NCBI GenBank assembly: GCA_016184225.1 | Contig: JACPDA010000004.1 | Span: forward strand, 474,763-538,762 | Direction: 5' to 3' | Length of the DNA stretch: 64,000 nucleotides | From: Candidatus Daviesbacteria bacterium | Lineage (GTDB): Bacteria; Patescibacteriota; Microgenomatia; Daviesbacterales; UBA10151 | Shown here: one piece after another, positions 1-64,000 of the stretch | How positions within the stretch are numbered: position 1 is the stretch's first letter | How the letters are laid out: every line of letters begins with the position of its first letter | Program-made: the position numbers and the translations under genes | The notes under the pieces: model-generated | Databases searched by the model: none | What the model saw: only the letters and a program-made list of their open reading frames with translations | What the model was told of the DNA's origin: nothing

Positions 1-2
1 AT

Positions 3-320
3 ATGGAGAAGATGGCCAAAAAACAGGTTATTGCGGTAACACCGATCGGCGAGCATTACCATCAGCTTGAGGACGGAAATATCTGGCAGCTGCATTTATG
101 TGCTTTTACCCCGGAGGATTTTGAAGCACGGGGTTATAAAATAAAAAAATACGGCTGGAAATGGCTGCTCGGCGATCACGGCATTGCCCATACTATAACA
201 AATGATCTGGTGAGAAAAGTGTTGTATGTTTTTAACTTCTTTGCAACACCAATTTACTATTATTTCCAGGGCAGCTGTGACTATATTTTTGTCGCCTACA
301 AGGATATGAATGAGAAGTAG
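3..320 (+). CDS. hypothetical protein (possibly 5' truncated at window edge)
   Basis: 105-aa ORF with no recognisable motif; ATG at nt 3 so the upstream extent is unknown. Ends 10 nt into the next gene. Confidence 0.35.
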   Translation: MEKMAKKQVIAVTPIGEHYHQLEDGNIWQLHLCAFTPEDFEARGYKIKKYGWKWLLGDHGIAHTITNDLVRKVLYVFNFFATPIYYYFQGSCDYIFVAYKDMNEK

Positions 321-3300
321 AGGGAATCTTTTAGCGCCAATCCTTTTTGCCGTTATTGCAGCAATTCTTGTCCTCTCCTGGTTTAGGGAGGGTTTTTTGT
401 ACGGCGGAGGCGACGTTGGTATTCCTTCCTATGATCCTAAAAGAATCCTTGACATTGTAAGGTTTGTCTGGTGGTCGTATTCAGCGCCGGGTACAACTGT
501 GCCACAGGGTTTGACTTCGGTTCCTTTCCAATTTGCACAATCCCTACTGGCCGGTTTGGGAATCCCCTATGTATATATCCAGGCGATTTTTTTCGGGATG
601 ATTATTTTCTTAATGGGTTATGGGATGAATTTGCTGGCCGGGACAATTTTTGGAAGAGAGAAAAAAGGTCTGGCCATACTGGCAGGACTTTTTTATCAGT
701 TTAATCCTTATATGATGATCGAAGTCTGGCACAGATTTATCCATAATACCTTTTTTCTGGCGGCTGCCCTGCCTTTTATTTTTATTTTTTGGACCAAATG
801 GATAAGAAACGGGCGGTATAGTTCACTTTTTACATTCCTTCTAATCAGTTTTTTAAGCTCTTATATGTTCGGGACATTAGCTTTTATTGCTGTGATTCTT
901 GTTATTTTGGCATGGATAGCGGTAGTAGAAATTTTGCTGCCCTGGAAGAATTTTACAAATTTTAAAAAGATCTCTACCCGATTCTTTTTTGGAGGGATTT
1001 TTTGGTTCTTAATTCAGGCATGGTGGATGCTCCCCTCTTTTGGGATTGCCCCGGCTCTTCTCTCTGCGCAGCATTCTATAGAAGGTAGCCTTTCAACACT
1101 TCTTTCGATATCCGAACAAACGATTATCCCATACAGCATCTTCGGCATCAATCCTTTCTATTTATATAGCAATGCTGATTTTGGGTCTTCTTATAACTTT
1201 ACATATTTGCGGTTGATTCCTTTTTTTGCTTTACTCTTTCTGATACCCGGTTTTATTAAATCCCTTATGAACAGGACATTATCAGCGTGGGGTCTACTTT
1301 TTATTTTGGGAATTTTTCTGGCAAAAGGCGCAGCTGCTCCTTTTGGCAATGCTTATCTTTTTGGCTTCAGCAATATTTTTTTGCTTGGGGTGCTCAGAAA
1401 TCCTTTTGAGAAGATGGGAATCCTGATTCCCTTTTCAGGTGCAATTTTGTTTTCTTTAGGTGTTAATTTCTATTTCCAAAATCCAAGATTAAGAAAGAAA
1501 AAGTACCTTGTTACCTTAGGAATTATCATTATTCTTACTTTGCTTTTTGGTGTATTTCAATGGCCGGTATGGGCAGGAAAATTGTTTGGCACCTCTCAAA
1601 AACCTGCCTATGTCCAAGTACCGACTACTTATATTGAAACGGATGAATATATCAGGAAGCAGAAAAAAAACGGCAATATTTTGCATTTGCCTTTAACTAC
1701 CGGCGAAGCAGCCACATATTACTGGGAGCATGGATTTAGCGGAGTTGAATCTTCACAGCTTTACTTTAATTCACTTCCTTCTATTTCCAGGGGATTTAAT
1801 ATCGGGTATGTAGATGATGCCTTGTCAGCCCTGTCAACTATATTTAGTCTGCCTGAAGCAAACGATAGCCGGATTATTGATTTGCTTAGGGCATTTAATG
1901 TCCGTTTTATTATTTTACACAAAGATATGGAATGGCGCGGAGGGTTACTGACTAATCCTGATGTTTTGGAGAGCACGCTAAACTCAAAAAATTTTCTTAA
2001 AAGGGAAAAAACTTTTGGGGCCCTCACAGTCTATCAACTGGATGAGAATAACTTTGCTCCCAAGCTCCGCCTTTCCCAGAGTATTCAATATATTAATCCG
2101 GGAAAAGAAAATTCATATTGGCCATGGCTTCTTAAGCAAGATTCGGGAGATCTTGTGAATCCTGCTGACAAAAAAACCGACAGCAATTTAACCAGTCAAA
2201 GCACAGGGTTGCTTGTTTTACCAGAGGTTGCATATTCTTATTCTGACCGCTCAGTTTCCACTAAGGATGCAATAGAAGTACTCGCGGTAACAAAAATTTT
2301 ACCAGATTCACCGCTGTATTTTCTTGTTTCAGCTAAAGAGAATATTAAACTTTTCAGCATGAATCAAACCGAGAAGTTTCAATACAGGATTACTTTAGCC
2401 GGTAAGAGACTGGCTGAAAGCTTCAGAATTAGAGAGAAAAAAATAGGTGCTAATATTGTGCCGCTCCTTCAAAGCTACCAGAAATCCTTGGTTCAATTGG
2501 GAGGACTTGAGGGAGGCGAACACTCTCTTGGTGCCATATTTGCCCGTCATATTTCCGTTTTGGATTATTTGATTTCAACTCTTGAAGGTAAAGAAAAAGA
2601 AGAGGCAATTGACAGCAAAAGAATGCTGACTGCCAAGATGAAGCTTGCCAATTTATTACCTGATTTTGAGATAAAAGAAAACCATGATTTACCTAAAACA
2701 AATCGGTTGATTTCTGCCTTCTTAGTTCCTTATGCAGGCACCTTTGAAGTTTTAATGGCTTTACAGAACGGGAGAAATCTTTATAAGGACGGTTTAATGA
2801 AAATTAATCTGCAGATTGATAATTCTGTCGTTAGTTTACCTGCTTCGCTTAAAGGATCTTTTATATCTTATGGCTATTTGGATTTAACGGCAGGATTGCA
2901 TGAACTAGGTTTTTATTCCGCTCTTTCAGAAAATATGTTTACTGATGCAGGCTTAGAGAAGGAGTTTGAACTTGTATCCCAAAAAGATAAGTCTTCTTTC
3001 TGGGATTTCGAGTTAGAACCAGTCACGGGTGGCGGATGGTATGAGCTTTCTTTTGAATCCTGGATTAAAGCCGGAGATAAGTTTAAAGTTCAACTGATTC
3101 AGGATTCAGATCCCCCTGACGACAGTAATGACGGCAGGTATATGTCCTTTAATAAAAAGTTCAGAAAGAATCCGCAGAAGAATGATTGGAAACGGTATGT
3201 AGAGAATATCAACATTAGACCCTCGACTACAAAAGCAAAAGTCCGTTTTCTCGTTGAATCGCAAGGCAAAACGTCTTTTAAGAATATAGAAATGAAAAGA

Positions 3301-3681
3301 GTGCTTAGAAACCCGCTTTTTCTAAAAACCGCTCTTAAGCAAGGTAAAGCAGAGGAGGGGGCTTTGGAATTTAAGCAAATAAGTCCTGTTCTTTATACCG
3401 GAAGAATCAGTACAATGGGTTCAAAGTTTTTAATATTTGCACAATCTTTTCATCCCGGGTGGGAATTAAAGCTTAATGACGGGACGAAAGAGATAACGCT
3501 TTCACCGAAATACATGGCTAATCTTTATAGCAATGCCTGGTATATTGAAAAGGGTGGGGATTATACTTTTACCCTGGAATTCATTCCGCAAAGGCTGGTT
3601 AAAACTGGAATTATAATTAGTCTGGCAGGTTGGTCGGTAGTTTGTGTGCTTTCGCTTTGGCAGAGATTCAGGAAAGCCTGA
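310..3681 (+). CDS. giant polytopic membrane protein, YfhO-like GT-C-type glycosyltransferase candidate (paralog 1)
   Basis: 1123 aa. N-terminal ~450 aa has many hydrophobic helices, with the N-terminal motif SWFREGFLYGGGDVG and the motif VLRNPFEK. C-terminus is FHPGWELKLNDG...NAWYIEKGGDYTFTLEFIPQRLV followed by a final TM helix, as I remember for YfhO-family C-termini. Paralogous to 4026-7310 and 7838-10438. Confidence 0.6.
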   Translation: MRSRGNLLAPILFAVIAAILVLSWFREGFLYGGGDVGIPSYDPKRILDIVRFVWWSYSAPGTTVPQGLTSVPFQFAQSLLAGLGIPYVYIQAIFFGMIIFLMGYGMNLLAGTIFGREKKGLAILAGLFYQFNPYMMIEVWHRFIHNTFFLAAALPFIFIFWTKWIRNGRYSSLFTFLLISFLSSYMFGTLAFIAVILVILAWIAVVEILLPWKNFTNFKKISTRFFFGGIFWFLIQAWWMLPSFGIAPALLSAQHSIEGSLSTLLSISEQTIIPYSIFGINPFYLYSNADFGSSYNFTYLRLIPFFALLFLIPGFIKSLMNRTLSAWGLLFILGIFLAKGAAAPFGNAYLFGFSNIFLLGVLRNPFEKMGILIPFSGAILFSLGVNFYFQNPRLRKKKYLVTLGIIIILTLLFGVFQWPVWAGKLFGTSQKPAYVQVPTTYIETDEYIRKQKKNGNILHLPLTTGEAATYYWEHGFSGVESSQLYFNSLPSISRGFNIGYVDDALSALSTIFSLPEANDSRIIDLLRAFNVRFIILHKDMEWRGGLLTNPDVLESTLNSKNFLKREKTFGALTVYQLDENNFAPKLRLSQSIQYINPGKENSYWPWLLKQDSGDLVNPADKKTDSNLTSQSTGLLVLPEVAYSYSDRSVSTKDAIEVLAVTKILPDSPLYFLVSAKENIKLFSMNQTEKFQYRITLAGKRLAESFRIREKKIGANIVPLLQSYQKSLVQLGGLEGGEHSLGAIFARHISVLDYLISTLEGKEKEEAIDSKRMLTAKMKLANLLPDFEIKENHDLPKTNRLISAFLVPYAGTFEVLMALQNGRNLYKDGLMKINLQIDNSVVSLPASLKGSFISYGYLDLTAGLHELGFYSALSENMFTDAGLEKEFELVSQKDKSSFWDFELEPVTGGGWYELSFESWIKAGDKFKVQLIQDSDPPDDSNDGRYMSFNKKFRKNPQKNDWKRYVENINIRPSTTKAKVRFLVESQGKTSFKNIEMKRVLRNPLFLKTALKQGKAEEGALEFKQISPVLYTGRISTMGSKFLIFAQSFHPGWELKLNDGTKEITLSPKYMANLYSNAWYIEKGGDYTFTLEFIPQRLVKTGIIISLAGWSVVCVLSLWQRFRKA

Positions 3682-3690
3682 CAAGTCTAT

Positions 3691-4023
3691 ATGAAGAAGG
3701 TTCTGAAATTTTTCATCATTTTAATATTGGTTTTACCCTTCATTTTTTTCTTTCATACGGGATTTCTGGTTGGTTTTACCGTTCCCAGTTTTCAGGCAGC
3801 CCTTTTTTCGGCGGTATTCGCTTCAGCATTAGTCTGGCCAGTCCTGAAAAGGTATGTTTTTCTGCTTTCGGCTATTTTGATAGTGGGTATAGCTCCGTTT
3901 TATATATTTAATATAATGGATTGGGCTAATATGCTAGGTAGCATGGGAATTGGATTTGTTTTATTGTTAGTATTAAGTTACCTGCCGGATTTTATTAAAC
4001 GAGGCTACGTAGAAAAATTGTAG
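3691..4023 (+). CDS. small 4-TM membrane protein (GtrA-like size/topology; function unknown)
   Basis: 110 aa with four hydrophobic segments. C-terminal SYLPDFIK resembles the C-terminal LTYLPKL of 7307-7615. Sits 2 nt upstream of the second giant membrane protein. Confidence 0.5.
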   Translation: MKKVLKFFIILILVLPFIFFFHTGFLVGFTVPSFQAALFSAVFASALVWPVLKRYVFLLSAILIVGIAPFYIFNIMDWANMLGSMGIGFVLLLVLSYLPDFIKRGYVEKL

Positions 4024-4025
4024 TT

Positions 4026-7000
4026 ATGAAAAACTATGCAAAGTATTTACTTCTGTTTACTTTAATAAGCGGATTATTAATCTTCTCCTGGTTTAGGTAT
4101 GGTCATTTATATGGAGGCGGAGATGTCGGTCTGCAAACATATAATCCTCAAAGAATGTTAGAAAATGCAAGGTTTGTTTGGTGGGAATCTGCGGGGCCGG
4201 GGGCAGCTTTGCCTCAAGGTTTATCCGCAATTCCTTTCCAATTTGGCCTTTATCTTTTACAGATGGTAGGATTTTCGCCGGTGGCCATGCAGGCGATTCT
4301 GTTTTTTGTACTGCTGACTTTAATGGGCTTTGGCATGTATCTTTTTGTATCTGCGTTTTTTCCGGGCTCTAAAAAATATCCGCTGGTTGCCGGACTTTTT
4401 TATATGTTTAATCCTTACATGATGATCCAGGTGTGGCACAGGTTTATCCATACCACCATTATTTTTGCAGCCGCCTTGCCCTTTTTAGCTATATTCTGGA
4501 CTAAGTGGATTCAGGAAGGGAAGGCAAGACATCTTTTGTTTTTCCTGCTTACTACCTTTTTGTCTGTTTATGCTTTCGGTACGTATGCTTTTATCCTGGC
4601 AGTCTGGGTTTTTTTATTTCTTCTGACTATTGTTGCCATAGTCCCCTGGCAGGGAAGAGGCCGGGCGGCAAAAGCGGGCTTCCGTTTTTTGTTTGCCTTT
4701 ATAGTTTGGATTTTAATCAATGCCTGGTGGATGATTCCGGTCAGCCAAATCAGCCCGGCAGTTTTATCCGAGCAACATAAAACAGAAGAGTCGTTGATGA
4801 CTTTAATTACTATCAGCGCCCAGGAAATCCTGCCTTACAGTTTACAGCTTGTAAATCCTTTCTATCTTATCAACCAGGCTGATTTCGGCAATCTTTACAA
4901 AAATCCGCTTTTTGAGTTGATACCATGGGTATTTATCTTCGTTATTTTCCTGGGCGTTATAAATTCAATGAAACAAAGAACCTTTGCTTTGTATGGTATT
5001 TTTTATTTATTGGCACTTTTTTTAGCTAAGGGCGCGGCTCCTCCCTTTGGCAAATTATTCATCTTCGCCTTTACCAATATATTTGCTTTGGGAGTTTTAA
5101 GGAATCCTTTTGAGAAGACCGGCTTGATTTTAGTTTTCTTTTCGACGGTGATGTTTGCACTGGGTTTGAAGATATTGTCAGAGAAATTTGTCAGATCTAA
5201 TAAACTATTGGTTGCAGCGATTGTTTTTTTGCTCTTTGTTTTTTCCTGGCCGATGATCTTAGGTAAAGTAATAGGCAGGGTAGATGCGCCGGCTTTTGTT
5301 GAAGTGCCGGAAAGTTATAAAGAGGCAGATCAATGGTTTTTGGAGCAAAGAAAGACAGGTATCCTGGACGGTAAGATTCTACATCTACCCTTAACCGGCG
5401 AAGAATCGATTCAATATAATTGGAAATGGGGTTACAACGGCTTAGAGCCGTCAGACACCTTCTTTACTGCTTATCCTTCTATTTCCCGGGGGTTTAATAT
5501 TCAAAGAATTGATGATGCTTTAAGCGGCTTAGCAGCATCATTTCAAGAGGAAGTGAAAAGTGAGATAATTTTAGGGTATTTGCAGGATTTTAACGTCAGG
5601 TTTATTGTTTTACATAAGGATGTAAACCAGGCAGGAGGAAATTTAGCCAATCCGGAAGATATAGAACAACTTCTTAATAATCTGGATTTCCTGGAAAGAC
5701 AACCGCAGTTCCAGGATTTAGTTATTTTCAAGTTAAAGGATCAATACTTTAGCCCGCGGATTACTATTGAGCATAATATTGATTTACTTTATCCCGGAAA
5801 GGAGAAACTTTCCCTTTGGACGGCGCTGGTTAAAGATCCAACTACCAAATATATCAGCTTAGTTAATAATAAAGACTTAGAAGTGCCTGAAATTAGCGGA
5901 TACAACCAGACGTTTATTTTTCCGAAGGGATCTTTCTTGTATGGAATATCTTCAGACAGCGTTTCTCCTCTTGAACGCTTAAAAAGTTCAGGGCCCTTTT
6001 TTAATCAAACCGGCATGATACAAAGCCTGAATCTCTCGGAAAAAATACTTGCCCTCTCGGCAACTCTTTTAAGCATATCGACAAATCCATCAGGAGATAT
6101 TAGTTCTTTAATGGATGACTATGACAAACAGCTAATGCAAATTCTTCCTAGAGGCATAGAGATTAACCGGTTCCAAATTAGCGGCCAGGAATCACTTTTG
6201 TCAGGCATCTTCAGAATTCATCTGAATACCCTGCAGGTTTTGATTCAACAACCGTCCTTTAATGAGAGCAACAGACAGAAAATTTCTGAAGTCAAAGAGA
6301 AATTGGAAAAATATCTGGTGAACTTAAATATAGCGCCGAAATACAATAATCAAACCGCAGAAGAAAGACAGGTTTTCAAGTTTCAACTTCCGGTTAAGAG
6401 TAACTACGAATTGTTAATGGTTAAACCCGAGACTGCTTCTTTGTTCCCGGACAAACTTGAAAAAAAAGAATTCTTTATAGAAAACGACCGTACTGTATTA
6501 AACGCTTCTGCTTCTCAAAATACAATGAATTTCGGGATGCTGGATTTAGAGGCAGGGGAATTTGAGGTCAGTTATCCGGTCGTATTTTCCGGTAATCTTG
6601 CTTCAGCTACCACCTATACTCTTGAATCCCCATATATTGAGGTGCCTTTAGCAAATATCCGGCCATCGGGAGCATATCGATTTTCCGGCCAGGTCAGGGT
6701 GCAAGGAGATTCCGGATTTTATATTTTATTGTATGAAAACCAAAACCCGCAGCCCAGTTTAAAGGAATTTCTACAGGCTAATCCTTTAGCGGGCTGGCAA
6801 ACATTCCAGCTGAATTTTGAGTCTAAACCTACCACAAAATCTGCCAAGCTGGTTATTGCCGGGGCTCAAAACAGTTTACAATCTAAGGTGTTCTTTAATG
6901 ATATAAAAGTACAGGAAGTTTTAAGAAATACTGTTTTTCTAAAGGGCAGTAGAGGTGAAAGTGTACCTGAGCCAACAGGAGAATCCGTCCGGTTTAGCAG

Positions 7001-7310
7001 ATTAAGTCCGGTTAGTTTCAAAGGAGAGATGCAGATATTAAGCCCCGGCTTTTTATTTTTCAAGGAAACGTTTCATCCGGGTTGGAAGTTGACCCTCAAG
7101 AATAAAGATGAGAGTAAAGTCATGCAAAAACATTTCTTAGGTAACCTGTACGCAAATGCCTGGTATATTGACCAGGCCGGTGAATATGAGTTTAAAATGG
7201 ATTTTGAGCCGCAAAGATATGTTTCTCTGGGAGTCTTGTTAACCGGTGTTGGATTTGCAGCAATAGCCGGTTATTGGCTATTAGGCAAAAACTTAAAAGT
7301 AAAAAAATGA
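4026..7310 (+). CDS. giant polytopic membrane protein, YfhO-like GT-C-type glycosyltransferase candidate (paralog 2)
   Basis: 1094 aa. Shares SWFRYGHLYGGGDVG, MFNPYMMIQVWHRFIH, GVLRNPFEKTG and the C-terminal FHPGWKLTLKN...NAWYIDQAGEYEFKMDFEPQRYV motif with paralog 1. Confidence 0.6.
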   Translation: MKNYAKYLLLFTLISGLLIFSWFRYGHLYGGGDVGLQTYNPQRMLENARFVWWESAGPGAALPQGLSAIPFQFGLYLLQMVGFSPVAMQAILFFVLLTLMGFGMYLFVSAFFPGSKKYPLVAGLFYMFNPYMMIQVWHRFIHTTIIFAAALPFLAIFWTKWIQEGKARHLLFFLLTTFLSVYAFGTYAFILAVWVFLFLLTIVAIVPWQGRGRAAKAGFRFLFAFIVWILINAWWMIPVSQISPAVLSEQHKTEESLMTLITISAQEILPYSLQLVNPFYLINQADFGNLYKNPLFELIPWVFIFVIFLGVINSMKQRTFALYGIFYLLALFLAKGAAPPFGKLFIFAFTNIFALGVLRNPFEKTGLILVFFSTVMFALGLKILSEKFVRSNKLLVAAIVFLLFVFSWPMILGKVIGRVDAPAFVEVPESYKEADQWFLEQRKTGILDGKILHLPLTGEESIQYNWKWGYNGLEPSDTFFTAYPSISRGFNIQRIDDALSGLAASFQEEVKSEIILGYLQDFNVRFIVLHKDVNQAGGNLANPEDIEQLLNNLDFLERQPQFQDLVIFKLKDQYFSPRITIEHNIDLLYPGKEKLSLWTALVKDPTTKYISLVNNKDLEVPEISGYNQTFIFPKGSFLYGISSDSVSPLERLKSSGPFFNQTGMIQSLNLSEKILALSATLLSISTNPSGDISSLMDDYDKQLMQILPRGIEINRFQISGQESLLSGIFRIHLNTLQVLIQQPSFNESNRQKISEVKEKLEKYLVNLNIAPKYNNQTAEERQVFKFQLPVKSNYELLMVKPETASLFPDKLEKKEFFIENDRTVLNASASQNTMNFGMLDLEAGEFEVSYPVVFSGNLASATTYTLESPYIEVPLANIRPSGAYRFSGQVRVQGDSGFYILLYENQNPQPSLKEFLQANPLAGWQTFQLNFESKPTTKSAKLVIAGAQNSLQSKVFFNDIKVQEVLRNTVFLKGSRGESVPEPTGESVRFSRLSPVSFKGEMQILSPGFLFFKETFHPGWKLTLKNKDESKVMQKHFLGNLYANAWYIDQAGEYEFKMDFEPQRYVSLGVLLTGVGFAAIAGYWLLGKNLKVKK

Positions 7311-7615
7311 CTAAAAAGATAATATTCATGTTAATAATTTTTGTCAGCTCTTTCCTTATATTTAATCTGGTGGAATTTGAGTTGCTTAACCAATCTATGA
7401 ATAAATATTTTCAATCATTGATTTTTAGCACGGTTTTGATCATTTCAATTTTTCAACCCAAACTTAGAACGAGATTATTTTATGTATTCTTTTTCCTTTT
7501 ATTTGCGGCAGCATTACTTTATTCTCTGGGCCAGTTATCCCTGTCAAACTCCCTGGCCAGTATAGCTGTCGGCATGGTAACCATTGTTTCCCTGACTTAT
7601 TTACCTAAACTATGA
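7307..7615 (+). CDS. small 4-TM membrane protein, paralog of 3691-4023
   Basis: ORF track begins at 7274, but the internal ATG at 7307 gives an ATGA overlap with the stop of the upstream gene (MTKKIIFMLIIF...). Four hydrophobic segments; C-terminal LTYLPKL. Confidence 0.5.
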   Translation: MTKKIIFMLIIFVSSFLIFNLVEFELLNQSMNKYFQSLIFSTVLIISIFQPKLRTRLFYVFFFLLFAAALLYSLGQLSLSNSLASIAVGMVTIVSLTYLPKL

Positions 7616-7837
7616 CTGCTTTCCCCAAATTTTCTTTAGCCTTGTTGTTTGTATCGCTTTTGCTGATGCTTACAAATCATCAGGGGGCAGCGCAAACAGT
7701 ACTTCAAATATTTTTCTGGGTAATAGTAATTAATGTTTTCTTATATATCTATAGCTTAAGGAGATAATACGATCAAGTTCTTAATCTTTGTTTTAATTTT
7801 TTTAAGTTTCTGGATCTTCTGGCTGCCGGGACCGCGG

Positions 7838-10438
7838 GTGGCAGCGGATTTCCACCTGGCGGAAAAGTCGGTCCAACTGACAAATCTTTTCCCCTGGGTT
7901 TGGAGAGAGACAGGAGTAGCAGATGGCTTGGGTGAGTATTATCCACTTTCTTTATGGGCTCAGCCCTTACATACATTTTTTGGTCTCCTGGCACTTGGTA
8001 CTATTCCGTTTGAAATCCAGGCAAAAATATTCGGGCTAGTAATTTTAATCTTAGGGTTTTGGGGAATATGGAGATTACTGGATAAGTTTGACCTTGATAA
8101 TGCTGCTAAAAGTGTGGGAAGTATATTTTTCTTATTGAACAGCTTTTTCTTATTACTCTTTGACGGAGGACAACTATCTTTAGCCTTGGCATATGGAATT
8201 TTACCAACGGTTATTCTTTACTTCTTAAAGATTACGGAAACAGATTTATGGAGGGATAAATTTAAGTTGGCTTTTTGGACATTAATTTTATCCATAGCCG
8301 ATATCCGCATTATTTATTTAAGCTTATTAATTGTTTTTATTTTTATTGCTTTCAGGATCCTTACAGGTTTGAAAAGCCCTTTAATCTTTTTTAGAAGATT
8401 ACTATTAGGTTTTAGTATTACCTCTATAGTTTTGATCGGTTTTCATATGTATTGGTTATTACCTACTTTAATCTCCAAACAAATACAGCTTCCTCAGACT
8501 TATGAAAGAACTTCTCAAGTTACTTTTTTAAGCTTTTCCTCTTTGTCCCACTCGCTATTGTTACAACAGCCTCACTGGCCACAAAACGTTTTTGGCCGGT
8601 TAGCCAGTCCCAGGCCTGAATTTGTATTTATTCCGTTGTTAGCATTTTCGGTGCTGATCTTAGCAAAAAGAAATACCACGGTAGCTTTTTGGTTACTAAT
8701 TTCTATTATTAGTATTTTTCTTAGTAAAGGATCTAATGAACCCTTTGGGCAAATGTACTCTTTTCTATTTACCTACGTGCCTGGATTTTCGCTGTTTAGG
8801 GATCCTTCCAAATTTTATTTTCTGACTAGTCTTTCTTATAGTATTCTGCTTGCTTTTTTAGTCCAAGCATTATCAAAAGTCAAGTTCCTTCCAGTCCTAT
8901 TTATTTTATACTTTATTTTTTTGGCAAGGCCTGTATTTTTAGGTCAAATGAGCGGTTTATTTTCCTTTCCTCTTTTTCAAAAAGAATTCGATAGTCTTGC
9001 CGAAAAAATTAAAAATGATGTAAATTTTTCAAGAGTGTTTTGGATACCTGCGACTGCACCAATGGGTTATACCAGTACTTCCCACCCTACGGCTCCTGCC
9101 AACAGGCTTTCGCAAAAGCGGCCTTTTGCTGTGGGAACAAAAGGCACATATGAAACGTTCAATTTTTTAAGAGAGGCTCCTTATATGGGGCAGATTTTCG
9201 ATGTAGCGGGGATTGATTATATTGTTTATCCATATTTGGATCCAAGAAGAGATAATATGCATAAGGATAATATTAGATACTTTTATACTTTTTTGGACCA
9301 ATTATCAAATCGACCCTGGTTATCTAAGATAGAAAATTCTCCAATTCCGCTGCTTAAAACAAAACAACATCAGGAAAAATTCTTTATTACTCCGGATGTA
9401 TGGTGGGTGATTGGGTCGGACAGTATCTATAATGAGGCAACAAAGTCTGCCCAACTTAAATTGTCTAAAAATGCTTTAATCTTTGCTGAAGAGAAAGCAG
9501 GGTTAGGGAGAAGAATTGATGAAATTCCGGAAGCTAAAATTATACTTAACAATAAAACAGGTTTAGATTTAACTGCGAGTTTTATAGATTCAACCCATTT
9601 AGTTTTTCCTGCTAAGAGTTTGGGGTTTGGACCTGACCAATCAGGCTGGTGGAAAAGGGAAACAGCTGATTTGGTTTGGTGGAGGAGCTTTTTGCAGGAA
9701 AAATACGGAATTGACAATCAGGATTTTGATTTAGGGGGAGGGTGGGCAATAGGGGAGGGAAATTTGAAATTTGCTCTGCCGATGGCAGTTTCTTTTGAAA
9801 CAATTAGAAATTTGAAATTAGAGAAAAATAAGGTTTTACTTGCGAGGGTGATGGAGAGCTCAAGGAGCGGAAGTCTTAAATTCTATCAGGATAACCAGTT
9901 AGTTGGAGAATTGTTAACCAAAATTGACGGTGAGACTAATGTCAGGTGGTTTGAAGTAGGTGAGTTAAGCTCTGACAAGGAATTAGAGATTATCTCAGAG
10001 GGAGATATTAATGTGGTGAATGTTTTAGCAGTTTTAGATAAAGACAAATGGATTACTTATCAGACTAGGGCTGGACAACTCAAGGGAAGAATTGTGAATT
10101 TTGATGAAAAAAATGCATTAAGAGATACCAGTCCAGAAGTTACTTATAAAAAAATAAATCCCACGAAATACAAAGTTAAAATTGAAGGCTTAACCGCTCC
10201 GTCACTGTTGATTTTCTCCCAGAATTATGATCAACTTTGGAAGATGAATAACCAGACTCCCCTGCCGGTGTACAGTTTACTGAATGGGTTTAGAGTTGAG
10301 AAAGACGGAGAGTATATTGTTGAATTTAAGCCGCAAAAATATGTTTATCCCGGTTTAGTTATTAGTGGAATAACAGTAACGGTTTTACTGGTACTCTTAA
10401 TAAGATTGCCACCCTTCAACAAGCTCAGGGTAAACTAG
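7838..10438 (+). CDS. giant polytopic membrane protein, YfhO-like paralog 3 (start uncertain; may begin at 7772)
   Basis: 866 aa from a GTG at 7838. Shares the motifs LSKGSNEPFG...FRDPSKF and a C-terminal ...GFRVEKDGEYIVEFKPQKYVYPG... plus terminal TM with paralogs 1 and 2. The in-frame upstream sequence encodes a TM helix with no ATG (see findings). Confidence 0.55.
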   Translation: MAADFHLAEKSVQLTNLFPWVWRETGVADGLGEYYPLSLWAQPLHTFFGLLALGTIPFEIQAKIFGLVILILGFWGIWRLLDKFDLDNAAKSVGSIFFLLNSFFLLLFDGGQLSLALAYGILPTVILYFLKITETDLWRDKFKLAFWTLILSIADIRIIYLSLLIVFIFIAFRILTGLKSPLIFFRRLLLGFSITSIVLIGFHMYWLLPTLISKQIQLPQTYERTSQVTFLSFSSLSHSLLLQQPHWPQNVFGRLASPRPEFVFIPLLAFSVLILAKRNTTVAFWLLISIISIFLSKGSNEPFGQMYSFLFTYVPGFSLFRDPSKFYFLTSLSYSILLAFLVQALSKVKFLPVLFILYFIFLARPVFLGQMSGLFSFPLFQKEFDSLAEKIKNDVNFSRVFWIPATAPMGYTSTSHPTAPANRLSQKRPFAVGTKGTYETFNFLREAPYMGQIFDVAGIDYIVYPYLDPRRDNMHKDNIRYFYTFLDQLSNRPWLSKIENSPIPLLKTKQHQEKFFITPDVWWVIGSDSIYNEATKSAQLKLSKNALIFAEEKAGLGRRIDEIPEAKIILNNKTGLDLTASFIDSTHLVFPAKSLGFGPDQSGWWKRETADLVWWRSFLQEKYGIDNQDFDLGGGWAIGEGNLKFALPMAVSFETIRNLKLEKNKVLLARVMESSRSGSLKFYQDNQLVGELLTKIDGETNVRWFEVGELSSDKELEIISEGDINVVNVLAVLDKDKWITYQTRAGQLKGRIVNFDEKNALRDTSPEVTYKKINPTKYKVKIEGLTAPSLLIFSQNYDQLWKMNNQTPLPVYSLLNGFRVEKDGEYIVEFKPQKYVYPGLVISGITVTVLLVLLIRLPPFNKLRVN

Positions 10439-10478
10439 CTCGCAGACTCGCTCCTCGCAATGACAGGTAGAATTTAGC

Positions 10479-10484
10479 TATAAT
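10479..10484 (+). promoter_or_regulatory. perfect TATAAT -10 box 6 nt upstream of the Wzx ATG (leaderless-type arrangement)
   Basis: TATAAT-gacaat-ATG, with no SD. Confidence 0.4.
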
Positions 10485-10490
10485 GACAAT

Positions 10491-11759
10491 ATGCTAAAGT
10501 CGATTCTCAGAACCGCCACATTTAAGCAATCCCAAATTACTATCACCGGGACTTTAATTAATGGCACCTTGGGCGCCTTCTTTTATATAATTCTAGCTAG
10601 GTTTTTGGGGCCTTCTGATTTTGGGATCTTGACAGTTTCTCTTACTACTCTTGTCTTGATAGCCGATGTTGCTGACATAGGAACAAATACAGGGCTCATT
10701 AGATTTGTTTCTTCCCACTTAAGCTTTGATAAAGATAAAGCCTATCGTTTTTTAAAGTTAAGCCTGGAGATTAAGCTGATTGCGTGGGCAGTGGCTTTTG
10801 TAGTGGTGTATCTGTTGGCCCCCTTCTTGGCAACTCAGGTTTTCCAAAAGCCTGATTTGATTTTGCCGCTTCGGCTGGTGTCATTCGGAATAGGAACAGC
10901 ACTTCTTTTTTCATTTGCAACTTCTGCCCTGCAGGCTTTTCAGAGATATTTTCTTTGGAGCACGGTTAATATTTTAACTAACTCCTTAAGGCTTATTTTA
11001 ATATTAGTTCTAGGTTACTACAGCCTGCTTAATATAGGAAGCAGTCTTCTTGTCTACATATTGCTGCCTTTTTTTGGTTTTTTTGTGACGCTTTTTATTC
11101 TTCCTACCAGGAAGTTTATTTTAAGTAAGGAGGAGTTTTCCTTGTCAGGCGAACTGTTTAAATATAATATTCCGGTGGCAATTTTTACCATAGTTGCTGC
11201 TTTTTCTGCCCGGTTAGATACTTACCTCAATGCAATCCTACTTTCTTCCCGGGAAGTGGGAATATACGGGGCAGCAAATCAGTTAATCCAGATTATGCCG
11301 CAACTTGTTTCGGCATTAGGTTTGGTATCAGCGCCGAAATTTGCCTCTTTTCAAAAAATTGACCAGATGCTTATATATTTTAAGAAATTCCAGCTTTTTG
11401 TTCTGGGACTTTGTATTTTGGGATTATTGGCAATTCCCCTGGCCATATATTTTATTCCGCTGCTTCTTGGATCGGCGTATACTGAAGCAATAATTCCTTT
11501 TGTGATTTTATTCTTGGGGTACCTTATTTTTCTTTTCTCTATTCCCGTGCACCACAGCATAATTTTTTATTTTGGCCGACCAGATGTTTTTATTTGGGTT
11601 TCGCTGGGTCATCTCTTGATAATCGGAGGCTTAGGTTATGTAATGATTTCAAATTTTGGAATAATTGGAGCTGCAGTAACAGTACTTTTTGGTATGTTGT
11701 TTAATTTCCTCTTTCCCTTAGGGTGGCTGCTTAATCGATTAAAAAGGAGTAGGGTATGA
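10491..11759 (+). CDS. polysaccharide/oligosaccharide flippase, Wzx-like (MOP superfamily)
   Basis: 422 aa with ~12 hydrophobic helices. The N-terminal pattern (TGTLINGTLGAFFYIILARFLGPSDFGIL) is typical of the Polysacc_synt / Wzx family. Confidence 0.65.
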   Translation: MLKSILRTATFKQSQITITGTLINGTLGAFFYIILARFLGPSDFGILTVSLTTLVLIADVADIGTNTGLIRFVSSHLSFDKDKAYRFLKLSLEIKLIAWAVAFVVVYLLAPFLATQVFQKPDLILPLRLVSFGIGTALLFSFATSALQAFQRYFLWSTVNILTNSLRLILILVLGYYSLLNIGSSLLVYILLPFFGFFVTLFILPTRKFILSKEEFSLSGELFKYNIPVAIFTIVAAFSARLDTYLNAILLSSREVGIYGAANQLIQIMPQLVSALGLVSAPKFASFQKIDQMLIYFKKFQLFVLGLCILGLLAIPLAIYFIPLLLGSAYTEAIIPFVILFLGYLIFLFSIPVHHSIIFYFGRPDVFIWVSLGHLLIIGGLGYVMISNFGIIGAAVTVLFGMLFNFLFPLGWLLNRLKRSRV

Positions 11760-12526
11760 AGATTTGGGCAAATTGCATTGTGCATAATGAAGAAAACTTT
11801 ATCTGGTTTGCCATTATGAGTGTGGTGGACTATGTGGATAAAATATTAGTTTGGGATACTGGTTCTACGGATAAAACTGTAGAGATAATTGAGGAGATAA
11901 GAAAAATAAAGGGGGACAAGATAGAATTCCGGAAGGTAGGTGTTGTAGACAGGCACGAATTTACTAAAATGCGCCAAATGATGCTTGATGAATCTAAGTG
12001 TGATTGGATTTTAATTTTAGATGGGGATGAGATTTGGTGGGAGGACTCAATAAAGCAAGTAGTAGAAGCAATAAATAAGGATAAAAATATAGATGCCATA
12101 GTTGTTCCTTTTTTTACTATGGTGGGAGATGTTTATCATTACCAATCTGAAGATGCCGGAAAATATGAGCTCGCCGGGAGGAAAGGCCATCTGACTATCA
12201 GGGCGATTAACCGCCGAATTCCGAGTTTGCATTTAGCTGGTCCTTACGGAAAAGAAGGTTTTATGGATAAAGAAGAAAGACTGATTCAGGATATGAGTCT
12301 TGAGAAGTTAATGTTTTTGGATGCGCCCTTTTTGCATCTGACACACCTTAAAAGAAGCTCAAAAGACGGACACAATAAATCCAAATACGATTTAGGGATA
12401 AAATTTAATAAACATTTTCCTGAAGTGTTTTATCTTAAAAGACCCGCTGGAATTCCTTCACCATGGCAAGAAAGATCTAAACTGTATGAAATTTTAAGCT
12501 TAGGCAAACGGATATTAAAATCATGA
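11756..12526 (+). CDS. glycosyltransferase family 2-like protein
   Basis: N-terminal CIVHNEE...LVWDTGSTDKT and a later DGDE motif resemble the GT2 fold (DxD-type). ATGA overlap with the upstream gene. Confidence 0.5.
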   Translation: MKIWANCIVHNEENFIWFAIMSVVDYVDKILVWDTGSTDKTVEIIEEIRKIKGDKIEFRKVGVVDRHEFTKMRQMMLDESKCDWILILDGDEIWWEDSIKQVVEAINKDKNIDAIVVPFFTMVGDVYHYQSEDAGKYELAGRKGHLTIRAINRRIPSLHLAGPYGKEGFMDKEERLIQDMSLEKLMFLDAPFLHLTHLKRSSKDGHNKSKYDLGIKFNKHFPEVFYLKRPAGIPSPWQERSKLYEILSLGKRILKS

Positions 12527-13179
12527 GTACATTAAAAAAATTCTACGAAAAATTCTGGTCTGAAGACCGTGGCGAATTCGGGAGTTATATCAGGAATTCA
12601 GAGCTGCCTGATTTTTTTAATAAGGGAGAATTTATTTTGGATGTCGGATGCGGAGATGGGGTAGTTGGGGCATTCCTACAGCAGCGAGCCGGGGTAAAAG
12701 TAGCGGGGATAGATATTTCTGAGGAGGCTGTAAGGAAAGCAAAAAATAAAGGTATTGATGCCAGGGTATGCAACAGTGAACAAAAATTTCCTTTCCCGGA
12801 TAACTTATTCGATAAAGTCTTTTGGGGTGATAACATTGAGCACTTGTTTGATCCTGCCAGGACAATAAAGGAAATTAGGAGAGTTTTAAAAAAGGAAGGA
12901 AGATTAATACTATCCTGCCCGAATATGGGATACTGGCGATACAGAATCCATTATTTTTTAAGCGGTAGTTTGCCTGATACGGAATGGACAGGTCTTGCTC
13001 CTTGGGAATGGTCGCATATACGTTTTTTTAATCTGGGAATCTTAAGAGAATTTCTCAAAAGGAACGGATTTAGTAAAATAACAAGGACTAGCGGGGTGTC
13101 TGAACGCCGACTGGATAAACCTTTTCTGGAGTTTAACCCTGCGCTTTTCGGAATGATACTAATATTGGAGGCAGCATGA
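12523..13179 (+). CDS. class I SAM-dependent methyltransferase
   Basis: Motif I LDVGCGDGVVG, then an acidic residue after beta-2 (GIDISEEAV) and a post-I motif LILSCPN. Confidence 0.75.
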   Translation: MSTLKKFYEKFWSEDRGEFGSYIRNSELPDFFNKGEFILDVGCGDGVVGAFLQQRAGVKVAGIDISEEAVRKAKNKGIDARVCNSEQKFPFPDNLFDKVFWGDNIEHLFDPARTIKEIRRVLKKEGRLILSCPNMGYWRYRIHYFLSGSLPDTEWTGLAPWEWSHIRFFNLGILREFLKRNGFSKITRTSGVSERRLDKPFLEFNPALFGMILILEAA

Positions 13180-13856
13180 AAAATGCGATTGTTACTTTAG
13201 AAAGCATGAGTCAGGCGGTTTGGTATAACCAGTGGATTCTTAGTAAGTTTGTCAGTTACCTTGGGGGGAATATTTTGGAAGTTGGATGCGGTATTGGAAA
13301 TTTTACACAGAATCTTTCTCTGTATGGGAAAGTTTGGGCGATAGACATTAATAAAGAATATATAAATGATATTAAAAAAGAACAGGGGGATAGAGTTCAG
13401 GTTGGTTTGGGTGATATTGAAAAAGGAAAATATTTTTTTGAAAATAAGATGTTTGACAATATTGTCTGTCTTAATGTTTTGGAACACATAAAAGACGATA
13501 ATGCTGCCTTAATAAATCTGTTTAATCTTTTGAAGCCAGGAGGTAAATTGATTTTGCTTGTACCTTCCCACAAATTTTTATACGGAAGCATTGATAAAGC
13601 TATAGATCATTTCAGGAGATATTCAAAAGGGAAAATTACGGCTCTCCTTAAGGAGATAGGTTTTAAAATAATTGAGTCAAGAAGATTTAATTTTCTGGGA
13701 GGGCTTGGGTGGTTTATTGCAGGACGGATTCTTAAAGCAAATGCTGTCGGCGGAGGAAATATTTCTGTCTTTAACAGGATAGCACCCTTTATTCTGCCTT
13801 TGGAATTTTTTGAGCCTCCTTTAGGAACATCTATTTTAGTCATTGCTGAAAGATAA
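13176..13856 (+). CDS. class I SAM-dependent methyltransferase
   Basis: Motif I ILEVGCGIGNFT, then DNIVCLNVLEHI and KPGGKLILLVP (Methyltransf_11/23-like). Confidence 0.75.
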   Translation: MKNAIVTLESMSQAVWYNQWILSKFVSYLGGNILEVGCGIGNFTQNLSLYGKVWAIDINKEYINDIKKEQGDRVQVGLGDIEKGKYFFENKMFDNIVCLNVLEHIKDDNAALINLFNLLKPGGKLILLVPSHKFLYGSIDKAIDHFRRYSKGKITALLKEIGFKIIESRRFNFLGGLGWFIAGRILKANAVGGGNISVFNRIAPFILPLEFFEPPLGTSILVIAER

Positions 13857-13866
13857 ATTTAATCAG

Positions 13867-14568
13867 ATGAAACTTTCCATAATCATTCCGGTATATAACG
13901 AAGAAAAAACAGTGGCCGAAGTTTTAAGGAGGATTGGCGAAGTGGAATTGCAGAATTCTTTACAGAAAGAAATTATAATTGTCAGTGATGGATCAACAGA
14001 TCATACTAATAAAATCTTAAGTAGGTATAAGGGTATTAAATTTTATAAACATTCAAAAAATTTAGGTAAAGGTGCTGCGCTCCAAACGGGTTTTCGAAAT
14101 TCGACAGGGGATTTTCTTGTTATCCAGGATGCAGACTTGGAATATCATCCCAGGGATTATGCCAGGCTGCTTAAGCCTCTTATTAGAAATGAGGCGGATG
14201 TAGTTTACGGCTCCAGGTTAATGAATTATCCCTTGAGGTTATGGGGAAGAAGGAAAACGGTTTTACCCCTGCATTTGCTGGCCAACAAGTTTCTGACACT
14301 GTTTACAAACCTGTTTTACCATAGCAACTTGACTGATATGGAAACAGGCTATAAGGTTTTCAGGAAAAGTGTGATTGATCAATTAAAGATTAAATCTAAC
14401 AAGTTTGATTTTGAGGCGGAGGTTACGGCAAAAATTCTAAAAAGAAAAATTCCAATAGTAGAAGTACCGATTATTGTGAGACCGCGGACTTATAAAGAAG
14501 GAAAAAAGATTGGGTGGAAAGATGGCTTTTCAGCCATATGGACATTAATTAAATACAGATTTATTTAA
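13867..14568 (+). CDS. GT2 polyprenyl-phosphate sugar synthase (DPM1/GtrB/CsbB-like)
   Basis: MKLSIIIPVYNEE...IIVSDGSTD...GKGAALQTGF...VIQDADLEY is the classic GT2_2 (dolichol-phosphate-mannose synthase-like) signature. The ORF track starts at 13843; the internal ATG at 13867 avoids overlap. Confidence 0.8.
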   Translation: MKLSIIIPVYNEEKTVAEVLRRIGEVELQNSLQKEIIIVSDGSTDHTNKILSRYKGIKFYKHSKNLGKGAALQTGFRNSTGDFLVIQDADLEYHPRDYARLLKPLIRNEADVVYGSRLMNYPLRLWGRRKTVLPLHLLANKFLTLFTNLFYHSNLTDMETGYKVFRKSVIDQLKIKSNKFDFEAEVTAKILKRKIPIVEVPIIVRPRTYKEGKKIGWKDGFSAIWTLIKYRFI

Positions 14569-14569
14569 A

Positions 14570-15517
14570 ATGAAAATTGCCTTTTTAAGCCGTTATCAGG
14601 ATCAGGTTGAAAGAGGTGCGGAGAATTTTGTTTCAGAATTATCTAAAAGACTTTCAAAAAAACACAGTATAAACGTATTTTCGGGTAAGGATGCGGATAA
14701 TATATCGAAAGTTATAAAGGGAGAATATGAGATAGTTATTTCGATTAATGGCAGGATCCAAAGCTTAAAAGCTTCTTTGGGAAGGATATCCGGAAAATAT
14801 AAACTATTAATTACCGGACATAGTGGTATTGGCAGGGATGACATTTGGAATATAGCGGTTTGCAGGCCTGATGTATTTGTAGCTCTAACCGGGTATATGG
14901 CAAAATGGGCAAATAGTTGGGCCTGGGGAACTAAAGTGGTAAAGATTCCCAATGGAATAGACCTTGAGAAATTTAAGCCGGAAGGAGAAAGAATAGATTT
15001 AGGATTACAAAAGCCGGTTGTTTTGTCGGTGGGCGCGCTAACTTGGTATAAGCATCATGAAAGGGTAATTAGGGCGGTAAGGGAGATAGGGGAAGGATCT
15101 GTTTTAATTGTAGGGGAAGGGCCGGAAAAAAATAGGTTAGCAGAATTAGGTAATAAGTTGTTGGGGGAGCGGTTTAAAATTGCAAGGTTTAAGTTTGAAG
15201 ATATGCCAAAAATCTATAGATCCTGCGATTTATTTTCTTTACCATCGTGGGACCGGGAAGCTTTCGGATTAGTCTACCTGGAAGCTATGGCTTCAGGTGT
15301 TGGAGTTGTTGCTCCTGATGATGATTCCAGAAGGGAGATAGTGGAAGATGGGGGACTATTTACCGAAGTCGGCGATCCGGCAGTTTATGGGAAAACCATT
15401 AAGGAAGCTTTAAGAGTTAACTGGTCAAAAAAAGCCCGCTCTCAAGCGGAAAAGTTCTCATGGAATAAAGTAGCGGTGGAGTATGAAAGAACAATGTTTG
15501 ATATGATCAAAGTATGA
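14570..15517 (+). CDS. glycosyltransferase family 4
   Basis: C-terminal GT-B motif ...PSWDREAFGLVYLEAMASGVGVVAPD... (EX7E-like). Confidence 0.75.
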   Translation: MKIAFLSRYQDQVERGAENFVSELSKRLSKKHSINVFSGKDADNISKVIKGEYEIVISINGRIQSLKASLGRISGKYKLLITGHSGIGRDDIWNIAVCRPDVFVALTGYMAKWANSWAWGTKVVKIPNGIDLEKFKPEGERIDLGLQKPVVLSVGALTWYKHHERVIRAVREIGEGSVLIVGEGPEKNRLAELGNKLLGERFKIARFKFEDMPKIYRSCDLFSLPSWDREAFGLVYLEAMASGVGVVAPDDDSRREIVEDGGLFTEVGDPAVYGKTIKEALRVNWSKKARSQAEKFSWNKVAVEYERTMFDMIKV

Positions 15518-16272
15518 TTACAGCAGTATTAGTAAATTTTAATGAGTCGGAAAAACTAAGACAGTGCTTTAAGAATTTAGCAGATTTTGCAGATGAAATA
15601 GTAGTAGTAGATTTAGGTTCATCGGATCAAAGTATATCAGTTTGTAAAGAATATGGTGTTAAAGTCTTTGAACATGAATTTGTTACTTTTGTAGAAAAAG
15701 TTCGTAATTTTGCCGTTTCAAAAGCAGCAGGGGAATGGATTTTAGTGTTAGATCCTGACGAGATGGTAAGTGAAAAGCTTAAAGAAAAACTCAAGCAGGT
15801 AATTTCGGAAGGTCAATACCAGGCAGTTAATATCCCCAGGAAAAATATTTTCTTTGGTCAGTGGATTGCCCACACTAATTGGTGGCCGGACAGACATGTC
15901 CGTTTTTTCAAGAAAGGTCAAGTTAGCTGGGGTAATAAAATTCACAGCTATCCGAGAGTTTCCGGTAAGGTTTTAGACTTAGAAGCCAAGGAGAATTTGG
16001 CAATTATCCATTTAGGATATGAGACGGTTTCAGGTTTCCTGGAGAGGCAAAACAGGTATTCTACGATCGAGGCGGAGAATCTTTTTTCCCAAGGAGTCAG
16101 ATTCTCCTGGGTATCTTTTCTTTGGAAACCAAAGAGAGAATTTTTAGTCAGATTCATAAGGCATGCGGGATTTCTGGATGGGTTTCATGGTCTGGCTCTA
16201 ACTATCCTGATGATGGTTTATCAGCTACAGGCAATGGTTAAACTTTGGGAATTGGAAGGAAAAGAGAAATGA
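15514..16272 (+). CDS. glycosyltransferase family 2 (short form)
   Basis: ITAVLVNFNESEKL...VVVDLGSSDQS...LVLDPDE gives DxD and a GT-A fold signature. Confidence 0.65.
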   Translation: MITAVLVNFNESEKLRQCFKNLADFADEIVVVDLGSSDQSISVCKEYGVKVFEHEFVTFVEKVRNFAVSKAAGEWILVLDPDEMVSEKLKEKLKQVISEGQYQAVNIPRKNIFFGQWIAHTNWWPDRHVRFFKKGQVSWGNKIHSYPRVSGKVLDLEAKENLAIIHLGYETVSGFLERQNRYSTIEAENLFSQGVRFSWVSFLWKPKREFLVRFIRHAGFLDGFHGLALTILMMVYQLQAMVKLWELEGKEK

Positions 16273-17696
16273 TCTGGGCCGTTTTAGGGTTGGGATTGGT
16301 ACTCAGGTTAATCAGTCTAAACCAGAGTTTATGGTTGGATGAGGCCATTAATGTTATGGCTGCCAGGAGTTTTTCTTTATGGGGAATGGTAACTCAGTAT
16401 GCAGTTGCCGATTTTCACCCTCCGGGCTGGTTTATTATTCTGTGGGTTTGGGGTAAGACTTTTGGTTACTCTGAAATAGCAGTCAGGATACCATCCGTAA
16501 TTATCGGAGTTTTAACTATTTATATTACATACCTGCTGGGAAAAAAGTTAATATCAAAAAATGTTGGACTGATTGCAGCGTTACTTTTGGCCATTAATCC
16601 CCTTCATATTTATTATAGCCAGGAAGCCAGGATGTATGCCCTGGCTGCCTTGGCAGTTTCTTTGAATATGCTTCTTTTTATAGACTTTGTAAGGGGTGGT
16701 AAGGGAGGTAAGGGTAGTATGGTAATTTATGTGTTAAGTAATATCTTCATCCTGCTTTCTGATTATGTGGCCTATTTGATATTTCCCGTTCAATTTGTAT
16801 TTTTGTTATTCCTTAGAAAGGAGGCTTTAAGGGGTTGGTCTATCAGGTTGGTAGCAGCCTGTTTAGCCTTTATTTGGTGGTTGCCGGTATTTTTGAAACA
16901 GCTTGATGTGGGTTCCACAGCTTCTGCTAATTTACCGACCTGGAAGTTTGTGGTAGGAGGATTTGATTTTAAGACAATTCCGCTGACTTTTGTAAAATTT
17001 ATTATCGGCAGGATAAGTTTGGTAAATAAAATAATGTATGCAGCCTTACTTTTGCCGATTGTTACTTTATTTACCTTTCTTTTGTGGCATGGGATAAAGA
17101 ATTTAACTGATACATCAAGAAAATTGCTGTTTTTCTGGCTTATTATTCCGTCTGTCATAGCAACCATGATTTCTTTCTTTATTCCGGTGTACAGCTATTT
17201 CAGGGTGCTTTTTATTATTCCTGTTTTTGTGCTGTTAGTTTCAAATGGTATTTCAGAATTTAGATGGAGATTAAGATATGTTTTTTTGGTTGTGATTATT
17301 TTCATACAACTTTTTTGCGCTTTTGTGTATTTGTTGAACACTAATTACCAAAGAGATAACTGGAGAGGATTGGTAAGCTATTTTAAGAATATCCAGCCGG
17401 AAGTTATCCTATTTGAAAGCTCCGGGACTTTGCCTCCTTTTGATTACTATGCCGGCGGGAGCTTGAATGTCAGGGGGGCTTTGAATGATTTTCCGGCCAG
17501 AGATGATACAGCAATTGCAGGTTTGAGCGAATTGTTAAAAGATAAGAGAGAAATATACCTGGTTGATTATTTAGTACAAATCAGCGACCCGGACAGGTTA
17601 GTAGCTAAGAAATTGACAGAATTAGGTTATACGGAGAAAGAAATTAAAGATTTCCATGGGGTTGGATTTGTTTATCATTATGTTAAAAACGATTAA
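16269..17696 (+). CDS. PMT/ArnT-like GT-C glycosyltransferase (GT39/GT83-like)
   Basis: N-terminal SLWLDEAINVMAARS...FHPPGW...YSEIAVRIPSVI...INPLHIYYSQEARMYA is typical of dolichyl/undecaprenyl-phosphate-sugar dependent 4-amino-arabinose/mannosyl transferases. ATGA overlap at 16269. Confidence 0.7.
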   Translation: MIWAVLGLGLVLRLISLNQSLWLDEAINVMAARSFSLWGMVTQYAVADFHPPGWFIILWVWGKTFGYSEIAVRIPSVIIGVLTIYITYLLGKKLISKNVGLIAALLLAINPLHIYYSQEARMYALAALAVSLNMLLFIDFVRGGKGGKGSMVIYVLSNIFILLSDYVAYLIFPVQFVFLLFLRKEALRGWSIRLVAACLAFIWWLPVFLKQLDVGSTASANLPTWKFVVGGFDFKTIPLTFVKFIIGRISLVNKIMYAALLLPIVTLFTFLLWHGIKNLTDTSRKLLFFWLIIPSVIATMISFFIPVYSYFRVLFIIPVFVLLVSNGISEFRWRLRYVFLVVIIFIQLFCAFVYLLNTNYQRDNWRGLVSYFKNIQPEVILFESSGTLPPFDYYAGGSLNVRGALNDFPARDDTAIAGLSELLKDKREIYLVDYLVQISDPDRLVAKKLTELGYTEKEIKDFHGVGFVYHYVKND

Positions 17697-19110
17697 CTTT
17701 AAAAATCACCTTAGCTATATCTTATTAGGGTTAATTTTGCTGGTTCACACTTTAATCTTGACTAGGTTAATTTATTTTCCATATCCGGAACTGTTTATTT
17801 ATCCGTATTTAACAAATAATGGTCTGGCTCCCTATAGGCAGATTCTGGATCAGCACTTTCCGGGTTTAATGTTTTTACCAATAAATTTAAATAATTTAGG
17901 AATGAGTACGCCTGAGATAGCTAGGTTATGGTCTATATCTATTGTCCTTATAACCCATGCGATGCTTTTTCTTATTGCCGGCAAAATATTTAAAAGTAGA
18001 AGTAAAGCGCTACTGATAAATTTTCTATATTTAATTTGGCAGCCCTTTTTTGAAGGGTGGGTATTGTGGATAGATAGCTTCTTGCCTCTGTTGTTACTAC
18101 CTGCTTTTTATGCTTTTTACAGAAGATGGTTTTTCGCTGCGGGTTTACTACTAGGGATAGCTATAGTTTTTAAACAAACTATTATTCCTCTTTCCGCATT
18201 TATCCTGATTTATATTCTGAGCAAGCGCGAAGAAAATAGTCCTACGGTTTATATTTTTTGGAGGATGCGAAACTTTCAAACTTGTTTAAGATTCTTACTG
18301 GGATTATCTATTCCAGTTAGCTTGATGATTGCATACTTTATTAGTATTGGGGTATTTAGGGACTTTTGGTTTTGGACCGTTATTTTTAATTTAACAACAT
18401 TTGCAGAGTTTGGTCGGGGATCCGGTCCTACACTTGCTCATTTTTCCAGGGTACTTTTGGTTTTTGGAACAGCCTTTTTAGTTATTAGGAGAATCAAATC
18501 AGTCGAAGCACAAGTTCTACTTATTTTTCTGGTAGGTACATTAATTGGGCTTTCTACCAGGTTTGATTTTGTTCATTTTCAACCGGCTTTACCATTTGCC
18601 CTTATGGCTACAGTTTTGGGGGTGGGGGAATTGGGTCCTTCGACTTCGCTCAGGGTCTTCGAGAGATTGGGGAGGTTGGGGTTCATCGGTATTTATAGCT
18701 TGGTTTTAGTATGGTGGCTGGTGATTTTTTATAAGGGCCACTTAGGTGATCGGGTAATATCCTTTGATTCACAGACAAAAGATCTGGCTGCCAAAATTAG
18801 GGATTATACAAACCCCGGAGAAAAGATTTTTGTCTTTGGTGCACAGCCACATCTTTACCAGATGTCCGGGACACTCCCGGCCGGAGATATTTTCGTTTTT
18901 CAATTCCCCTGGTTTTTTCAGGTTGCAGAAAGAAGGATCCTGACAGGTATTATCAAAGATAAACCAAAGATTGTAGTTTCGGATAGGACAACAAGAATTG
19001 AGGATCGGAAAATTACAGATTTTGCAAAAAACATTGATATATATATCAATCAGAATTATGAAAAAATTGACAGTGTCGGAACAACGGATATTTTAAGACG
19101 GAAAGGGTAA
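17680..19110 (+). CDS. polytopic membrane protein, possible additional GT-C-type enzyme
   Basis: ~480 aa with many TM helices in the N-terminal two-thirds. No diagnostic motif recognised. Start ambiguous (17656 or 17680). Confidence 0.4.
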   Translation: MLKTINFKNHLSYILLGLILLVHTLILTRLIYFPYPELFIYPYLTNNGLAPYRQILDQHFPGLMFLPINLNNLGMSTPEIARLWSISIVLITHAMLFLIAGKIFKSRSKALLINFLYLIWQPFFEGWVLWIDSFLPLLLLPAFYAFYRRWFFAAGLLLGIAIVFKQTIIPLSAFILIYILSKREENSPTVYIFWRMRNFQTCLRFLLGLSIPVSLMIAYFISIGVFRDFWFWTVIFNLTTFAEFGRGSGPTLAHFSRVLLVFGTAFLVIRRIKSVEAQVLLIFLVGTLIGLSTRFDFVHFQPALPFALMATVLGVGELGPSTSLRVFERLGRLGFIGIYSLVLVWWLVIFYKGHLGDRVISFDSQTKDLAAKIRDYTNPGEKIFVFGAQPHLYQMSGTLPAGDIFVFQFPWFFQVAERRILTGIIKDKPKIVVSDRTTRIEDRKITDFAKNIDIYINQNYEKIDSVGTTDILRRKG

Positions 19111-19120
19111 AATATATTTT

Positions 19121-20149
19121 ATGGACCGTAAAATTATTGTCGGAATGGATATATCACAAATTGCACATAAGGGTGGGGTAGCTACTTATACAAATAACCT
19201 AAGAAAAAAGTTATCGGAAATTCCCGATCTGGAGATGGTATATTTTTATTCATCCCTCCGGAAACCCTTTAAAGGCCGTCTTAAAAATTTAAAGTCTTAC
19301 AGACTGCCGCCGACCCTTTTTGAAATGTTGTTTAATAGGTGGCGGAATGTCTCTATTGAGAGGTTTATTGGTCCGGTTGACATATTCCATTCTTCCGATT
19401 GGATCCAGCCGCCGAGTAAAGCAAAGAAAGTGACAACATACCATGATGTGGTGCCGGAAAAATTTCCCCAGTGGTCGCATTCAAAAATTATTGCTGTTCA
19501 TAAAAGGAGACTTAAATTGGTCGAAAGGGAGATAGACATGGTCATCGCAGTATCAAAGACTACGAAAAAAGACCTTTTAGAGGTTTCTGATATTCCCGAG
19601 GAAAAAATTACAGTCATTTATGAAGGGCCGACTGGAGATTTTAAGCCCCAAACCAAAGAAAAAATCAAAAGGTTTAAGGAGAAGTATAATTTGCCGGAAA
19701 AGTTTGTCCTGGCAATCGGGGGGATAGGGGAGAGAAGGAATTTAAAAAGGATCAAAGAAGCATGTAGTGATTACAACTTAGTTATTGCAGGTCAATCACT
19801 CCCCTGGTTGGGCATAGATGAGCTGGAGCTGCTCTACGGTTCCGCGAATGTGCTGTTGTACGCTTCACTTTATGAGGGATTTGGTCTTCCAATACTGGAT
19901 AGTTTTGCTTGCGGAATTCCGGTGATTACTTCAAATGTTTCTGCCATGCCGGAGGTTGCTGGAAATGCGGCATTGTATGTTGACCCCAGTAGTGTAGAGG
20001 ATATAAAGGAAAAACTTGATTTAGTTATGAATGATAAAAGTTTAAGAAAGGAAATAATAGAAAAAGGGTTTAAGCGGGTTAAGTATTTTTCCTGGGAAAA
20101 GGCAGCAAAGCAAACAGTAGAGGTTTACAGAAAATTAGTCAATGGTTAA
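19121..20149 (+). CDS. glycosyltransferase family 4
   Basis: ...SLYEGFGLPILDSFACGIPVITSNVSAMPEVAGNAALYVDP... Confidence 0.8.
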   Translation: MDRKIIVGMDISQIAHKGGVATYTNNLRKKLSEIPDLEMVYFYSSLRKPFKGRLKNLKSYRLPPTLFEMLFNRWRNVSIERFIGPVDIFHSSDWIQPPSKAKKVTTYHDVVPEKFPQWSHSKIIAVHKRRLKLVEREIDMVIAVSKTTKKDLLEVSDIPEEKITVIYEGPTGDFKPQTKEKIKRFKEKYNLPEKFVLAIGGIGERRNLKRIKEACSDYNLVIAGQSLPWLGIDELELLYGSANVLLYASLYEGFGLPILDSFACGIPVITSNVSAMPEVAGNAALYVDPSSVEDIKEKLDLVMNDKSLRKEIIEKGFKRVKYFSWEKAAKQTVEVYRKLVNG

Positions 20150-21626
20150 ACAATTTCTAAAATTTAGAATTTATTTATTCCTATTTTTTTTAGTAAGTCT
20201 GGGCATTTTTTTACGGTTTCATAATCTGCCTAATCTTTACATTTTTGGTTTTGACGAAGAATACCAGGCAACTTATGCCATGACGCTGGTAAAAGATATA
20301 CATCCTATTTGGATTGGGGTAAGCGCCTCTTTTTTGGATTATTATCTGGGTCCTTATTTTACTTATTTTACTTCCTTTTGGCTTTGGATTTCCTCGGGAG
20401 ACCCGTTAATTACATCTTATGTGGCCGGAATAACCGGGGTGGCAACAGGAGTAGCAGTATTTTTTGTCGGATGGAAGTTTTTTAATTTGACTACAGGGAT
20501 TATCAGTTCTTTGCTTTACATGGGTTTGCCGCTGATTGTTTTCTATGACCAGAAATATTGGAATCCGATGTTTGTGCAATTGATAGTGTTGGCAATGTTT
20601 GCTTCCCTTATTTTAATTAAAAAATCGCCGTGGTGGTGGCTTTTGTTTACCGGCGCTGTCGGAGCAATCTTTGAAACTGATCTGGCGCCGCTTCCGTTAG
20701 TAATTATTGGTATCTGGCTTTTTCTTAAAGGTAAATATTTTTTAAATAAGAAGCTGGTTTTAAGCTGTATAGTGGTATTTTTATTATTCTATTGGCCGCT
20801 TTTAGTCTTTGATTTTAACCATAACTGGAGCAATCTGACTGTGCTTGGCCGATACAACCGGCAGGTAAAAGCATCCGGAGCGAGATTTGATCCGATGAGT
20901 AAGACAAGCTCGGTTTTGGATACCATGGGCAGGTTTTGGTATTTGGAGCCCGGTAAGTCTAATGCCCAGGAGCTGAATATTTTTTGTAACTTACAAAGAA
21001 CATATCCTTCGTCCTGGCTGACGGGTTTGTCTGTAGTATTGCTTATATATTTCTTATACATAAGCTTCAAGAGCAGAAAAAAAGAGCTTCATTTGTTGAC
21101 ATCTTTTATATTGGTATCGCTGCTTTTTTATATTCTTTATACCGGGGGGTCATTTGAGTATTACCTTCATGGTTTTATAACTTTGTTTACTTTTGTTCCG
21201 GCAATTTTAATCAGTCAAGTGAAAGGAAGAAGCAGAGGTTTGTTTTTTCTGTTTATTGCTGTGATATTAATTCTGGGACTTAGGACTATAATAAATTCAT
21301 CGGATAGATACAGCTTAGGATCAAAAAAGGTACTAATCGGGAAGGTGATGGGAATAGTTAAAGATGAAAGTTTTGCCATAGATAAAATGGGGACTTGTCA
21401 TATTTATGACGGATGGAGGTATTTATTTAAAGTTTACGGCAGGACACCGGCCAGGAGCTTTACTGATCAAAATTTTGCCTGGTTGTATCCGGAAGAAGTT
21501 GATAATGAGCCGGTAACATATAATGTAATTGTGTCTGAGTATGGAGTACAAGCAGATCGGGATTTAACAGGATATGAGAGAATTGATGAAGGGGGTTTTT
21601 CGGCTTACGTAAAAAAAATAAAATAA
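20142..21626 (+). CDS. PMT/ArnT-like GT-C glycosyltransferase
   Basis: Multi-TM; N-terminal FGFDEEYQATYAMTL..., a periplasmic loop and a soluble C-terminal domain fit the GT39/GT83 architecture. Confidence 0.6.
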   Translation: MVKQFLKFRIYLFLFFLVSLGIFLRFHNLPNLYIFGFDEEYQATYAMTLVKDIHPIWIGVSASFLDYYLGPYFTYFTSFWLWISSGDPLITSYVAGITGVATGVAVFFVGWKFFNLTTGIISSLLYMGLPLIVFYDQKYWNPMFVQLIVLAMFASLILIKKSPWWWLLFTGAVGAIFETDLAPLPLVIIGIWLFLKGKYFLNKKLVLSCIVVFLLFYWPLLVFDFNHNWSNLTVLGRYNRQVKASGARFDPMSKTSSVLDTMGRFWYLEPGKSNAQELNIFCNLQRTYPSSWLTGLSVVLLIYFLYISFKSRKKELHLLTSFILVSLLFYILYTGGSFEYYLHGFITLFTFVPAILISQVKGRSRGLFFLFIAVILILGLRTIINSSDRYSLGSKKVLIGKVMGIVKDESFAIDKMGTCHIYDGWRYLFKVYGRTPARSFTDQNFAWLYPEEVDNEPVTYNVIVSEYGVQADRDLTGYERIDEGGFSAYVKKIK

Positions 21627-21676
21627 GGACCTGCTTCGCTCGCAGAACCTTGCCTTTTTGAAAGGAGTTCAAAAAC

Positions 21677-22819
21677 GTGAAGATTTGGATTGATGGATAT
21701 GAGGCAAATGTATTGCAAAGACTGGGTTCTTCCCAAGTGGCTTTTGAGCTGATTCGTAATCTGGAGAAGATTGATCAAAAAAATGATTACACAATTGTCT
21801 TACCGGCTCCCCCGCTGGAGGACTTGCCCAGGGAAAGAAAGAGATGGAAATATAAAGTTCTAAGGCCTAAGAGATTTTGGACCAGGATTGCGTTGCCGTT
21901 AGCGCTCTATGGCGCTAAGGAAAAGCCGGATATATTCTTTTCGCCGACGCATTATATTCCAAGATTCAGACCTGCAAAGGTAGAAAGGGTGGTGACAATA
22001 TTTGATTTGTCTTTCCTGCATTTTCCTGAGATGTTTATCCAAAAAGACCTTTGGCAGCTTAAAGGCTGGACTAAATTCTCCGTAGAAAATGCCGAACACA
22101 TAGTTACGATTTCTGAATTCTCTAAAGGGGATATTGTTAAGCAGTATGGACTTAATAAGGATAAAATCACAGTAGCTTACCCGGGATATGATAACGATAA
22201 GTTTAAAGTACAAAGTGCAAAGTTAGAAGTTGAAGTAATTAAGAAACGCTACAAAATAGGGGATAACTACATTATATATATAGGGACTATACAGCCGAGG
22301 AAAAACCTCATTAGGCTAATGGAGGCATTTGCCAGGGTAGTGCAGGATGTAAACGGACTGGAGCTTGTAGTGGTGGGTAAAACAAAAGGGGAGGGAAAAC
22401 AAGGTTGGATGTATAAGGATATTTTACAAACTCCTACAGATTTAGGGATTGAAGATAAAGTTAAGTTCTTAGGCTTTGTACCGACAGAAGATTTATCTAG
22501 CCTTTTGTCGGGAGCAGTAGCTTTTATCCAGCCATCTTTGTGGGAAGGGTTTGGGATACCGGTGGTGGAAGCAATGGCTTGCGGTGTGCCGGTAATTGTT
22601 TCCAATGTTTCGTCCTTGCCAGAAGTTGTGGGAAAAGCCGGACTGTTGGTAGATCCGTATTCGGTGGATCAAATAGAGCAGGCAATAAGGACTATTGTTT
22701 CTGATAAAAAACTGCAGCAGAAATATTCTAAAGAAGGGACTATTCAAGCCAGAAAATTTTCTTGGGACAAAATGGCAAGAGAAGTTTTAGAAGTATTTGA
22801 GAAGATAAAAAAGAGTTAG
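21677..22819 (+). CDS. glycosyltransferase family 4
   Basis: GTG start 10 nt after AAAGGAG. Carries ...[41 protein letters not shown]... Confidence 0.8.
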
Positions 22820-23037
22820 ACTGCATTATTTTTAGAGACTTGACACATGGAAGTTGTACCAGGATTAAGAACGGTACCATTTTTACGCTATTGCGAAATT
22901 TTGGTACCATCCATTTTTTTAAATTACCGCGATAAGTTGCTTCTACCAAGTTTTCCCCATATAATCGCTCGTGACTACATCGCTTCGCTTCTTGTAAGCA
23001 AAGCTTGCGATAACTTTGTTATCTAAACGCGTTGCGT

Positions 23038-23043
23038 TATAAT
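23038..23043 (+). promoter_or_regulatory. perfect TATAAT -10 box 8 nt upstream of the acetyltransferase ATG
   Basis: TATAAT-tactttat-ATG. A GATAAC-TTT-GTTATC palindrome lies at 23009-23023. Confidence 0.4.
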
Positions 23044-23051
23044 TACTTTAT

Positions 23052-23654
23052 ATGTTTTTCTTTAGGGATCGGATGGGGAAGCCCTTAACCACTACTGAAG
23101 CTTCTAAGAAAGCTGTAAATAGGATATTTAATTGGGTGTTGGATTTGGAACTGTTGCTGGTGACTTGGGCAGGGTTAGTACCATGTCATTTATTCCGTCT
23201 TTTTTTCTATACCTTAGCTGGGGTAAAGATAGGCAAAGGTTCCAGGATTCATGTCGGGGCCAGATTCTTCTATCCGGCTAACATAAAAATTGGGGAGGGG
23301 ACAATTATTGGCGACAATATATTTTTGGACGGGAGGGATAAATTAGTAATTGGCAACCATGTTGATATTGCCTCTGGCGTGATGATTTACAACTCCGAAC
23401 ATGATGTAAATTCCGAAGATTTCCATGCTGTCAGTGCTCCTGTTGAAATAGGGGACTTCGTATTTATCGGTCCAAGGGCAATAATTTTACCCGGTGTCAG
23501 AATAGGCAGGGGAGCAGTGGTGGCAGCCGGAGCAGTTGTGACCAAAGATGTAGAGGATTTTGCAATTGTAGGCGGAGTGCCAGCTGAGGTAATAGGGGAG
23601 AGAAAGGCTAGAGATTTGCACTATAGATTAGGTCGAGCGAGATTATTCCAATGA
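23052..23654 (+). CDS. hexapeptide-repeat (LbH) sugar O-acetyltransferase
   Basis: Repeated [LIV]G-x-x-x-x imperfect hexapeptides: IGEGTIIGDNIFL...IGNHVDIASGVMI...IGPRAIILPGVRIGRGAVVAAGAVV. Confidence 0.8.
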   Translation: MFFFRDRMGKPLTTTEASKKAVNRIFNWVLDLELLLVTWAGLVPCHLFRLFFYTLAGVKIGKGSRIHVGARFFYPANIKIGEGTIIGDNIFLDGRDKLVIGNHVDIASGVMIYNSEHDVNSEDFHAVSAPVEIGDFVFIGPRAIILPGVRIGRGAVVAAGAVVTKDVEDFAIVGGVPAEVIGERKARDLHYRLGRARLFQ

Positions 23655-24196
23655 TAAAGAAAGCTTTCATTATATTTTCCGCTCTTTTGTTAATTTATAT
23701 GGTTTGGCCGGGGCCAAGTAAAATTTCTGATTTTGCTCCCCTCCCCTCTTCTGATAAGTCTACCCTGGAGGGGGATACAATTCAGGTTCCTAATGTAGCA
23801 GCATATTTTTCTGACAATTACAGGAAATATGTAGTTGATTATTATACAATTAATTTTCGGGAAAAATCCCTTTTTCCTTTTCCCCCGCTCCGCTTAAATC
23901 ATCCTCCGGAATACTCCTGGCTTGCCATTAAAAGACATACTGACTCAACATATTTAGGAGAGTTACTTTATCCTTTACGGGATTCTTTATATGTTAACGG
24001 TTTGGAACCCTTTTACGAAGACGGCAGCCCAAAGTTTTGGGGATCTGTCAAGTTGAATGAAGGGGAGAACCTTTGGTATACAAAAACCACACTCCGTTAC
24101 TATCCTTCAACTAAAACGGCAAGGATCATTGTTTGGATTGGAATTATATCTTCACTTTATTTATTGTTCAAATTAGGAAGGAGAGTATTAATATAA
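23651..24196 (+). CDS. hypothetical membrane-anchored protein
   Basis: 181 aa with N- and C-terminal hydrophobic helices. ATGA overlap with the acetyltransferase. Confidence 0.45.
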   Translation: MIKKAFIIFSALLLIYMVWPGPSKISDFAPLPSSDKSTLEGDTIQVPNVAAYFSDNYRKYVVDYYTINFREKSLFPFPPLRLNHPPEYSWLAIKRHTDSTYLGELLYPLRDSLYVNGLEPFYEDGSPKFWGSVKLNEGENLWYTKTTLRYYPSTKTARIIVWIGIISSLYLLFKLGRRVLI

Positions 24197-24200
24197 ACTT

Positions 24201-25622
24201 ATGCTAAGAGTATCAACAATTGTTCAAAAAACCCTTTTTTATCTGACCCTGTTTCTTTTTGCCTTTATTCCTCTATACCCTAAATTTCCCTTATTCAATG
24301 TTCAGGGTACTTTTGTGGCAGTCAGAATAGAGGATCTATTTATCGGTTTAGCTGTTATTCTTTGGGGAGTTTATATTTTTTTATCCGGACAAATCAAAGG
24401 TTTTTTCAAAGATAAACTTAATCTGGCGATATTACTATTCTTTTTTATCGGGGCAGTATCTTTATTTTCTGCAGTTTTCCTGACCCATACTGTTGTTCCT
24501 CATATCGGGTTCCTGCATTTTTTTAGGAGGATTGAATTCATTCTGCTACTGCCTATTGTGGCAAGTATTGTCAGAACCAAGCGACAGTTTATTTTAACCC
24601 TGGTCACTTTAGGACTAACTATTTTAATAGTCAATGGGTATGCCCTGGGTCAGCAGTATTTAGACTGGCCGGTTATTTCTACCACTAATTCCGAGTTTTC
24701 CAAGGGTTTGATTTTACGTTTAACCCCGGGAGCCCGGGTTAATTCTACCTTTGCCGGACATTATGACTTAGCGGTATTTCTGGCCATGGCAATTACCATA
24801 TTAACTGCCATATTTTTTGCGGTTAAGAAAAAGTATAAGATTCCGGTTTTTCTATTGGGAATTATATCCTTGGTAGTTTTAATAATGACAGCAGCTAGGT
24901 TATCCTTTGTGGCGGCCTTTGTAGGAATTATTGCCGCATTGATACTGACTAGAAAAACAAAATACCTGCTACTTATTTTAGCAGTGATAATTTTTATTTT
25001 AGTTTATCCTTCACAACTTCGGGACCGGTTGATGTCTACCGTCACGGTTAATCTTTTACAGCAAGGCCAAAGATATGAGGGGAAAACTGACGATCAAAAG
25101 GTCAGGAGCAAATTGAATATTCCAACATTGGCTGTGCAGACCTCTAGCGAGTCCGCTTTAACATCTCAATTTGCTACTTCCTCAGGTCAAACGGCTACGG
25201 ATATTACCCCCGGTGAACCTGTCGATACAACTCAGCTTGGGGTTTACCGGTCCTTCCAAATCAGGTTGCAGATTGAATGGCCAAGAGCCGCCAGGGCATT
25301 TATTAAAAATCCCTTTTTGGGTACGGGTTATTCTTCGCTGGATATAGCAACCGATAATGATTTTTTAAGGTCTTTAGGTGAATCCGGAATACTAGGGACA
25401 GCGGCATTTGTCCTGATCTTAGTGGAAACAGCAAAAAGAATATTTGCTGCATTTAAAAGTAAAGATAAGCTGATCAGGTATTTTTCTGCCGGAGTTTTGG
25501 CTATGATGGTGGCTTTTGTAGTTAACGGACTTTTTATTGATGTATTTGAAGCCTCAAAAGTAGCATCACTGTTTTGGATGGTATTGGGACTTAGTTTGGC
25601 CGTTTCAAAAATCAAAGAATAA
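24201..25622 (+). CDS. O-antigen ligase / Wzy-like polymerase family membrane protein
   Basis: 473 aa, ~10 TM helices, with a periplasmic loop ...NPFLGTGYSSLDIATDNDFLRSLGESGILG... typical of Wzy_C/O-antigen ligase. Confidence 0.65.
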   Translation: MLRVSTIVQKTLFYLTLFLFAFIPLYPKFPLFNVQGTFVAVRIEDLFIGLAVILWGVYIFLSGQIKGFFKDKLNLAILLFFFIGAVSLFSAVFLTHTVVPHIGFLHFFRRIEFILLLPIVASIVRTKRQFILTLVTLGLTILIVNGYALGQQYLDWPVISTTNSEFSKGLILRLTPGARVNSTFAGHYDLAVFLAMAITILTAIFFAVKKKYKIPVFLLGIISLVVLIMTAARLSFVAAFVGIIAALILTRKTKYLLLILAVIIFILVYPSQLRDRLMSTVTVNLLQQGQRYEGKTDDQKVRSKLNIPTLAVQTSSESALTSQFATSSGQTATDITPGEPVDTTQLGVYRSFQIRLQIEWPRAARAFIKNPFLGTGYSSLDIATDNDFLRSLGESGILGTAAFVLILVETAKRIFAAFKSKDKLIRYFSAGVLAMMVAFVVNGLFIDVFEASKVASLFWMVLGLSLAVSKIKE

Positions 25623-27095
25623 ATGAAAATATTAAAGATATTTACAAATCAATATTTTTGGTTGCTGCTTATAATCTTTTTTGGCTTTTGGGCCAGGCTT
25701 TATAAAATTGACTCCCCCATTGCGGATTGGCATTCCTGGAGACAGGCTGATACTGCAGCGGTTACCAGAAACTTCATAAAGACAGGTTTTAACCCTTTGT
25801 TACCTAAGTATGATGACATGTCAGGTGTTTCGGAAAATCCTGTTATCAATCCGGCTACATTCCGGTTTGTTGAATTTCCAATTTATAATATGGCGGTTTA
25901 CCCTTTGTATGTTTTGTTTGGAGTAAGCGATATATACCATCGTCTAATTTCCGTGATTTTTTCCATAGCATCAATTGTTTTTATTTTCTTTATTGTCAAA
26001 AAGTATACCGGTACTATAACCGCTTTGATTGCTTCCTTTGTCTTTGCCTTTTTGCCGTTTAATGTATTTTTTGGCAGGACAACTTTGCCGGAGCCGACCT
26101 TTATCTTTTTCGCTTTAGGGATGATTTATTTTATGGACAGGTGGATATGGGAATCCGCCAGCTGGCGGAGGGGGATTTGGGGATTTATTTTTACGGCAAT
26201 TGCTTTTTTGATGAAACCATGGGCGATCTTTTTTTATCTGCCGCTATTGTATTCAGTTTTTACAAAGCAAAATACCAGAAAATTTTGGATAAAGTTTATT
26301 ATCTTTACGGTGGCAGCGCTGGCGCCGTTTGTGTTGTGGAGACTTTGGATACTTCAGCAGCCGGAAGGTATACCGGCTTCCAGCTGGTTATTAAACAGTG
26401 ACGGGATACGTTTCCGCCCGGCATTTTGGTGGTGGATTGTTTCCGAAAGGATAGGAGGAGAGATTCTTTCCGCAACAGGAATAGTATTATTTTTTATCGG
26501 GTTTATCAGCAAACCAAAAAACGGAAATTATTTTTTACATATTTGGGCGCTGTCTGCATTTTTATTTATGGCAGTTTTCGCAACCGGCAATGTCAGGCAT
26601 AATTATTACCAAACGCTTTTTGTGCCAATTGCTTCTATCTTTTTTTCATTAGGATTTGTCGCCTTATTTAAAGGAAGTAATTCATTTATACCAAGGTTAG
26701 GAACTATTATAGTGGCTTTGATTTTATTCCCGCTGTCTTTTTATTTTGGGTTTAAGCTAGTAAAGGAGTTTTACAAAGTTAATAATCCGGCGATAGTGGA
26801 AGCCGGTAAACGGGCAGATCAAATACTGCCACGGGATGCTGTAGTTTTGGCGCCCTACAATGGCGACACTGCGTTTTTATATCAGACAAACCGGCCCGGA
26901 TTCGCGGCGGAAATGTTGCCTTTAGAAGAGTTGGTTGCCGACTATGGAGTGGGTTATTATATTTCCACAAACAGGGATGATAAGACCAACTGGGTCTTAA
27001 GGCATTTTCAGATTTTAGAAGATAATCCGAGATTTATTATTGCCAATTTACAAGTGGTTAAAGCTCCCTTAACCTCGGAAGATCCCGAACCATAG
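25623..27095 (+). CDS. PMT/ArnT-like GT-C glycosyltransferase
   Basis: N-terminal ...DSPIADWHSWRQADTAAVTRNF... (the DE/RQ motif after TM1), many TM helices and a C-terminal soluble domain. Confidence 0.65.
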   Translation: MKILKIFTNQYFWLLLIIFFGFWARLYKIDSPIADWHSWRQADTAAVTRNFIKTGFNPLLPKYDDMSGVSENPVINPATFRFVEFPIYNMAVYPLYVLFGVSDIYHRLISVIFSIASIVFIFFIVKKYTGTITALIASFVFAFLPFNVFFGRTTLPEPTFIFFALGMIYFMDRWIWESASWRRGIWGFIFTAIAFLMKPWAIFFYLPLLYSVFTKQNTRKFWIKFIIFTVAALAPFVLWRLWILQQPEGIPASSWLLNSDGIRFRPAFWWWIVSERIGGEILSATGIVLFFIGFISKPKNGNYFLHIWALSAFLFMAVFATGNVRHNYYQTLFVPIASIFFSLGFVALFKGSNSFIPRLGTIIVALILFPLSFYFGFKLVKEFYKVNNPAIVEAGKRADQILPRDAVVLAPYNGDTAFLYQTNRPGFAAEMLPLEELVADYGVGYYISTNRDDKTNWVLRHFQILEDNPRFIIANLQVVKAPLTSEDPEP

Positions 27096-27098
27096 GTT

Positions 27099-28289
27099 AT
27101 GAAAATATTAATGCTAACCCCATATTTACCTTATCCATTACTTACGGGTGGACAGACCCGTTCGTATAATCTGATTAAAAGACTTTCCTCGCTGGGGTAC
27201 GAGATAACGCTTTTTAGTTTAGTCAAGAGCAAGGATGAACGAAAATATGTTGGTGAGTTAGAGAAGTTTTGCAGGGAGGTTAAAGTTTTTAACAGGTCTG
27301 AGAAACCATGGACTGCAGAAAATGTCCTTAGAACCGGGTTTTCTTTTTATCCTTTTTTGGTAATCAGGAATTGGGCTGAGGGGGAGAAAAGCGCTATAGC
27401 AGAGAAGTTAAAGACAGAAAAATTTGATTTAATCCATGCTGAGACTTTTTATGTTATGCCTCACATTCCAAAGACACGGATACCGATACTTCTAGTAGAG
27501 CAAACTATTGAGTATTTAGTTTATAGCCATTATGCACAGAGCCATCGTAATTTAGCTTTGAGACCCTTTTTATTTTTTGATGTACTGAAGATGAAATATT
27601 GGGAGAAAAGGTTTTGGGGGCAGGCCAACAAAGTTGCTGCCATGTCCTTGGAGGATAAGCAAATAATGCTTTCGCAGCTGCCTACTTTAGATGTAGCCAT
27701 TGTCCCCAATGGGGTGGATAGTAAGTTTTTTGGCAAGCCAATTGCCCAACGATCAAAAACGCCAGTAGTTTTGTATTTAGGAAATTTTACCTGGTTGCAA
27801 AATAGGGAAGCGGTCGATGTTTTAATAGAAAAAGTATGGCCTAAAATTAAAGCAATGATTCCTTCAGCAAAGCTTTGGATTATTGGTAAAGATGCCCAGA
27901 AGTTTTTTCCCAATTTATCAACAGATGATATTAGAATTGAGGAGGTTGATGATGTTAGGCCGGTTTATCAACAAGCTTCTGTTTTGGTTGCTCCGATTTA
28001 TGGAGGAGGAGGAACCCGCTATAAAAATTTTGAAGCCTTTGCCTCCGGTCTTCCGGTAATTACTACCTCGATCGGAATAGGCGGCATTGATGCTAAAGAT
28101 GGAGTAGAGGTTATTGTCAGAAATGAACCTGAGGAGATAGCTAAAGCCGCGGTTGAACTCCTTAGAAATTCTAACCTGGCAAAAAAAATTGCTGATCATG
28201 CTAAGATATTGGTTAAGGATAAATTTGATTGGGATCCGATTGCCGGGACCCTAAGCCGCATCTACGAACAACTAGGGAAAACTTCATGA
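27099..28289 (+). CDS. glycosyltransferase family 4
   Basis: MKILMLTPYLPYPLLTGGQTRSYNL... with the GT-B C-terminal domain. Confidence 0.8.
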   Translation: MKILMLTPYLPYPLLTGGQTRSYNLIKRLSSLGYEITLFSLVKSKDERKYVGELEKFCREVKVFNRSEKPWTAENVLRTGFSFYPFLVIRNWAEGEKSAIAEKLKTEKFDLIHAETFYVMPHIPKTRIPILLVEQTIEYLVYSHYAQSHRNLALRPFLFFDVLKMKYWEKRFWGQANKVAAMSLEDKQIMLSQLPTLDVAIVPNGVDSKFFGKPIAQRSKTPVVLYLGNFTWLQNREAVDVLIEKVWPKIKAMIPSAKLWIIGKDAQKFFPNLSTDDIRIEEVDDVRPVYQQASVLVAPIYGGGGTRYKNFEAFASGLPVITTSIGIGGIDAKDGVEVIVRNEPEEIAKAAVELLRNSNLAKKIADHAKILVKDKFDWDPIAGTLSRIYEQLGKTS

Positions 28290-29404
28290 AAATCGCAGTT
28301 GACGCCAGATTTTTTAATGAGTCAGGGGTAGGTAGGTATGTCAGGAATCTGATTAGCAACTTAGCTGCCTTGGATAAAAAAAATCAGTATTATATTTTGC
28401 TGCTAAAAAAAGATTATGATAAATTTAAAGAAACTAAGAATTTTACAAAAGTCCTGGCTGATTTTCGCTGGTATGGATTTGCGGAACAGTTCAAATTACC
28501 TAAATTATTAAAGGAACTTAAATTAGATTTAGTACATTTTCCCCACTTCAATGTACCGATTTTTTATACCGGTAAATTTGTGGTGACCATACATGATTTA
28601 ATTCACCAACATCGTCATACGATTAGAGCAACAAGGTTAGATCCGTTTACTTCTAAAATAAAGCAGATCGGTTATCGAAAAGTTTTCAAGGTAGCAACAA
28701 ATAAATCACAGAAGATTTTAGTTCCTTCCAAATCTGTAAAGCAGCTTTTACTGGATGAATGGGGTATAGATAAAGAGAGAATCGTTGTTACACCAGAGGC
28801 GGTAGATAGTAGTGTATTGGAGATAGCGAATGAGATTAGCAAGGTTGACTGTGAGAAGGTCTTAAGTAAATTTAAGATTAAACAGCCCTATCTTTTTTAT
28901 GTTGGAAACGCCCATCCCCATAAGAATGTTGAGGGTTTAATCGGGGCATTTAAAGAATTAAGGCAAAAATATAAGAGCTTATCTTTAGTGCTATCCGGCT
29001 ATGATCATTATTTCTGGCAAAGAGTAAAAAAGGAAAACCCGTATGAGGGGATTATTTACACAGGATTTGTTACGGATGAGGAGATGGTAGCCTTATACAA
29101 AGAGGCGGAAACATTTGTAATGCCTAGTTTCGAGGAAGGGTTTGGGATACCTGTTTTGGAAGCTATGGCTTGTACTTGTCCGGTAGTTGCATCTTCTGCC
29201 GGTTCTTTACCGGAAGTGGGAGAAGAAGCAGCGCTTTATTTTGATCCGGCAAAGCCAGATGATATGGCAGAAAAGATTTCTTTAGTTTTGGGCAGTGAGA
29301 AATTGAGACAAAAGCTGATAGAAAAAGGATTAAAAAGATATAAGCAGTTTAGCTGGAGAAAATTGGCAGAAAAAACTTTGGAGGTATACCAAAAATGCGG
29401 GTAG
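28286..29404 (+). CDS. glycosyltransferase family 4
   Basis: The internal ATG at 28286 gives an ATGA overlap. Carries ...PSFEEGFGIPVLEAMACTCPVVASSAGSLPEV... Confidence 0.8.
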   Translation: MKIAVDARFFNESGVGRYVRNLISNLAALDKKNQYYILLLKKDYDKFKETKNFTKVLADFRWYGFAEQFKLPKLLKELKLDLVHFPHFNVPIFYTGKFVVTIHDLIHQHRHTIRATRLDPFTSKIKQIGYRKVFKVATNKSQKILVPSKSVKQLLLDEWGIDKERIVVTPEAVDSSVLEIANEISKVDCEKVLSKFKIKQPYLFYVGNAHPHKNVEGLIGAFKELRQKYKSLSLVLSGYDHYFWQRVKKENPYEGIIYTGFVTDEEMVALYKEAETFVMPSFEEGFGIPVLEAMACTCPVVASSAGSLPEVGEEAALYFDPAKPDDMAEKISLVLGSEKLRQKLIEKGLKRYKQFSWRKLAEKTLEVYQKCG

Positions 29405-30468
29405 CACTTGTGCATGATGACTTGGTGCAATGGGGTGGAGCAGAGAGAGTGCTGTTTGGGTTCTCGAAAATATACCCTGATGCGCCGATATATACTTCAT
29501 TATTTGACAGGACCAATTCTTCGCTAATGCGAAATTTTGGTACCAAAAAAATAATTACATCTTTTTTACAGAAAATCCCTGGATGGAAGGGCTTATATAA
29601 GGTATTACTTCCTTTGTATCCTCTGGCTTTTGAGCAGTTTAATTTTGATCAATATGATTTGGTAATTTCTCACACTACCAGATTTGCCAAAAGTATAATA
29701 ACCAAACCTGCCACAGTGCATATTTGTTATTGTCATACGCCACCAAGATTTTTATGGCATTTTTCAGGAGAGCAAAATTATGGTTTAGGGGAGATATTGC
29801 TGACTAAACTAAGACTTTATGATCAAGTATCAGCCCGCCGGGTAGACCACTTTATAGGCGGTTCGAAGAATGCTAAAAGAAGAATTAAAAGAGTATATGG
29901 GGTAGAATCTAAGGTCGTTTATCCGTTTGTTGATTTAGAAAGGTTTACAGGGGTGGAACGTTTTGACGGGGGATATTTTGTAGTTATATCGAGGCCAAGT
30001 AAGTACAAGAGGGTAGATCTGGCAGCGAAAGCTTGTTCGGAGTTAGGTGTGCCTCTGAGAGTAATTGGGGGATTGGGGGATTTTAGGGGAATTCGGGGTA
30101 TTCGGGGAGTAGAATTTTTGGAAAAATTGGACGACCGGATGGTAATAAATATCTTAGCCGGGTGCAAGGCTTTAATTATTCCGGGAGTCGAAGACTTTGG
30201 ACTGACAAGTTTGGAAGCCCAGGCTTTGGGGAAGCCGGTTGTAGCATTTAAGGAAGGCGGTGCGCTGGAAACGGTTATTGAAAGCAAAACCGGTATTTTC
30301 TTTGACAAGCAAACTGTTGATAGTCTGAAAAAGGCTTTGATGGAGCTTGATACTATGCGGATTAACCCGGAAGACTGCAGAAGAAATGCTGAGGCTTTCG
30401 GCAAAGAAAAATTTATTAAAACCTTTCAGCAAACAGTTGCCTCTTTGTTGTACACTAGAAAAGCCTAA
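29395..30468 (+). CDS. glycosyltransferase family 4
   Basis: MRVALVHDDLVQWGGAERV... with a C-terminal GLTSLEAQALGKPVVA. Confidence 0.75.
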   Translation: MRVALVHDDLVQWGGAERVLFGFSKIYPDAPIYTSLFDRTNSSLMRNFGTKKIITSFLQKIPGWKGLYKVLLPLYPLAFEQFNFDQYDLVISHTTRFAKSIITKPATVHICYCHTPPRFLWHFSGEQNYGLGEILLTKLRLYDQVSARRVDHFIGGSKNAKRRIKRVYGVESKVVYPFVDLERFTGVERFDGGYFVVISRPSKYKRVDLAAKACSELGVPLRVIGGLGDFRGIRGIRGVEFLEKLDDRMVINILAGCKALIIPGVEDFGLTSLEAQALGKPVVAFKEGGALETVIESKTGIFFDKQTVDSLKKALMELDTMRINPEDCRRNAEAFGKEKFIKTFQQTVASLLYTRKA

Positions 30469-30474
30469 AAATTT

Positions 30475-31104
30475 ATGCTGTATGATTTTTTGAAGCGATT
30501 AATGGATATATTTGGATCGGTGGTAGGATTGATTTTACTTTCTCCACTTCTTTTGCTAGTGGCATTGGCTATTAAATTAGACTCTCCTGGTCCAGTCATG
30601 GCCGATACCCCGATGAGAGCAGGTAAAGATGGCAAGCTTTTTAGGATTTATAAATTTCGGTCAATGGTACAAAATGCTCATGAGATTTTGGAAAAAAATC
30701 CAAAACTTTTAGAACAATACAAAAAAAATAGTTATAAAATATTCAACGACCCAAGGATAACACAAGTTGGCAGGTTTCTTAGAAAATTTTCAATTGATGA
30801 ATTCCCTCAATTTTTAAATATCTTAAAAGGTGAAATGAGTATGGTTGGACCCCGGGCGTATTACCCTTATGAACTTGAAGAACAACAAAAAAATTACCCC
30901 CAGTCAAGGAAATATGTTAAGGTTATTTTATCCGGTAAACCAGGTTTGACAGGAGTTTGGCAAGTTACAGGAAGGTCGGATATTAATTTTGATAAAAGGG
31001 TGGAGATGGATGCGAAGTACGTTAAGAGAAAGTCTATTATCTATGATCTTTGGATTATGTTTAAAACTATTCCGGCAGTAATTTCAGGAAGAGGGGCAGT
31101 TTAA
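30475..31104 (+). CDS. polyprenyl-phosphate hexose-1-phosphate transferase (small PHPT, WbaP C-terminal-domain type)
   Basis: Single N-terminal TM, then DGKLFRIYKFRSM...DEFPQFLNILKGEMSMVGPR, the Bacterial sugar transferase signature. Confidence 0.8.
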   Translation: MLYDFLKRLMDIFGSVVGLILLSPLLLLVALAIKLDSPGPVMADTPMRAGKDGKLFRIYKFRSMVQNAHEILEKNPKLLEQYKKNSYKIFNDPRITQVGRFLRKFSIDEFPQFLNILKGEMSMVGPRAYYPYELEEQQKNYPQSRKYVKVILSGKPGLTGVWQVTGRSDINFDKRVEMDAKYVKRKSIIYDLWIMFKTIPAVISGRGAV

Positions 31105-32988
31105 ATGTTCAAAAACTTAAACAAAAGATTAAAATATTCAGATAAAAAATATTTAAGAAAAAATTCACATAAAAACAGAAGAAGAGTATTGGTTGCGCTG
31201 GTGATTTTGGCGATTGCCTTTATTATTCCTTCAACTTTCGCTTTCCTTGGGTTAAAACAAGCTTTATCCCACACAAAAGCTTTAGTTGCATCATATAAGA
31301 GTCAACAATTTGATAGTTTAAGTAGGGAAGTTTCCGCTACAAAGAATAGTTTGCAGGGAGCAAATATCTCATTAAGTTTCTTATTCTGGCTGCGGGCGAT
31401 ACCATTTATAGGTGGATATTATTCGGATGCGAAAGGTTTAGTAAATGCTGCAGTTGAAGGGTTAGTGGCGCTGGATAAAATTCTGTCGAATGTTGAAGGT
31501 GCAAAGGAGGAATTAGGATTTGATGGAAACGAGAAAAGCGGACCGGAAAGGGTAACCCAAGCGCTGAATATTTTAAGCAAGTCATTGCCCTTTTTGGATA
31601 AGGTGGAGGGTAATTTAAGGAAAGCTTCAGATTCGGTTAAAAATATTGACACTACTAAATATCCTGACAAATTTAGGGGTAAAGCAGTGAGGGGAAACTT
31701 AAGAATGGCAAAGAATTTCATAATGGGTGCTGCAGTTGCGGTTAAAGAAGGGAGGGGTGCTTTGACTCTGGCACCCGATGCCTTGGGAGCAAGCGGTACC
31801 AAAAACTATTTTCTCCTTTTTCAAAACGATAAAGAGATAAGACCAACCGGTGGGTTTTTAACAGCTTATGCCACACTTACAATTAACAACGGGCAAGTCA
31901 GTGCCAGTACTTCTGATGATATTTACAGACTGGATGAAAAATTGCTTGATGTTTGTTTAACTAAAATATGCCCTTTGACTCCTCCGGAGCCGATTGTTAA
32001 ATATTTACCTGAAGTCTCCGGCAAACCCCGGTCTGCCTGGAGCATGAGGGATTCAAATATTTCACCGGATATACCAACTGCGGCTAAAGAATTCGAGAGG
32101 ATGTATCAACTTTTGGGGGAAGGATTACCTTATGATGGAATTATTTATATTGATTCACAGGTAGTTGAGGAATTAATTGAAGTAACAGGACCGATTGATG
32201 TCTTTGGTACCACCTATTCCGCTGAAATCGATAAAAGGTGCAATTGTCCAAACGTGATTTATGAGCTGGAATCTTATGCAGAAATTGCCGCCAAAGGAGA
32301 AAAAGACAGGAAAGCAATTCTGGGGGTTTTAATGCAGCAGATTTTAGCCAGATCGGTTGGGGCAGATGTGGAGAAGCTGCCACAACTTATTGAGGTGGTA
32401 GCCAGGCTGGCAAACCATAAGCACATTATGTTTTATATGCATGAGTCACCGCTGCAAAGTTCTTTATCGGAGTTAAATTGGACCGGAGAAATTAAAAGCG
32501 TAGACGGCGATTATTTGCATATTAATGATTCCAACTTTGCCGGCGGAAAATCTAATTTATATGTGGAGCAGACAGTTACCCAGGAAATAAACACCCGAAA
32601 AGATGGGACAATGAAAAAGAAAATTACCATTGAATACAAAAATGATCAACCCTTTGGGATTTGGTTAAACGGGATCAATCGTGATTATGTCAGGTTCTAT
32701 GTGCCAAAAGGCAGCCAGCTTTTATCTTCCAAAGGTTCTGAGGTAGCTGTTAGTACTATAGATGATTTAGGTAAAACAGTGTTTGAGGCATTTGTCCAAG
32801 TCCGGCCCCAGAATACAAGAAAGCTGGAGATTGAGTATTCGCTGCCGTACCAGCCGGATGGGAAATATAAGTTAATAATCCAGAAACAGCCCGGGGCAAA
32901 AGATTTTCATTATAAGATTAAACTTAACGGTCGCGGAGTGGCAGATTTTGAATTGGATCAGGATAAGGAATTTGAGTTTGGGATATAA
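31105..32988 (+). CDS. DUF4012 domain protein (secreted/membrane-anchored)
   Basis: N-terminal TM plus a ~600-aa extracytoplasmic region with LLFQNDKEIRPTGGFLTAYATL, which I recall as the DUF4012 hallmark. Confidence 0.55.
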   Translation: MFKNLNKRLKYSDKKYLRKNSHKNRRRVLVALVILAIAFIIPSTFAFLGLKQALSHTKALVASYKSQQFDSLSREVSATKNSLQGANISLSFLFWLRAIPFIGGYYSDAKGLVNAAVEGLVALDKILSNVEGAKEELGFDGNEKSGPERVTQALNILSKSLPFLDKVEGNLRKASDSVKNIDTTKYPDKFRGKAVRGNLRMAKNFIMGAAVAVKEGRGALTLAPDALGASGTKNYFLLFQNDKEIRPTGGFLTAYATLTINNGQVSASTSDDIYRLDEKLLDVCLTKICPLTPPEPIVKYLPEVSGKPRSAWSMRDSNISPDIPTAAKEFERMYQLLGEGLPYDGIIYIDSQVVEELIEVTGPIDVFGTTYSAEIDKRCNCPNVIYELESYAEIAAKGEKDRKAILGVLMQQILARSVGADVEKLPQLIEVVARLANHKHIMFYMHESPLQSSLSELNWTGEIKSVDGDYLHINDSNFAGGKSNLYVEQTVTQEINTRKDGTMKKKITIEYKNDQPFGIWLNGINRDYVRFYVPKGSQLLSSKGSEVAVSTIDDLGKTVFEAFVQVRPQNTRKLEIEYSLPYQPDGKYKLIIQKQPGAKDFHYKIKLNGRGVADFELDQDKEFEFGI

Positions 32989-33015
32989 CAGAATATCTGT
33001 GATAAACTGCACCTT

Positions 33016-33681
33016 ATGCAGGGGATTAAAGTTGAGGGGATTATTTTAAAGAGGCGGAATTTAGGTGAAGCAGACCGGATTTTAACTGTGTTTTCTCTCC
33101 AAAAAGGCAAGATTTCCGTCCTGGCAAAAGGCGTCAGGAGAATCCACTCAAGAAGGGCAGGAAATGTTGAGCTTTTAAACAGGGTTTTGCTGTATTTACA
33201 CCAGGCAAAAACTTTTCTGATTTTAACTGAAGCCAGCAGTTTAGATACATTCCAGAGGTTAAAAGAAGATTTAACTTTATCTACTTATGCTTTTCATATT
33301 ATTGAACTGGTGGATAAGCTGACAGCAGAAAACCAAGAGAACAAGGGTATGTATGAGCATTTGGTGAATGTTTTACAAAGGTTATCTAGGAATCCCAGGC
33401 AGATATTGGTTAGAGCTTTTGAAGCGAAAATACTTTCAAGTCTGGGCTTTGCAACATTTCGAAGCTCCACCCCGGGGATGTCAATACAAATTCACCCCGG
33501 GGGTGTCAATACAAATATTAAGAATCTGCTGGAAAAATTGGAAACATCATCATGGGATGAGATTGAAAAGACGGAAATACACGAAAAAGAGGCTCTGGAA
33601 CTGGAACGTACGTTGCGGTATCATGTAGAAAGAGTGATAGAAGGGAGGTTAAAAAGCAGGCAACTGCTAAAGAAAATATAG
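33016..33681 (+). CDS. recO: DNA repair protein RecO
   Basis: N-terminal OB-fold pattern GIILKRRNLGEADRILTVFSLQKGKISVLAKGVRR; length 221 aa. Confidence 0.75.
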   Translation: MQGIKVEGIILKRRNLGEADRILTVFSLQKGKISVLAKGVRRIHSRRAGNVELLNRVLLYLHQAKTFLILTEASSLDTFQRLKEDLTLSTYAFHIIELVDKLTAENQENKGMYEHLVNVLQRLSRNPRQILVRAFEAKILSSLGFATFRSSTPGMSIQIHPGGVNTNIKNLLEKLETSSWDEIEKTEIHEKEALELERTLRYHVERVIEGRLKSRQLLKKI

Positions 33682-33705
33682 TAGCTTGTCACAGCACAAA
33701 GTACC

Positions 33706-33743
33706 GCGAGCGCGTCCAAGTCGCTCGCTATTGGTTTGTTTCG
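33706..33743 (+). terminator. rho-independent terminator candidate after recO
   Basis: GCGAGCG-N9-CGCTCGC stem followed by TATTGGTTTGTTTCG. Confidence 0.45.
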
Positions 33744-33847
33744 CGTCGCGCAATGCCTGAATCATGGACGAAGTAGTGCGCTCAACTGCACCGATTACTT
33801 TGACTGCTTGTGACTTCGCTACTCTTTAGCGATATGCGATATGCGAT

Positions 33848-35155
33848 ATGGATAATCTAATGGATAAGATTGTAGCTTTGTGTAAAAGAAGGGGGTTTGT
33901 ATTTCCGGGATCTGAGATTTACGGAGGTATGGCTAATTCTTGGGATTATGGACCTTTGGGAGTTGAGCTTAAAAATAATATTAAACAGGCTTGGTGGAAA
34001 AGGTTTGTTCACTTGCGGGAAGATATAATCGGGATTGATGCAGCCTTAATTATGAACCCTAAGGTCTGGGAAGCTTCCGGGCATGTAGCAAATTTCCAGG
34101 ATCCGTTAGTAGAGTGTAAAAAGTGTCACGAGCGGTTTAGGGCAGACCATATTAAAGATAACACTTGTCCGAATTGCGGTTCAAAAGATGCCTTTACCAG
34201 TGAGAAAATGTTTAATCTAATGTTTAAAACCTTTATTGGTCCGGCAGAGGAATCGTCTAATGTGGCATATTTTCGGCCGGAGACAGCTCAAGCAATGTTT
34301 GTGGATTTTAGAAGTGTTTTGGATACTGCCAGAATGAGAGTGCCTTTTGGAATCGCCCAAATCGGTAAAGCTTTTAGAAACGAAATCACCCCGGGAAATT
34401 TTATCTTCAGGACCAGGGAGTTTGAACAGATGGAGATTGAATATTTTATTCCACCTCCTAAGCAGGATGCTGATTGGCAGGGTTTTTTTGAACTTTGGAG
34501 AAAAGAAATGTTAAGTTGGATAAAAGATGATTTAGGGGTGGATTTAGAGAAAATTCACGAGCATGAAATTGAGACAGAGGAAAGAGCCCATTATTCCAAA
34601 AGGACCATTGATTTTGAATATGATTTTCCTTTTGGAATGAGTGAGCTCTATGGACTGGCATACAGGACTGATTTTGACTTAAAAAACCATGAAAAATTCT
34701 CGGGGCAAAATCTAGAGTACAGAGATCCTGAGACAGGAGAGAAATTTATTCCTCATGTGATAGAGCCGACTTGGGGAGTAGACAGATCAGTATTGGTGAT
34801 ATTAATAGATGCTTATAGCGAACAGGACGGAAGAGTGGTTTTAAAGTTAAAACGGAAGCTTGCTCCGTATAAAGCAGCAGTTTTTCCACTTTTGGCCAAT
34901 AAGCCAGAGTTGATCAAAATTGCCCGTAGGATTTACCTTGACCTTAAGGAAAGTTTCATGGTAGCCTGGGATGACAGGGGTAATATTGGTAAAAGGTATG
35001 CTTCCCAGGATGAGATTGGGACACCCTTTTGTATTACAGTAGATTTTCAGAGCTTGGAGGATGAGATGGTCACAGTCAGAGACCGGGATAGTGCCAAGCA
35101 GGACAGAGTAAAAATAGACGAACTAAAAGAATACCTAACAAAGAAAATTGCATGA
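33848..35155 (+). CDS. glyQS: glycine--tRNA ligase (dimeric class II GlyQS type)
   Basis: CKRRGFVFPGSEIYGGMANSWDYGPLGVELKNN..., class II motifs and a C-terminal anticodon-binding domain. Confidence 0.85.
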   Translation: MDNLMDKIVALCKRRGFVFPGSEIYGGMANSWDYGPLGVELKNNIKQAWWKRFVHLREDIIGIDAALIMNPKVWEASGHVANFQDPLVECKKCHERFRADHIKDNTCPNCGSKDAFTSEKMFNLMFKTFIGPAEESSNVAYFRPETAQAMFVDFRSVLDTARMRVPFGIAQIGKAFRNEITPGNFIFRTREFEQMEIEYFIPPPKQDADWQGFFELWRKEMLSWIKDDLGVDLEKIHEHEIETEERAHYSKRTIDFEYDFPFGMSELYGLAYRTDFDLKNHEKFSGQNLEYRDPETGEKFIPHVIEPTWGVDRSVLVILIDAYSEQDGRVVLKLKRKLAPYKAAVFPLLANKPELIKIARRIYLDLKESFMVAWDDRGNIGKRYASQDEIGTPFCITVDFQSLEDEMVTVRDRDSAKQDRVKIDELKEYLTKKIA

Positions 35156-36048
35156 ATAAACTAACGCAACTGCTCACTCTGCATCGCAGAACAACCCTTC
35201 TGGTGGTGGTATTGGTCATTGTCGGACTACTGAGCTGGTTCGGAGTACAAAGTTTTCTTGCCGGAAACCAGGGCCCGGCTGAAGAAATTGACCTAATTTT
35301 TGATGCCGAAGGTCCCTATGCCCTGCTTTTCCCCAGAAGAGACGGCAATGCCTTAATTTTGGACCTTAAAAGAACCAGCTCGTATGACAGTATTTCTTAT
35401 GAGCTAGCTTACACTAGCACGCCGGATGAGAAAGTTGTCTCCGGCAACAAGATTTCCGAAGATGGTGAAGGAAATACCTCAGGGTCGATTGACAGGGGAG
35501 TTATGGGCACCATTGATACTAAAGATAAAAAGGGTGAGTATGAACAGGAAATTTTGTTTGGGTCTTGCAGTAAAAATGTTTGTAAATATGATAAAGGGGT
35601 AGAAAACGGGACTCTGATGCTGCGTATCAGAAAAGGAGATAAGGTGTATAGAATGGTTACCCAGTGGCACTTGCAAAAACCGGACGTAGCTTTAGGTAAT
35701 TTAACCTCTGGTGACGGGCATTTAGTTTACAAAGTAGATGGAGATAGGCAAGCGCTTGCTAATATAGGTTTTACCATAACTAATGATTTAACAGGTCTAC
35801 CAAAACTTCCGTCTGGAAAACAGGTTTTGGGTAAAGTTTACTCCTTGAATGTACCGATTGCCAAAGAGTTGACCGGTGGGTCAGTTAGCCTAGAGCTGGC
35901 AGAGGATCCGTCTGAGGGAGCAAAGCTTTTTAGGTACAATGGAAACAAGAGCGAGTGGCAGGAATTGGATACTAAAGTAGAAGGAAGCAAGCTTTCAGCT
36001 AAAGCAGATGGAGCTGGAATATTTGTAGTATTAATTCCCTCAAAATAA
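35152..36048 (+). CDS. hypothetical exported/membrane-anchored protein
   Basis: N-terminal TM/signal anchor; no recognised domain; ATGA overlap with glyQS. Confidence 0.45.
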   Translation: MNKLTQLLTLHRRTTLLVVVLVIVGLLSWFGVQSFLAGNQGPAEEIDLIFDAEGPYALLFPRRDGNALILDLKRTSSYDSISYELAYTSTPDEKVVSGNKISEDGEGNTSGSIDRGVMGTIDTKDKKGEYEQEILFGSCSKNVCKYDKGVENGTLMLRIRKGDKVYRMVTQWHLQKPDVALGNLTSGDGHLVYKVDGDRQALANIGFTITNDLTGLPKLPSGKQVLGKVYSLNVPIAKELTGGSVSLELAEDPSEGAKLFRYNGNKSEWQELDTKVEGSKLSAKADGAGIFVVLIPSK

Positions 36049-36095
36049 GTAAGCAGCTCGTCACAACAAATTACCTCTTGACAAATTGTTATAAA

Positions 36096-36130
36096 ATGGC
36101 GGAAAATGGTTATAGATGGTGAAAAAGGGT
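36096..36130 (+). promoter_or_regulatory. putative MraZ operator: four direct repeats (AAATGGY / AAAGGGT) at exact 10-bp periodicity
   Basis: TGG at 36097, 36107, 36117 and GGG at 36127, 55-95 nt upstream of mraZ. A TTGACA is at 36078-36083. Confidence 0.45.
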
Positions 36131-36186
36131 GATCCGTCAACTGACGGACCCTAAGATATCTGCCCAGAAAGCCCGAGGATGTCCTC

Positions 36187-36597
36187 ATGTTTTTGGGTGA
36201 GTATCGAACAAAATTCACAGGTAAAGGCAGAGTGGTCCTGCCTCATAAATTCAGACAGGAGCTCAAAGGTAAAGAAGTAATCTTAAGCCGCGGCTTTGAA
36301 GAATGTATTTGGGGTTTTGACGTAAAAGATTTTGAGGAAGAGGCAAGGAAGCAGCTTGAGATATCTGCTACGGAAGAACGGGCCAGGTATATGCGCAGAT
36401 ACCTATTTTCGAGCAGCGAATCGGTGGAGCTGGACGCTCAAGGTCGGATTATCATACCGTCCGCCCTGCTTGATTTTGCTAGCGTTAAAGAGGAAATTGC
36501 AATTGTCGGCGCGGGTGATCATTTTGAGATTTGGGATGCAAAGCATTGGAAAAAGCACATGAAGAAGGTGGAGGTGAAACTTGGAAGGATATCATAG
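36187..36597 (+). CDS. mraZ: transcriptional regulator MraZ
   Basis: Duplicated MraZ domain: GKGRVVLPHKFRQEL and DAQGRIIIPSALLDFA. Confidence 0.85.
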   Translation: MFLGEYRTKFTGKGRVVLPHKFRQELKGKEVILSRGFEECIWGFDVKDFEEEARKQLEISATEERARYMRRYLFSSSESVELDAQGRIIIPSALLDFASVKEEIAIVGAGDHFEIWDAKHWKKHMKKVEVKLGRIS

Positions 36598-37480
36598 GTC
36601 CGTTCTTCTTAAGGGAGCGATAGACGCATTAGATATAAAGGCAGGAAATTGGTATTTGGATTGCACTTTGGGCGACGGGGGACATACTTTAGAGATTTTG
36701 AAACGGGGCGGTAAGGTAGTCGGAATAGATGTAGATCCGAAGGCCTTGGAGAGAGTGCATAAAAGGTTAGGGAGTTTAGGGGTTTTAGGGAATGCAGTAT
36801 TAATTCAGGGTAATTTTAGGGATTTAAAAAACTTAATATTTTCGCAGGCGGACACTGTCGGATCAAAGATAAAAGGTGCAATTTTTGATCTTGGGGTTTC
36901 CAGTCTGCAACTAGAAAGCCCCGAACGGGGTTTTTCTTTTGCGCTGGAAGGCCCTTTAGATATGAGGATGGATCCGGGTTTGCAGGTTAGAGCTCTGGAT
37001 CTACTTAATACGCTAACACGAAAGGAGTTAAATGAGTTATTTCGTAACTTGGGTGAAGAAAAATATTCTTGGAAGCTGGCTGATGCTTTGGTCAGCGCCC
37101 GTGAGGTAGGACAGGTTACAACAACAAAAGATTTGGCGGAAGTGGTGGAGAAGGTATATAGAAGAATGGGGATTAGGGATTCAAAAATCCATCCGGCCAC
37201 CAGGGTATTTCAGGCTCTCCGGATGGTAATAAATGATGAGCTGGGGGCTTTGCAGGAGGGCTTAGATCAAGTAAAGGAGATCATAGAAAAGAATGGTTGT
37301 ATTGTGGTTATTAGTTTTCATTCATTGGAGGACCGGATCGTTAAAAATGCTTTTAAACAGTGGAAGCTTGCAGGATTGGGTGAGGTTTTAACCAGAAAAC
37401 CTGTAGTGCCGAGTGATCAGGAGATTGCAGAAAATCCAAGATCCAGATCGGCAAAAATGAGGGTATTTAAAAAATTATGA
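36581..37480 (+). CDS. rsmH: 16S rRNA (cytosine1402-N4)-methyltransferase RsmH (MraW)
   Basis: HRSVLLKGAIDAL...YLDCTLGDGGHT...DLGVSSLQLESPERGFSF. Confidence 0.9.
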   Translation: MEGYHRSVLLKGAIDALDIKAGNWYLDCTLGDGGHTLEILKRGGKVVGIDVDPKALERVHKRLGSLGVLGNAVLIQGNFRDLKNLIFSQADTVGSKIKGAIFDLGVSSLQLESPERGFSFALEGPLDMRMDPGLQVRALDLLNTLTRKELNELFRNLGEEKYSWKLADALVSAREVGQVTTTKDLAEVVEKVYRRMGIRDSKIHPATRVFQALRMVINDELGALQEGLDQVKEIIEKNGCIVVISFHSLEDRIVKNAFKQWKLAGLGEVLTRKPVVPSDQEIAENPRSRSAKMRVFKKL

Positions 37481-37773
37481 CCATCATCAAAAAATTTGAA
37501 CCAGAGGAAATAAAAAAGGGGTTTTCAAAGAAATATATAAGCGCAGTAGTAGCTGGTTTTTTCATACTTATGCTGGCTGAAATCTGGGCCAGTAATAGTG
37601 TAGTTGCTTATGGTGAAAAACTTGAGAAACTTTCTTCAATCACCAAAACACTTAGTTTGGAAAATCAAATCCTGGAAAATGAGATAGCCAGGCAGGTATC
37701 GTTAAATCGCGTTGCTTCCAAATCCGGTGAGCTTGGTTTTTCGCAAGCCGAAAGTATACAATATATTCGATAA
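37477..37773 (+). CDS. ftsL: cell division protein FtsL-like
   Basis: 98 aa, single TM then a coiled-coil; position between rsmH and ftsI. Confidence 0.6.
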   Translation: MTIIKKFEPEEIKKGFSKKYISAVVAGFFILMLAEIWASNSVVAYGEKLEKLSSITKTLSLENQILENEIARQVSLNRVASKSGELGFSQAESIQYIR

Positions 37774-37783
37774 CTTCTTTTAA

Positions 37784-39490
37784 ATGAGGCGAATATTTTG
37801 GATTAAATCAGTTTTTCTACTTTTCTTTTGCAGTTTAATTATCCGTTTGTTTTACTGGCAGGTAGTGCGGGCGGAGTTTCTTCAATCCCAGGCGGAGAAC
37901 CAATATTTTACAAATACAAAAATTGATGCCGCAAGAGGAGATATCCTTTTTTCGGACGGATTTATTTTGGCTTCTTCCAACCCGGCATTTTCCCTTTATG
38001 GCTTACCCAAAGTTATAGCACCGGATGAAAGACAAAAAATTTCTTACTCGTTGGCGAAGATTTTATCCGGTTTAGAGGAAGATCCGGAAATAGATACCCT
38101 GGCAAAGGATTTAATTACTAAGTTATCCCAGAATCTTTTTTGGGTACAGCTTAAAAAAATTATTTCCACGGAACAAAAAAAACAGATTGAAGATTTAAAT
38201 TTGTCAGGTATTGGTTTTGAGCAGCGTAGTACCAGATTTTATCCGGAAGGCTCTTCTTCGGCACACCTCTTGGGGTTTTTGGGGTCAGATGCGAAGGGAG
38301 CAAGCAAGGGCTATTTTGGAGTAGAAGGTTATTATGATGGGGAACTGCGGGGTATGTCCGGATTAATTAGAAATGAGAGGGATGCTTTAGGGCTCCCGAT
38401 TTTAATAGGTAATTTTTTTGAGAATGAAGCAAAAAACGGCAAGGATTTAATGTTAAACGTTGACCGGTCTATCCAATTTATTATTGAACGTGAGTTAAAG
38501 CTGGGGATGGAAAGCTATGGTGCTAAAGCAGGTTCTGTGGTGGTAATGGATCCAAAAACCGGAGGGATTTTGGCAGTTGCCGCTTTTCCGAGTTATGATC
38601 CTGTAAAATATTTCGATTACCCCAGAGAGTATTATAAAAATCCGGTTGTGGCAGACCAATACGAACCCGGGTCAACCTTTAAAGTATTGGTAATGGCGGC
38701 TGGCGTCAATGAAGATGTGGTTGAGCCGGATACGCGCTGCGACAAATGTTCGGGGCCAATCTCTATAGGCGGTTTTACCATCAGAACCTGGAATAATAAA
38801 TATTATCCTGATACCAGCTTAAAAGATGTGATAATCCATTCGGATAATACAGGCATGGTGTTTACGGCGCAAAAATTAGGGATAGATAAATTTTATTCAT
38901 ATATTGAAAATTTTGGTTTCGGAGAGCCCTCGGATATTGATTTACAGGATGAATCATCCCCGGACATTAGGCCTAAAAACAGCTGGAAGGAAATAGATTT
39001 AGCCACAGCCTCTTTCGGTCAAGGGATTGCCGTAACGCCGATTCAAATGGTGAGGGCAGTTGCAGCCATTGCAAATGGTGGGAATTTGATGGAACCCCAT
39101 GTGGTAAAGGAGATCAGAGACGAAAGGGGAAGTTTTAGGGTTGAGCCAAAGGTGGTGAGGCAGGTATTAAAGGATTCTACGGCGCAAATGATAAAAGAAA
39201 TGATGGTGGCAGCAGTAGAAGAAGGGGAAGCACGGGTTTTTCGCCCAAAAGGCTTTAGGATTGCCGGTAAAACAGGGACGGCCCAGATTCCGGTAGCCGG
39301 GCATTATGATTCAACTAAAACCATTGCTTCATTCGTCGGGTTTGCACCTGCAGATGACCCCAAATTTGTGATGTTAGTTCGTTACGATGAGCCTTCTTCA
39401 TCTATCTTTGGTTCGGAAACAGCTGCACCCACCTTTTTTAACATAGCCAAACAGCTTTTCATCTACTACAAAATTGCCCCTTCTGAGTAG
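37784..39490 (+). CDS. ftsI: penicillin-binding protein (class B transpeptidase, FtsI/PBP2-like)
   Basis: N-terminal TM and dimerisation domain; transpeptidase motifs STFK, HSDN, KTGTA. Confidence 0.9.
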   Translation: MRRIFWIKSVFLLFFCSLIIRLFYWQVVRAEFLQSQAENQYFTNTKIDAARGDILFSDGFILASSNPAFSLYGLPKVIAPDERQKISYSLAKILSGLEEDPEIDTLAKDLITKLSQNLFWVQLKKIISTEQKKQIEDLNLSGIGFEQRSTRFYPEGSSSAHLLGFLGSDAKGASKGYFGVEGYYDGELRGMSGLIRNERDALGLPILIGNFFENEAKNGKDLMLNVDRSIQFIIERELKLGMESYGAKAGSVVVMDPKTGGILAVAAFPSYDPVKYFDYPREYYKNPVVADQYEPGSTFKVLVMAAGVNEDVVEPDTRCDKCSGPISIGGFTIRTWNNKYYPDTSLKDVIIHSDNTGMVFTAQKLGIDKFYSYIENFGFGEPSDIDLQDESSPDIRPKNSWKEIDLATASFGQGIAVTPIQMVRAVAAIANGGNLMEPHVVKEIRDERGSFRVEPKVVRQVLKDSTAQMIKEMMVAAVEEGEARVFRPKGFRIAGKTGTAQIPVAGHYDSTKTIASFVGFAPADDPKFVMLVRYDEPSSSIFGSETAAPTFFNIAKQLFIYYKIAPSE

Positions 39491-39509
39491 GCATGATTTA
39501 ACCGAAAGT

Positions 39510-39546
39510 CCCTAGGTGTCCTACCTGGGCCACCTTCCAGGTGGAT
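39510..39546 (+). repeat. structured repeat element, copy A (CCCTAGGT...GGTGTCCTACCT...CCACCT-TCC-AGGTGG hairpin)
   Basis: ~85% identical to 58763-58840, apart from a 38-nt hairpin insertion in copy B. Confidence 0.5.
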
Positions 39547-39573
39547 AATGTTAATAGATGCACTAAATTAGTA

Positions 39574-39603
39574 TGACAAACAATGCGTAGGTCTTGGTAT
39601 AAT
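39574..39603 (+). promoter_or_regulatory. promoter candidate for murE (TGACAA-N18-TATAAT), -10 only 7 nt from the ATG
   Basis: Perfect TATAAT at 39598-39603; ATG at 39611. Confidence 0.45.
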
Positions 39604-39610
39604 AGCTTCC

Positions 39611-40858
39611 ATGAAGAAACTAATTAAGGGAATTTTGTCCCAGGAAATAATTAATAATTTTTATCATTTGCCAAAAGCCGTATTGGCAAATGTAGTATAT
39701 GGCTCCCCTACCAGGGGACTCAAAGTGATTGGGGTGACCGGGACTGACGGGAAAACTACCACAGTTAATATGATTTACCAAATTTTAAAGGCTGCCGGAA
39801 AAAAGGTTTCCATGGCTTCAACAATAAATGCAGTGATAGGTGGGAAATCCATGGATACAGGATTCCACATAACTAGTCCGAGTCCATTTTCTATCCAAAA
39901 ACTGGCCCGGCAATCAGTTGATAATGAAGATGAATACTTGGTGTTGGAAGTTACCTCGCATGCCATTGACCAGTACAGGTTTTGGGGGATTAAGTTTGAT
40001 GTCGGAGTAATTACCAATATTACTCATGAGCACCTAGATTATCATAAAACTTTTGATAACTATGTAAGCACCAAATTTAAACTGCTAAAAAATGTAAAAT
40101 TTGCCATCATTAACAGTGATTTAAACACAAATGTCCTCCGATCGTGGGACAAATGTGTTAACCATAGGCTAATCACCTTTGGTTTTAGTAAAGGGGACTT
40201 TAACCAAAAAGAACTACAGTTAAAACTTAAAGTGCCGGGTGATTACAACATTGAAAATGCGCTGGCATCTTTGGCAGTAGCCTTTATCTTAAATATAGAC
40301 AAAGATATTGCCAAAAAAACTCTTGAGAATTTTCAAGGCATAACAGGACGCATGGAAGAAATAAAAAACAATAAAGGGATAAAGATCTTTATAGATTTTG
40401 CCCATACGCCTAATGGTTTAGAACAAGCCTTAAAGGCTTTACGCTCAAGTCGTGGTCCAAAGGACCAACAGACCACGTCTGGTAGGCTAATAGCGGTTAT
40501 AGGTGCGGAAGGGGATAGGGATGTAGAGAAAAGAGCCATGATGGGAGAGATTGCGCAAAGGTTGTCTAACTTTGTGGTGGTAACCGCAGTTGACCCAAGG
40601 GGACAGCTGGATGCAATAAATAAACAGATAGCGGCAGGTGCTCAAAAGGCCGGAGCAGCACCAGACAGAAATTTTTTTGTAATTGCTGACAGAGAGAAAG
40701 CTTTTGATTTTGCCATTAATCAGCTTGCTAAAAGAGGGGATACAGTGGGAATCTTTGGGAAAGGACACGAGACCTCCATGAATCTGGACGGAAAAAAAGA
40801 AATTCCCTGGTCGGATAAGGAAGCTGTAGTAAGTTGTTTGGATAATAAATATGGATAA
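39611..40858 (+). CDS. murE: Mur ligase, MurE by synteny (short form lacking the usual N-terminal domain)
   Basis: P-loop GVTGTDGKTTT at residue ~43; central and C-terminal Mur ligase domains; 415 aa. Confidence 0.65.
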   Translation: MKKLIKGILSQEIINNFYHLPKAVLANVVYGSPTRGLKVIGVTGTDGKTTTVNMIYQILKAAGKKVSMASTINAVIGGKSMDTGFHITSPSPFSIQKLARQSVDNEDEYLVLEVTSHAIDQYRFWGIKFDVGVITNITHEHLDYHKTFDNYVSTKFKLLKNVKFAIINSDLNTNVLRSWDKCVNHRLITFGFSKGDFNQKELQLKLKVPGDYNIENALASLAVAFILNIDKDIAKKTLENFQGITGRMEEIKNNKGIKIFIDFAHTPNGLEQALKALRSSRGPKDQQTTSGRLIAVIGAEGDRDVEKRAMMGEIAQRLSNFVVVTAVDPRGQLDAINKQIAAGAQKAGAAPDRNFFVIADREKAFDFAINQLAKRGDTVGIFGKGHETSMNLDGKKEIPWSDKEAVVSCLDNKYG

Positions 40859-41435
40859 TAAATATAAACTAATAATTGACTCTTTTGGTAAAGATAGGTT
40901 TAAGTTTAATGAACCGTTAAAAGATTATACGCATTCAAGCCTTGGGGGGCCGGCTAAGTTATTTTTTATTGCTTTTACGGAGCGGGATTTAATTAAAGTA
41001 GTCAGTATATGCAGGCAGTTAAAATTGCCCTATTTTTTGTTCGGTACAGGCAGTAAGATTTTGATTTCAGATTCGGGTTTTGATGGGTTGGTCATTAAAA
41101 ATAGGACAAAGAATATCCAAACAGTTTCTGTTAAAGGCAAGGTTACAAAATATGGCATAGGAGTGGAAGAAGCTTTAGTGGAAGTAGAATCAGGGGTGAG
41201 TATGCGCAAATGGGTAGAATATCTTGACTCTCAGGGTTTAGAAACTTTGGCTTTTCATAGTACACCAGGGAGTATTGGTGGAAATCTTTTTATCCACAGA
41301 TTTTTGCAAACCTCGGCTAAAAGTATTAAAGTATTAAACTTAAAATCAGATATTCAGCAGATAAGTGCTCTGAATTTAAATTTTAAAAGGCATATAATAC
41401 TATCTGCGGTATTTAAGATTAAGGCAAAAAAATGA
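40851..41435 (+). CDS. murB: UDP-N-acetylenolpyruvoylglucosamine reductase MurB, FAD-binding domain only (C-terminally short)
   Basis: ...LGGPAKLFF...LFGTGSKILISD...HSTPGSIGGNLFIH...; ends after ~194 aa with no MurB_C domain. Confidence 0.55.
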   Translation: MDNKYKLIIDSFGKDRFKFNEPLKDYTHSSLGGPAKLFFIAFTERDLIKVVSICRQLKLPYFLFGTGSKILISDSGFDGLVIKNRTKNIQTVSVKGKVTKYGIGVEEALVEVESGVSMRKWVEYLDSQGLETLAFHSTPGSIGGNLFIHRFLQTSAKSIKVLNLKSDIQQISALNLNFKRHIILSAVFKIKAKK

Positions 41436-42691
41436 AGTATATAATCAATGGTGGGCATCGATTAGAGGGGACAGTCCGTGTCTCAGGCAACAAAAATTCG
41501 GTTTTTCCCTGTATTGCTGGAGCACTTTTAACAGGGGAAGAGGTAATTTTAGAAAATATCTCCGATTTGGTAGATACCGAAGTTTTAATCCAGATTTTAA
41601 AAAAGCTGGGGGTAGCTGTAGAAGAAAATGTATCTACTCTTAAAATTAAAGCATCTGCGATTCGTCACTTTAATTTACCTGAGGATTTAATGTTGAAACT
41701 CAGAGGATCAATTGTCCTGGTTGGGGCGCTCCTGGGAAGAGAAGGTAAAGTAAATTTTTACCATCCGGGAGGGGATATTATAGGAAGAAGAAGTATAGAG
41801 ACCCACGCCGGCGGTTTTAAGGCATTAGGCGCTGTATTAAAAAGAAGCGGCTCGAAGTTTAGTTTATCTTTTGCAGAACATTCTTCACTAACTTGCGACA
41901 TTTTCCTTTCAGAGGCATCGGTGACTGCAACCGAAAACCTAATTTTAGCCGCAGTTTTGGGCAGAAGGGTGGTAGTTTTAAGAAACTGCGCCAAGGAGCC
42001 TCATGTCAGCGATCTTTGCAAGATGCTGGTTCAGATGGGCGCTAATATTGAAGGGATAGGTACTGATACTATCAGGATTACGGGAGTCGAAAATCTACAT
42101 GGGACCAAATTCCGGATAGGAGCAGATTATATTGAGGTAGGCACTTATGTCGTGGCTTGCGCAATTACAGGCGGCGAAGTAATAATTGAAGGGATAGAGG
42201 GTGCCTTTTTAGCTCCGGCATTGGCGCCACTTAAAAGTTTTGGTATTAAAATAGAAGAGGGTAAAGATAGTATTAAAGTCTTTCCATCAAAACTTAAATC
42301 TATTGATAAACTTGTTACCAATACTTGGCCGGGGTTCCCGACAGATCTTATGAGTGTAGCGATAGTTTTGGCAACTCAATCCAAAGGAGTGAGTTTGTGT
42401 CACGATTGGATGTACGAAGGTAGAATGTTTTTTGTAGACAAGTTGATTACAATGGGAGCCAAAATTACCCTGGCTGATCCGCACAGAGTACTTGTATACG
42501 GACCTGATAAATTGCGCGGTAAAGTCTTGGAAACTCCCGATATCAGAGCTGGCATGGCTTTAGTTGTGGCTGCTTTAGCGGCCAAGGGTAAGAGTATTAT
42601 CAATCAGGCGCAGCTTATTGAGAGAGGTTATGAAGACGTGGTTTACAAGCTTAAAAGTTTAGGCGCTGATATTGAAAGAGTCGAGGCTTAA
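41432..42691 (+). CDS. murA: UDP-N-acetylglucosamine 1-carboxyvinyltransferase MurA
   Basis: MKYIINGGHRLEGTVRVSGNKNSVFPCIAGALL (the usual MurA Cys is present in ...PCIAGA...); 419 aa, EPT fold. Confidence 0.9.
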   Translation: MKYIINGGHRLEGTVRVSGNKNSVFPCIAGALLTGEEVILENISDLVDTEVLIQILKKLGVAVEENVSTLKIKASAIRHFNLPEDLMLKLRGSIVLVGALLGREGKVNFYHPGGDIIGRRSIETHAGGFKALGAVLKRSGSKFSLSFAEHSSLTCDIFLSEASVTATENLILAAVLGRRVVVLRNCAKEPHVSDLCKMLVQMGANIEGIGTDTIRITGVENLHGTKFRIGADYIEVGTYVVACAITGGEVIIEGIEGAFLAPALAPLKSFGIKIEEGKDSIKVFPSKLKSIDKLVTNTWPGFPTDLMSVAIVLATQSKGVSLCHDWMYEGRMFFVDKLITMGAKITLADPHRVLVYGPDKLRGKVLETPDIRAGMALVVAALAAKGKSIINQAQLIERGYEDVVYKLKSLGADIERVEA

Positions 42692-43898
42692 TCGTTTTAT
42701 GGATATTATAGATCATCCGATTTGGAGTCAGGTTACTCCCTATAAAACAAAAATCTCTCCTTTTAAAAAGCCGTTTCACCTACTTCGAATATATTTAGCT
42801 AAACAATATGCCAAATTATATCCGGCGGAGGCGTTTATTGGCGTGACCGGTTCTGTGGGGAAAACCACCACTGTTGCAGCTTGTAGCGCAGTTTTATCTC
42901 AAAAGTACAAAACCCTTTCAACGAAACCAAACCTTGACCCGGTTTTAAACATTCCATCTACTCTTTTGAAAATAAATCCGCGGGTCAAGAAAATTATCTT
43001 GGAGATGGGAATTGAATATAAAGGGGAAATGGATTTTTACCTTTCATTAATTAAGCCTAAAACGGTAATATTAACCAGGATTGCTTATGCACATAATGAG
43101 ACTTTGGGAAGCATCAATGAAGTTCTACAGGAGAAAAGAAAGTTGGTTGAGAGCTTAGATACGGATGGAGTGGCAATACTTAATTGGGACGATCCCAGCA
43201 GTAAAAAGCTGGCTGAGAATTGTAAAGGAAGTGTCCTCTACTTTGGTATGGATCCTAAAAATTGTACAATTTGGGCTTCTAATCCAAGAATCGAAAACTT
43301 TGCTACAACTTTCGAACTAAACCACAATGTCGAGCGGGTTAAAGTAAACTTCCAGCTTTTAGGACTACATCAAGTTTATCCCGCACTGGCAGCTGCCCTG
43401 TTGGGAGTAATTCATGGTATTCCCTTAACTAGGATAAAACTGGCTTTGGAAACGATTGAGCCATCAGAACATCGACTACAAGCTGTGAAGGGCCCAAATG
43501 GCTCAATTGTTTTGGATGATACCTATAACAGCTCCCCAAGCGCGCTTGATAGTGCTATTGATGCCCTTCTTCAGATACCGGCCAGGAGAAGAGTAATTGT
43601 TTTAGGTGAGATGAGGGAGTTAGGGCCATATTCTGAGCAGTTACACAGACAGGTTGCCCAAAGGATCTACAAGGAGAAGCTGGATTTTGTATTCTTAGGT
43701 CAAGGAGAGGCTCAAGTTATTGCTGATGAACTAAAAAGTCTAGGTTTTTGGGAAGAGAGAATGGAATCTAATTTAAGAAACTCGGAGCTTGTTTCGAAAT
43801 TAATAAAGACCCTGGGTAAGGGCGATGTCTGTTTGATTAAGGGTTCAAGGGCTGTAAGATTAGATGAGGTAGTTGGGAGAATAGCAAAGAAATCATGA
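42672..43898 (+). CDS. murF: UDP-MurNAc-tripeptide--D-Ala-D-Ala ligase MurF
   Basis: P-loop IGVTGSVGKTTT; Mur ligase central and C-terminal domains; position before mraY. Confidence 0.8.
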   Translation: MKESRLNRFMDIIDHPIWSQVTPYKTKISPFKKPFHLLRIYLAKQYAKLYPAEAFIGVTGSVGKTTTVAACSAVLSQKYKTLSTKPNLDPVLNIPSTLLKINPRVKKIILEMGIEYKGEMDFYLSLIKPKTVILTRIAYAHNETLGSINEVLQEKRKLVESLDTDGVAILNWDDPSSKKLAENCKGSVLYFGMDPKNCTIWASNPRIENFATTFELNHNVERVKVNFQLLGLHQVYPALAAALLGVIHGIPLTRIKLALETIEPSEHRLQAVKGPNGSIVLDDTYNSSPSALDSAIDALLQIPARRRVIVLGEMRELGPYSEQLHRQVAQRIYKEKLDFVFLGQGEAQVIADELKSLGFWEERMESNLRNSELVSKLIKTLGKGDVCLIKGSRAVRLDEVVGRIAKKS

Positions 43899-44902
43899 CA
43901 CAACTACTTGGATTAGTTCTTTTATCATTTGTCATAACTTCTGTTTTTATGGTGCCATTTATTGATTTGCTTTTTCATCTCAAGAGACGCTTTGAAAAAA
44001 TTGAAGGAAGGCAAAAAAAATCCGAGACTCCGATACACGATCAGTTAATGAAGACGGATATCGGTACCCCTTCCGGCGGAGGGATATTGCTAATTTTAAT
44101 TCTGGTGATTTTAAGCCTGGGGATTTTTCTCTTTAGTCCTCAAGCAGATAAAGTGAGTTTATCAATTTTACTTTTTACGGTTATTTCATTTGGATCCTTG
44201 GGGTTAACAGATGATATTAAGTTCATCCTGACAAGAAGGAAAGGAAAATTTATGGGGCTGGGCAGAAAAAGGATAATGATAATACAAGCAAGCCTAGCGG
44301 TTTTAATTTCAGCAATGCTTTATTTTTTAGCAGGTTTAAATAATTTCTACATCTCCGGATTGGGCAATTTAATCCTTAATTTTTGGTATATACCTATCTC
44401 TGCTTTTGTGATCGTTGCTTTTGCAAACGCATATAATATTTCAGATGGATTGGACGGTTTATCAGCCGGGTTATTGCTTATTTGTCTAATTGCCTTTTTA
44501 GCACTTGCATCATCAAGTCTTGATTTGACGCTGGCATCTTTTATAGGAATTTGGATTGGGCTTTTATTTGCATATCTTTATTTTAACGTGTGGCCGGCAA
44601 GGATTTTCTTAGGTGATGCAGGTGCTTTTGCTTTTGGGGCAACTTTAGCGGTTGTCGGACTTTTGACAGGGAAGATTTTGGCTCTGGCAATCATCGGAGG
44701 CATGTTCGTTTTAATTGTTGTTTCATCCGCTGTCCAAATATTTTCCAAAAAAATCTTTAAGAAAAAAATTTTACCGGTTTCCCCCATCCATATGTATTTT
44801 AAATATATTGGCTGGGAAGAACCCAAGATTGTGAGTAGATTCTGGTTGGCAGGGGGTGTATTTGCTATTTTAGGTTTATGGATAGCACTACTTTCACGAT
44901 GA
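43895..44902 (+). CDS. mraY: phospho-N-acetylmuramoyl-pentapeptide transferase MraY
   Basis: NAYNISDGLDGLSAG with 10 TM helices; ATGA overlap. Confidence 0.9.
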   Translation: MTQLLGLVLLSFVITSVFMVPFIDLLFHLKRRFEKIEGRQKKSETPIHDQLMKTDIGTPSGGGILLILILVILSLGIFLFSPQADKVSLSILLFTVISFGSLGLTDDIKFILTRRKGKFMGLGRKRIMIIQASLAVLISAMLYFLAGLNNFYISGLGNLILNFWYIPISAFVIVAFANAYNISDGLDGLSAGLLLICLIAFLALASSSLDLTLASFIGIWIGLLFAYLYFNVWPARIFLGDAGAFAFGATLAVVGLLTGKILALAIIGGMFVLIVVSSAVQIFSKKIFKKKILPVSPIHMYFKYIGWEEPKIVSRFWLAGGVFAILGLWIALLSR

Positions 44903-45990
44903 AAGCTTCCAATCTTCAGTCTCAAAAAAAGCAAATAGATTTAAGCTTACTTTTGACTGTAGGAGCATTGACGGTTTTTGGACTCCTGATGGTTTATGAT
45001 GCATCGGCAATTGCCGGTATAAGGGATTTTAAAGACAGCCTCTACTATATAAGACAGCAGTTGGTTTGGGTGGCAATTGGGGTGGCTTCTATGGTTTTTT
45101 TTACCCGGTTAGACTATAAAAAATTTAAGCTTTTTGGGGTACCACTTTTGCTTGCTTCGCTATTACTCTTACTTGCAGTTTTCATTCCGGGGTTAGGGGT
45201 AGCCGGTGGGGGAGCACATAGGTGGTTAAGACTTGGAATGATTACAATACAGCCTGCTGAGATTATTAAGCTGACAGGAGTAATTTACCTGGCTGTACTT
45301 TTTGAGAAAAAAGCGAGATTAATCCCCTTCTTAACTCTTATTGGGGGAATTAGTTTGGTTACAGCCGTTTTACAAAAAGACTTAGGATCAACAGTGGTTT
45401 TTGTTCTAACGGCTGGCGCTGTTTATTTTGCAGCAGGGGGTTCTATTTGGCATTTTATTATTGCTGCACCTGTGGGGATTTTGGCTTTTCTTTTTTTAGT
45501 ACTCACATCCAGTTACAGAAGTAAAAGGATCCTAGCTTTCTTAGATCCATTTTCTGATCCCCAAGGTTTTACTTATCATATTTCACAGGTTTTGATAGCT
45601 TTAGGTTCTGGTGGGTTGTTTGGTTTAGGATTGGGACAATCCAGGCAAAAATTTGAATATATACCGGAAGTTAGTACGGATTCTATTTTTGGAATTATAG
45701 GTGAGGAAATAGGATTTATAGGCGGGAGCTTGGTAATAGCCCTTTTTGCTTTTGTTTTAATAAGAGGACTTAAAATTGCCACAAACTCTCAGGATAATTT
45801 TGGTAGGATACTTGCTCTAGGTTTAACGTCCTGGTTAGGCATTCAAGCAATTGTTAATCTTGCTTCTATGACAGCCCTGCTTCCGCTTACTGGAGTACCG
45901 CTGCCTTTTATTTCGTATGGAGGGTCGGCACTGGTGGTTAATTTAACGGCGATAGGGATTTTACTTAATATTTCAAAACAGACAACATGA
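44878..45990 (+). CDS. ftsW: SEDS-family peptidoglycan polymerase FtsW
   Basis: 370 aa, 10 TM helices, ...PEVSTDSIFGIIGEEIGFIGG... and a C-terminal LPFISYGGSA. Confidence 0.85.
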   Translation: MDSTTFTMKASNLQSQKKQIDLSLLLTVGALTVFGLLMVYDASAIAGIRDFKDSLYYIRQQLVWVAIGVASMVFFTRLDYKKFKLFGVPLLLASLLLLLAVFIPGLGVAGGGAHRWLRLGMITIQPAEIIKLTGVIYLAVLFEKKARLIPFLTLIGGISLVTAVLQKDLGSTVVFVLTAGAVYFAAGGSIWHFIIAAPVGILAFLFLVLTSSYRSKRILAFLDPFSDPQGFTYHISQVLIALGSGGLFGLGLGQSRQKFEYIPEVSTDSIFGIIGEEIGFIGGSLVIALFAFVLIRGLKIATNSQDNFGRILALGLTSWLGIQAIVNLASMTALLPLTGVPLPFISYGGSALVVNLTAIGILLNISKQTT

Positions 45991-47105
45991 AGATAATGGT
46001 TACCGGGGCGCATTTTACACCGGCAGTTGCAACAATTGAAGAGTTGAAGAAAATAGGAGGATCAGAAGTGGTCTATGTTGGAAGAAGTACTACTTTGGAG
46101 GGAGATAGGACCCTGTCAGTTGAGTCAAAAGTACTACCGAGTTTAGGGGTTAAATTTATTCCGATTATTGCAGGAAGACTACAAAGGTCTTTAACTATTT
46201 TTACCGTTTTTTCCCTGCTCAAAATCCCCATTGGATTTTTGCAGGCTTTATTTATTGTCTTACTGGAGCGGCCGGATGTGATTTTATCTTTTGGTGGGTA
46301 TGTGGCAGTACCCATTGTAATAGCCGGTTGGTTTTTTTCTGTCCCGGTTATTATCCATGAGCAGGGTTTAGTGGTTGGTTTGGCAAACAGAATCAGCTCA
46401 GTGTTTGCAGATAAAATTGCCGTTTCTTTTAAGAATAGTGATTTTAAGGGTGACGGAGTTATTTTAACCGGTAACCCGATTAGGAGTGAAATTTTAGAGA
46501 AGAGAAAGGGTGTGAAGCTGAAACACCCGGAGGGTGTAGGGCCAGGAAAGTTGCCGGTTGTTTTGATAATGGGGGGAAACCAGGGGTCGCATGTCATTAA
46601 TTTGGCAGTAGAGCAATGCTTAGAAAAACTTCTGAAGGTGGCAGAAGTAGTTCATCAAACAGGGGATTCTAAGTATAAAGATTATGAAAGACTGGAGGAA
46701 TTAGGGCGTTTAGGGGTTTTAGGGAAAAGATATGGGGTTAAGAAATGGATCGGAGAAAATTATGGAGATGCTTTACAAGAAGCTGATTTGGTGGTTTCAC
46801 GGGCAGGGATAAATACCCTGACAGAGCTTGCCCTTTTAGGAAAACCGGCGCTCCTGGTTCCCATTTCCAATAGCGAGCAAAATAAAAACGCGAGATATTT
46901 TGAAAGCTTAGGATTAGCAAAGATTTTGCCCCAGTCTAAATTATCAGCAGAAGCATTGTTTGAAAATATTGTGGTCATGTTAAAGAATTTGGATAAACTA
47001 AAACAAAATGCAAAAGAAGCAGAAAAAATAATTGTTCCATATGCGGCCAAAAGACTGGCTTTGGAAACAATGCTTCTGGCTAAAAATCCTGGGGTGCATT
47101 ACTAA
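45987..47105 (+). CDS. murG: undecaprenyldiphospho-muramoylpentapeptide beta-N-acetylglucosaminyltransferase MurG
   Basis: GT28 architecture; GGNQGSHVIN motif; position after ftsW. Confidence 0.8.
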   Translation: MKIMVTGAHFTPAVATIEELKKIGGSEVVYVGRSTTLEGDRTLSVESKVLPSLGVKFIPIIAGRLQRSLTIFTVFSLLKIPIGFLQALFIVLLERPDVILSFGGYVAVPIVIAGWFFSVPVIIHEQGLVVGLANRISSVFADKIAVSFKNSDFKGDGVILTGNPIRSEILEKRKGVKLKHPEGVGPGKLPVVLIMGGNQGSHVINLAVEQCLEKLLKVAEVVHQTGDSKYKDYERLEELGRLGVLGKRYGVKKWIGENYGDALQEADLVVSRAGINTLTELALLGKPALLVPISNSEQNKNARYFESLGLAKILPQSKLSAEALFENIVVMLKNLDKLKQNAKEAEKIIVPYAAKRLALETMLLAKNPGVHY

Positions 47106-47107
47106 AT

Positions 47108-47950
47108 ATGTGGCGAAGAAAGAAATTTAAGAAAAGACGCTTTGGTAAATGGTCCAAAATTTATTGGGTTACCCCGATTCTTTTAATCCTTATTTGTTCA
47201 TTTCTTTTTTTGAAGTCAGGAATTTTTACTATAAAACAGGTTGATATACAAATAGGCAAGCTTAAATGTATTGATGAAAAACAGATTAAGGATTCTGCAA
47301 ATCTTTTGGGTCAAAATTTTTTTCTGTTAGATCCTGCAAAGGTTGAGGATGATTTAAAGAAAAAATTTTTCTGCATAAAATCAGCGCCGCTCAGTAAAAT
47401 TTTCCCAAATAAGGTTAAGATACAGACTTTTGACAGAGAACCTGCTGCGTTGTTAATTTCTTTAGAAGAGAAAGAGGCCTCAATGTCTTCTTTGGTTGCT
47501 GATATTGCCACACCCAGTGCCCAACAGGTACGGGATTCCTATAGTGTAGACGCGGAAGGGGTAATTTTTTCTGAAGATACGAAGGATTTAAATGTCCCAA
47601 AAATCTATATTTATGATTCGGGGATTACTTTGGGTAAAAAATTGGAGAATGATTTAATCGGCAATTCTTTGAAGATTTTAGAAAAAGTAAAAACTTTGGG
47701 AATAGAGGTTAAGGAAGGTTGGATTTTTGATAATTTTTTCATTATTAACAGCGAAGTTTCAAACCTTAAAATAATCTTCCGTTTAAACGAGAAACTTGAT
47801 ATACAACTTGCATCTTTACAACTGATTCTGGATAAAGCTAAAATAAACCGTAGGACTATTCCGACTGAAGTCGGAAGAGACTTGAAAGAGTTGGAGTTTA
47901 TCGATCTAAGATTTGATAAACCCGTTGTTAAGTTTGCCCCTAAAAAATAG
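47108..47950 (+). CDS. ftsQ: cell division protein FtsQ/DivIB-like (POTRA)
   Basis: Basic N-terminus, single TM, POTRA-like beta-rich domain; position before ftsA. Confidence 0.6.
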   Translation: MWRRKKFKKRRFGKWSKIYWVTPILLILICSFLFLKSGIFTIKQVDIQIGKLKCIDEKQIKDSANLLGQNFFLLDPAKVEDDLKKKFFCIKSAPLSKIFPNKVKIQTFDREPAALLISLEEKEASMSSLVADIATPSAQQVRDSYSVDAEGVIFSEDTKDLNVPKIYIYDSGITLGKKLENDLIGNSLKILEKVKTLGIEVKEGWIFDNFFIINSEVSNLKIIFRLNEKLDIQLASLQLILDKAKINRRTIPTEVGRDLKELEFIDLRFDKPVVKFAPKK

Positions 47951-47970
47951 TTTATTACGGAGTAACAAAC

Positions 47971-49275
47971 TTGTTTATGGCTAAAGACCGAATAATATGC
48001 GGAATAGATGTTGGCTCATCCAAAATAGCCACCCTGATTGCTTCAATTGACGAGACAGGAAAGATAAACCTCATTGGCGTTTCTTCTACTGTTTCAAAAG
48101 GCGTCAAGAAAACTCAAGTTGTAGATATTGATGAAGCTATTGACGCCATAACCGAGTCGGTCGAAGCGGCTGAGCGGATGGCAGGGTATTCTATTTCACA
48201 AGCATACGTTTCGTTAGGCGGTCCTCAGATAGAAAGCGTAAACCAGCATGCAGTGGTGGCTGTTTCAGAACCCGAAGGGGAGATTAAAGATTCCGATATC
48301 CGCCGGGTTAATGATGCAGCCAGGGCAATTCCCCTTCCTTCTTCACGGGAAATCCTGCATGTAATCCCGCGCACTTTTACAGTTGATGGGCAGGAAGGTA
48401 TTAAAGACCCGATCGGGATGACAGGGGTCAGACTAGAAACCGAGACGCATATAATCACCGGTGCAACTACCTCGATGAGAAACCTTGTCAAATGTGTTTC
48501 CCAGGTAGGTATAGATGTTACGGAATTAGTTTTCGCCGGGATTGCTTCTGCTCTTTCCGTACTATCTGATACAGAAAAAGAATTGGGAGTAGTATTGGTA
48601 GATATAGGTGGAGAGACAACAGATGTGGTCATTTTTATAGACGGGTCAGTTGCCTATTCATCCGTTATTCCAATTGGCGCTCGTCATATTACTTCCGATA
48701 TGGCAGTAGGCCTTAGGGTTTCACTGGAGTCGGCGGAAAAGATTAAATTATCTTTAGGTAAGCTGCCAAAGGTTCCGGCACTTTCAGAAGGACAAGAAGA
48801 GATTAAGACTGCGACGAACGGTAAGAAGAAAGATGAGGAGGTTATAGATATCAAAGCATTGGGTATTACCGAGGACATACAAAAAATTTCCCGCAAAGCT
48901 GTAGTTGATGGAATTATCAAGCCCCGCCTACAAGAAGTATTTAAATTTGTTGGTAAAGAGATCAAAAAGAGCGGTTTTGGTGCCCAGGTTCCGTCCGGAT
49001 TGGTAATTTGTGGAGGAGGTGCCCAGACAATCGGGGTTCTGGAACAGGCAAAATACGTACTTGGGTTTCCGGCAAGGGTAGGTCAAATTGAGGGGTTAGC
49101 AGGATTAATAGAAGAGATAGATTCGCCTTTATTTGCCACTTCGGCAGGTTTGATCCTATATGGGGCAACGCAAGGCCCCCAAGGGCAACTTCACATACCG
49201 GTTCTTTCCGGAAGTCTGCCAATCAAAGGAATGATACAAAAAGGGCTAGATTTAGTAAAATCATTCCTGCCTTAG
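47971..49275 (+). CDS. ftsA: cell division protein FtsA
   Basis: Actin-fold signatures: IICGIDVGSSKI, VLVDIGGETTDVVIF. Confidence 0.9.
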   Translation: MFMAKDRIICGIDVGSSKIATLIASIDETGKINLIGVSSTVSKGVKKTQVVDIDEAIDAITESVEAAERMAGYSISQAYVSLGGPQIESVNQHAVVAVSEPEGEIKDSDIRRVNDAARAIPLPSSREILHVIPRTFTVDGQEGIKDPIGMTGVRLETETHIITGATTSMRNLVKCVSQVGIDVTELVFAGIASALSVLSDTEKELGVVLVDIGGETTDVVIFIDGSVAYSSVIPIGARHITSDMAVGLRVSLESAEKIKLSLGKLPKVPALSEGQEEIKTATNGKKKDEEVIDIKALGITEDIQKISRKAVVDGIIKPRLQEVFKFVGKEIKKSGFGAQVPSGLVICGGGAQTIGVLEQAKYVLGFPARVGQIEGLAGLIEEIDSPLFATSAGLILYGATQGPQGQLHIPVLSGSLPIKGMIQKGLDLVKSFLP

Positions 49276-49301
49276 CTATTGCAATTTTAACTGAGAATCT
49301 G

Positions 49302-49347
49302 TTATATTCTGAGCGAAGCAAAGAATTCAAGCTTTGCTTATATTCTG
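49302..49347 (+). promoter_or_regulatory. two copies of TTATATTCTG upstream of ftsZ (P1/P2-like)
   Basis: Copies at 49302-49311 and 49338-49347; a third copy at 50534-50543 sits at the same 16-nt distance from the ileS ATG. Confidence 0.4.
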
Positions 49348-49363
49348 CCTGAGACTCATAATT

Positions 49364-50524
49364 ATGTTAATCAAACCCGATGTACAGAGATTTGCCAAGA
49401 TTAAAGTAATGGGGCTCGGTGGTGGTGGCTCAAACTCCTTAAACTCGATGATTTCCCTTCAACAGATCCAGGGGGTTGAATTTGTGGCTGTTAATACTGA
49501 CGCGCAGGCATTAATGAACAATCAGTCTCCTACTAAGGTTCAGATCGGAGAAACTTTAACTAAAGGTCTGGGGTCAGGCGGAGATCCGGAAGTAGGAAGA
49601 CAGGCTGCCGAAGAGTCAACCCAAAAACTTCAAGATGTACTGCAGGATGCCGATATGGTCTTTTTGACAGCAGGCATGGGAGGGGGGACCGGCACAGGTT
49701 CTATACCGATAGTGGCTTCCGTGGCCAGAACAATTGGCGCTTTAACTGTGGCTGTAGTTACTAAACCTTTTGCGTTTGAAGGGACCAGACGTATGGTGGT
49801 AGCAGAAGAGGGGCTAGAGAAACTTAGAGATAAAGTAGATGCGCTAATTGTTATTCCCAACCAAAGACTACTGGAAACCGTTGAGAAGAATATGACCTTA
49901 CAGGAGGCATTTAAGTTGGCAGACTCAGTACTGGGCCAGGGGGTTCAGGGTATCTCAGATCTTATTACCATGCCGGGACTTATTAATGTTGATTTTGCGG
50001 ATGTTAAAGCCATTATGTCTAATGCCGGTTCGGCTCTGATGGGAATAGGTGTGGCAGGCGGGGAGAATAGGGCGGCTGCTGCAGCCAGGATGGCAATAGC
50101 TTCCCCGCTTTTGGAAGTTTCAATTGAAGGCGCTAAGGGAGTACTGTTTAATATTGTAGGTGGGCCTGATCTTTCCATGACAGAAGTAAACGAGGCAGCC
50201 CAGATTATTGCCCAGGCGGCAGATCCGGATGCCAATATAATATTCGGTGCCACAATTAAGGAAGACCAGTTAGACCAGATAAAGATTTCGGTTATAGCCA
50301 CAGGTTTTGACGAAACCAGGAGAAGACTGCGGGAGTATATTGGTAATGGTATTGGTTCTGCTACGATGCAGCAGAGTACCGGTTGGACAAGCCCGAACCC
50401 ACCGGCAGATGATTCACAAACACCTCAGGCGGTAGCAGCAGAAGAAGGGGAAGCTGAAGAGGTAAAGACTGAAGAAAACGATGAAGATTTGGAAATCCCC
50501 GCATTCCTTCGCAGCAACCGCTAG
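49364..50524 (+). CDS. ftsZ: cell division GTPase FtsZ
   Basis: KVMGLGGGGSNSLN...GLGSGGDPEVG...GMGGGTGTGSIP, then an acidic C-terminal tail (DLEIPAFLR). The ORF track uses a TTG at 49334; the ATG at 49364 matches the conserved FtsZ N-terminus. Confidence 0.9.
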   Translation: MLIKPDVQRFAKIKVMGLGGGGSNSLNSMISLQQIQGVEFVAVNTDAQALMNNQSPTKVQIGETLTKGLGSGGDPEVGRQAAEESTQKLQDVLQDADMVFLTAGMGGGTGTGSIPIVASVARTIGALTVAVVTKPFAFEGTRRMVVAEEGLEKLRDKVDALIVIPNQRLLETVEKNMTLQEAFKLADSVLGQGVQGISDLITMPGLINVDFADVKAIMSNAGSALMGIGVAGGENRAAAAARMAIASPLLEVSIEGAKGVLFNIVGGPDLSMTEVNEAAQIIAQAADPDANIIFGATIKEDQLDQIKISVIATGFDETRRRLREYIGNGIGSATMQQSTGWTSPNPPADDSQTPQAVAAEEGEAEEVKTEENDEDLEIPAFLRSNR

Positions 50525-50559
50525 CCTCGAACTTTATATTCTGTTAGAATATCTCCATT

Positions 50560-53454
50560 ATGGCCAAATTCAAAACAGTTTCGTCACAAGTTGATTTTCC
50601 AGCTCTTGAGAGAGAATTATTGGGCTATTGGGACAAAGAAGGAATAGTTGAAAAATACCTCAATAAAAACAAATCTGCTGATAAAAAGTTTTCCTTCTTA
50701 GACGGGCCGATTACTGCTAATAACCCGATGGGCGTCCATCATGCCTGGGGCAGGACGTATAAAGACCTCTGGCAGCGATTTTTTAATATGCAGGGATACA
50801 AGCAAAGGTTCCAAAATGGTTTTGATGAGCAAGGGCTTTGGGTAGAAGTGGAAGTTGAGAAAGAGCTTGGTTTAAGAAACAAAAAAGAGATTGAGAATTT
50901 AGTCCCAGGCGATAAATTTAAAAGCTTAGAAAAATTTATTAACCTTTGTAAAGAAAGGGTGAAAAAATACTCCGGTATCCAAACCGAGCAATCAAAAAGA
51001 TTGGGTTACTTTATGGATTGGAATAACTCTTACCACACCTCTTCCGACGAAAACAATTATGCTATCTGGAATTTCCTAAAGGTAGTCGATGAAAAGGGGT
51101 GGCTCTACAAAGGTCATGATAGTGTACCTTGGTGTCCAAGGTGTGGAACAGCCATATCGCAACACGAAATTCTGACTGAAAATTATGATGAAATTATTCA
51201 TGAGTCCGTTTATTTTAAATTGCCTATTAAAGGAAGGAATCAGGAATACTTGGTTGTTTGGACTACAACCCCCTGGACAATCCCCGCTAATGTGGCGGTG
51301 GCAGCTGATCCAAAAGAGGAATATTGGGGCTTACAGGTTGGATCAGAAATACTTTGGGTGATGGGAAAAAGAGCTCAGGCTTTGAGAGAGATTGAGGGAT
51401 TAGGGAGAGCAGAGGGAAAGAGGGTAATAAAGGGTGAGGATCTGATAGGTTTAGAATATGATGCTCCGTTTGATCATTTACCAAGAGTCAATAAAGCTTT
51501 GGGAGAATATATACACAGGGTAGTAGAAAATGACGAGCTTATTTTACCTATAAGCGGTGAAGAGGGGACTGGTTTGGTACATGTAGCTCCCGGAGCGGGA
51601 AGCGAGGATTTTAAACTGGGAGTAAAATTAGGACTTCCGGTAATTGAATTGATTGATGAAGAGGCAAACTATTTAAGCGAAATGGAGGATTTTTCAGGAA
51701 AGAATGCCAAAAAACATCCTGAACTAATAATAGATTTTCTAAAGGGCAGGGACGGTGGGAAATTCCTGTTCACTACAGACAAAATAAAACACCGCTACCC
51801 TATGTGTTGGAGATGTAAGACAGAGTTAGTTTGGAGGGTAGTGGATGAATGGTATATAGCGATGGATCGTGATGATAACTCAGGCAAGACTTACCGTGAA
51901 CAAATGGTTGAGGTAGCAAAGAAGATCAACTGGATGCCAAAGTGGGGACTCGAGAGGGAATTAGATTGGTTAAAAAATATGCATGATTGGTTAATTTCCA
52001 AGAAAAGGTATTGGGGTTTAGCTTTACCAATTTGGGAGTGCCAAAGTTGCGGTAAATTCGAGGTTGTTGGCAGCAAAGAAGAATTAAAGGAAAAGGCGAT
52101 AGAAGGTTGGGACAAGTTTGAAGGCAATTCGCCTCATCGGCCTTGGGTTGATCAGATAAAGATAAAGTGTGCAAAATGCGGTCACATTACATCCAGGGTG
52201 TCTGATGTAGGGAACCCTTGGTTGGATGCCGGTATTGTGCCTTTTTCAACAATGCCAGAAGACTTTTTCCCGGCTGATTTTGTCACAGAGGCATTTCCCG
52301 GCCAATTTAAGAATTGGTTCTATTCGATGATTGCAATGAGTACTGCCCTTAAGAGAACAAATCCACTTAAGAGCTTACTGGGACATGCATCTGTGATGGA
52401 TGAAAAAGGGGAGGAGATGCATAAATCTAAAGGGAATGCCATTGATTTTAATGAAGCTGCCGACAAAATCGGCGTGGATGTAATGAGGTGGCTATATGTC
52501 AGTCAAAATCCCGAGAATAACTTAAATTTTGGCTATAGAGTTACGGATGAGATACGAAGAAGATTTTATTTGATTTTATGGAACAGTTATAAATTTTTTG
52601 TCGATTATGCCCAACTTTCTGATTGGAATCCCGAAACAAGAAGAGAAAATTTGTCTGTTTTAGATAAATGGGTTTTAGCCAGGTTAACAGTGATAACTTT
52701 ACTGGTAAACAATAGATTAGCTAAATATGATGCAGCAGGTTCTGCTAAGGCTTTGGAAGAGTTTGTAGTGGAAGATTTTTCAACATGGTATATCAGAAGG
52801 TCAAGGGATAGAGTAGGTCTTGATGCAAACGAGGCTGACCGTAATGCAGCACTTTCGGTAATGCATGAAGTACTAGTAACCATCAGTAAACTTTTGACTC
52901 CTTTTATGCCATTTATATCAGAGGCAATGTTTAAGAATTTAGTAGGTAAAGAGTCGGTGCATTTAGAGGAATTTCCGAAAGGGGATAGCGCTTTATTGGA
53001 TAAAGGTCTTATTGAAGATATGGTAAGAATCCGGAAAATTGCCGAGGTAGCGCATGCAAAAAGGAAAGAAGCAGGGATTAAACTAAGGCAGCCGTTAGCT
53101 TCTATATTATATAAATTGCCTGAAAGATTGGACGGGCAGTTGGAGGAGATTTTAGCTAAAGAGCTTAATGTAAAGAAGGTTGAATACCAAAAATCCTCAT
53201 TACAAGAGCCGGAAGTTAGCTTGGATACTAAAATTACCCAGGTACTTAAAGAAGAGGGTGAGGCGCGGGATTTAATTAGGCAGATACAACAACTTAGGAA
53301 AGAACAAGGCTTAACTTTGGCTGATAAAACTAAAATTATTGTGCCTTCCTGGCCAAGAACTTTTGAAAAACAGATACTTGCAGGAACAGCCTCTGTTTCA
53401 ATAGAAAAAGGCGAACAGTTTGCGGTGTTCAAGTTAAATGAAAAGTCTAACTAA
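50560..53454 (+). CDS. ileS: isoleucine--tRNA ligase (type 2, eukaryote/archaeal-like)
   Basis: PITANNPMGVHHAWGRTYKD (HxGH region), an editing domain, a KMSKS variant HKSKGN and zinc-finger cysteines (CPRCG, CQSCG, CAKCG). Confidence 0.9.
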   Translation: MAKFKTVSSQVDFPALERELLGYWDKEGIVEKYLNKNKSADKKFSFLDGPITANNPMGVHHAWGRTYKDLWQRFFNMQGYKQRFQNGFDEQGLWVEVEVEKELGLRNKKEIENLVPGDKFKSLEKFINLCKERVKKYSGIQTEQSKRLGYFMDWNNSYHTSSDENNYAIWNFLKVVDEKGWLYKGHDSVPWCPRCGTAISQHEILTENYDEIIHESVYFKLPIKGRNQEYLVVWTTTPWTIPANVAVAADPKEEYWGLQVGSEILWVMGKRAQALREIEGLGRAEGKRVIKGEDLIGLEYDAPFDHLPRVNKALGEYIHRVVENDELILPISGEEGTGLVHVAPGAGSEDFKLGVKLGLPVIELIDEEANYLSEMEDFSGKNAKKHPELIIDFLKGRDGGKFLFTTDKIKHRYPMCWRCKTELVWRVVDEWYIAMDRDDNSGKTYREQMVEVAKKINWMPKWGLERELDWLKNMHDWLISKKRYWGLALPIWECQSCGKFEVVGSKEELKEKAIEGWDKFEGNSPHRPWVDQIKIKCAKCGHITSRVSDVGNPWLDAGIVPFSTMPEDFFPADFVTEAFPGQFKNWFYSMIAMSTALKRTNPLKSLLGHASVMDEKGEEMHKSKGNAIDFNEAADKIGVDVMRWLYVSQNPENNLNFGYRVTDEIRRRFYLILWNSYKFFVDYAQLSDWNPETRRENLSVLDKWVLARLTVITLLVNNRLAKYDAAGSAKALEEFVVEDFSTWYIRRSRDRVGLDANEADRNAALSVMHEVLVTISKLLTPFMPFISEAMFKNLVGKESVHLEEFPKGDSALLDKGLIEDMVRIRKIAEVAHAKRKEAGIKLRQPLASILYKLPERLDGQLEEILAKELNVKKVEYQKSSLQEPEVSLDTKITQVLKEEGEARDLIRQIQQLRKEQGLTLADKTKIIVPSWPRTFEKQILAGTASVSIEKGEQFAVFKLNEKSN

Positions 53455-54523
53455 TTTTAACTTCCCAATCAGCCTGGCCAGCTTTTTACTGGTGTCTATC
53501 GGTATACTGGTGATTTTTTCTTCTTCAAAGGAATTAGCGATCCAGCAATCGGTATTTACGGTAATTGGCCTGGTATTTTTTTTCTTTGTCTCACAGATTG
53601 AACTTTCGTCAATTAAAAATTTGATTAAACCAATGTATATTTTTATTTTTATATTGCTTATGGCTGTCTTGGTCTTAGGGTTTGAAACAAGAGGGTCGCT
53701 TCGTTGGATCCCCCTGGGGGTTTTTAATGTCCAGCCTTCTGAATTTGCCAAGCCGATTTTAATATTATTTTTGGCCAGATTTTGGTCGGGCAGGCTGCCC
53801 TCCTGGCAGAATATCTTTAAAAGCTTGCTTTACTCCGCTCCTTTTATTTTGCTAATTTTTAAACAGCCTGATCTTGGTTCGGCACTTACCATAGTTTCTA
53901 TTTGGCTGGGAATGTTATTTGCGGCTCAAGTATCGGTTAAAAAACTGCTTATACTGGCTTTAGTATTCACATTGATAATCCCTATTGGCTGGTCATTTTT
54001 GCATGATTATCAAAAGGAACGTATTACGAGCTTTTTGACACCGGGATCTGATCCTTTAGGGAAGGGTTATAACTTAATACAATCGACAATTGCCGTGGGA
54101 TCAGGAGAATTTTTAGGAAGAGGATTAGGAAGGGGTACCCAGTCAAGGCTACAATTCTTACCGGAATTTAGAACGGATTTTATATTTGCTTCCATTGCGG
54201 AAGAAATGGGATTTGTGGGTTCAGTGTTAATTTTGTCACTATATCTATTTTTATTGGCTTATTTTTTACGAGTTGCCCAAAGAGTAAATAACTCATTTAA
54301 CCTGTTGGTTACAGTGGGGGTATTATCAATGTTTCTATTCCAGGTTGTAGTTAATATTGGAATGAATGTGGGGCTTTTGCCGATAACCGGTATTACTCTA
54401 CCACTCATTTCATATGGGGGAAGTTCTTTGATAGCTACCTTTTTATCTTTGGGGATGGTGGCATCTTGCGCAGGAAATAAAAAAGGTATAAAATCCACTC
54501 ATGCTAAATTATACAATTTGTGA
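53438..54523 (+). CDS. rodA: SEDS-family protein RodA-like (second SEDS paralog)
   Basis: 361 aa, 10 TM helices, ...PEFRTDFIFASIAEEMGFVG..., LPLISYGGSS. Confidence 0.8.
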   Translation: MKSLTNFNFPISLASFLLVSIGILVIFSSSKELAIQQSVFTVIGLVFFFFVSQIELSSIKNLIKPMYIFIFILLMAVLVLGFETRGSLRWIPLGVFNVQPSEFAKPILILFLARFWSGRLPSWQNIFKSLLYSAPFILLIFKQPDLGSALTIVSIWLGMLFAAQVSVKKLLILALVFTLIIPIGWSFLHDYQKERITSFLTPGSDPLGKGYNLIQSTIAVGSGEFLGRGLGRGTQSRLQFLPEFRTDFIFASIAEEMGFVGSVLILSLYLFLLAYFLRVAQRVNNSFNLLVTVGVLSMFLFQVVVNIGMNVGLLPITGITLPLISYGGSSLIATFLSLGMVASCAGNKKGIKSTHAKLYNL

Positions 54524-54809
54524 AATTTCCGGAAAACAATATAAAGTAATTCCGGGCCAGGTTTTGGAGATTGCTTTGCAGGAAGGGACTGATCCAGAGA
54601 TTGAGGCTAATGTTTTACTTTTGTCAGAAGACGGTAAACTAAAGATTGGTAAGCCTTACTTAAAGGAAAAACTGGCTTTAAAGCGTGTTGAAGATAGTAA
54701 GCTCAAAAAAATTAGGATTAGCAAATTCCATGCTAAGGCAAATTATAGAAGGACAACCGGTTTTAGAGCTAAGATTACTAAAGTTGTTTTGCCCGTGAAA
54801 AAAGCTTGA
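54501..54809 (+). CDS. rplU: 50S ribosomal protein bL21
   Basis: MLNYTICEISGKQYKV...; 102 aa. Confidence 0.85.
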   Translation: MLNYTICEISGKQYKVIPGQVLEIALQEGTDPEIEANVLLLSEDGKLKIGKPYLKEKLALKRVEDSKLKKIRISKFHAKANYRRTTGFRAKITKVVLPVKKA

Positions 54810-54904
54810 CAATCCTTTTCACGCAGTGTATCTTACTATCAAATGAGCGGACACATGAAGGAGATCCTTCGTCGCTTCGCTCCTCAGGATGACAGGGGGT
54901 TTGT

Positions 54905-55150
54905 ATGGCACATAAAACAGGTGGAGGAAGTACCAGGAAAAATAAAGATTCTATTTCCAAGAGATTGGGGGTTAAGCTTTATGGTGGAGAAAAAGCTAGA
55001 GCCGGAAATATCATTGTCCGTCAAAAAGGCAACAAGTTTTATCCGGGAATAGGTACCAAGCAGGGTAACGATTATACAATTTTTGCCATCACTTCCGGCA
55101 AGGTGGAATTTAAGAAAAGATTAAATAAAACCACTGTTAAAATTGTTTAA
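54905..55150 (+). CDS. rpmA: 50S ribosomal protein bL27
   Basis: [29 protein letters not shown]...[16 protein letters not shown]. Confidence 0.9.
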
Positions 55151-55155
55151 AAGAT

Positions 55156-56004
55156 ATGGATGAACAAATTTATGAGCTCGAGATAGATCTTCTAGAACCC
55201 AACCCTTTACAGCCAAGGGGGTTAATTGCGCCGGAATCCTTATCAGAACTCGCAGAATCAATAAGGTCTCATGGAGTTTTGGAACCTTTGGTTGTTGCAA
55301 AAACTCCCGCCGGCTATCAAATTATAGCCGGAGAACGAAGGTGGAGAGCTTCCAAATTAATTGGTTTGCCTAAAGTTCCGGTAATCATTAGAGAAACCAG
55401 CCCGCAAGGAATGCTGGAAATGGCTATAGTTGAAAATGTCCAAAGGATAGATTTAAATCCTCTGGAGAGGGCACAGGCGTATAGAAGGCTGATGGATGAA
55501 TTTGGTATGACTAACCAAGAGATCGCTGAACGTGTATCAAAAAGTCCGTCTTATATTTCCAATACAATCAGGCTCCTGATCTTGCCGGATGCGCTAAAAG
55601 ATGCTCTTATGTCCGCAGCTACAACAGAAGGCCATGCCCGAGCCTTAGCTGCATTGGAAGATCCCCATTTAATTATTACTTTATATAAAGAAGTTCTCAA
55701 AAGAAATCTTTCCGTTAGAGGTACAGAGGAGTTAGTTCGCAGGATGAGGGCAAATATGGGGATGGGTCCTAAAAAACAAGCAGATGTTCCCTCGATGCGC
55801 ATTGTTTCCGAAGATATTGATAAAATTCAGGCAGACATCGCTGACACTTTAGCGCAGAGGACAGATAAGGCACAAGTTAAGTGCCAGCTGACTGGTAAAA
55901 GAGCTAAGATGGAACTTATTATCAATGGCGATCCGAGTAAAACAACCTCAGTTTTAGAAGATTTGCACCAGGCAATTGTGGGTTATTTTAAACTTAAAGG
56001 GTAA
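55156..56004 (+). CDS. parB: ParB/Spo0J-family partition protein (no parA adjacent)
   Basis: N-terminal ParB box LQPRGLI...GERRWRA, then a central HTH (MTNQEIAERVSKSPSYISN). Confidence 0.8.
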   Translation: MDEQIYELEIDLLEPNPLQPRGLIAPESLSELAESIRSHGVLEPLVVAKTPAGYQIIAGERRWRASKLIGLPKVPVIIRETSPQGMLEMAIVENVQRIDLNPLERAQAYRRLMDEFGMTNQEIAERVSKSPSYISNTIRLLILPDALKDALMSAATTEGHARALAALEDPHLIITLYKEVLKRNLSVRGTEELVRRMRANMGMGPKKQADVPSMRIVSEDIDKIQADIADTLAQRTDKAQVKCQLTGKRAKMELIINGDPSKTTSVLEDLHQAIVGYFKLKG

Positions 56005-56005
56005 T

Positions 56006-56593
56006 TTACTTATCCAAAAGTAAACCCATGCTTTGTGGAGGGAAGTAGCGGAAAAGCGCCCTGCCGATAATTTCTTTTTTAGTGACCGGCCCCCATTCTC
56101 TTGAATCGGATGAATGTTCCCTATTATCCCCTATTACAAAATATTGATTATTTGCAACTTTAACAGGAGTTCCTTCTGTCAGGAAAGCACCTGCCGGAGT
56201 TAGAGTTCCCGGAGGTAAGTAACTTTCTTTCAAGGATTGGTTATTAAGGTACACGCTATTATTTGAAATTTCTATGGTATCTCCCGGTATAGCTATAATC
56301 CTTTTAATAAAATCCTGGGATTCATCCCGGGGGTTTTTCAATACTATAATTTCTCCTCTTTCAGGTTCTCTAAACCTGTAGCTTAATTTATCTGTAATAA
56401 GATAATCCCCGGTATGGAAGGTGGGAACCATTGAATTACCTTGGACTTTATGGAACTGGGCAACAAATAGGTAAATGGCGGCAAAGATTGCCCCGAATAC
56501 AACTACCGTTTCTATAAATTCAACAAGATATCCTCCTAAACGGCCGAAAAAACTTTTTTGAGGGCTGTCCGCATAATATGTATTTGAATCCAT
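56006..56593 (-). CDS. lepB: signal peptidase I
   Basis: S26 boxes: GNSMVPT (Ser), ...FIKRIIAIPGDTIE..., YFVIGDNREHSSDSREWG. Confidence 0.85.
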   Translation of the reverse strand: MDSNTYYADSPQKSFFGRLGGYLVEFIETVVVFGAIFAAIYLFVAQFHKVQGNSMVPTFHTGDYLITDKLSYRFREPERGEIIVLKNPRDESQDFIKRIIAIPGDTIEISNNSVYLNNQSLKESYLPPGTLTPAGAFLTEGTPVKVANNQYFVIGDNREHSSDSREWGPVTKKEIIGRALFRYFPPQSMGLLLDK

Positions 56594-56620
56594 ATTTTAA
56601 GATTATCTCAGAAACTTAGG

Positions 56621-56649
56621 TTGTGAAGCAAGAGTGGGAATGCTAAAAT
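56621..56649 (+). promoter_or_regulatory. promoter candidate for tRNA-Val (TTGTGA-N17-TAAAAT)
   Basis: Hexamers at 56621-56626 and 56644-56649, 14 nt upstream of the tRNA 5' end. Confidence 0.4.
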
Positions 56650-56663
56650 TACAAGGTTGGTGG

Positions 56664-56737
56664 GGATCCGTAGCTCAGTTGGTTAGAGCGCTTCGTTCAC
56701 ATCGAAGAGGTCAGAAGTTCGAGTCTTCTCGGGTCCA
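56664..56737 (+). tRNA. tRNA-Val (anticodon CAC)
   Basis: Manual fold. Acceptor GGATCCG/CGGGTCC (7 bp, one G-U). D-arm GCTC-AGTTGGTTA-GAGC. Anticodon arm CTTCG-TTCACAT-CGAAG with CAC at positions 34-36. T-arm AGAAG-TTCGAGT-CTTCT. Discriminator A; CCA not encoded. Confidence 0.85.
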
Positions 56738-56963
56738 CTTTTAGGGATTCTCCGGAATCCTGCGTAGGCCTGCTCTGCCCGCCTAGCCGCGAGGCTGGCA
56801 AAGCCCTGATTGTACTCCACAATTTTGAACTTTTCTTCGAAAAGTTCGTTTTTCTTTTTCTTGTAAGTTTCAGAATCTGTAACTTGGTCTAAGTAACCAT
56901 CCAAGCATATAAATCTGAACATTAATCTTAACTGAAATAAGTTGTGGTATAGTTCAGTAACAG

Positions 56964-57557
56964 ATGGCTATAGTTATTTCAGCAGATGAGATTAAAAAGG
57001 AATTGAAAGGTTACACTCCTAACCTTGCAGAAAAGTTTCATGCTGAATCTGCAAAAATGGCTGATCAAGAATTCGAAAAAGAAATTAAGAATACCTCGTA
57101 TAAAGAGATAATTTTAGTCTGCGGCGGATCGGCTTCTGGAAAAAGTGAGTTTTTAGCTACCCAACTAGCTGATAGGGAGAGCGTAATTTTCGATGGTACC
57201 TTATCCTCAACAAAAAGAGCAGAAAGAAAACTTAAAAAAATTATTAAAGAGAGTAAAACGCCGATAATTTACGCAGTAATACCGGATGATTTAAAAAGAG
57301 CTTTCATTGCATTCTTAAGGAGAGATAGAAAATTTAGAGATACTCATTTTTACAGAACACATTCCAGTTCAAGGAAAACATTGCTTTGGATCGCCTTAAA
57401 TTATCCGAAAGTGGAAATAAATATTGTAGAGAGTTCCTACACAAGTTCCAAAGGACTTCAATTTATCAGGATAAAGCTTGATAACAGGCAAAAGCTAATT
57501 GAGTATTTGATTGGTTTGCAAATGACAGAAGATGATATAATTAAGCAAACAATATAA
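56964..57557 (+). CDS. P-loop kinase of the zeta-toxin / chloramphenicol-phosphotransferase-like superfamily
   Basis: Walker A LVCGGSASGKS at residue ~50, then ESVIFDGTL (the Asp-after-P-loop arrangement of zeta/CPT kinases); 197 aa. Confidence 0.55.
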   Translation: MAIVISADEIKKELKGYTPNLAEKFHAESAKMADQEFEKEIKNTSYKEIILVCGGSASGKSEFLATQLADRESVIFDGTLSSTKRAERKLKKIIKESKTPIIYAVIPDDLKRAFIAFLRRDRKFRDTHFYRTHSSSRKTLLWIALNYPKVEINIVESSYTSSKGLQFIRIKLDNRQKLIEYLIGLQMTEDDIIKQTI

Positions 57558-57572
57558 ACATAAACCCCAATT

Positions 57573-57875
57573 ATGAAAAAAATATTCTATAAAACAAATC
57601 AGAATGATCCTCAGGTAAGAGCATATAAAGAAGCGGTTGAGAGAGGCAGACAAGATCACCATGTTGTATATAAGGATGATTCGTGGAGAGTAATTCGCGG
57701 TGATGCACAAAGACCACTAGAAACATTCAGCACACAAGAAGAAGCTATAAAACGAGCCAAATTAATTGCTAGAAGTCAAGGTACAGCAGTATATATACAT
57801 GGAGTTGATGGAAGAATTAGAGAAAGAGAAAGTTATGGAAATGATCCATTTCCTCCAAGAAACGTAACTCATTAA
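57573..57875 (+). CDS. DUF2188 domain protein
   Basis: HHVVYKDDSWRVIRGDAQRPLETFSTQEEAIKRAKLIARSQGTAVYIHGVDGRIRERESYGNDPFPP matches what I remember of the DUF2188 consensus. Confidence 0.6.
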   Translation: MKKIFYKTNQNDPQVRAYKEAVERGRQDHHVVYKDDSWRVIRGDAQRPLETFSTQEEAIKRAKLIARSQGTAVYIHGVDGRIRERESYGNDPFPPRNVTH

Positions 57876-57906
57876 GGTTTATTATTGTAAACCTGAAAGG
57901 AGAAAA

Positions 57907-57927
57907 CCGCGGACTTTCAGTCCGCGG
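57907..57927. terminator. bidirectional terminator hairpin between convergent genes
   Basis: CCGCGGACT-TTC-AGTCCGCGG perfect 9-bp GC-rich stem. On the minus strand it is followed by TTTTCTCCTTTC. A second hairpin GGTTTA-N6-TAAACC lies at 57876-57893. Confidence 0.5.
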
Positions 57928-58150
57928 AAGTCTATAAAAATCGCGCGCATTGTGCTTTCTGCCTTTTCAAAAAATAAAGACGTGGCCGAGGGCCAATAGA
58001 GCGAGGTTGTCCTGCCTGCCGGCAAGGCAGTGATTACAGGTTTAGGTAGAAAACAGATAGAGCTGGACGCGAGCGACGCCTACATCGATTGAAATTTCGT
58101 TCGGATTTGTCGATATAGGTCCACAGATTGGGATTTTGGATAGTTAAGGC

Positions 58151-58681
58151 TCAAAATTGTGGTAATTGCCTTTGGTGGGCAATCTGTTTCAGGGCTTTCT
58201 TTGTGTATGTGTTTAGTCCATAGACCCCGGAGAGTAGATTGATTGCTGAATCAACAAATGCTGGTAGCCAATTAACTCCGGTGCCGAGTCTCTCCTCCAG
58301 ATTTAAAGACTCTGCTCTCATCATCCTCACAACATCCAGTGAAGTAATTCTTGATCTCCTGGCTATACCGAAGGCTTTTTCTAATGATCCCTCTGCCTCC
58401 GCTTTATTCATTTGAGCTCCTGGAAATTCTACATTATGGCCAAATGTCTCGGCCAATACTACGGATTGGTCTTGTCTCCAACCTTCTGCAGCTTTATTGA
58501 AAGCTATCAACCCTGTTCTTTCCCACCACTGCCTGGTTGGAGCGGGTACTTTTACTTGTACTTGTTCTCCTGCAGGTTTTCTAGACCTCCTCGGCCGCAG
58601 AGTCTGTTTACCAGTGTCTAAGTTTGTCACCAGTTCCATACCCATACCTTCAAATGATCCCTGACCCTCTTTTCCTACCAT
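58151..58681 (-). CDS. hypothetical protein with anomalously high GC (~45%) relative to neighbours
   Basis: 176-aa ORF with no motif recognised. Composition is visibly G+C richer than the flanking ~30-35% GC genes. Confidence 0.5.
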   Translation of the reverse strand: MVGKEGQGSFEGMGMELVTNLDTGKQTLRPRRSRKPAGEQVQVKVPAPTRQWWERTGLIAFNKAAEGWRQDQSVVLAETFGHNVEFPGAQMNKAEAEGSLEKAFGIARRSRITSLDVVRMMRAESLNLEERLGTGVNWLPAFVDSAINLLSGVYGLNTYTKKALKQIAHQRQLPQF

Positions 58682-58762
58682 ATGCTAATTATACCTTATT
58701 TTATCTTCTCTGATCAAGAAACATTATTTAAATCATTTGCCACACCATATATTTAACATTAT

Positions 58763-58840
58763 CCCTAGGTTTGAAGCTATCCAACCCCTGGGGTTGGAAT
58801 TTGTTTTGGTGTCCTATCTAAGCCACCTCCCAGGTGGGAT
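58763..58840 (+). repeat. structured repeat element, copy B (as 39510-39546 plus an inserted CCAACCCC-T-GGGGTTGG hairpin)
   Basis: CCCTAGGT...[38-nt insert]...GGTGTCCTATCTAAGCCACCT-CCC-AGGTGG; lies in the 237-nt gap between two minus-strand genes. Confidence 0.5.
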
Positions 58841-58918
58841 TGGGGTTACGTAATTTATAAAATCTTTTGTTCTGTTTGGACTGTAGTATCTAGACATAAT
58901 TAATTTTCTTTATAAATA

Positions 58919-59392
58919 TTATCTTTTCTTCTTTTTAGATACCCTTTTCTTTGTCTTTGTAGTTTTTGAAGTAGGCTGTGGAGAAGTATCAGCTATAGGT
59001 GCTTGCGTACCTTCAATAAAAGCTTGATCAATATCATATTCTGTTATGCCTTTAAACCCATTCTTTTGACATAAGTTATAAATTAATCCAACAATTTTTC
59101 TTTTTATATTTGCCGGGGATTGATTTGGATCATTTATTTGTTCATATAAGTTACTAATCTGTTTGCGGGTTTCTTTATCTTTATGAAAAGTTATTGAAAC
59201 TTTATTAAGTGATCTCCTAAACTCAGATGAAGCATAATCTCCACGAAAAGTCATTAAATCTCTTATAGCTTCATTTTTAGTCCTTTTTTCAAAATCTCTT
59301 TTACCAACAAACCATATTACAAGTCCCGCGACTAACGGGCCAACTAATCCTTGTATTAAAATACCTATAAAATTATTATCCCAACCATTCAT
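58919..59392 (-). CDS. hypothetical membrane-anchored protein with a lysine-rich C-terminal tail
   Basis: One N-terminal TM helix (FIGILIQGLVGPLVAGLVIWFVG); C-terminus TKTKKRVSKKKKR. Its start overlaps the stop of the upstream GIY-YIG gene by 4 nt. Confidence 0.5.
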   Translation of the reverse strand: MNGWDNNFIGILIQGLVGPLVAGLVIWFVGKRDFEKRTKNEAIRDLMTFRGDYASSEFRRSLNKVSITFHKDKETRKQISNLYEQINDPNQSPANIKRKIVGLIYNLCQKNGFKGITEYDIDQAFIEGTQAPIADTSPQPTSKTTKTKKRVSKKKKR

Positions 59393-59754
59393 ATTAAATT
59401 TACAACGATCGGTTGGGCAGCGGGAGACCTTTCTCCTATTAATGGACTGTAACTATCAAACAAATAAGCTTCTATGCCATCTCTAGATTGTTTATCAACA
59501 ATAGCCCATGTTACCTTCAATTGACCGTATGTTCCATACCGAGTTATTTCTGGGTTATTTTTATGCTCCTGTAATCTTAATCCAATATGACCTTGTCCAA
59601 CCCTAATAACTTTTGCTCCGCCTGCACCTACATACCAAATTATATATACACCTTCTTTACTCAGGAAATAAGGGGCGTTCAGGTTTAATCGCAGGAGGTC
59701 AAACCATTGATTATTATTTGAATTCTTTACCCAATGTACATTAAGACTTTGCAT
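59389..59754 (-). CDS. small GIY-YIG nuclease-domain protein (YhbQ/COG2827-like)
   Basis: GVYIIWYVG...KVIRVGQGHIGLRLQEHKN and a later ...RDGIEAYLFDSYSPLIGE fit the GIY / YIG / Arg / Glu core. Confidence 0.55.
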   Translation of the reverse strand: MQSLNVHWVKNSNNNQWFDLLRLNLNAPYFLSKEGVYIIWYVGAGGAKVIRVGQGHIGLRLQEHKNNPEITRYGTYGQLKVTWAIVDKQSRDGIEAYLFDSYSPLIGERSPAAQPIVVNLI

Positions 59755-59934
59755 AACTCGTTAATCTATTATAACCGAAGTTTTAAACTTTGTATTTAGT
59801 TTTTTGTATAGCTTCCATTTTTATCCTCCACAATTTTAATTTCTTCCGGCATTAGGCCGTAGAGTTTATAAGCAGAGCTTCTCAGCTCGCTTACAGCTTG
59901 CTGATAAACTAATTGATATATCTTCTTTTATCCT

Positions 59935-62900
59935 TTAAATATTCTTAACTTGTGCATAAAATTTATTCTTCTGACAAAGACTTTTTACAAAATCTGCATT
60001 AGAAACTTTATCTTTAGGTACACCCACATTAAAGTAGAGGCAAAAGACTAAATCGTCTATAAGGTCTTTGATCTCCTTTTGTTTCTCAAAGTCAATTACA
60101 GGAAAGGATATCAGGTCCGATAGCATAATTGTTTTGTTTTCTAATTCGAGACCATCTTGGCCATACTTTGCCTCAATAACTTTCTTTACCAGAGTGAAAT
60201 CTTTCTTAATAGGCAGCTCTATTGACTCCATATCCTTTTCCAATATTAGTTTGTTTACTTCAACGCTAACTTTGTCAAACTTTTGAACCATTATTTTTGA
60301 AAAATCAACAAAGTCTGACAATAGAATTCTCTCTAACTTTAGGAGACCTCCAGTAAGCCTAATAGTTTCTTCCTTAATGTGTTGGTTTTGATCAGTTATT
60401 TTTGGGATTCTTACAAATTCCTTAATTGCTTTTATTGGAATTAAGAATTCTTTCTCTTGCTCATTTTGGAGGTTTTTTAGAATTAATTTGTTTATAGGAG
60501 AGTTCAATAAAGAAAGGAGATAAAAAATCTCTTCCCTATTATCTGAACAAATAATTGATGCCTTTCCCATATAAAAAATAATGTGATGATCAGTAAAATA
60601 AAATTTATCCGGATTTTTAACACTCCAGACAATTTTGTATTGTTGATCTAATGTAATATACCCTTGATTATTTTGGGTAAGTTTAATTTTATTTCTATCT
60701 TTTGGATAAAACGCTTTCGGTATAAAACTAGAATAATTATAAAAAGATTTGAAATCCAACAATTCGTAAGACTCTTCACTATTGTTAATTGTTGTTATAT
60801 ATTTAGGATTTAAGACAAATCCAATATCAAAATAGAATCTACTGTTAAAATTGTGTCTTGCTAAAACATGGTTATAATAGATAGAAATTTCTTCACTTTT
60901 TCTCTTGTATTCAATATGGAAATCTAAATATTCCTTATTCTGTTGAATGAAATTCCAATTTGCGAGGTTTTGAAGAAGTTGTGATTGTAAGATTTTATTT
61001 TTTGTTGTCTTTTCTTTCCGAGCTATTTTTCTGAAGGTTTCCTCAATATTTTCACCTGAACCTAAATGATTCCAAATCTCCACTTCCTGCAAATCTCTCG
61101 GCCTATTTTTCGAAACAATCAGAATCAAACTTGACGTAGCAATTGGCTTATTCTGTTTAAGTCCCCTTCCTAAGAACATCTTGCCGCTAAAGGTGATAAT
61201 TTTTTCAATAGTTGTAAACCGAGCAAGGTGATACCTAATTACATCCAAATCGCCCGATGTTAGTACGGTCTGAGGAATGATAAAACAAAGCTTTCCATTA
61301 TCTTTTAATAAAGCTAGTCCTAGAGCAATAAAAAATGCGTAAAAATTTGGTTTTGGTGAATACCTTTTCTGTCTTTCAGAAACACTATGTAGATTTAATC
61401 CATAAACATCACTTAATTTAACCTTACCTTGTTTCATTAGGCTGAAAATTAGAATACCCTGTTTTGAGCACTCGTTATAAGAAATGTATGGTGGGTTACC
61501 AATTACGTAGTCAAATCGTCTTCGTGATGGGCGCATACTTTGTTTCATATCCGCCAGGTCACTCTTTTCTCGCATATAACTTTCAAATTCAAAATCTAAC
61601 TTTCTACTATCAAACAAGACTTGTTGACCACCTATAACATCGATATCATTTATAGTATTTTTTAATCCAGCGTCTATAAACTCTGCAATCGAATCCTTGG
61701 TCCAAAAAACTTTTATTTTCTTATCAATTGGATTGTTGTATTTCTCGTTAATAATAAGCGGTAGCATTCGCATTAAAATATTCATCTCGGCCAAATAGAG
61801 TGGGAATTCTTCAATATCTAATCCAAAGACGTTATTATTTATCAATTCCTCAATTTTTCTTGAGGTATCTTCTGATCCGTTAGGTACCGCATTTAAAATT
61901 TGATCTGTTGCACTATATAAGAAAGTCCCACTGCCACAAGACGGATCTATTATGGAAATATAGTCTCCGTCGGGATCATGATCCAATCGTTTTATTAAAC
62001 TATCTGGTGTATATCCAACTTGTTCTAGCATAAAGTTAACGATAGCTGGATCTGTAAAATACTGTCCTTTCTTGGATTCTTCATATAATTCTTTTAGGTA
62101 ATTTTCATAAATATAGCCAAAGATTTCATTTCTAACGTTTGCAAAATTGTATTTTTTGATGAAGATGAAGATATCAAGCCATGGAGATACATCAGAAAGG
62201 CTATTTTCAACCCTATGGTAGAGTTCTTGAATTTTGTCTTTGATAAACGCCTGCTCTTTAGTAAATGGTCTATATATATTTTTCGAAATATTTGCAGAAA
62301 TTCCCTCAATAATCCCCAGAATATCTTTATATCTTTTTTGTTTCAAAAACTGATGAATCTTTTCAACGAAACTCTCAAATTCTGTTGCGAAATCGTCAAA
62401 CTCGTTATCGACCAATGTCTTATACAGGATAAACTGTATAATATAGGCATAAGTAAGCTCGATTGCTTTCTTTTCACTTAATTTATTGTCTGAACTTTCA
62501 AGATACCCTTCAATCTTGAGTTTATTTTTAAAGCCTTCGATAAGCTTAGTTATATCTTCAAAGAAAAGTTGCCTGTTGTTATCAACGTGCAGTTTGGTTT
62601 CTTTGAGAAGCGCTAACTGCCCCACCTTTTCAAAAAATGATAGGTAATAAAACTCCGGCTTGATATACTCCTTCCAAAAGGTGATAAACAACTGTGTTTT
62701 ATCGAGCATATCCCTAAGCGTGAAGATACGATATACATTGTTGTTATAAAAACGCCAAGTGAAACCATCGGTTAAAATACCGTAGTGTTTGTCGAAATCC
62801 TTTTGGTAGTTAAAGAGTTGTTTTTCACCAACTTGAATATTTTTATAGCACTCAACTTCAATAGGAATTGCTATTTCAGGATTGATATAGATATAAAAAT

Positions 62901-63117
62901 CTGCCCTACGTTTCTCTTTAGCATTCTTCTCATGTATAAATTCATTCCTTCTATCTTGATTATTTGTAGATAATTTGCCCTCTTTCAAGCTAAAAAGATC
63001 ATCAGATGACAATATATCTTTAACGAAACTTTGAACGCCGGTACCAACTTCTTGCTTTTGATAATAGTCTTTTTCTTGATTCCATTTCCTTTTTAGTCCT
63101 GATATTTTTAAACTCAT
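59935..63117 (-). CDS. type IIL/IIG restriction-modification fusion enzyme (MmeI-like): N-terminal PD-(D/E)xK nuclease + gamma-class N6-adenine methyltransferase + target-recognition domain
   Basis: N-terminal RADFYIYINPEIAIPIEVECYK (D...E.E..K) and YGILTDGFTWRFY; MTase motif I IIDPSCGSGTFL; motif IV DYVIGNPPYISYN; ~400-aa C-terminal region; 1060 aa. Confidence 0.75.
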   Translation of the reverse strand: MSLKISGLKRKWNQEKDYYQKQEVGTGVQSFVKDILSSDDLFSLKEGKLSTNNQDRRNEFIHEKNAKEKRRADFYIYINPEIAIPIEVECYKNIQVGEKQLFNYQKDFDKHYGILTDGFTWRFYNNNVYRIFTLRDMLDKTQLFITFWKEYIKPEFYYLSFFEKVGQLALLKETKLHVDNNRQLFFEDITKLIEGFKNKLKIEGYLESSDNKLSEKKAIELTYAYIIQFILYKTLVDNEFDDFATEFESFVEKIHQFLKQKRYKDILGIIEGISANISKNIYRPFTKEQAFIKDKIQELYHRVENSLSDVSPWLDIFIFIKKYNFANVRNEIFGYIYENYLKELYEESKKGQYFTDPAIVNFMLEQVGYTPDSLIKRLDHDPDGDYISIIDPSCGSGTFLYSATDQILNAVPNGSEDTSRKIEELINNNVFGLDIEEFPLYLAEMNILMRMLPLIINEKYNNPIDKKIKVFWTKDSIAEFIDAGLKNTINDIDVIGGQQVLFDSRKLDFEFESYMREKSDLADMKQSMRPSRRRFDYVIGNPPYISYNECSKQGILIFSLMKQGKVKLSDVYGLNLHSVSERQKRYSPKPNFYAFFIALGLALLKDNGKLCFIIPQTVLTSGDLDVIRYHLARFTTIEKIITFSGKMFLGRGLKQNKPIATSSLILIVSKNRPRDLQEVEIWNHLGSGENIEETFRKIARKEKTTKNKILQSQLLQNLANWNFIQQNKEYLDFHIEYKRKSEEISIYYNHVLARHNFNSRFYFDIGFVLNPKYITTINNSEESYELLDFKSFYNYSSFIPKAFYPKDRNKIKLTQNNQGYITLDQQYKIVWSVKNPDKFYFTDHHIIFYMGKASIICSDNREEIFYLLSLLNSPINKLILKNLQNEQEKEFLIPIKAIKEFVRIPKITDQNQHIKEETIRLTGGLLKLERILLSDFVDFSKIMVQKFDKVSVEVNKLILEKDMESIELPIKKDFTLVKKVIEAKYGQDGLELENKTIMLSDLISFPVIDFEKQKEIKDLIDDLVFCLYFNVGVPKDKVSNADFVKSLCQKNKFYAQVKNI

Positions 63118-63129
63118 ATTTTCTTGCCT

Positions 63130-63152
63130 AATTATTGCACAAAGGATGGTTA
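63130..63152 (-). promoter_or_regulatory. conserved promoter/leader cassette, copy 1 (upstream of the R-M gene)
   Basis: ATTATTGCACAAAGGATGGTTAG on +. On the minus strand it reads CTAACCATCCTTTGTGCAATAAT-TAGGCAAGAAAAT-ATG. Confidence 0.5.
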
Positions 63153-63354
63153 GGGTCTAGGGGATAGGGTATAGTTGTTATAAATACAATACATGTCAAG
63201 GGGGTTAAAATAGATCATCTTAAGGCTACTTATTCGGGTTATATTTGTATTCCAACTTAGAATGTGGTAGAATATTGTCACAAAGACCCTGTTTCCGAAT
63301 TGTCACCGTATGGTGCGCGTTCCAAACTAACGTTTGGATAGGGACAGGGTCGAA

Positions 63355-63943
63355 TCATTTAAAATCCCAAATATCTTCAATTCTTTTTACTTCCTCGAAT
63401 TTATGAAGATAATCTTTATTTTTACCTACAAAGGTTGCATGTATACTACCGGCTATTACATCTGCAAGCTGAATTAAAGTATTCTGCTTTGAATCGGCGA
63501 ATTTTAAATCGCTAAATATTTTGTTATAATTGGTTACGTAGAGATTTTTCTCCTCGCTTATCAAATTTTAACTTAGCCTTTTTGATAAACCCTTTACTCT
63601 GTTTAAGAACCTGCATAATGATATAGTTATAAAAATCTTCCTTATAATTTCGTAGTCTCGGACTATGAATGATCTCTTTCCTGACAACTATTGCTCGTAT
63701 GCGAAATTTAAAATTCCTAACTGTTTCAATAAATTGTTTCTTAAAATTTTTATCCATTTTGTTAAATTTGAATTCATAATAATCTGAAACTTTTAATTTT
63801 CTTCGTAGTTCCTTAATTGCAAGTGAAGTTTTCTCAGCTTCTAGCGGGTCATCAAATACCGCAAGCGCTATAACAAAGCACTTGCTTGAACCTTTTTCCA
63901 GTTTAAATCCAGGATCTCCGGAATCATCAATGAAAACTAGCAT
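63355..63943 (-). pseudogene. DUF3800 family gene interrupted by a frameshift (two overlapping ORFs 63524-63979 and 63355-63564)
   Basis: N-terminal MLVFIDDSGDPG... (the DUF3800 start) in one frame and C-terminal ...SKQNTLIQLADVIAGSIH (the DUF3800 QLAD motif) in another. The frames switch near the T5/A5 run at 63546-63550. Likely true start is the ATG at 63943. Confidence 0.55.
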
Positions 63944-63977
63944 TTTCTTGCTTAAGCGCGAAGCGCGAGCTTTGCTC

Positions 63978-64000
63978 ATTATTGCACAGAGGATGGTTAG
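63978..64000 (-). promoter_or_regulatory. conserved promoter/leader cassette, copy 2 (upstream of the DUF3800 gene)
   Basis: ATTATTGCACAGAGGATGGTTAG on +, with one mismatch to copy 1. The downstream leader TTAAGCAAGAAAATG is also shared, interrupted by a CGCGCTT x2 insert. Confidence 0.5.

Follow-up and report, generated by a model that had tools for sequence, protein, structure and literature searches.

A locus in a tiny-genome Daviesbacteria host (CPR) raises the question of what three giant membrane proteins, encoded in tandem together with small membrane proteins and family 2 glycosyltransferases (GT2), do for the cell. The three large genes lie at 310-3681, 4026-7310 and 7838(7772)-10438 of the window, by which we mean the whole stretch of 64,000 nucleotides analyzed here. 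Region 310-14568 is the core of an operon conserved in Daviesbacteria and Microgenomates. Its genes are closely packed, with 9, 2 and 4 nt between neighbors at three junctions and an ATGA overlap at two others. The genes are as follows.

3..320, plus strand: 3' end of a GT2-methyltransferase fusion gene (~532 aa when whole), cut by the start of the window
310..3681, plus strand: G1, AftD-like GT-C membrane glycosyltransferase, 1123 aa
3691..4023, plus strand: S1, 110-aa 4-TM protein of a new family, partner of G1
4026..7310, plus strand: G2, full-length G1 paralog, 1094 aa
7307..7615, plus strand: S2, 102-aa 4-TM S1 paralog, partner of G2
7612..7767, plus strand: S3, unannotated 51-aa 2-TM micro-protein, translationally coupled to G3
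7772..10438, plus strand: G3, divergent GT-C of the same superfamily, ~888 aa, probable ATC start
10491..11759, plus strand: MOP/Wzx-type flippase (Polysacc_synt; PF01943 70.7 bits, PF13440 54.6 bits)
11756..12526, plus strand: GT2a, soluble family-2 glycosyltransferase (PF00535 56.9 bits)
12523..13179, plus strand: SAM-dependent methyltransferase 1 (matches Methyltransf_11, _25, _23 and MetW)
13176..13856, plus strand: SAM-dependent methyltransferase 2 (matches Methyltransf_11, _23, _12 and NodS)
13843/13867..14568, plus strand: GT2b, catalytic domain of the DPMS/GtrB/ArnC class of polyprenyl-phosphate sugar synthases, without TM (PF00535 123 bits)

In contigs of the same organism (L022), a 532-aa GT2 and SAM-methyltransferase fusion is encoded immediately 5' of G1, and the fusion gene holds the same place in L001 and L002.

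G1 and G2 are AftD-like GT-C enzymes

G1 and G2 are paralogs along their full length, identical at 37% of 1125 aligned columns (E = 0). Eleven TM helices make up the N-terminal part of G1, which also has a soluble GT-C alpha/beta domain, a helical bundle (DUF5667), CBM-like beta-sandwiches and a single TM helix at the C-terminus. The cytoplasmic loops of G1 are rich in K/R, while its external loops hold most of the invariant residues, which in the structural model are predicted to sit mainly at the outer membrane face. The proposal of an earlier note on this DNA that the giants form a GT-C arm is borne out by this fold and by the position of these residues.

The same note had tentatively assigned the giants to the YfhO family, which none of them matched. 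Instead, the sole GT-C family matched by the giants was PF11847 (GT-C_AftD), with 22.9 bits for G1 and 24.1 bits for G2 (residues 38-562), just under the gathering threshold. Precomputed PF11847 matches exist for many homologs, and shorter G-like proteins of related loci exceed the cutoff (35 and 47 bits). When PDB chains were searched with the G1 sequence and with a G1/G2 profile, no sequence-level match was found; one G-like relative matched AftD chains only, at a nonsignificant E of 0.24. The giants are GT-C-fold enzymes, AftD-like rather than YfhO-like.

In the mycobacterial cell-wall arabinofuranosyltransferase AftD (PF11847, formerly DUF3367; PDB 6W98 and 6WBX), 11 TMs are followed by soluble domains and TM12, and TM13-16 form a further four-helix bundle that is peculiar to AftD (bioRxiv 10.1101/2019.12.22.885152). 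The giants are only 14% identical to it and carry the inserted DUF5667 bundle. Without a TM13-16 bundle they also have no ACP-binding site in cis; the gene directly 3' of them specifies a separate 4-TM protein. Their host is a CPR bacterium without known arabinan, and the window shows no DPA pathway.

G3 is an anciently diverged GT-C

The three giants had been described as tandem paralogs sharing YGGGDVG and NPFEK. While this holds for G1 and G2, to which YGGGDVG and RNPFEK are confined among the three, G3 reads PRVAADFH and RDPSKF at the equivalent sites and is clearly related to them at the profile level. Alignment of the G3 family with the G1/G2 family by hhalign gave a probability of 99.9% (E 8e-33, 556 columns) and placed D26 of G3 opposite D35 of G1, an Asp in external loop 1. 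G3 is homologous to the N-terminal ~600 residues of G1/G2-type giants. A BLAST comparison of G3 with the other giants detected local similarity only (E 2e-7 to 7e-9), including a C-terminal beta-sandwich and TM resembling theirs, and G3 likewise ends in one C-terminal TM helix. The region thought to be triplicated is a duplicated G+S unit plus a third GT-C that diverged anciently.

The start of G3 is most likely ATC 7772, since a start at GTG 7838, which we rejected, would remove the conserved first TM helix. An AAGGAG sequence is located at 7758-7763, 8 nt before this ATC. The lengths first given for G1 and G2 (1123 and 1094 aa) stand, whereas the 866 aa given for G3 become ~888 aa.

A Pfam search of G3 gave no match, and its only curated-family match was a weak one to NCBIfam MmpA (44.8 bits, where the cutoff is 210; residues 263-365 only). 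MmpA (Rv0226c / NCgl2761), an AftD-N-terminal-like polytopic membrane protein, has the AftD N-terminal TM domain in common with AftD and lacks any recognised catalytic motif (PMC8698533). By analogy with MmpA of corynebacteria, G3 or the whole trio could be AftD-like but noncatalytic, acting as a scaffold or in transport. We regard this as very unlikely: G3 retains the invariant external-loop-1 Asp (D26) and K319, R343 and K347, the counterparts of K339, R363 and K368, and the MmpA match is far under threshold. MmpA proteins are ~474-543 aa, occur in Corynebacterineae only and act in trehalose-lipid transport, whereas G3, at 888 aa, has a large ectodomain, and its candidate catalytic residues are conserved.

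The small proteins belong to a new family

S1 and S2, encoded between the giants, were confirmed as real four-helix membrane proteins of ~105 aa that are paralogous to each other (30% identity, E 8e-7) and members of one family. The AF2 model of S1 (pLDDT 91.6) predicts four TM helices and a short C-terminal helix, and the conserved C-terminal tail of S1 reads YLPxxIKKGYVEKL. S2 starts at ATG 7307, overlapping the G2 stop as ATGA, and has 102 aa; compared with its L002 ortholog, an in-frame deletion of 9 codons removes the conserved tail. This truncated form is also present in P0153, L022 and L023. In addition to these two genes, which the earlier note had recognized, there is a third small gene that it had missed, S3, which was left uncalled by gene callers and carries a conserved NHxG(F/A)A loop. 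S3 was seen in 13 loci including this window, directly 5' of G3 in at least 11, and it stays with G3 in L020, where G3 occupies another place in the cluster.

When 1.84 billion representatives were scanned with an HMM, only a narrow and closed S family of 92 clusters emerged. The family counts 33-92 members, all of ~110 aa, and no G-S fusion proteins were found among these representatives. S1 had no match in Pfam, no S member had a significant Pfam family, and DUF2304 was absent from the 25 best-represented families listed for S members. Judged by sequence, S is a previously undescribed protein family.

The identity first suggested for the small proteins was GtrA, in a decoration system of the GtrA/GtrB/GtrC (CsbB-GtcA-YfhO) type in which S would be lipid-linked-monosaccharide flippases and the giants YfhO-family transferases. 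GtrA-type flippases are small, with 3-4 TMs, and one of them, L. lactis CflA, serves several GT-Cs (PMC8035078). The size and the modeled TM count of S fit this type, the operon holds a DPMS/GtrB-class GT2, and the giants are GT-C enzymes. However, a GtrA (PF04138) search of 34 S-family members gave zero matches even at E <= 10, the HMM scan led to the closed 92-cluster family only, and no giant matches YfhO. Moreover, the number of S proteins follows the number of giants and S co-diverges with its giant, in contrast to CflA, and the module already has a MOP flippase. We consider it unlikely that S are GtrA-type flippases.

Each S gene is coupled to the giant gene upstream of it

S directly follows almost all full-length giants in the ~20 loci examined, and all 26 scored full-length giants (loci and window), single-giant loci included, have S immediately 3'. 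In L019 and L020, two divergent giants are followed by hydrophobic proteins of 106-117 aa, while the second giant in L009, L014 and L015 has no 4-TM S gene. Comparative synteny assigns each S to the giant 5' of it, not to the giant it precedes, as had been thought.

First- and second-position S proteins mostly fall in separate clades across genomes, and the G and S distance matrices are correlated (Mantel r = 0.68, with none of 5000 permutations as high). G and S were duplicated as a unit. Since such a mirror-tree correlation is expected for any adjacent co-inherited gene pair, it is no proof of G-S contact.

The named homologs come from Daviesbacteria, Microgenomates or Patescibacteria, save one partial Nanoarchaeota-labelled protein and "uncultured Gammaproteobacteria" MAGs, both of which we take to be mislabeled. 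The arrangement is lineage-restricted, in agreement with the CPR restriction suggested before.

GT2b and the sugar-donor genes

The closest PDB relative of GT2b was Pyrococcus DPMS (5mlz, E 1.4e-18), followed by ArnC and GtrB, and its top NCBIfam matches were AglJ (116 bits) and PpgS (83 bits), each under its own cutoff. The gene caller gives 233 aa, and ATG 13867 is a likelier start than 13843. The class assignment as a polyprenyl-phosphate sugar synthase made earlier is upheld, although GtrB and CsbB, to which GT2b had been likened, have C-terminal TM helices that it lacks. GT2b is kept at the module end in L013, L017 and L020 and is present wherever that operon end is visible. The position of GT2a, whose closest PDB relatives GmaR and SunS are both weak, is conserved across loci. 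Of the 14 other distinct loci with a complete G3, 12 have the flippase directly 3' of it.

Small membrane partners of lipid-linked-sugar enzymes have precedents: DPM2/DPM3 act with human DPM1 and Rv3632 with PpgS, and the GtrA-like Rv3789 adjoins aftA/embC. GacI likewise requires the 3-TM GacJ (PMC8035078). S and/or S3 could on these precedents be membrane anchors or activators of GT2b, which has no TM segment and resembles PpgS, DPMS and AglJ; the gene order in L018 (G, S, GT2b-like gene) would fit. We find this highly doubtful, as each S gene is coupled to a GT-C giant rather than to the synthase, which is encoded ~6 kb downstream, and two or three small proteins would share one GT2b while the S number tracks the giant number. 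No sequence relationship of S to GacJ, DPM2/DPM3 or Rv3789 was detected, and neither a significant Pfam family nor, among the 25 best-represented families, DUF2304 links S to such partners.

The window also encodes at least three PMT_2-type GT-Cs, and one of these, instead of the giants, could be the real client of GT2b.

Model for the operon

The presence of GT-C giants and a conserved DPM1/GtrB-class GT2 in the same operon supports the extracytoplasmic glycosylation function proposed earlier. With AftD-like giants that each have their own small membrane-protein gene in a conserved operon, the locus probably encodes machinery building a surface sugar polymer outside the cell. We favor, with some reserve, an operon for the assembly or decoration of a cell-surface glycan at the outer membrane face by three AftD-type GT-Cs with small membrane partners. 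In this model, TM-less GT2b would charge polyprenyl phosphate with a sugar on the cytoplasmic side of the membrane, and the methyltransferases and GT2a would modify or prime lipid-linked units in the cytoplasm. The adjoining MOP-family flippase and/or another protein would flip the lipid-linked sugar, and flipping of lipid-P-sugars by MOP-type flippases has precedents in the GT136 and GacK systems (PMC11127046, PMC8035078). G1, G2 and G3 would then pass this putative donor to the growing polymer as acceptor. The active site would consist of the external-loop-1 Asp (D35 in G1, D26 in G3) with the invariant external-loop residues K339 and R363-N-P-x-E-K368, and the CBM-like beta-sandwich ectodomains, tethered via the C-terminal TM helix, may hold the polymer.

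The giants could also be oligosaccharyltransferase- or ligase-like, moving a lipid-PP-oligosaccharide en bloc to protein (S-layer, pilin) or cell wall after its preassembly, for which the genes further downstream (Bac_transf, GT4, GT2, Wzx, Wzy_C) would be responsible; this we think improbable.

In the glycan-assembly model, each giant would work with the product of its translationally coupled small gene, S1 and S2 after G1 and G2 and S3 before G3, and the most likely role of S is that of a membrane subunit devoted to the giant it is paired with. On architectural grounds, S may stand in for the TM13-16 bundle of AftD, because the layout of G matches that of AftD exactly from TM1-11 through the ectodomain to TM12 but has no TM13-16, and S brings four helices with a matching N-in/C-in topology. 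Since fatty-acid synthesis is often missing in CPR bacteria, the ACP binding of AftD TM13-16 is unlikely to have a counterpart here.

Like the GtrA/B/C, CsbB-GtcA-YfhO and GT136 pentofuranose systems, the operon combines a polyprenyl-P-sugar synthase of the GT-A type with GT-Cs and a candidate flippase. It differs from them in that AftD-type giants take the place of YfhO, PMT_2 or GtrC as its GT-Cs; its small 4-TM proteins are non-GtrA by sequence and duplicated with each GT-C; its synthase has no TM helices; and three methyltransferase domains belong to the module. If our reading is true, the locus would follow a known type of extracytoplasmic glycosylation logic, but with AftD-type giants and an undescribed S family duplicated together with them.

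Organization of the gene array

At positions 310-14568 of the window, the genes on the plus strand lie head to tail with almost no intergenic space. The array encodes three giant membrane glycosyltransferases (G1, G2 and G3), two small four-helix membrane proteins of one family (S1 and S2), a two-helix micro-protein that had gone unnoticed before (S3) and two family-2 glycosyltransferases (GT2a and GT2b). The S1 protein is 100% identical to a database protein annotated from Candidatus Daviesbacteria.

Genes at the start of the window
3-320, +, tail of a GT2-methyltransferase fusion, cut by the window start
310-3681, +, G1, 1123 aa
3691-4023, +, S1, 110 aa
4026-7310, +, G2, 1094 aa
7307-7615, +, S2, 102 aa
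7612-7767, +, S3, 51 aa
7772-10438, +, G3, about 888 aa
10491-11759, +, MOP/Wzx-type flippase, 422 aa
11756-12526, +, GT2a, 256 aa
12523-13179, +, methyltransferase 1, 218 aa
13176-13856, +, methyltransferase 2, 226 aa
13843 or 13867-14568, +, GT2b, 241 or 233 aa

Relationship of the giants to AftD

The earlier note had described the giants as YfhO-like. Using hmmscan against Pfam-A (E <= 0.1), we found that none of G1, G2 and G3 matched YfhO (PF09586), and membership in that family was rejected. The sole GT-C family matched was GT-C_AftD (PF11847), with G1 scoring 22.9 and G2 24.1 bits, both below the threshold of 26; G3 did not match it in the same search. G1 also matched DUF5667, which covered a helical insert. 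PF11847 was precomputed in many of 219 database homologs (34-75% identity), including ones at 35-50% identity, and the NCBI name of one homolog is alpha-(1->3)-arabinofuranosyltransferase family protein. Shorter G-like relatives, whose genes in related loci lie a few kb upstream of G1, matched PF11847 above threshold, at 35 and 47 bits in loci L004 and L005. When the PDB was searched with one of these relatives, only AftD chains were returned, at a non-significant E of 0.24, in an alignment that shows a common motif just after the last N-terminal transmembrane (TM) helix. The PDB sequence searches with G1, the G1/G2 profile, G3 and the S profile returned nothing usable.

AftD consists of 11 TM helices, a soluble GT-C domain, three carbohydrate-binding modules (CBMs) plus a beta-sandwich, and TM12; it also has TM13-16, a four-helix bundle unique to AftD that packs on TM8/TM9 and binds acyl carrier protein (bioRxiv 10.1101/2019.12.22.885152). 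The AlphaFold2 model of G1, built from a 51-sequence alignment, reached a pLDDT of 87.7 and a pTM of 0.83 and has an AftD-like three-dimensional architecture, with an 11-TM GT-C core, a soluble GT-C domain, CBMs and TM12. The topology of G1, derived from the model helices, hydropathy and the positive-inside rule, starts with 11 N-terminal TM helices; an ectodomain of some 670 residues follows, and a single TM helix closes the C-terminus. G1 thus shares with AftD the layout of 11 TM helices, a soluble and CBM-type ectodomain and TM12, whereas the TM13-16 bundle is absent from G1, G2 and G3, which end after the single C-terminal TM helix. No DPA-pathway genes were found among the scanned ORFs of the window.

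The further matches listed for the G1 model were STT3B (20.5), AftA (17.3), AglB, ALG12, Pmt4, PglB and ArnT. The giants could in principle be en-bloc transferases of the oligosaccharyltransferase (OST) type, a reading that we consider improbable.

Both features sought as marks of a GT-C fold were found: within the first external loop, a conserved acidic residue, and at the outer face, a conserved region presumed to be the active site. The acidic residue is D35 in G1 (D26 in G3) and is conserved in at least 90% of the 51 G1/G2 homologs. K339, R363, N364, P365, E367 and K368 are invariant among these homologs and lie in external loops. Most of the invariant residues are placed by the topology at external loops or outer helix ends, among them also W54, P60, G61, H141, R142, Q254, H255, H459, E466, Y470 and W472.

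Divergence of G3 and its probable start

G1 and G2 are paralogous over their full length (37% identity, 1125 columns). G3, which had been counted as the third tandem paralog, gave only local BLAST matches to G1 and G2 (E 2e-7 to 7e-9), confined to the KG..PFG...R.P.K region and to the C-terminal beta-sandwich with its TM helix. When a profile of 14 G3 orthologs was aligned with the profile of 51 G1/G2 homologs, the homology became clear (probability 99.9%, E 8e-33, 556 columns), and the alignment spanned the entire TM core and the first soluble domain. The motifs attributed to all three giants, YGGGDVG and (R)NPFEK, are present in G1 and G2 only; the equivalents in G3 are RVAADFH and RDPSKF. 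D26 of G3 is invariant and is aligned with D35 of G1. That G3 might be a non-catalytic protein like MmpA (PMC8698533) is in our estimate very unlikely.

The mechanical ORF start of G3, GTG 7838, falls inside a conserved PRVAAD motif, and the first TM helix would be lost; there is no in-frame ATG, GTG or TTG upstream of it. A perfect AAGGAG at 7758-7763 is followed, 8 nt on, by ATC 7772. The G3 ortholog of locus L002 (75% identical) has AAGGAG, 8 nt and ATT, and the more distant ortholog of L001 has ATG at the position equivalent to ATC 7772. On the basis of these comparisons, ATC 7772 is the likely start of G3, used either as a rare Ile start codon or by termination-reinitiation after S3.

S3 (7612-7767) was missed by gene callers. 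It overlaps the S2 stop as ATGA, and its own stop, TAA 7765-7767, lies 4 nt before the G3 ATC, a spacing that fits termination-reinitiation coupling of S3 and G3. Members of the S3 family are 50-57 aa long, and their two TM helices form a hairpin whose NHxG(F/A)A loop contains an invariant His. S3 immediately precedes G3 in at least 11 loci, one of them L020, where G3 has changed its place. By hhalign, S3 was aligned with the TM3-TM4 half of S at a probability of 41.8%, a suggestive match only, as both profiles are short and hydrophobic.

A closed family of small membrane proteins

The earlier note's view that the two small proteins are paralogous four-helix membrane proteins was borne out: S1 and S2 have 30% identity (E 8e-7), and the S1 model (pLDDT 91.6) has four TM helices and a short C-terminal helix. 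Conserved in the family are (E/N)xGF in an outer loop, P..(K/R)(K/R) in an inner loop, (S/A)N..GS.G.G at the start of TM4 and a basic tail, YLPxLIKKGY(V/I)EK(L/F). S2, whose start codon ATG 7307 overlaps the stop of G2 as ATGA, is without nine codons (EIIKKGFVE) of this tail (window 7590-7615). Since the identical in-frame deletion is found in the independent assemblies P0153, L022 (a contig of the same organism) and L023, the shortening is not an artefact of the window.

Using a profile built from 27 synteny-derived S sequences, we found 33 proteins in a collection of 5.8 billion sequences, none with a precomputed Pfam domain. The profile HMM found 92 proteins among 1.84 billion cluster representatives, almost all of about 110 aa; the maximum length is 139 aa, and the shorter members appear to be fragments. 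In none of the 92 was S part of a larger protein, and the match list had no tail of remoter relatives.

The S proteins had also been called GtrA-like, and in size and in having four TM helices (S1, 110 aa) the likeness holds. However, no Pfam family was matched at significance by 34 S members, and GtrA (PF04138) was absent from the 25 most-matched families reported for them at E <= 10. Membership in GtrA was therefore rejected at the sequence level for this closed family of about 110-aa proteins: by the tests run, S is GtrA-sized but not a GtrA-family member. A function of S as a flippase analogous to GtrA would agree with the size and helix number, but we regard it as unlikely.

Pairing of giants and small proteins across genomes

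About 20 loci were compared: 19 were found by scanning 185,579 species genomes, and two fetched directly proved identical to contigs already among the 19. All loci examined were from Daviesbacteria, Microgenomates or Patescibacteria. Several of the 'binchicken' MAG records (L003, L004, L008, L013-L016 and L018-L021) are titled 'uncultured Gammaproteobacteria', yet they carry the Patescibacteria-type operon; these titles look like placeholder mislabels, since the G1 of one such MAG is 75% identical to that of the window.

The recurring order was (GT2-methyltransferase), G1, S, G2, S, (S3), G3, flippase, GT2a, methyltransferase, (methyltransferase), GT2b. An S gene lay directly after each of 26 full-length giants scored; the exceptions to the pairing were the second giants of L009, L014 and L015. 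In the single-giant loci L017-L020 the S gene was downstream of the giant, so the pairs are G1-S1 and G2-S2, and not S1-G2 and S2-G3 as supposed when each small protein was assigned to the giant that it precedes. The pairwise distances of the giants and of their adjacent S proteins were correlated (Mantel r = 0.68, reached in 0 of 5000 permutations), which establishes co-inheritance without proving physical contact. The S proteins after first-position and second-position giants formed largely separate clusters across genomes, indicating a block duplication of the G+S unit that predates the split of these lineages.

In L019 and L020, divergent extra giants are followed by hydrophobic proteins of 106-117 aa (L019:9616-9969 and L020:5402-5722), which were not recognised as S by phmmer with S1 and S2 (E <= 1e-3) and may form a second, remoter S-like family. 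A few kb before G1, many loci also carry a fourth, shorter AftD-like GT-C of 600-900 aa, with PF11847 scores of 35-47 bits, for example L004:2971-5688, L005:1728-3866 and L006:3393-5534; a small TM partner gene was sought beside these and none was found. In this organism, a 632-aa protein that matches no Pfam family (L022:906-2804) and a FAD amine-oxidase-like gene in divergent orientation are found at the equivalent upstream position.

GT2b and the wider glycan cluster

GT2b matched PF00535 at 123 bits, and its best PDB relative was the Pyrococcus Dol-P-Man synthase 5mlz (E 1.4e-18, residues 6-222, the whole catalytic domain), followed by ArnC and GtrB. The top curated matches, AglJ (TIGR04182, 116 bits, cutoff 325) and PpgS (NF058614, 83 bits, cutoff 370), were both far below the equivalog cutoff. 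The catalytic domain thus agrees with the DPM1/GtrB/CsbB type proposed before. However, GT2b has no hydrophobic segment and ends right after the catalytic domain, while GtrB and CsbB have C-terminal TM anchor helices; DPM1, GacI and PpgS are TM-less like GT2b. The absence of a TM segment would suit a role of S or S3 as the anchor of GT2b, as GacJ, DPM2/3 and Rv3632 are for their enzymes, but we give this arrangement little credence. GT2a and the GT2-methyltransferase fusion are not DPMS-like.

The glycan cluster runs on for about 18 kb (window 14570-33000, plus strand) with GT4s, another GT2 and the genes listed here. Because PMT_2 GT-Cs lie downstream, GT2b could have these as its clients in addition to, or in place of, the giants.

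Further genes of the window
16245-17696, 17656-19110 and 25623-27095, +, three clear PMT_2-type GT-Cs
20142-21626, +, multi-TM protein of a size like the PMT_2 genes, without a Pfam match
24201-25622, +, Wzy_C protein
30475-31104, +, Bac_transf phosphoglycosyl transferase
31105-32988, +, DUF4012 protein
within 14570-33000, +, hexapeptide acyltransferase
within 33016-44902, +, dcw block: MraW, PBP transpeptidase, Mur ligases, MurB-like, MurA, MraY

In the region 33016-44902 (plus strand), which adjoins the downstream end of the glycan cluster, RecO and a class II aminoacyl-tRNA synthetase precede this dcw-type peptidoglycan block. The GC skew changes sign near 57-58 kb, with a cumulative skew peak there (window about 56000-64000); the large ORFs also change to the minus strand, including one of 1060 aa at 59935-63117, and the GC content falls to about 0.32 after 60 kb.

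Proposed function and significance

We propose that the module would assemble or decorate a glycan at the outward face of the membrane. A polyprenyl-phosphate sugar, the putative donor, would be made by GT2b and flipped by the MOP flippase, which has precedents (PMC11127046; GacK, PMC8035078), or by another protein. G1, G2 and G3 would then pass the sugar to a polymer, the putative acceptor, held by their CBM-like ectodomains. Of this scheme, the present results establish fold, homology, topology, synteny and co-duplication, while donor, acceptor and flippase are inferences.

We favour the reading that S is a dedicated membrane subunit of its cognate giant and the architectural counterpart of AftD TM13-16, since a giant with TM1-12 and an S protein with four TM helices in matching topology (N-in/C-in) together make up the AftD plan. 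The tight gene coupling and the S copy number, which tracks that of the giants, also point to a subunit. The Foldseek search of the S model against the PDB returned only matches at E > 6, so the correspondence with TM13-16 has no direct structural support; nor was a specific sequence match or a fused G+S intermediate found.

More specifically, and only tentatively, G+S may be a two-polypeptide AftD, with S, a new family of four-helix subunits, docked on the GT-C core at the TM13-16 site and S3 as a half-size version for G3. The three G holoenzymes would then play the role that the Aft/Emb enzymes have for arabinan, polymerising or branching a CPR-specific, possibly methylated cell-wall glycan.

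AftD-family annotations outside Actinobacteria are already present in databases, and multi-component lipid-linked glycosylation is known. Our literature search turned up no paper on enzymes of the AftD kind from CPR bacteria. Three features appear to be undescribed, as no paper on them came to light either: the strict pairing and joint duplication of G and S; the closed S family together with the S3 micro-protein; and the architecture of an AftD minus TM13-16 plus a separate four-TM protein. The results also correct a tempting misannotation, since the proteins here are neither YfhO nor GtrA proteins.

To our knowledge, the envelopes of CPR/Patescibacteria are biochemically almost unknown. The genome appears to be small, as the contigs with these genes reach at most about 0.77 Mb, and the spending of about 10 kb on three GT-Cs, within a glycan cluster of about 33 kb beside dcw genes, suggests a major surface polymer. 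S and S3 are two unannotated families of small membrane proteins and candidate accessory factors of GT-C enzymes. With the four-helix bundle of AftD apparently replaced by a separately encoded, co-duplicating four-TM protein, the array would offer a natural 'split' AftD-type system outside Actinobacteria, which could show what the bundle does. If the two-polypeptide reading is true, giant GT-C enzymes in general would have accessory membrane subunits that have so far been overlooked.

Follow-up and report, generated by a model that had tools for sequence, protein, structure and literature searches.

Genes on either side of tRNA-Val

The window, meaning the whole stretch of 64,000 nucleotides analysed here, comes from a Candidatus Daviesbacteria host, an ultra-small groundwater bacterium, and contains a tRNA-Val(CAC) gene at which the gene content changes (Table 1). 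On the 5' side lie the dcw genes, assigned with Pfam as PBP/FtsI, MurE, MurA, MurF, MraY, FtsW, MurG, FtsQ, FtsA and FtsZ, followed by the genes for IleRS, RodA/FtsW, L21, L27, ParB and LepB, which bears out the original prediction that this side is composed of core genes. The 3' side encodes a zeta-toxin-like kinase, a DUF2188 protein, a 176-amino-acid protein (orph176), a DUF6680 protein, a GIY-YIG-fold protein, a type IIG restriction-modification (R-M) enzyme and a DUF3800 pseudogene. The switch in content that had been proposed, to the kinase, DUF2188, the 176-aa gene, GIY-YIG, an R-M enzyme and DUF3800, is confirmed for every member, as is the flip in strand, with six minus-strand genes at 58151-63979 and a negative GC skew. 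The DUF6680 gene, the DUF3800-IX RNA, the relic R-M gene end and the serine-recombinase relic had been overlooked. The island extends for 7.4 kb from 56739 to about 64105, with its right edge some 105 nt past the end of the window, and beyond that edge conserved synteny resumes with an envelope-polysaccharide gene cluster.

Table 1. Coordinates of the features at the tRNA-Val locus (window numbering)
Feature	Position	Strand	Evidence
tRNA-Val(CAC), left island boundary	56664-56738	+	ARAGORN; Rfam RF00005, 69 bits
Large serine recombinase gene, 3'-end relic	56798-56910	-	blastn, tblastn, phmmer
Zeta-toxin-like P-loop kinase, 197 aa	56964-57557	+	Pfam family matches, AF2 + Foldseek
DUF2188 protein, 100 aa	57573-57875	+	PF09954, E = 6e-20; PADLOC PDC-S16, E = 2e-27; phrog_3220
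Terminator hairpin 3' of orph176 gene	57907-57927	-	terminator scan, fold
Conserved 176-aa protein (orph176)	58151-58681	-	13 relatives, no domain match
DUF6680 protein, 157 aa, cassette gene 2	58919-59392	-	PF20385, E = 1e-9
GIY-YIG-fold protein, 121 aa, cassette gene 1	59389-59754	-	AF2 + Foldseek
C-terminus relic of earlier R-M/methyltransferase gene	59796-59927	-	translation ..QLVY..KLYGLMPEEIKIVED..*
Type IIG-like R-M enzyme, Eco57I/MmeI-type, 1060 aa	59935-63117	-	Pfam, PADLOC
Leader/promoter repeat copy 1, upstream of type IIG gene	63123-63170	-	
DUF3800-IX RNA motif	63285-63355	+	Rfam RF02968, 65.4 bits (gathering 36.8), E = 5e-12
DUF3800 (RNase H-like) pseudogene	63355-63943	-	frameshift by 35-nt deletion; two frames
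Leader repeat copy 2, upstream of DUF3800	63970-64000 in window, on to ~64017	-	

The kinase gene is followed directly by that for the DUF2188 protein. The window copy of the kinase falls below the Pfam Zeta_toxin threshold, 22 of the 24 members of its family match that model (best E = 8e-7), and its AF2 model (pLDDT 84) has the Neisseria zeta_1 toxin 6EPG as its top Foldseek match (TMq 0.70, E = 1e-6). More than 350 homologues are found at E <= 0.001, with named matches in several CPR lineages, and the family is unusually well conserved. The protein resembles the epsilon/zeta (PezAT) kinases in its P-loop kinase fold, which is closest to that of Neisseria zeta_1, and in its conserved Walker A motif, but it is much shorter than these and has no upstream epsilon/PezA antitoxin, the DUF2188 gene lying downstream instead. 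DUF2188 has been linked to defence in the literature and is a candidate defence gene, with the kinase as a possible partner.

The orph176 gene had been described as a GC-anomalous orphan. Its GC content is indeed high at 0.45, but its GC3 of 0.37 is host-like and, with 13 relatives besides its own entry (54-71% identity), it is a real gene. These relatives occur only in CPR/Patescibacteria records or on unnamed metagenome contigs, and domain and profile searches gave no match for the protein. The terminator hairpin beyond its 3' end is also where many independent short-read assemblies branch.

The GIY-YIG and DUF6680 genes form a conserved cassette, with DUF6680 copies of 66% identity following the GIY-YIG gene in two other loci (L097 and L099). 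No Pfam family matches the GIY-YIG-fold protein; its AF2 model (pLDDT 95) finds the UvrC GIY-YIG domain as the top Foldseek match (probability 1.0, TMt 0.60), and among 118 homologues Y37, G53, G55 and E95 are invariant and R51, R60 and H64 nearly so. The DUF6680 protein has, by eye, a hydrophobic stretch at its N-terminus. Upstream of the cassette lies the C-terminal end of an earlier R-M or methyltransferase gene, whose motif is found at a single place in 70 kb. In L097 the motif likewise precedes the cassette (86% DNA identity over 43 nt), and in L099 it lies at the 3' end of a methyltransferase gene adjacent to the cassette.

The type IIG gene is identified by matches to Pfam Eco57I (E = 5e-20) and MmeI_Mtase and to PADLOC REase_MTase_IIG (E = 4e-18), and residues 533-635, which include GNPPY, align to M.TaqI. 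As in the MmeI/Eco57I enzymes, a single polypeptide carries a central gamma-class N6-adenine methyltransferase with its NPPY motif and a long C-terminal region where the target-recognition domain is expected, but the N-terminal PD-(D/E)XK nuclease of that family is represented here by sub-threshold matches at residues 60-125 (HSDR_N_2, E = 0.007; Tox-REase-9, E = 0.013). Of the R-M fusion proposed originally, the Eco57I/MmeI-type methyltransferase is established and the nuclease weakly supported. NCBI annotates the protein as a methyltransferase only, and no solved structure matches it outside the methyltransferase core.

The decay proposed for the DUF3800 gene is also evident. Positions 2-143 and 173-217 of phrog_9243 match it in two different frames, and it has 589 nt, 35 fewer than the 624 nt of an intact allele elsewhere (P0268, 207 aa). 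The DUF3800-IX RNA directly abuts the gene and is convergent with it, in keeping with the family definition of the DUF3800-associated RNA motifs (Weinberg et al. 2017, PMC5737381), although in the island the partner protein gene is inactivated and the module is probably functional no longer. The leader copies upstream of the type IIG and DUF3800 genes are 94% identical over 47 nt.

An insertion relative to related genomes

Relatives share the order IleRS-FtsW-L21-L27-ParB-LepB-tRNA-Val-flippase-...-tRNA-Gly. In 12 Daviesbacteria-level relatives the polysaccharide flippase gene starts 13-92 nt past tRNA-Val, whereas in the studied genome 7384 nt separate the two. Not one of the seven island genes occurs at tRNA-Val in any of 80 loci anchored on IleRS in related genomes, and nucleotide homology with relatives stops at 56738 and restarts at 64106-64141 of the extended sequence. 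The region from 56739 to about 64105 is therefore an insertion relative to these relatives, and tRNA-Val forms the border of an acquired accessory/defence island, as had been predicted; had the gene content been ancestral, all relatives would carry it after tRNA-Val, which is not what was found.

The composition of the island is foreign. Its GC content of 0.346 compares with 0.394 in the part of the window upstream of it and 0.383 in the sequence beyond it, and of all 5-kb segments in the 70 kb analysed the one with the lowest GC falls within the island (z about -3.3). GC3 is 0.16-0.30 in the island genes other than orph176 and 0.31-0.41 in the flanking genes, FtsZ aside. The type IIG gene has the lowest GC of the region and the strongest tetranucleotide deviation (z = 3.2). 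The long, structured spacers that had been described hold in part, since two of the three tested fold significantly better than shuffled sequences (z = -3.85 and -3.75) but the third does not.

That the region is ancestral and was repeatedly lost in relatives is very unlikely. In one relative with about 70% IleRS identity (L104) an orph176 homologue does lie at the same locus, some 370 nt from tRNA-Val, with a protein identity of 65% that is close to the core-gene level, and part of the island content may therefore predate the rest. However, the short spacers of the 12 relatives, which are spread across the group, would require many precise deletions, and both the atypical composition and the relics of mobile and replaced genes within the island argue against such a history.

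A chimeric join inside tRNA-Val or at the hairpin at 57902-57930, arising in assembly or binning, is more improbable still. All Logan contigs do break inside tRNA-Val (56700/56712) and at 57902/57930, and no single short-read contig runs from lepB through orph176. The break in tRNA-Val is nevertheless explained by tRNA-Val stretches that different species have in common (L021 being one example), the two halves of the tRNA pair correctly in the acceptor stem (six Watson-Crick pairs and one G-U), and one contig (L093, covering 56683-57930) links the tRNA 3' half, the recombinase relic and the kinase module. Moreover, Logan contigs assembled independently from many samples contain the sequence at 100% identity, and in an independent NCBI assembly the island genes lie on a contig of 769,731 bp with consecutive protein accessions.

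The site between tRNA-Val(CAC) and the envelope-polysaccharide cluster is an insertion hotspot. Insertions at this site differ among relatives and include toxin-antitoxin modules, with MazE/PIN, DUF433/DUF5615, HicA, Fic, HD, GIY-YIG and PD-(D/E)XK genes. Several relatives also have tRNA-Val fragments or duplications, with partial tRNA genes in L021, L030, L053 and L080, and these point to site-specific events at tRNA-Val.

The recombinase relic and the mode of integration

The original prediction held that no integrase is visible in the window, which no longer stands. A fragment of about 110 nt with an internal deletion, lying within a spurious ORF (56683-56922) and against the tRNA-Val 3' end at the tRNA-proximal edge of the island, is by its homology what remains of a gene for a large serine recombinase. 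The fragment matches positions 22394-22467 of L015 (81% over 74 nt, E = 3e-13, blastn) and residues 259-290 of the recombinase P0271 (81% identity, E = 2e-11, tblastn), and phmmer against 1.84 billion proteins retrieved proteins with Resolvase, Recombinase and Zn_ribbon_recom domains. The surviving part covers the coiled-coil/C-terminal region; missing is the N-terminal portion, where P0271 has its catalytic domain. The homologues in L015 and L016 carry Zn_ribbon_recom and are intact, and they adjoin tRNA-Gly(CCC) in the same orientation and geometry as the relic at tRNA-Val. The relic indicates that one or more mobile elements have integrated here in the past. No att sites were identified for the island, and no intact element of this recombinase family was seen at any tRNA-Val.

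Integration at the tRNA 3' end had been predicted in its classic form, with the proposal to look beyond the window for an integrase and a tRNA-derived repeat. Integration at tRNA-Val is supported by the relic, but the classic form, in which a tyrosine integrase and such a repeat would lie past the window end, is scarcely credible despite the position directly 3' of a tRNA and the foreign composition. The next 6 kb contain no integrase, the island stopping about 105 nt on, and consist of the conserved polysaccharide cluster that adjoins tRNA-Val in relatives. No copy of the tRNA-Val 3' end with up to 3 mismatches is present in the window or the 6-kb extension, no fragment of some 60 tRNA-Val variants lies within the island, and no significant direct repeats flank it; the lack of a tRNA-derived repeat, noted originally, is upheld. 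Serine recombinases leave no long direct repeats behind, and their absence is therefore expected.

Alternatively, the cargo may have arrived piecemeal without an integrase, by homologous recombination, after DNA uptake, via the conserved sequences on either side (LepB/tRNA-Val and the polysaccharide cluster), with the relic a leftover of an unrelated earlier element. This is rather unlikely, although the heterogeneous GC content of the island genes (0.31-0.45 per gene) is consistent with it, as are the lack of a significant flanking repeat and the independent distributions of the modules, with the GIY-YIG/DUF6680 cassette and orph176 also found in other contexts. Likewise, no integrase occurs among the ORFs examined at the same-site insertions of relatives or in the neighbourhood of the L104 locus. 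Against it, the relic sits exactly at the tRNA-proximal edge, oriented as are its intact homologues at tRNA-Gly, and the tRNA-Val fragments of relatives favour site-specific events. Piecemeal recombination is, moreover, compatible with an integrative origin, which includes later turnover of modules by recombination. Taken together, the region is probably an integrative island, specific to this lineage, composite and no longer mobile, in the hotspot between tRNA-Val and the polysaccharide cluster.

Island type, history and cargo

As a genomic island it is of an ordinary kind, with a few unusual details. It resembles tRNA-associated islands of the pathogenicity-island or P4 type in lying directly 3' of a tRNA, in its absence from relatives, its atypical composition and its accessory cargo, and in the position of its integrase, of which only a relic survives, at the end next to the tRNA. 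It differs from them in that the relic is from a large serine recombinase rather than a tyrosine integrase, in the lack of a tRNA-derived direct repeat, and in being heavily degraded and not mobile on its own. The tycheposons of Prochlorococcus, a minority of which have large serine recombinases (bioRxiv 10.1101/2020.12.28.424599), are likewise integrative elements that leave cargo behind in tRNA-adjacent islands of a streamlined genome, and their hotspots are marked by partial tRNA genes as in the relatives named above. Compared on these features alone, the island differs in belonging to another phylum (CPR), in having no partial tRNA in the window and in lacking the hallmark replication modules and tyrosine recombinase.

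The island is also composite and decaying, as seen in the R-M gene end relic, the 35-nt deletion in DUF3800 and the duplicated leader. It is envisaged that one or more large-serine-recombinase elements integrated just 3' of tRNA-Val, or into its 3' part, and that nearly all of the recombinase gene subsequently disappeared, perhaps on arrival of the kinase/DUF2188 pair, thereby fixing the cargo. Later, island modules would have been swapped or degraded. The type IIG gene may have taken the place of an older R-M gene that preceded the GIY-YIG/DUF6680 cassette. The DUF3800 and RNA module has a duplicated leader in common with the type IIG gene, and DUF3800 would have been inactivated by its deletion.

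In its cargo the island is akin to defence islands, in which anti-phage systems cluster, with an R-M enzyme alongside candidate or defence-associated DUF2188 (PDC-S16), zeta-like kinase, GIY-YIG nuclease and DUF3800 with its RNA, and with toxin-antitoxin modules carried by relatives at the same site. It differs in that only the R-M enzyme is a recognised defence system, the rest being candidates by family membership or candidate lists and one module a pseudogene. From what is known of these families, the type IIG enzyme would methylate the host's own DNA and cut unmodified incoming DNA, and the kinase with DUF2188 and the GIY-YIG nuclease with the DUF6680 protein may each act as a module of the toxin or abortive-infection type.

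An acquired island next to tRNA-Val

The gene order IleRS-FtsW-L21-L27-ParB-LepB-tRNA-Val is common to Daviesbacteria and well beyond, and the locus was compared with 80 IleRS-anchored loci from GTDB species representatives, whose IleRS is 51-77% identical. A polysaccharide cluster (genes for flippase, methyltransferase, GT2, Wzy-like, mannosyltransferase and Big_6 proteins) comes after the tRNA in Daviesbacteria-level relatives, where it usually ends at tRNA-Gly(CCC). The same cluster lies just past the end of the window, where its proteins are 47-80% identical to those of the best relative, L014. Between the tRNA and the flippase gene, 12 relatives have 13-92 nt and three more have 0.9-3.9 kb, compared with 7384 nt here, and tblastn finds no match to any of the seven island genes at the tRNA-Val locus of the 80 relatives. 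At the nucleotide level homology with the relatives has its last base at 56738, the end of the tRNA, and is back at 64106-64141; the right edge of the island is found about 105 nt beyond base 64000. The original prediction had regarded tRNA-Val as the boundary of a defence island, a view that would have to be given up if all relatives shared the same downstream content. Such content was seen in none of the 80 and the island is therefore acquired, with tRNA-Val as its left boundary.

The composition of the region is also atypical, with a GC content of 0.346 in the island as against 0.394 in the upstream window sequence and 0.383 in the sequence that follows. The stretch 58751-63750 is the lowest-GC 5-kb window within 70 kb, and tetranucleotide deviation peaks over the type IIG gene (z = 3.2). 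The region combines insertion at or next to a tRNA 3' end, absence from the locus in relatives and atypical base composition, three of the properties by which tRNA-integrated islands are recognised.

Upstream of the tRNA, Pfam identities agree with the earlier view that only core genes are present: FtsI/PBP, MurE, MurA, MurF, MraY, FtsW, MurG, FtsQ, FtsA and FtsZ are followed by IleRS, a second FtsW/RodA, L21, L27, ParB and finally the signal peptidase LepB on the minus strand. The predicted switch of strand after tRNA-Val is borne out, and is accompanied by a negative GC skew. The proteins LepB (MBI2196551), DUF2188 (MBI2196553) and DUF3800 (MBI2196559) are identical to NCBI entries, as are DUF6680, the GIY-YIG protein and the type IIG enzyme (MBI2196555-MBI2196557, respectively), whilst the locus tags HYU45_02955 and HYU45_02965 match the kinase and the 176-aa protein. 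All of these entries belong to one Candidatus Daviesbacteria MAG and one 769,731-bp contig.

Independent Logan assemblies from more than 10 runs reproduce the region at 100% identity, and the Logan contig L001, which runs 6 kb past the window end, was joined to the window to give a working sequence of 70,039 nt. Breaks in Logan contigs at 56700/56712 were considered as strain variation, an explanation that was rejected because the tRNA-Val sequence is common to several species and this accounts for the breaks. Among the contigs listed, independent short-read assemblies from several runs also all break at a terminator hairpin, 57902-57930. This implies that the 29-mer occurs in more than one sequence context within the communities, either because a strain variant lacks the kinase/DUF2188 pair or because the terminator is shared.

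The recombinase relic and the tRNA-Val site in relatives

The original prediction had seen no integrase and suggested that one be looked for beyond the window end. No intact integrase gene is present in the island, nor did the 6-kb extension yield one, but beside the tRNA lie the remains, about 110 nt long, of a large serine recombinase gene. The absence of a tRNA-derived direct repeat from the window, also noted there, was upheld, as no copy of the tRNA 3' end with three or fewer mismatches occurs in the window or the 6-kb extension, and a search with about 60 tRNA-Val variants returned no tRNA-Val fragment in the island. Strand exchange by serine integrases takes place at a core of 2 bp and does not generate long direct repeats; that no repeat is seen here does not, therefore, count against site-specific integration. 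The best end-to-end match of the island, TTTTAGGG, was tried as a short repeat and rejected, since 215 of 300 shuffles score at least equally; it occurs 14 times in the 70 kb.

A junction BLAST search found 56828-56901 to be 81% identical to the sequence adjoining tRNA-Gly in the relative L015. In this locus (22054-22868, minus strand) and in L016 (22149-22934, minus strand), large serine recombinase genes with a Zn_ribbon_recom domain have their 3' end against the 3' end of tRNA-Gly(CCC), where the polysaccharide cluster terminates on the side away from tRNA-Val. The relic retains ..LDGYLDQVTDSETYKKKKNELFEEKFK.. fused via an internal deletion to ..VEYNQGFASLAA..., and its 55-residue peptide, when compared with 1.84 billion proteins, retrieves proteins with Resolvase, Recombinase and Zn_ribbon_recom domains. 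The best match is the database homologue P0271, with 79% identity across the conserved part of the relic. When P0271 is used as the tblastn query, 32 residues align at 56815-56910 (81% identity), and no further recombinase remnant is detected in the island, including its GC-rich spacers 57876-58150 and 58682-58918. P0271 contains all three domains, the homologue P0279 contains Recombinase and Zn_ribbon_recom, and the L015 and L016 fragments contain Zn_ribbon_recom. The relic spans the coiled-coil/C-terminal segment only and is a gene fragment, not a full large serine recombinase protein.

Because of these matches and the geometry shared with L015 and L016, a large serine recombinase gene would formerly have abutted tRNA-Val in the same manner as its intact homologues, before its reduction to the present length. 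The GC-rich hairpin region noted in the original prediction right after the tRNA is the tail of the recombinase gene, and equivalent hairpins occur at the same place in L015 and L016. The geometry of these two loci, together with the C-terminal tails of P0271, P0276 and P0279, which when judged by eye resemble antisense tRNA sequence, suggests a family of tRNA-abutting recombinases in CPR. A prophage or plasmid origin for the island was rejected on the grounds that the kinase and the GIY-YIG protein have no relatives in IMG/VR; the GIY-YIG protein also has none in phage or plasmid collections.

Elsewhere, the genes downstream of tRNA-Val in relatives include MazE/PIN, DUF433/DUF5615, HicA, Fic, HD, GIY-YIG and PD-(D/E)XK, along with unannotated membrane or envelope-related proteins. 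The tRNA itself is altered in several relatives. In L021 (16059-16247) a tRNA-Val of the type found in L022 is disrupted at two places: its D-loop contains an insert of 43 nt with two hairpins, and its anticodon loop contains a second, complete tRNA-Val. The 5' fragment and the D-loop insert recur in L030 (15992-16146), where they precede the tRNA-Val, and Rfam finds no family for this insert. A tRNA-Val 5' fragment is also carried by L053, whilst in L080 (16090-16444) a small GIY-YIG ORF separates a truncated tRNA from a new tRNA-Val. The tRNA-Val of L016 (16154-16260), 92% identical to that of the window, is inverted together with its promoter, and in L034 (15926-15963) ARAGORN calls no tRNA-Val between LepB and the flippase gene.

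Gene content of the island

The downstream genes listed in the original prediction are essentially correct, although the DUF6680 gene was overlooked. One recognised defence system, restriction-modification (R-M), and one PADLOC candidate, PDC-S16, are present, and the other genes have no PADLOC match except for weak ones to DndF (kinase) and Csn2 (DUF6680).

Features of the island and of its left boundary
Feature	Position	Strand	Basis or remark
tRNA-Val(CAC)	56664-56738	+	ARAGORN and Rfam
Putative large serine recombinase gene relic	56798-56910	-	3' end of gene
Zeta-like P-loop kinase, 197 aa	56964-57557	+	Pfam family, AlphaFold model
DUF2188	57573-57875	+	Also PADLOC candidate PDC-S16
176-aa protein	58151-58681	-	
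DUF6680 protein	58919-59392	-	Pfam
GIY-YIG-fold protein	59389-59754	-	AF2 and Foldseek; no match to Pfam HMM
R-M C-terminal relic, 43 codons	59796-59927	-	Between type IIG gene and GIY-YIG/DUF6680 cassette
Type IIG-like enzyme, 1060 aa, Eco57I/MmeI type	59935-63117	-	Pfam Eco57I, E = 5e-20
Leader copies	63123-63170 and 63970-64000 (second to ~64017, past window end)	-	Repeat comparison
DUF3800-IX RNA (RF02968)	63285-63355	+	Rfam, 65.4 bits (gathering 36.8)
DUF3800 pseudogene	63355-63943	-	Split over two frames

The Zeta_toxin family of Pfam matches 22 of the 24 members of the kinase family, with the window copy, at 18.1 bits, below the cut-off of 22.3. The AlphaFold model (pLDDT 84) has as its top Foldseek match 6EPG, the zeta_1 toxin of Neisseria (TMq 0.70, probability 1.0), with PezT and zeta further down the list, and the protein is accordingly modelled with a zeta-type P-loop fold. 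No epsilon/PezA-type antitoxin is found beside it, as 56739-56963 upstream holds the recombinase relic instead; its only neighbour is the downstream DUF2188 gene. The kinase family is unusually conserved: its named homologues from MAGs of Roizmanbacteria and Saccharimonadales show 62-64% identity, compared with 51-57% for IleRS in loci whose titles name these groups. This hints at strong constraint or frequent transfer.

The 176-aa protein, initially taken for an orphan, is not spurious. It has 13 relatives besides its own entry (54-71% identity), in CPR/Patescibacteria records or unnamed metagenome contigs, and its GC3 is host-like. In L104, another Patescibacteria genome (IleRS 70% identical), it is found about 370 nt from tRNA-Val, and it may be an older resident of this site. 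It was rejected as a tRNA-Val-specific gene, given that four other loci, two of them short contigs, carry it without a tRNA on the retrieved stretch. Homologues co-occur with HicA and a PD-(D/E)XK protein in L104 (1-3100), L105, L106 and L107/L108, and are accompanied by a conserved 108-aa protein in L105 and L106.

The long spacers had been described as structured, which holds for two of the three tested but not for the third. Compared with shuffled controls, much stronger folding is seen for those at 57876-58150 (minus strand) and 56739-56963 (plus strand), with z = -3.85 and -3.75, respectively, and in the latter the recombinase tail and hairpins account for it. Rfam has no match to the GC-rich spacers 57876-58150 and 58682-58918, and no homology was detected for the former.

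The AF2 model of the GIY-YIG protein (pLDDT 95) has the GIY-YIG domain of UvrC as its top structural match (probability 1.0, TMt 0.60, E = 8e-3). Y37 and E95 are invariant and R60 is nearly invariant amongst homologues, and the predicted alpha/beta fold with conserved Tyr, Arg and Glu places the protein in the GIY-YIG superfamily. The protein has 118 homologues. Its gene and that of DUF6680 make up a conserved cassette of two genes, of which a Gottesmanbacteria locus (L099/L100) and GCA_000380825.1 (L097) have further copies at 66-74% identity; DUF6680 is not found alongside more distant GIY-YIG homologues. Upstream of the cassette, each of the three contexts has a characteristic motif encoding the C-terminus of an R-M methyltransferase (..LYxLTxEEIKIVE; LYGLMPEEIKIVE). 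In L099 (9892-9927) it belongs to the 3' end of the neighbouring Eco57I/MmeI-type gene (1211 aa), lying in frame immediately after the called stop, and in L097 (9251-9286) a relic of the motif is found about 700 nt upstream of the cassette, with a second, more degenerate copy adjoining it. The 43-codon relic in the island implies that an earlier R-M gene upstream of the cassette would have been replaced by the type IIG gene. The cassette may be functionally tied to R-M gene ends or home next to them. The literature searched contained nothing on DUF6680, and likewise nothing relevant on islands in Daviesbacteria.

M.TaqI aligns to residues 533-635 of the type IIG enzyme, including GNPPY, and this region is predicted to be a gamma-class N6-adenine methyltransferase with an NPPY motif. 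An N-terminal nuclease of the PD-(D/E)XK type is weakly indicated at residues 60-125 (HSDR_N_2, E = 0.007; Tox-REase-9, E = 0.013; both below curated cut-offs), and the N-terminus has no sequence match among solved structures in the PDB. About 400 residues follow the methyltransferase domain, where a target-recognition domain would be expected and the sole match is TaqI_C (E = 0.71).

The decayed state of the DUF3800 gene was correctly recognised. An intact relative of at least 90% identity encodes 207 aa and the window copy is 35 nt shorter; it is therefore a true pseudogene. The DUF3800-IX motif is convergent with the pseudogene and touches its 3' end. RNA motifs associated with DUF3800 have already been described (PMC5737381), and the domain is RNase H-like. 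The type IIG and DUF3800 genes are each preceded by a leader that is one copy of a direct repeat (about 48 nt; 94% identity between the copies). TAGGGGATAG-like iterations occur within the repeat, and the copy before DUF3800 additionally includes a GC-rich hairpin of about 21 nt. No other occurrence was found among the 108 fetched loci.

Relation to known islands and significance

The region works like a tRNA-associated integrative island. It departs twice from the strict form of the classic picture named in the original prediction, having neither a tyrosine integrase nor a tRNA-derived repeat, and its recombinase is only a fragment. It is like the remnant islands of tycheposons at Prochlorococcus tRNA hotspots, and a minority of tycheposons use large serine recombinases (bioRxiv 10.1101/2020.12.28.424599). 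As a feature class, a tRNA-associated island is expected rather than surprising. A broader reading, which we put forward tentatively and consider rather unlikely as a whole, is that an undescribed family of CPR/Patescibacteria large serine recombinases, with genes tail-to-tail against tRNAs (tRNA-Gly in L015/L016, tRNA-Val here and, judged by eye, apparently other tRNAs in database homologues), builds integrase-less defence islets in ultra-small genomes, comparable to what tycheposons do in Prochlorococcus, and that GIY-YIG/DUF6680 is a new cassette linked to, or homing beside, the conserved 3' ends of R-M methyltransferase genes; the recombinase-family and cassette readings are each drawn from two or three contexts.

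CPR bacteria, whose genomes measure about 0.8 Mb, have few recognised mobile elements and are mostly without CRISPR. How they acquire and lose defence genes is, to our knowledge, little documented. For groundwater CPR, defence systems have already been reported to occur at high density. The kinase with DUF2188, the GIY-YIG protein with DUF6680 and the pair of DUF3800 and its RNA are candidates for experimental testing. The putative recombinase relic would record the route by which at least one load arrived at the tRNA-Val site, and the locus provides a concrete, well-bounded case of a tRNA-adjacent hotspot that is filled differently among Daviesbacteria.

Follow-up and report, generated by a model that had tools for sequence, protein, structure and literature searches.

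Next to a Type IIG restriction-modification gene of a Candidatus Daviesbacteria bacterium, a small gene with a predicted nuclease fold overlaps a gene for a membrane protein, and a third small gene follows on the same strand. The question that this locus raises is which of these genes belong together and what they might do for the cell. The window, by which we mean the whole stretch of 64,000 nucleotides that was analysed, contains the three open reading frames exactly at the coordinates given by an initial annotation made from the DNA letters, and they are called A, B and C here. The features needed to follow the locus are these:

59389 to 59754, minus strand: gene A, 121 aa, divergent predicted GIY-YIG fold, first gene of the cassette (open reading frame)
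58919 to 59392, minus strand: gene B, 157 aa, DUF6680, sharing 4 nt with A (open reading frame and PF20385)
58151 to 58681, minus strand: gene C, 176 aa, outside the cassette (open reading frame)
59935 to 63117, minus strand: Type IIG (Eco57I-type) restriction-modification gene, 1060 aa (PF07669, E=4.9e-20; PADLOC REase_MTase_IIG and MTase models)
56664 to 56738, plus strand: tRNA-Val(CAC) (ARAGORN and Rfam)

As had been described, the restriction-modification gene lies directly upstream of A-B, where Pfam and PADLOC both recognise it as Eco57I-type Type IIG, and a P-loop kinase-like gene and a DUF2188 gene lie on the opposite side of the cassette. The tRNA-Val(CAC) gene is the border between conserved core genes and a variable island that carries A-B. 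This island beside the tRNA comprises DUF2188 (the PADLOC candidate PDC-S16), the Type IIG gene and DUF3800, and a window scan found that the GC content falls and the GC skew reverses past about 58 kb. No family was found by an Rfam search of positions 57700-60100. The defence-island architecture proposed in the initial annotation thus holds in so far as a small defence-type island is present at A-B, but the abortive-infection or defence role read from it is one to which the neighbourhood alone points.

A conserved two-gene cassette

Genes A and B are a conserved two-gene cassette, with adjacency, order, strand and coupling kept across divergent homologues. When the search started from B homologues, A was found directly upstream of B in 22 of 23 metagenome loci, and L154, L157 and L158 are further loci that pair the two genes. 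The coupling claimed for the window is seen as an ATGA overlap of 4 nt, which is also the most frequent A-B junction across loci. One clade of 22 takes in every one of the 21 unique A sequences linked to B, and these 21 are 46-100% identical to the A of the window, while other A proteins reach at most 49%, with one exception at 77% whose contig probably stops right after A. The DNA similarity between A-B loci stops within the B tail, the cassette is single-copy wherever this was checkable, and its flanks contain no terminal repeats, no conserved 3' flank and no transposase. As far as could be found, the obligate pairing of DUF6680 with a GIY-YIG-fold gene is undescribed. The remark that the locus matches no recognised system also held, as PADLOC-DB v2 models do not match A or C, the only PADLOC match of B is an insignificant one to Csn2 (E=0.0066), and A-B occurs in no catalogued system.

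Two features lie between A and the intact restriction-modification gene:

59768 to 59773, minus strand: -10 box TATAAT of A-B (sequence; position kept in 16 of 17 A-B loci)
59796 to 59927, minus strand: relic of an Eco57I-type C-terminus, last ~43 codons, ending in AYKLYGLMPEEIKIVEDKNGSYTKN and a stop codon (translation)

The -10 element that had been assigned to A is its own: the minus strand reads TATAAT from 59773 to 59768, 13 nt ahead of the A start. Within 30 nt upstream of A, the hexamer is perfect in 10 of 17 A-B loci and matches at five or more of its six positions in 16, against 2% and 18.5% of control windows, respectively. The near-consensus box is placed 3-13 nt from the A start in 16 of the 17 loci, and the A-B mRNA would have little or no leader. 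The relic is situated between the restriction-modification gene and this promoter. Comparable relics were found upstream of A in L001, L005 and L130, which makes four loci including the window, and tblastn gave weak matches of the relic (E=2) to the very C-terminal end of Eco57I-type proteins from Lactococcus (with LYKKYGLNPEEINFVEEK ahead of the stop codon). Twelve independent A-B contexts have 1.5 kb or more of sequence upstream and were scored for what lies at -1 or -2; in seven of them the cassette is preceded by restriction-modification or related defence genes:

Window and L131: Type IIG
L133: Type III Mod and Res
L134: Dam methylase
L141: Type ISP
L144: AAA_21 ATPase and ResIII
L154: Type I-like HsdR and fused M/S

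Other A-B loci have housekeeping settings, namely FtsA/FtsZ (L142), an ABC transporter (L157) and RNase J (L158).

Gene C stands outside the cassette as a lineage-specific gene that has a predicted promoter of its own. The features of C and of the spacer between B and C are the following:

58688 to 58717, minus strand: promoter-like site of C, TTGATC-18 nt-TATAAT, 6 nt ahead of the C start, 10 of 12 consensus matches
58780 to 58798, no strand assigned: 8-bp palindromic hairpin in the B-C spacer, with a T-run on the plus strand only
58808 to 58837, plus strand: 30-nt intergenic repeat running from GGTGTCCTAYCT to GCCACCTYCCAGGTGG, other copy at 39515-39544 (blastn, 87% over 30 nt)

The initial annotation had joined all three genes in one module, and this failed the test of co-occurrence, since a C homologue is present in none of the approximately 30 other A-B loci examined. 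It is true that this genome and near-identical assemblies have A, B and C side by side and in one orientation, but the C homologues of L008, L009 and L010 have no A-B nearby, and C is parted from B by a 237-nt gap and its own promoter-like site. In L008, a relative which has no A at the corresponding site, the C homologue sits beside tRNA-Val and shares with the window the neighbours signal peptidase, ParB, L27, L21 and FtsW. A three-gene A-B-C system is accordingly scarcely credible. Only 14 homologue clusters are related to C, and Pfam, NCBIfam, PADLOC and PHROGs gave nothing significant for it. The 237-nt spacer had been described as structured and does not fold better than shuffled sequences (z = 0.26 and 0.09; no excess folding energy). 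The repeat element placed there is real: the spacer has one of the only two copies of a 30-nt element in the window, and two copies of its core motif arise in 2 of 100 shuffles.

Predicted properties of the A and B proteins

The proposal that A is a small GIY-YIG protein was borne out for the fold, by structure prediction only. The AlphaFold model (pLDDT 95.4) has a beta-beta-alpha-alpha-beta-alpha core (strands 34-43, 46-56 and 78-85; helices 57-65, 68-75 and 88-102), and its top Foldseek matches in the PDB are UvrC GIY-YIG domains (probability 1.0, E 6e-3, TM 0.60), after which PD-T4-3 and Hpy188I are ranked. Sequence comparison gave no counterpart of this match: A has no hit at E<=1 in Pfam, including the GIY-YIG profile PF01541, or in PADLOC, and nothing significant in NCBIfam or PHROGs (best values 0.2 and 0.093). 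A sequence-profile search of the PDB returned no GIY-YIG chain and nothing significant, and the hhalign comparison of the A profile with one PF01541 protein was not significant (probability 0.5). The relatives of A comprise 118 homologue clusters and 1436 representatives at 50% identity, none with a Pfam domain. The initial annotation had allowed for a common housekeeping YhbQ-type protein. A comparable size (approximately 100-120 aa) and the same fold class would fit a YhbQ/UPF0213-like gene with neighbours brought together by chance. However, PF01541 is not matched, the distribution of A is patchy, with A missing at the matching site of L008, and A lies in the low-GC island with reversed GC skew, so that we regard this explanation as extremely improbable.

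In an alignment of 49 diverse homologues, G35, Y37 and E95 are invariant, and V36, R51, R60 and H64 are kept in at least 90% of sequences. Y37 is the GIY tyrosine, whereas the YIG tyrosine is absent and replaced by R51 (RVGQG). Hpy188I is an active GIY-YIG enzyme in which Lys73 replaces the YIG tyrosine and the GIY tyrosine Tyr63 is the general base (PMC3045582). Because a basic substitute works there, R51 does not exclude activity in A. R60 and E95 correspond to the first-helix arginine and the metal-binding glutamate of GIY-YIG proteins, R39 and E76 in UvrC, an equation made by manual motif alignment and fold match and not by residue-level superposition. The same manual alignment places Q54 at the position of UvrC Lys32, and the usual asparagine position is probably G107. 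Since the GIY tyrosine, the helix arginine, the histidine and the metal-binding glutamate are all retained, A is most likely a metal-dependent endonuclease, as judged from its sequence and modelled fold; given R51, the probable G107 and Q54, its nuclease activity is a prediction only. The protein is a single domain of approximately 120 aa without a DNA-recognition domain, and its N-terminal extension of approximately 33 residues is Trp-rich and conserved.

B belongs to DUF6680 (PF20385; E=1.2e-9, 38.5 bits against a gathering threshold of 23.2, residues 9-123), and nearly all of its homologues listed bear the precomputed PF20385 label. We know of no described function for this family, and no mention of DUF6680 was found in the literature searched. 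As the initial annotation held, B should be a single-pass membrane protein, since its N-terminal part has a single segment of strong hydrophobicity (residues 8-26, Kyte-Doolittle 2.30) that is followed by a K/R-rich stretch. By the positive-inside rule, the N-terminus is predicted to be outside and the DUF6680 helical domain in the cytoplasm. The AlphaFold model (pLDDT 79) has helices at 4-47, 56-68, 73-86, 93-110 and 118-126 and a disordered end at 135-157. The helical domain is strongly conserved among homologues. The highly basic C-terminal tail that had been emphasised is present here (pI 11.3) but is not conserved, as K+R make up 25% or more of the tail in only 29% of B homologues, and 14 of 118 are almost tailless. 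No match to B was obtained by a sequence-profile search of the PDB, and Foldseek found only generic helical bundles for its model (E>0.4).

The wider A family and the possible function of the cassette

A genome census by a degenerate DNA pattern, which is a sample, gave at least 119 A-family loci in many phyla and in very heterogeneous contexts. Among the loci listed, B is absent beside most A-family genes of other phyla, indicating that A can act without B. In other clades, A stands beside different small genes, such as a convergent ORF of approximately 90 aa in six loci, and some A-family genes are paired with K+-channel-like membrane proteins. A hidden DUF6680 in the C-terminal domain of the K+-channel-like partner was considered and rejected (hhalign probability 0.5), and PADLOC found nothing in these partners or in other neighbours of A. 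In one fusion protein, P0387, a caspase and TPR repeats are joined to an A domain at the C-terminus, and caspase-TPR-type fusions are typical of conflict-system effectors. Distant A-family genes (approximately 41-46% identical) are cargo of IS1595-family elements of approximately 1.95 kb, in which they are convergent with the DDE_Tnp_IS1595 transposase; these elements have inverted repeats of approximately 17 bp, target duplications of 7-8 bp and at least seven copies in one genome. A literature search on IS1595 passenger genes found no paper that describes such cargo. No relatives of A or B were found in IMG/VR, a cultured-phage collection or the PLSDB plasmids.

The gene neighbourhood suggests that A-B is probably a defence or addiction cassette and most likely defence-related. 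Our preferred explanation, to which we give a little less than an even chance, is that A-B is a coupled cassette with its own promoter that would serve as a membrane-linked nuclease defence, C being an unrelated unit. The cassette would be accessory and horizontally mobile, and its ancestral and recurrent site would be the 3' end of operons for restriction-modification or defence. B would bind A and hold or control it on the inner side of the membrane, an interaction that we infer purely. Phage entry, perturbation of the membrane or loss of the cassette would then free A to cut nucleic acid, and beside restriction-modification the pair would form a second line of defence or an abortive-infection module. 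Against this explanation, no known defence system shows homology to the pair, A does not match the GIY-YIG profile and has lost the YIG tyrosine, the cassettes of L142, L157 and L158 lie among housekeeping genes, and most A-family genes of other phyla, among the loci listed, have no B.

The main competitor is toxin-antitoxin or addiction, in which one of A and B is toxic and the other neutralises it, so that the pair stabilises the island or the restriction-modification locus with no sensing of phage. A pair of small, self-promoted genes that overlap by 4 nt, located at variable-region sites near other toxin-antitoxin and restriction-modification genes, is what this explanation would predict; B almost never occurs without A, as expected if A is its antidote or partner, and other clades pair A with different small neighbours. 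However, A and B match no known toxin or antitoxin family, and neither has an evident DNA-binding autoregulator domain. Moreover, A is alone in most genomes among the loci listed, which is awkward for a toxin, and its conserved catalytic residues are awkward for a mere antidote. We therefore consider addiction unlikely.

The conserved fold also invites a selfish interpretation, since GIY-YIG is a classic homing-endonuclease fold. A would be a free-standing nuclease, homing-endonuclease-like or a transposon accessory, that propagates itself through DNA cleavage, B a lineage-specific accessory, and the adjacency to restriction-modification genes an insertion preference or hitch-hiking. The heterogeneous contexts of the A family in many phyla, its presence as cargo of a multi-copy IS1595-family element with target duplications, and the fragments of restriction-modification 3' ends at the 5' flank of the cassette in several loci agree with this. 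Nevertheless, I-TevI-type enzymes need a separate DNA-binding domain for site recognition, which the approximately 120-aa A does not have, the phage and plasmid collections gave no matches, and A-B is single-copy where checkable, without terminal repeats or a conserved 3' flank; a selfish nuclease is thus quite unlikely. The adjacency itself could mean that A-B cooperates with the upstream enzyme, as a guarded latent nuclease (cf. PrrC/EcoprrI) or a processor of restriction products. At least six independent loci have the cassette on the same strand as a restriction-modification operon and at its 3' end, and the upstream relic indicates an ancestral restriction-modification C-terminus. Yet the partners are of unrelated types (IIG, III, ISP, I-like and orphan Dam), which disfavours any specific contact between proteins, A-B is preceded by a conserved promoter of its own, and L142, L157 and L158 have no restriction-modification gene nearby, so that we rate such cooperation as very unlikely.

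If the membrane-linked defence that we prefer is carried further, A-DUF6680 might act against phages, or as a back-up to restriction, in Patescibacteria and in some other uncultured bacteria. It would be a system not described before, in which the membrane protein keeps the minimal nuclease latent until infection. The A family of approximately 1,400 clusters would then be a portable effector, plugged into DUF6680, K+-channel-like, caspase-TPR fusion and IS1595 contexts. This wider proposal is possible but doubtful. The standard tools have been trained on cultured bacteria, and for this reason catalogues cover the defence systems of CPR/Patescibacteria poorly. With its compact cassette, found behind six kinds of restriction-modification or defence operon, the locus provides something concrete to clone and test, and this work offers the first structural assignment, a predicted GIY-YIG fold, for a family of approximately 1,400 clusters without a Pfam model, as well as the first genomic context for DUF6680. 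The carriage by an active IS1595-type element and the K+-channel-like pairing could hint at a general role of the A domain. The interest would be modest if A-B proved no more than an addiction module or selfish gene.

Comparison with known systems

With the GIY-YIG superfamily (UvrC N-terminal domain, Hpy188I, Eco29kI and PD-T4-3), A shares the predicted core and Y37, R60, H64 and E95, and with Hpy188I in particular a basic residue in place of the YIG tyrosine (R51 in A, Lys73 in Hpy188I; PMC3045582). It differs in having no significant match to the Pfam GIY-YIG profile or any PDB chain, in the arginine at the YIG tyrosine and in the Trp-rich N-terminal extension. Unlike I-TevI-type homing endonucleases, A is a single 121-aa domain, and it has no phage or IMG/VR matches. 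IS1595 elements with passengers carry distant A-family genes, whereas the cassette of the window has neither transposase nor inverted repeats. The small, overlapping and self-promoted genes fit the architecture of Type II toxin-antitoxin systems, although no toxin or antitoxin family is matched.

Kiwa (KwaA/KwaB) and Zorya are two-gene defences that combine a membrane protein with a cytosolic effector targeting nucleic acid. A-B resembles them in its membrane-anchored and predicted soluble DNA-directed components and its defence-island location, but PADLOC models do not match A, B has a single helix, and both proteins are much smaller. PrrC-EcoprrI is a latent nuclease inside a restriction-modification locus that acts as back-up defence; PrrC itself is an anticodon nuclease linked to an ATPase, and a single specific Type Ic enzyme holds it. 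The likeness is that of a small nuclease gene, putative for A, tied genetically to restriction-modification genes, whereas A-B is found with many unrelated types of restriction-modification, carries a promoter of its own and brings a membrane partner with it.

Conservation of the A-B cassette and position of gene C

Gene A (GIY-YIG fold), gene B (DUF6680 membrane protein) and gene C had been proposed as one three-gene defence module between a restriction-modification (R-M) enzyme and a kinase/DUF2188 pair. The observation was largely right, but the three-gene interpretation was wrong. The positions of the three ORFs were exact, the A/B overlap of 4 nt is an ATGA common to both genes, and both flanks were recovered, although the zeta-toxin/P-loop match of the kinase-like gene is weak.

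Features of the window
39515-39544 and 58808-58837, plus strand, the two copies of a 30-nt intergenic element (CCACCTyCCAGGTGG hairpin), each between genes
56664-56738, plus strand, tRNA-Val(CAC), boundary between core genes and the A-B-C block
56964-57875, plus strand, P-loop kinase-like gene and DUF2188 gene, between tRNA-Val and gene C
58151-58681, minus strand, gene C, ORF of 176 aa (HYU45_02965 by exact match)
6 nt before the gene C start, minus strand, promoter-like site TTGATC-18-TATAAT (sequence match)
58919-59392, minus strand, gene B, ORF of 157 aa (HYU45_02970 by exact match)
59389-59754, minus strand, gene A, ORF of 121 aa
59796-59927, minus strand, dead reading frame of about 43 codons in the 180-nt gap from the R-M stop to A, ending ...AYKLYGLMPEEIKIVEDKNGSYTKN*
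59935-63117, minus strand, Eco57I-type Type IIG R-M gene, 1060 aa, upstream neighbour of A
63285-63355, plus strand, Rfam DUF3800-IX RNA motif (65.4 bits vs gathering score 36.8)

A metagenome scan starting from B returned 24 loci, 23 of them real; A lay immediately upstream of B on the same strand in 22 of the 23, and gene C in none. The pair was also found at three more B homologues on long contigs, and a search from A gave CPR homologues (Gottesmanbacteria-type and other contigs) with DUF6680 directly downstream at the same -4 overlap. All 21 distinct B-linked A proteins fall into one clade of 22, whose extra member is probably a contig ending right after A. Identity to the window A was 46-100% for B-linked proteins and at most 49% for those without B, barring the contig ending after A (77%). 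The -10 element attributed to A also held up: TATAAT was matched at five or more of six positions in 16/17 A-B loci (18.5% of control windows) and perfectly in 10/17 (2% of control windows). The box, often TG-extended, ends 3-13 nt before the A start; the cassette therefore carries a promoter of its own, and its transcript would be leaderless or nearly so. Between cassettes, DNA similarity starts some 60-120 nt ahead of A and ends inside the B tail, and this comparison found no terminal repeats around the cassette. A-B is thus firmly established as a conserved, self-promoted and coupled two-gene cassette.

Gene C is separate from A-B, and the three-gene hypothesis is refuted because the trio does not co-occur elsewhere. 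The gene has only 14 homologue clusters, is clearly under constraint, and has homologues in loci without A or B (L008, L009, L010). The order in L008 (IleRS, FtsW, L21, L27, ParB, signal peptidase, tRNA-Val, C) is that of the window minus A-B and minus the kinase-like/DUF2188 pair, which seems to have been inserted next to tRNA-Val, as it is missing at this matching site. After C, L008 continues with TA-type genes (HicA, DUF433/DUF5615) and a PDDEXK nuclease. HicA-type toxin genes occur near C homologues in two of the three loci (L008, L009), and a 108-aa protein with no Pfam match lies near all three (L008:345-671, L009:1271-1597, L010:1787-2113); judged by size and position only, no such gene is evident beside the window C. 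The 237-nt B-C spacer, described as structured, shows no excess of structure over shuffles (z 0.26 and 0.09) and matches no Rfam family. It holds one hairpin and, as had been noticed, a copy of the 30-nt element; a hairpin resembling that of the element, CACACCTGGAGGGTGT, also occurs downstream of B in another locus, L005.

Core genes lie beyond tRNA-Val in the window (FtsW, L21, L27, ParB, signal peptidase), and from about 58 kb on the GC skew is reversed and the GC content lower. The DUF2188 gene is the PADLOC candidate PDC-S16 (E=2e-27) and also matches PHROG 3220. A same-strain assembly extends past the window and shows a split DUF3800 gene as the last of the block; polysaccharide-synthesis genes come next, and there is no integrase. 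This DUF3800 gene (63355-63979, minus strand), whose 3' end the RNA motif abuts on the opposite strand, consists of two ORFs, 63524-63979 and 63355-63564, that overlap and match one half of the domain each; the split recurs in independent assemblies and points either to a pseudogene with a frameshift or to programmed frameshifting. In same-strain assemblies (L159-L162), many cassette-bearing short-read contigs stop about 250 nt past gene C, corresponding to window positions of about 57900-58150, which may reflect strain-level variation at the C/DUF2188 junction.

Gene B and the partners of the wider A family

Gene B matches Pfam DUF6680 above threshold. Its single strongly hydrophobic segment (residues 8-26) agrees with the single-pass membrane protein originally proposed, and the K/R-rich stretch that follows would place it N-out/C-in by the positive-inside rule. 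In the structural model, one long helix spans the membrane, four further helices are shorter, and the tail is disordered from residue 135 on; conservation is very strong over residues ~40-132 (EAIRDLMTYRGDY...FRRSLNKVSITFH...TEYDIDQSFPE). The highly basic lysine tail is not a family feature, because the tail varies among homologues: K+R reaches 25% in only 29% of them, and 14/118 are nearly tail-less. Structure and sequence comparison gave no solved structure resembling B, and no mention of DUF6680 was found in the literature searched.

A degenerate-pattern scan with one genome per species gave at least 119 A-family loci across many phyla, and among the loci listed DUF6680 stands beside A only in the CPR-type clade. 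At no fewer than 13 loci from at least six phyla (L013, L020, L022, L026, L031, L043, L062, L066, L094, L110, L117, L119, L121), a K+-channel-like protein (~317 aa, Ion_trans_2) lies immediately upstream of A on the same strand, with a spacing of -4 to 59 nt. It carries a GYGD/GYGH/GYGN filter and an uncharacterised C-terminal domain of ~200 aa, which proved unrelated to DUF6680 on comparison. Other recurrent partners are a small convergent ORF of ~90 aa (at least six loci) and a convergent IS1595-family transposase. The Thalassobaculaceae genome OY729512.2 has at least seven copies of an IS1595-family element of ~1.95 kb that encloses A and the transposase, with ~17-bp inverted repeats (GGGAATTATATAGATGA / GGGGATTATATACTTGA) and AT-rich target duplications of 7-8 bp. 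One copy holds a nested DDE_3 element.

Copies of the IS1595-family element (locus:positions)
L049:342-2291
L049:2299-4248
L060:4040-6004
L028:3013-4962
L034:1432-3381
L025:2715-7039

One A-family representative, P0387 (779 aa), is a fusion that joins a caspase (Peptidase_C14) and TPR repeats to an A-family domain at the C-terminus (residues 659-775). PADLOC recognised none of these partners of A, and relatives of A or B were absent from IMG/VR, cultured phages and PLSDB plasmids.

Restriction-modification genes beside the cassette

Among 12 independent A-B contexts with at least 1.5 kb of upstream sequence, seven have R-M or related defence genes just upstream on the same strand.

Genes upstream of A-B
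Window: Type IIG
L001/L131: Type IIG with PLD/SNF2 gene
L133: Type III Mod+Res
L134/135: D12/Dam methylase
L141: Type ISP
L144/147: AAA_21 ATPase and ResIII protein
L154: RhuM, Type I-like HsdR, fused HsdM/S

In L005, an N6_N4 methylase and a LexA-like gene stand ~2 kb from the cassette. Neighbours in the remaining contexts are FtsA/FtsZ, RNase J together with DUF3800, or an ABC transporter. In summary scans, DNA methylases and restriction domains were the commonest families among all neighbours. The repeated residence of the cassette beside R-M or defence genes is thus firmly shown.

Related fragments (...LYSLTPKQIEIVK*, ...EEIKIVEGKN...) occupy the position of the dead reading frame (59796-59927) in L001, L005 and L130. 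The sole database matches, which are weak, map to the extreme C-terminus of Eco57I-type proteins (...LYKKYGLNPEEINFVEEK...*). The frame appears to be a remnant of such a C-terminus between the present R-M gene and the A promoter, which suggests that an earlier R-M gene was replaced. The cassette may originally have stood behind an Eco57I-type gene, and the upstream R-M gene would have been replaced or lost repeatedly while A-B was retained.

Fold of A and possible functions of the cassette

A matched no Pfam or PADLOC model at E<=1, and its top hits in NCBIfam (E=0.2) and PHROG (E=0.093) were insignificant; the GIY-YIG label therefore needed independent support. At 90% identity the family has 118 clusters, and at 50% identity (E<=1e-3) it has 1,436 representatives; nearly all are stand-alone proteins of 115-130 aa. 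The AlphaFold model, built with 49 homologues, is very confident (pLDDT 95.4) and has the order beta34-43, beta46-56, alpha57-65, alpha68-75, beta78-85, alpha88-102. Its best PDB matches are UvrC GIY-YIG domains (prob 1.0, E 6e-3, TM 0.60 on target), with PD-T4-3, a GIY-YIG defence nuclease, coming next; Hpy188I, a restriction enzyme, ranks far lower and scores poorly. The predicted model thus firmly places A in the GIY-YIG fold, as a new, divergent family without a Pfam model, and a YhbQ-type housekeeping identity was rejected. Of the small GIY-YIG nuclease initially annotated, the fold stands and the nuclease activity is a prediction.

Two non-homologous membrane partners (DUF6680 and the K+ channel) have each been recruited beside the same small nuclease domain, which makes a functional connection of A with the membrane more likely than chance adjacency. 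In our preferred but tentative reading, A-B may be a back-up defence or abortive-infection module, in which A would act as an endonuclease. B would be anchored in the membrane, its conserved domain facing the cytoplasm, and would bind and control A. An addiction module, which would likewise pair a nuclease with a membrane protein, seems rather unlikely. It is possible that A is a selfish nuclease; family members do lie within the IS1595-family element, but the cassette itself has no terminal repeats. A direct accessory role in R-M is possible as well, with such or related genes upstream in seven contexts but other genes in the remainder. What the locus contains is an uncharacterised cassette of two genes, which can reasonably be put forward as a candidate new defence-island system. 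It would be a nuclease and membrane-protein pair for defence or addiction, combining a DUF with a GIY-YIG family that has no Pfam model.

G35, Y37, G53, G55 and E95 are invariant in the A family, and V36, R51, V52, Q54, R60 and H64 are at least 90% conserved. By motif alignment, Y37 would be the GIY tyrosine, R60 the helix arginine and E95 the metal ligand, and R51 would occupy the usual position of the YIG tyrosine; A is probably an active nuclease. The Hpy188I structure gives the role of general base to the GIY tyrosine, and this active enzyme has Lys73 in place of the YIG tyrosine (PMC3045582). The substitution in A is therefore compatible with catalysis: the YIG tyrosine is replaced in both proteins, by Lys73 in Hpy188I and, as aligned, by R51 in A.
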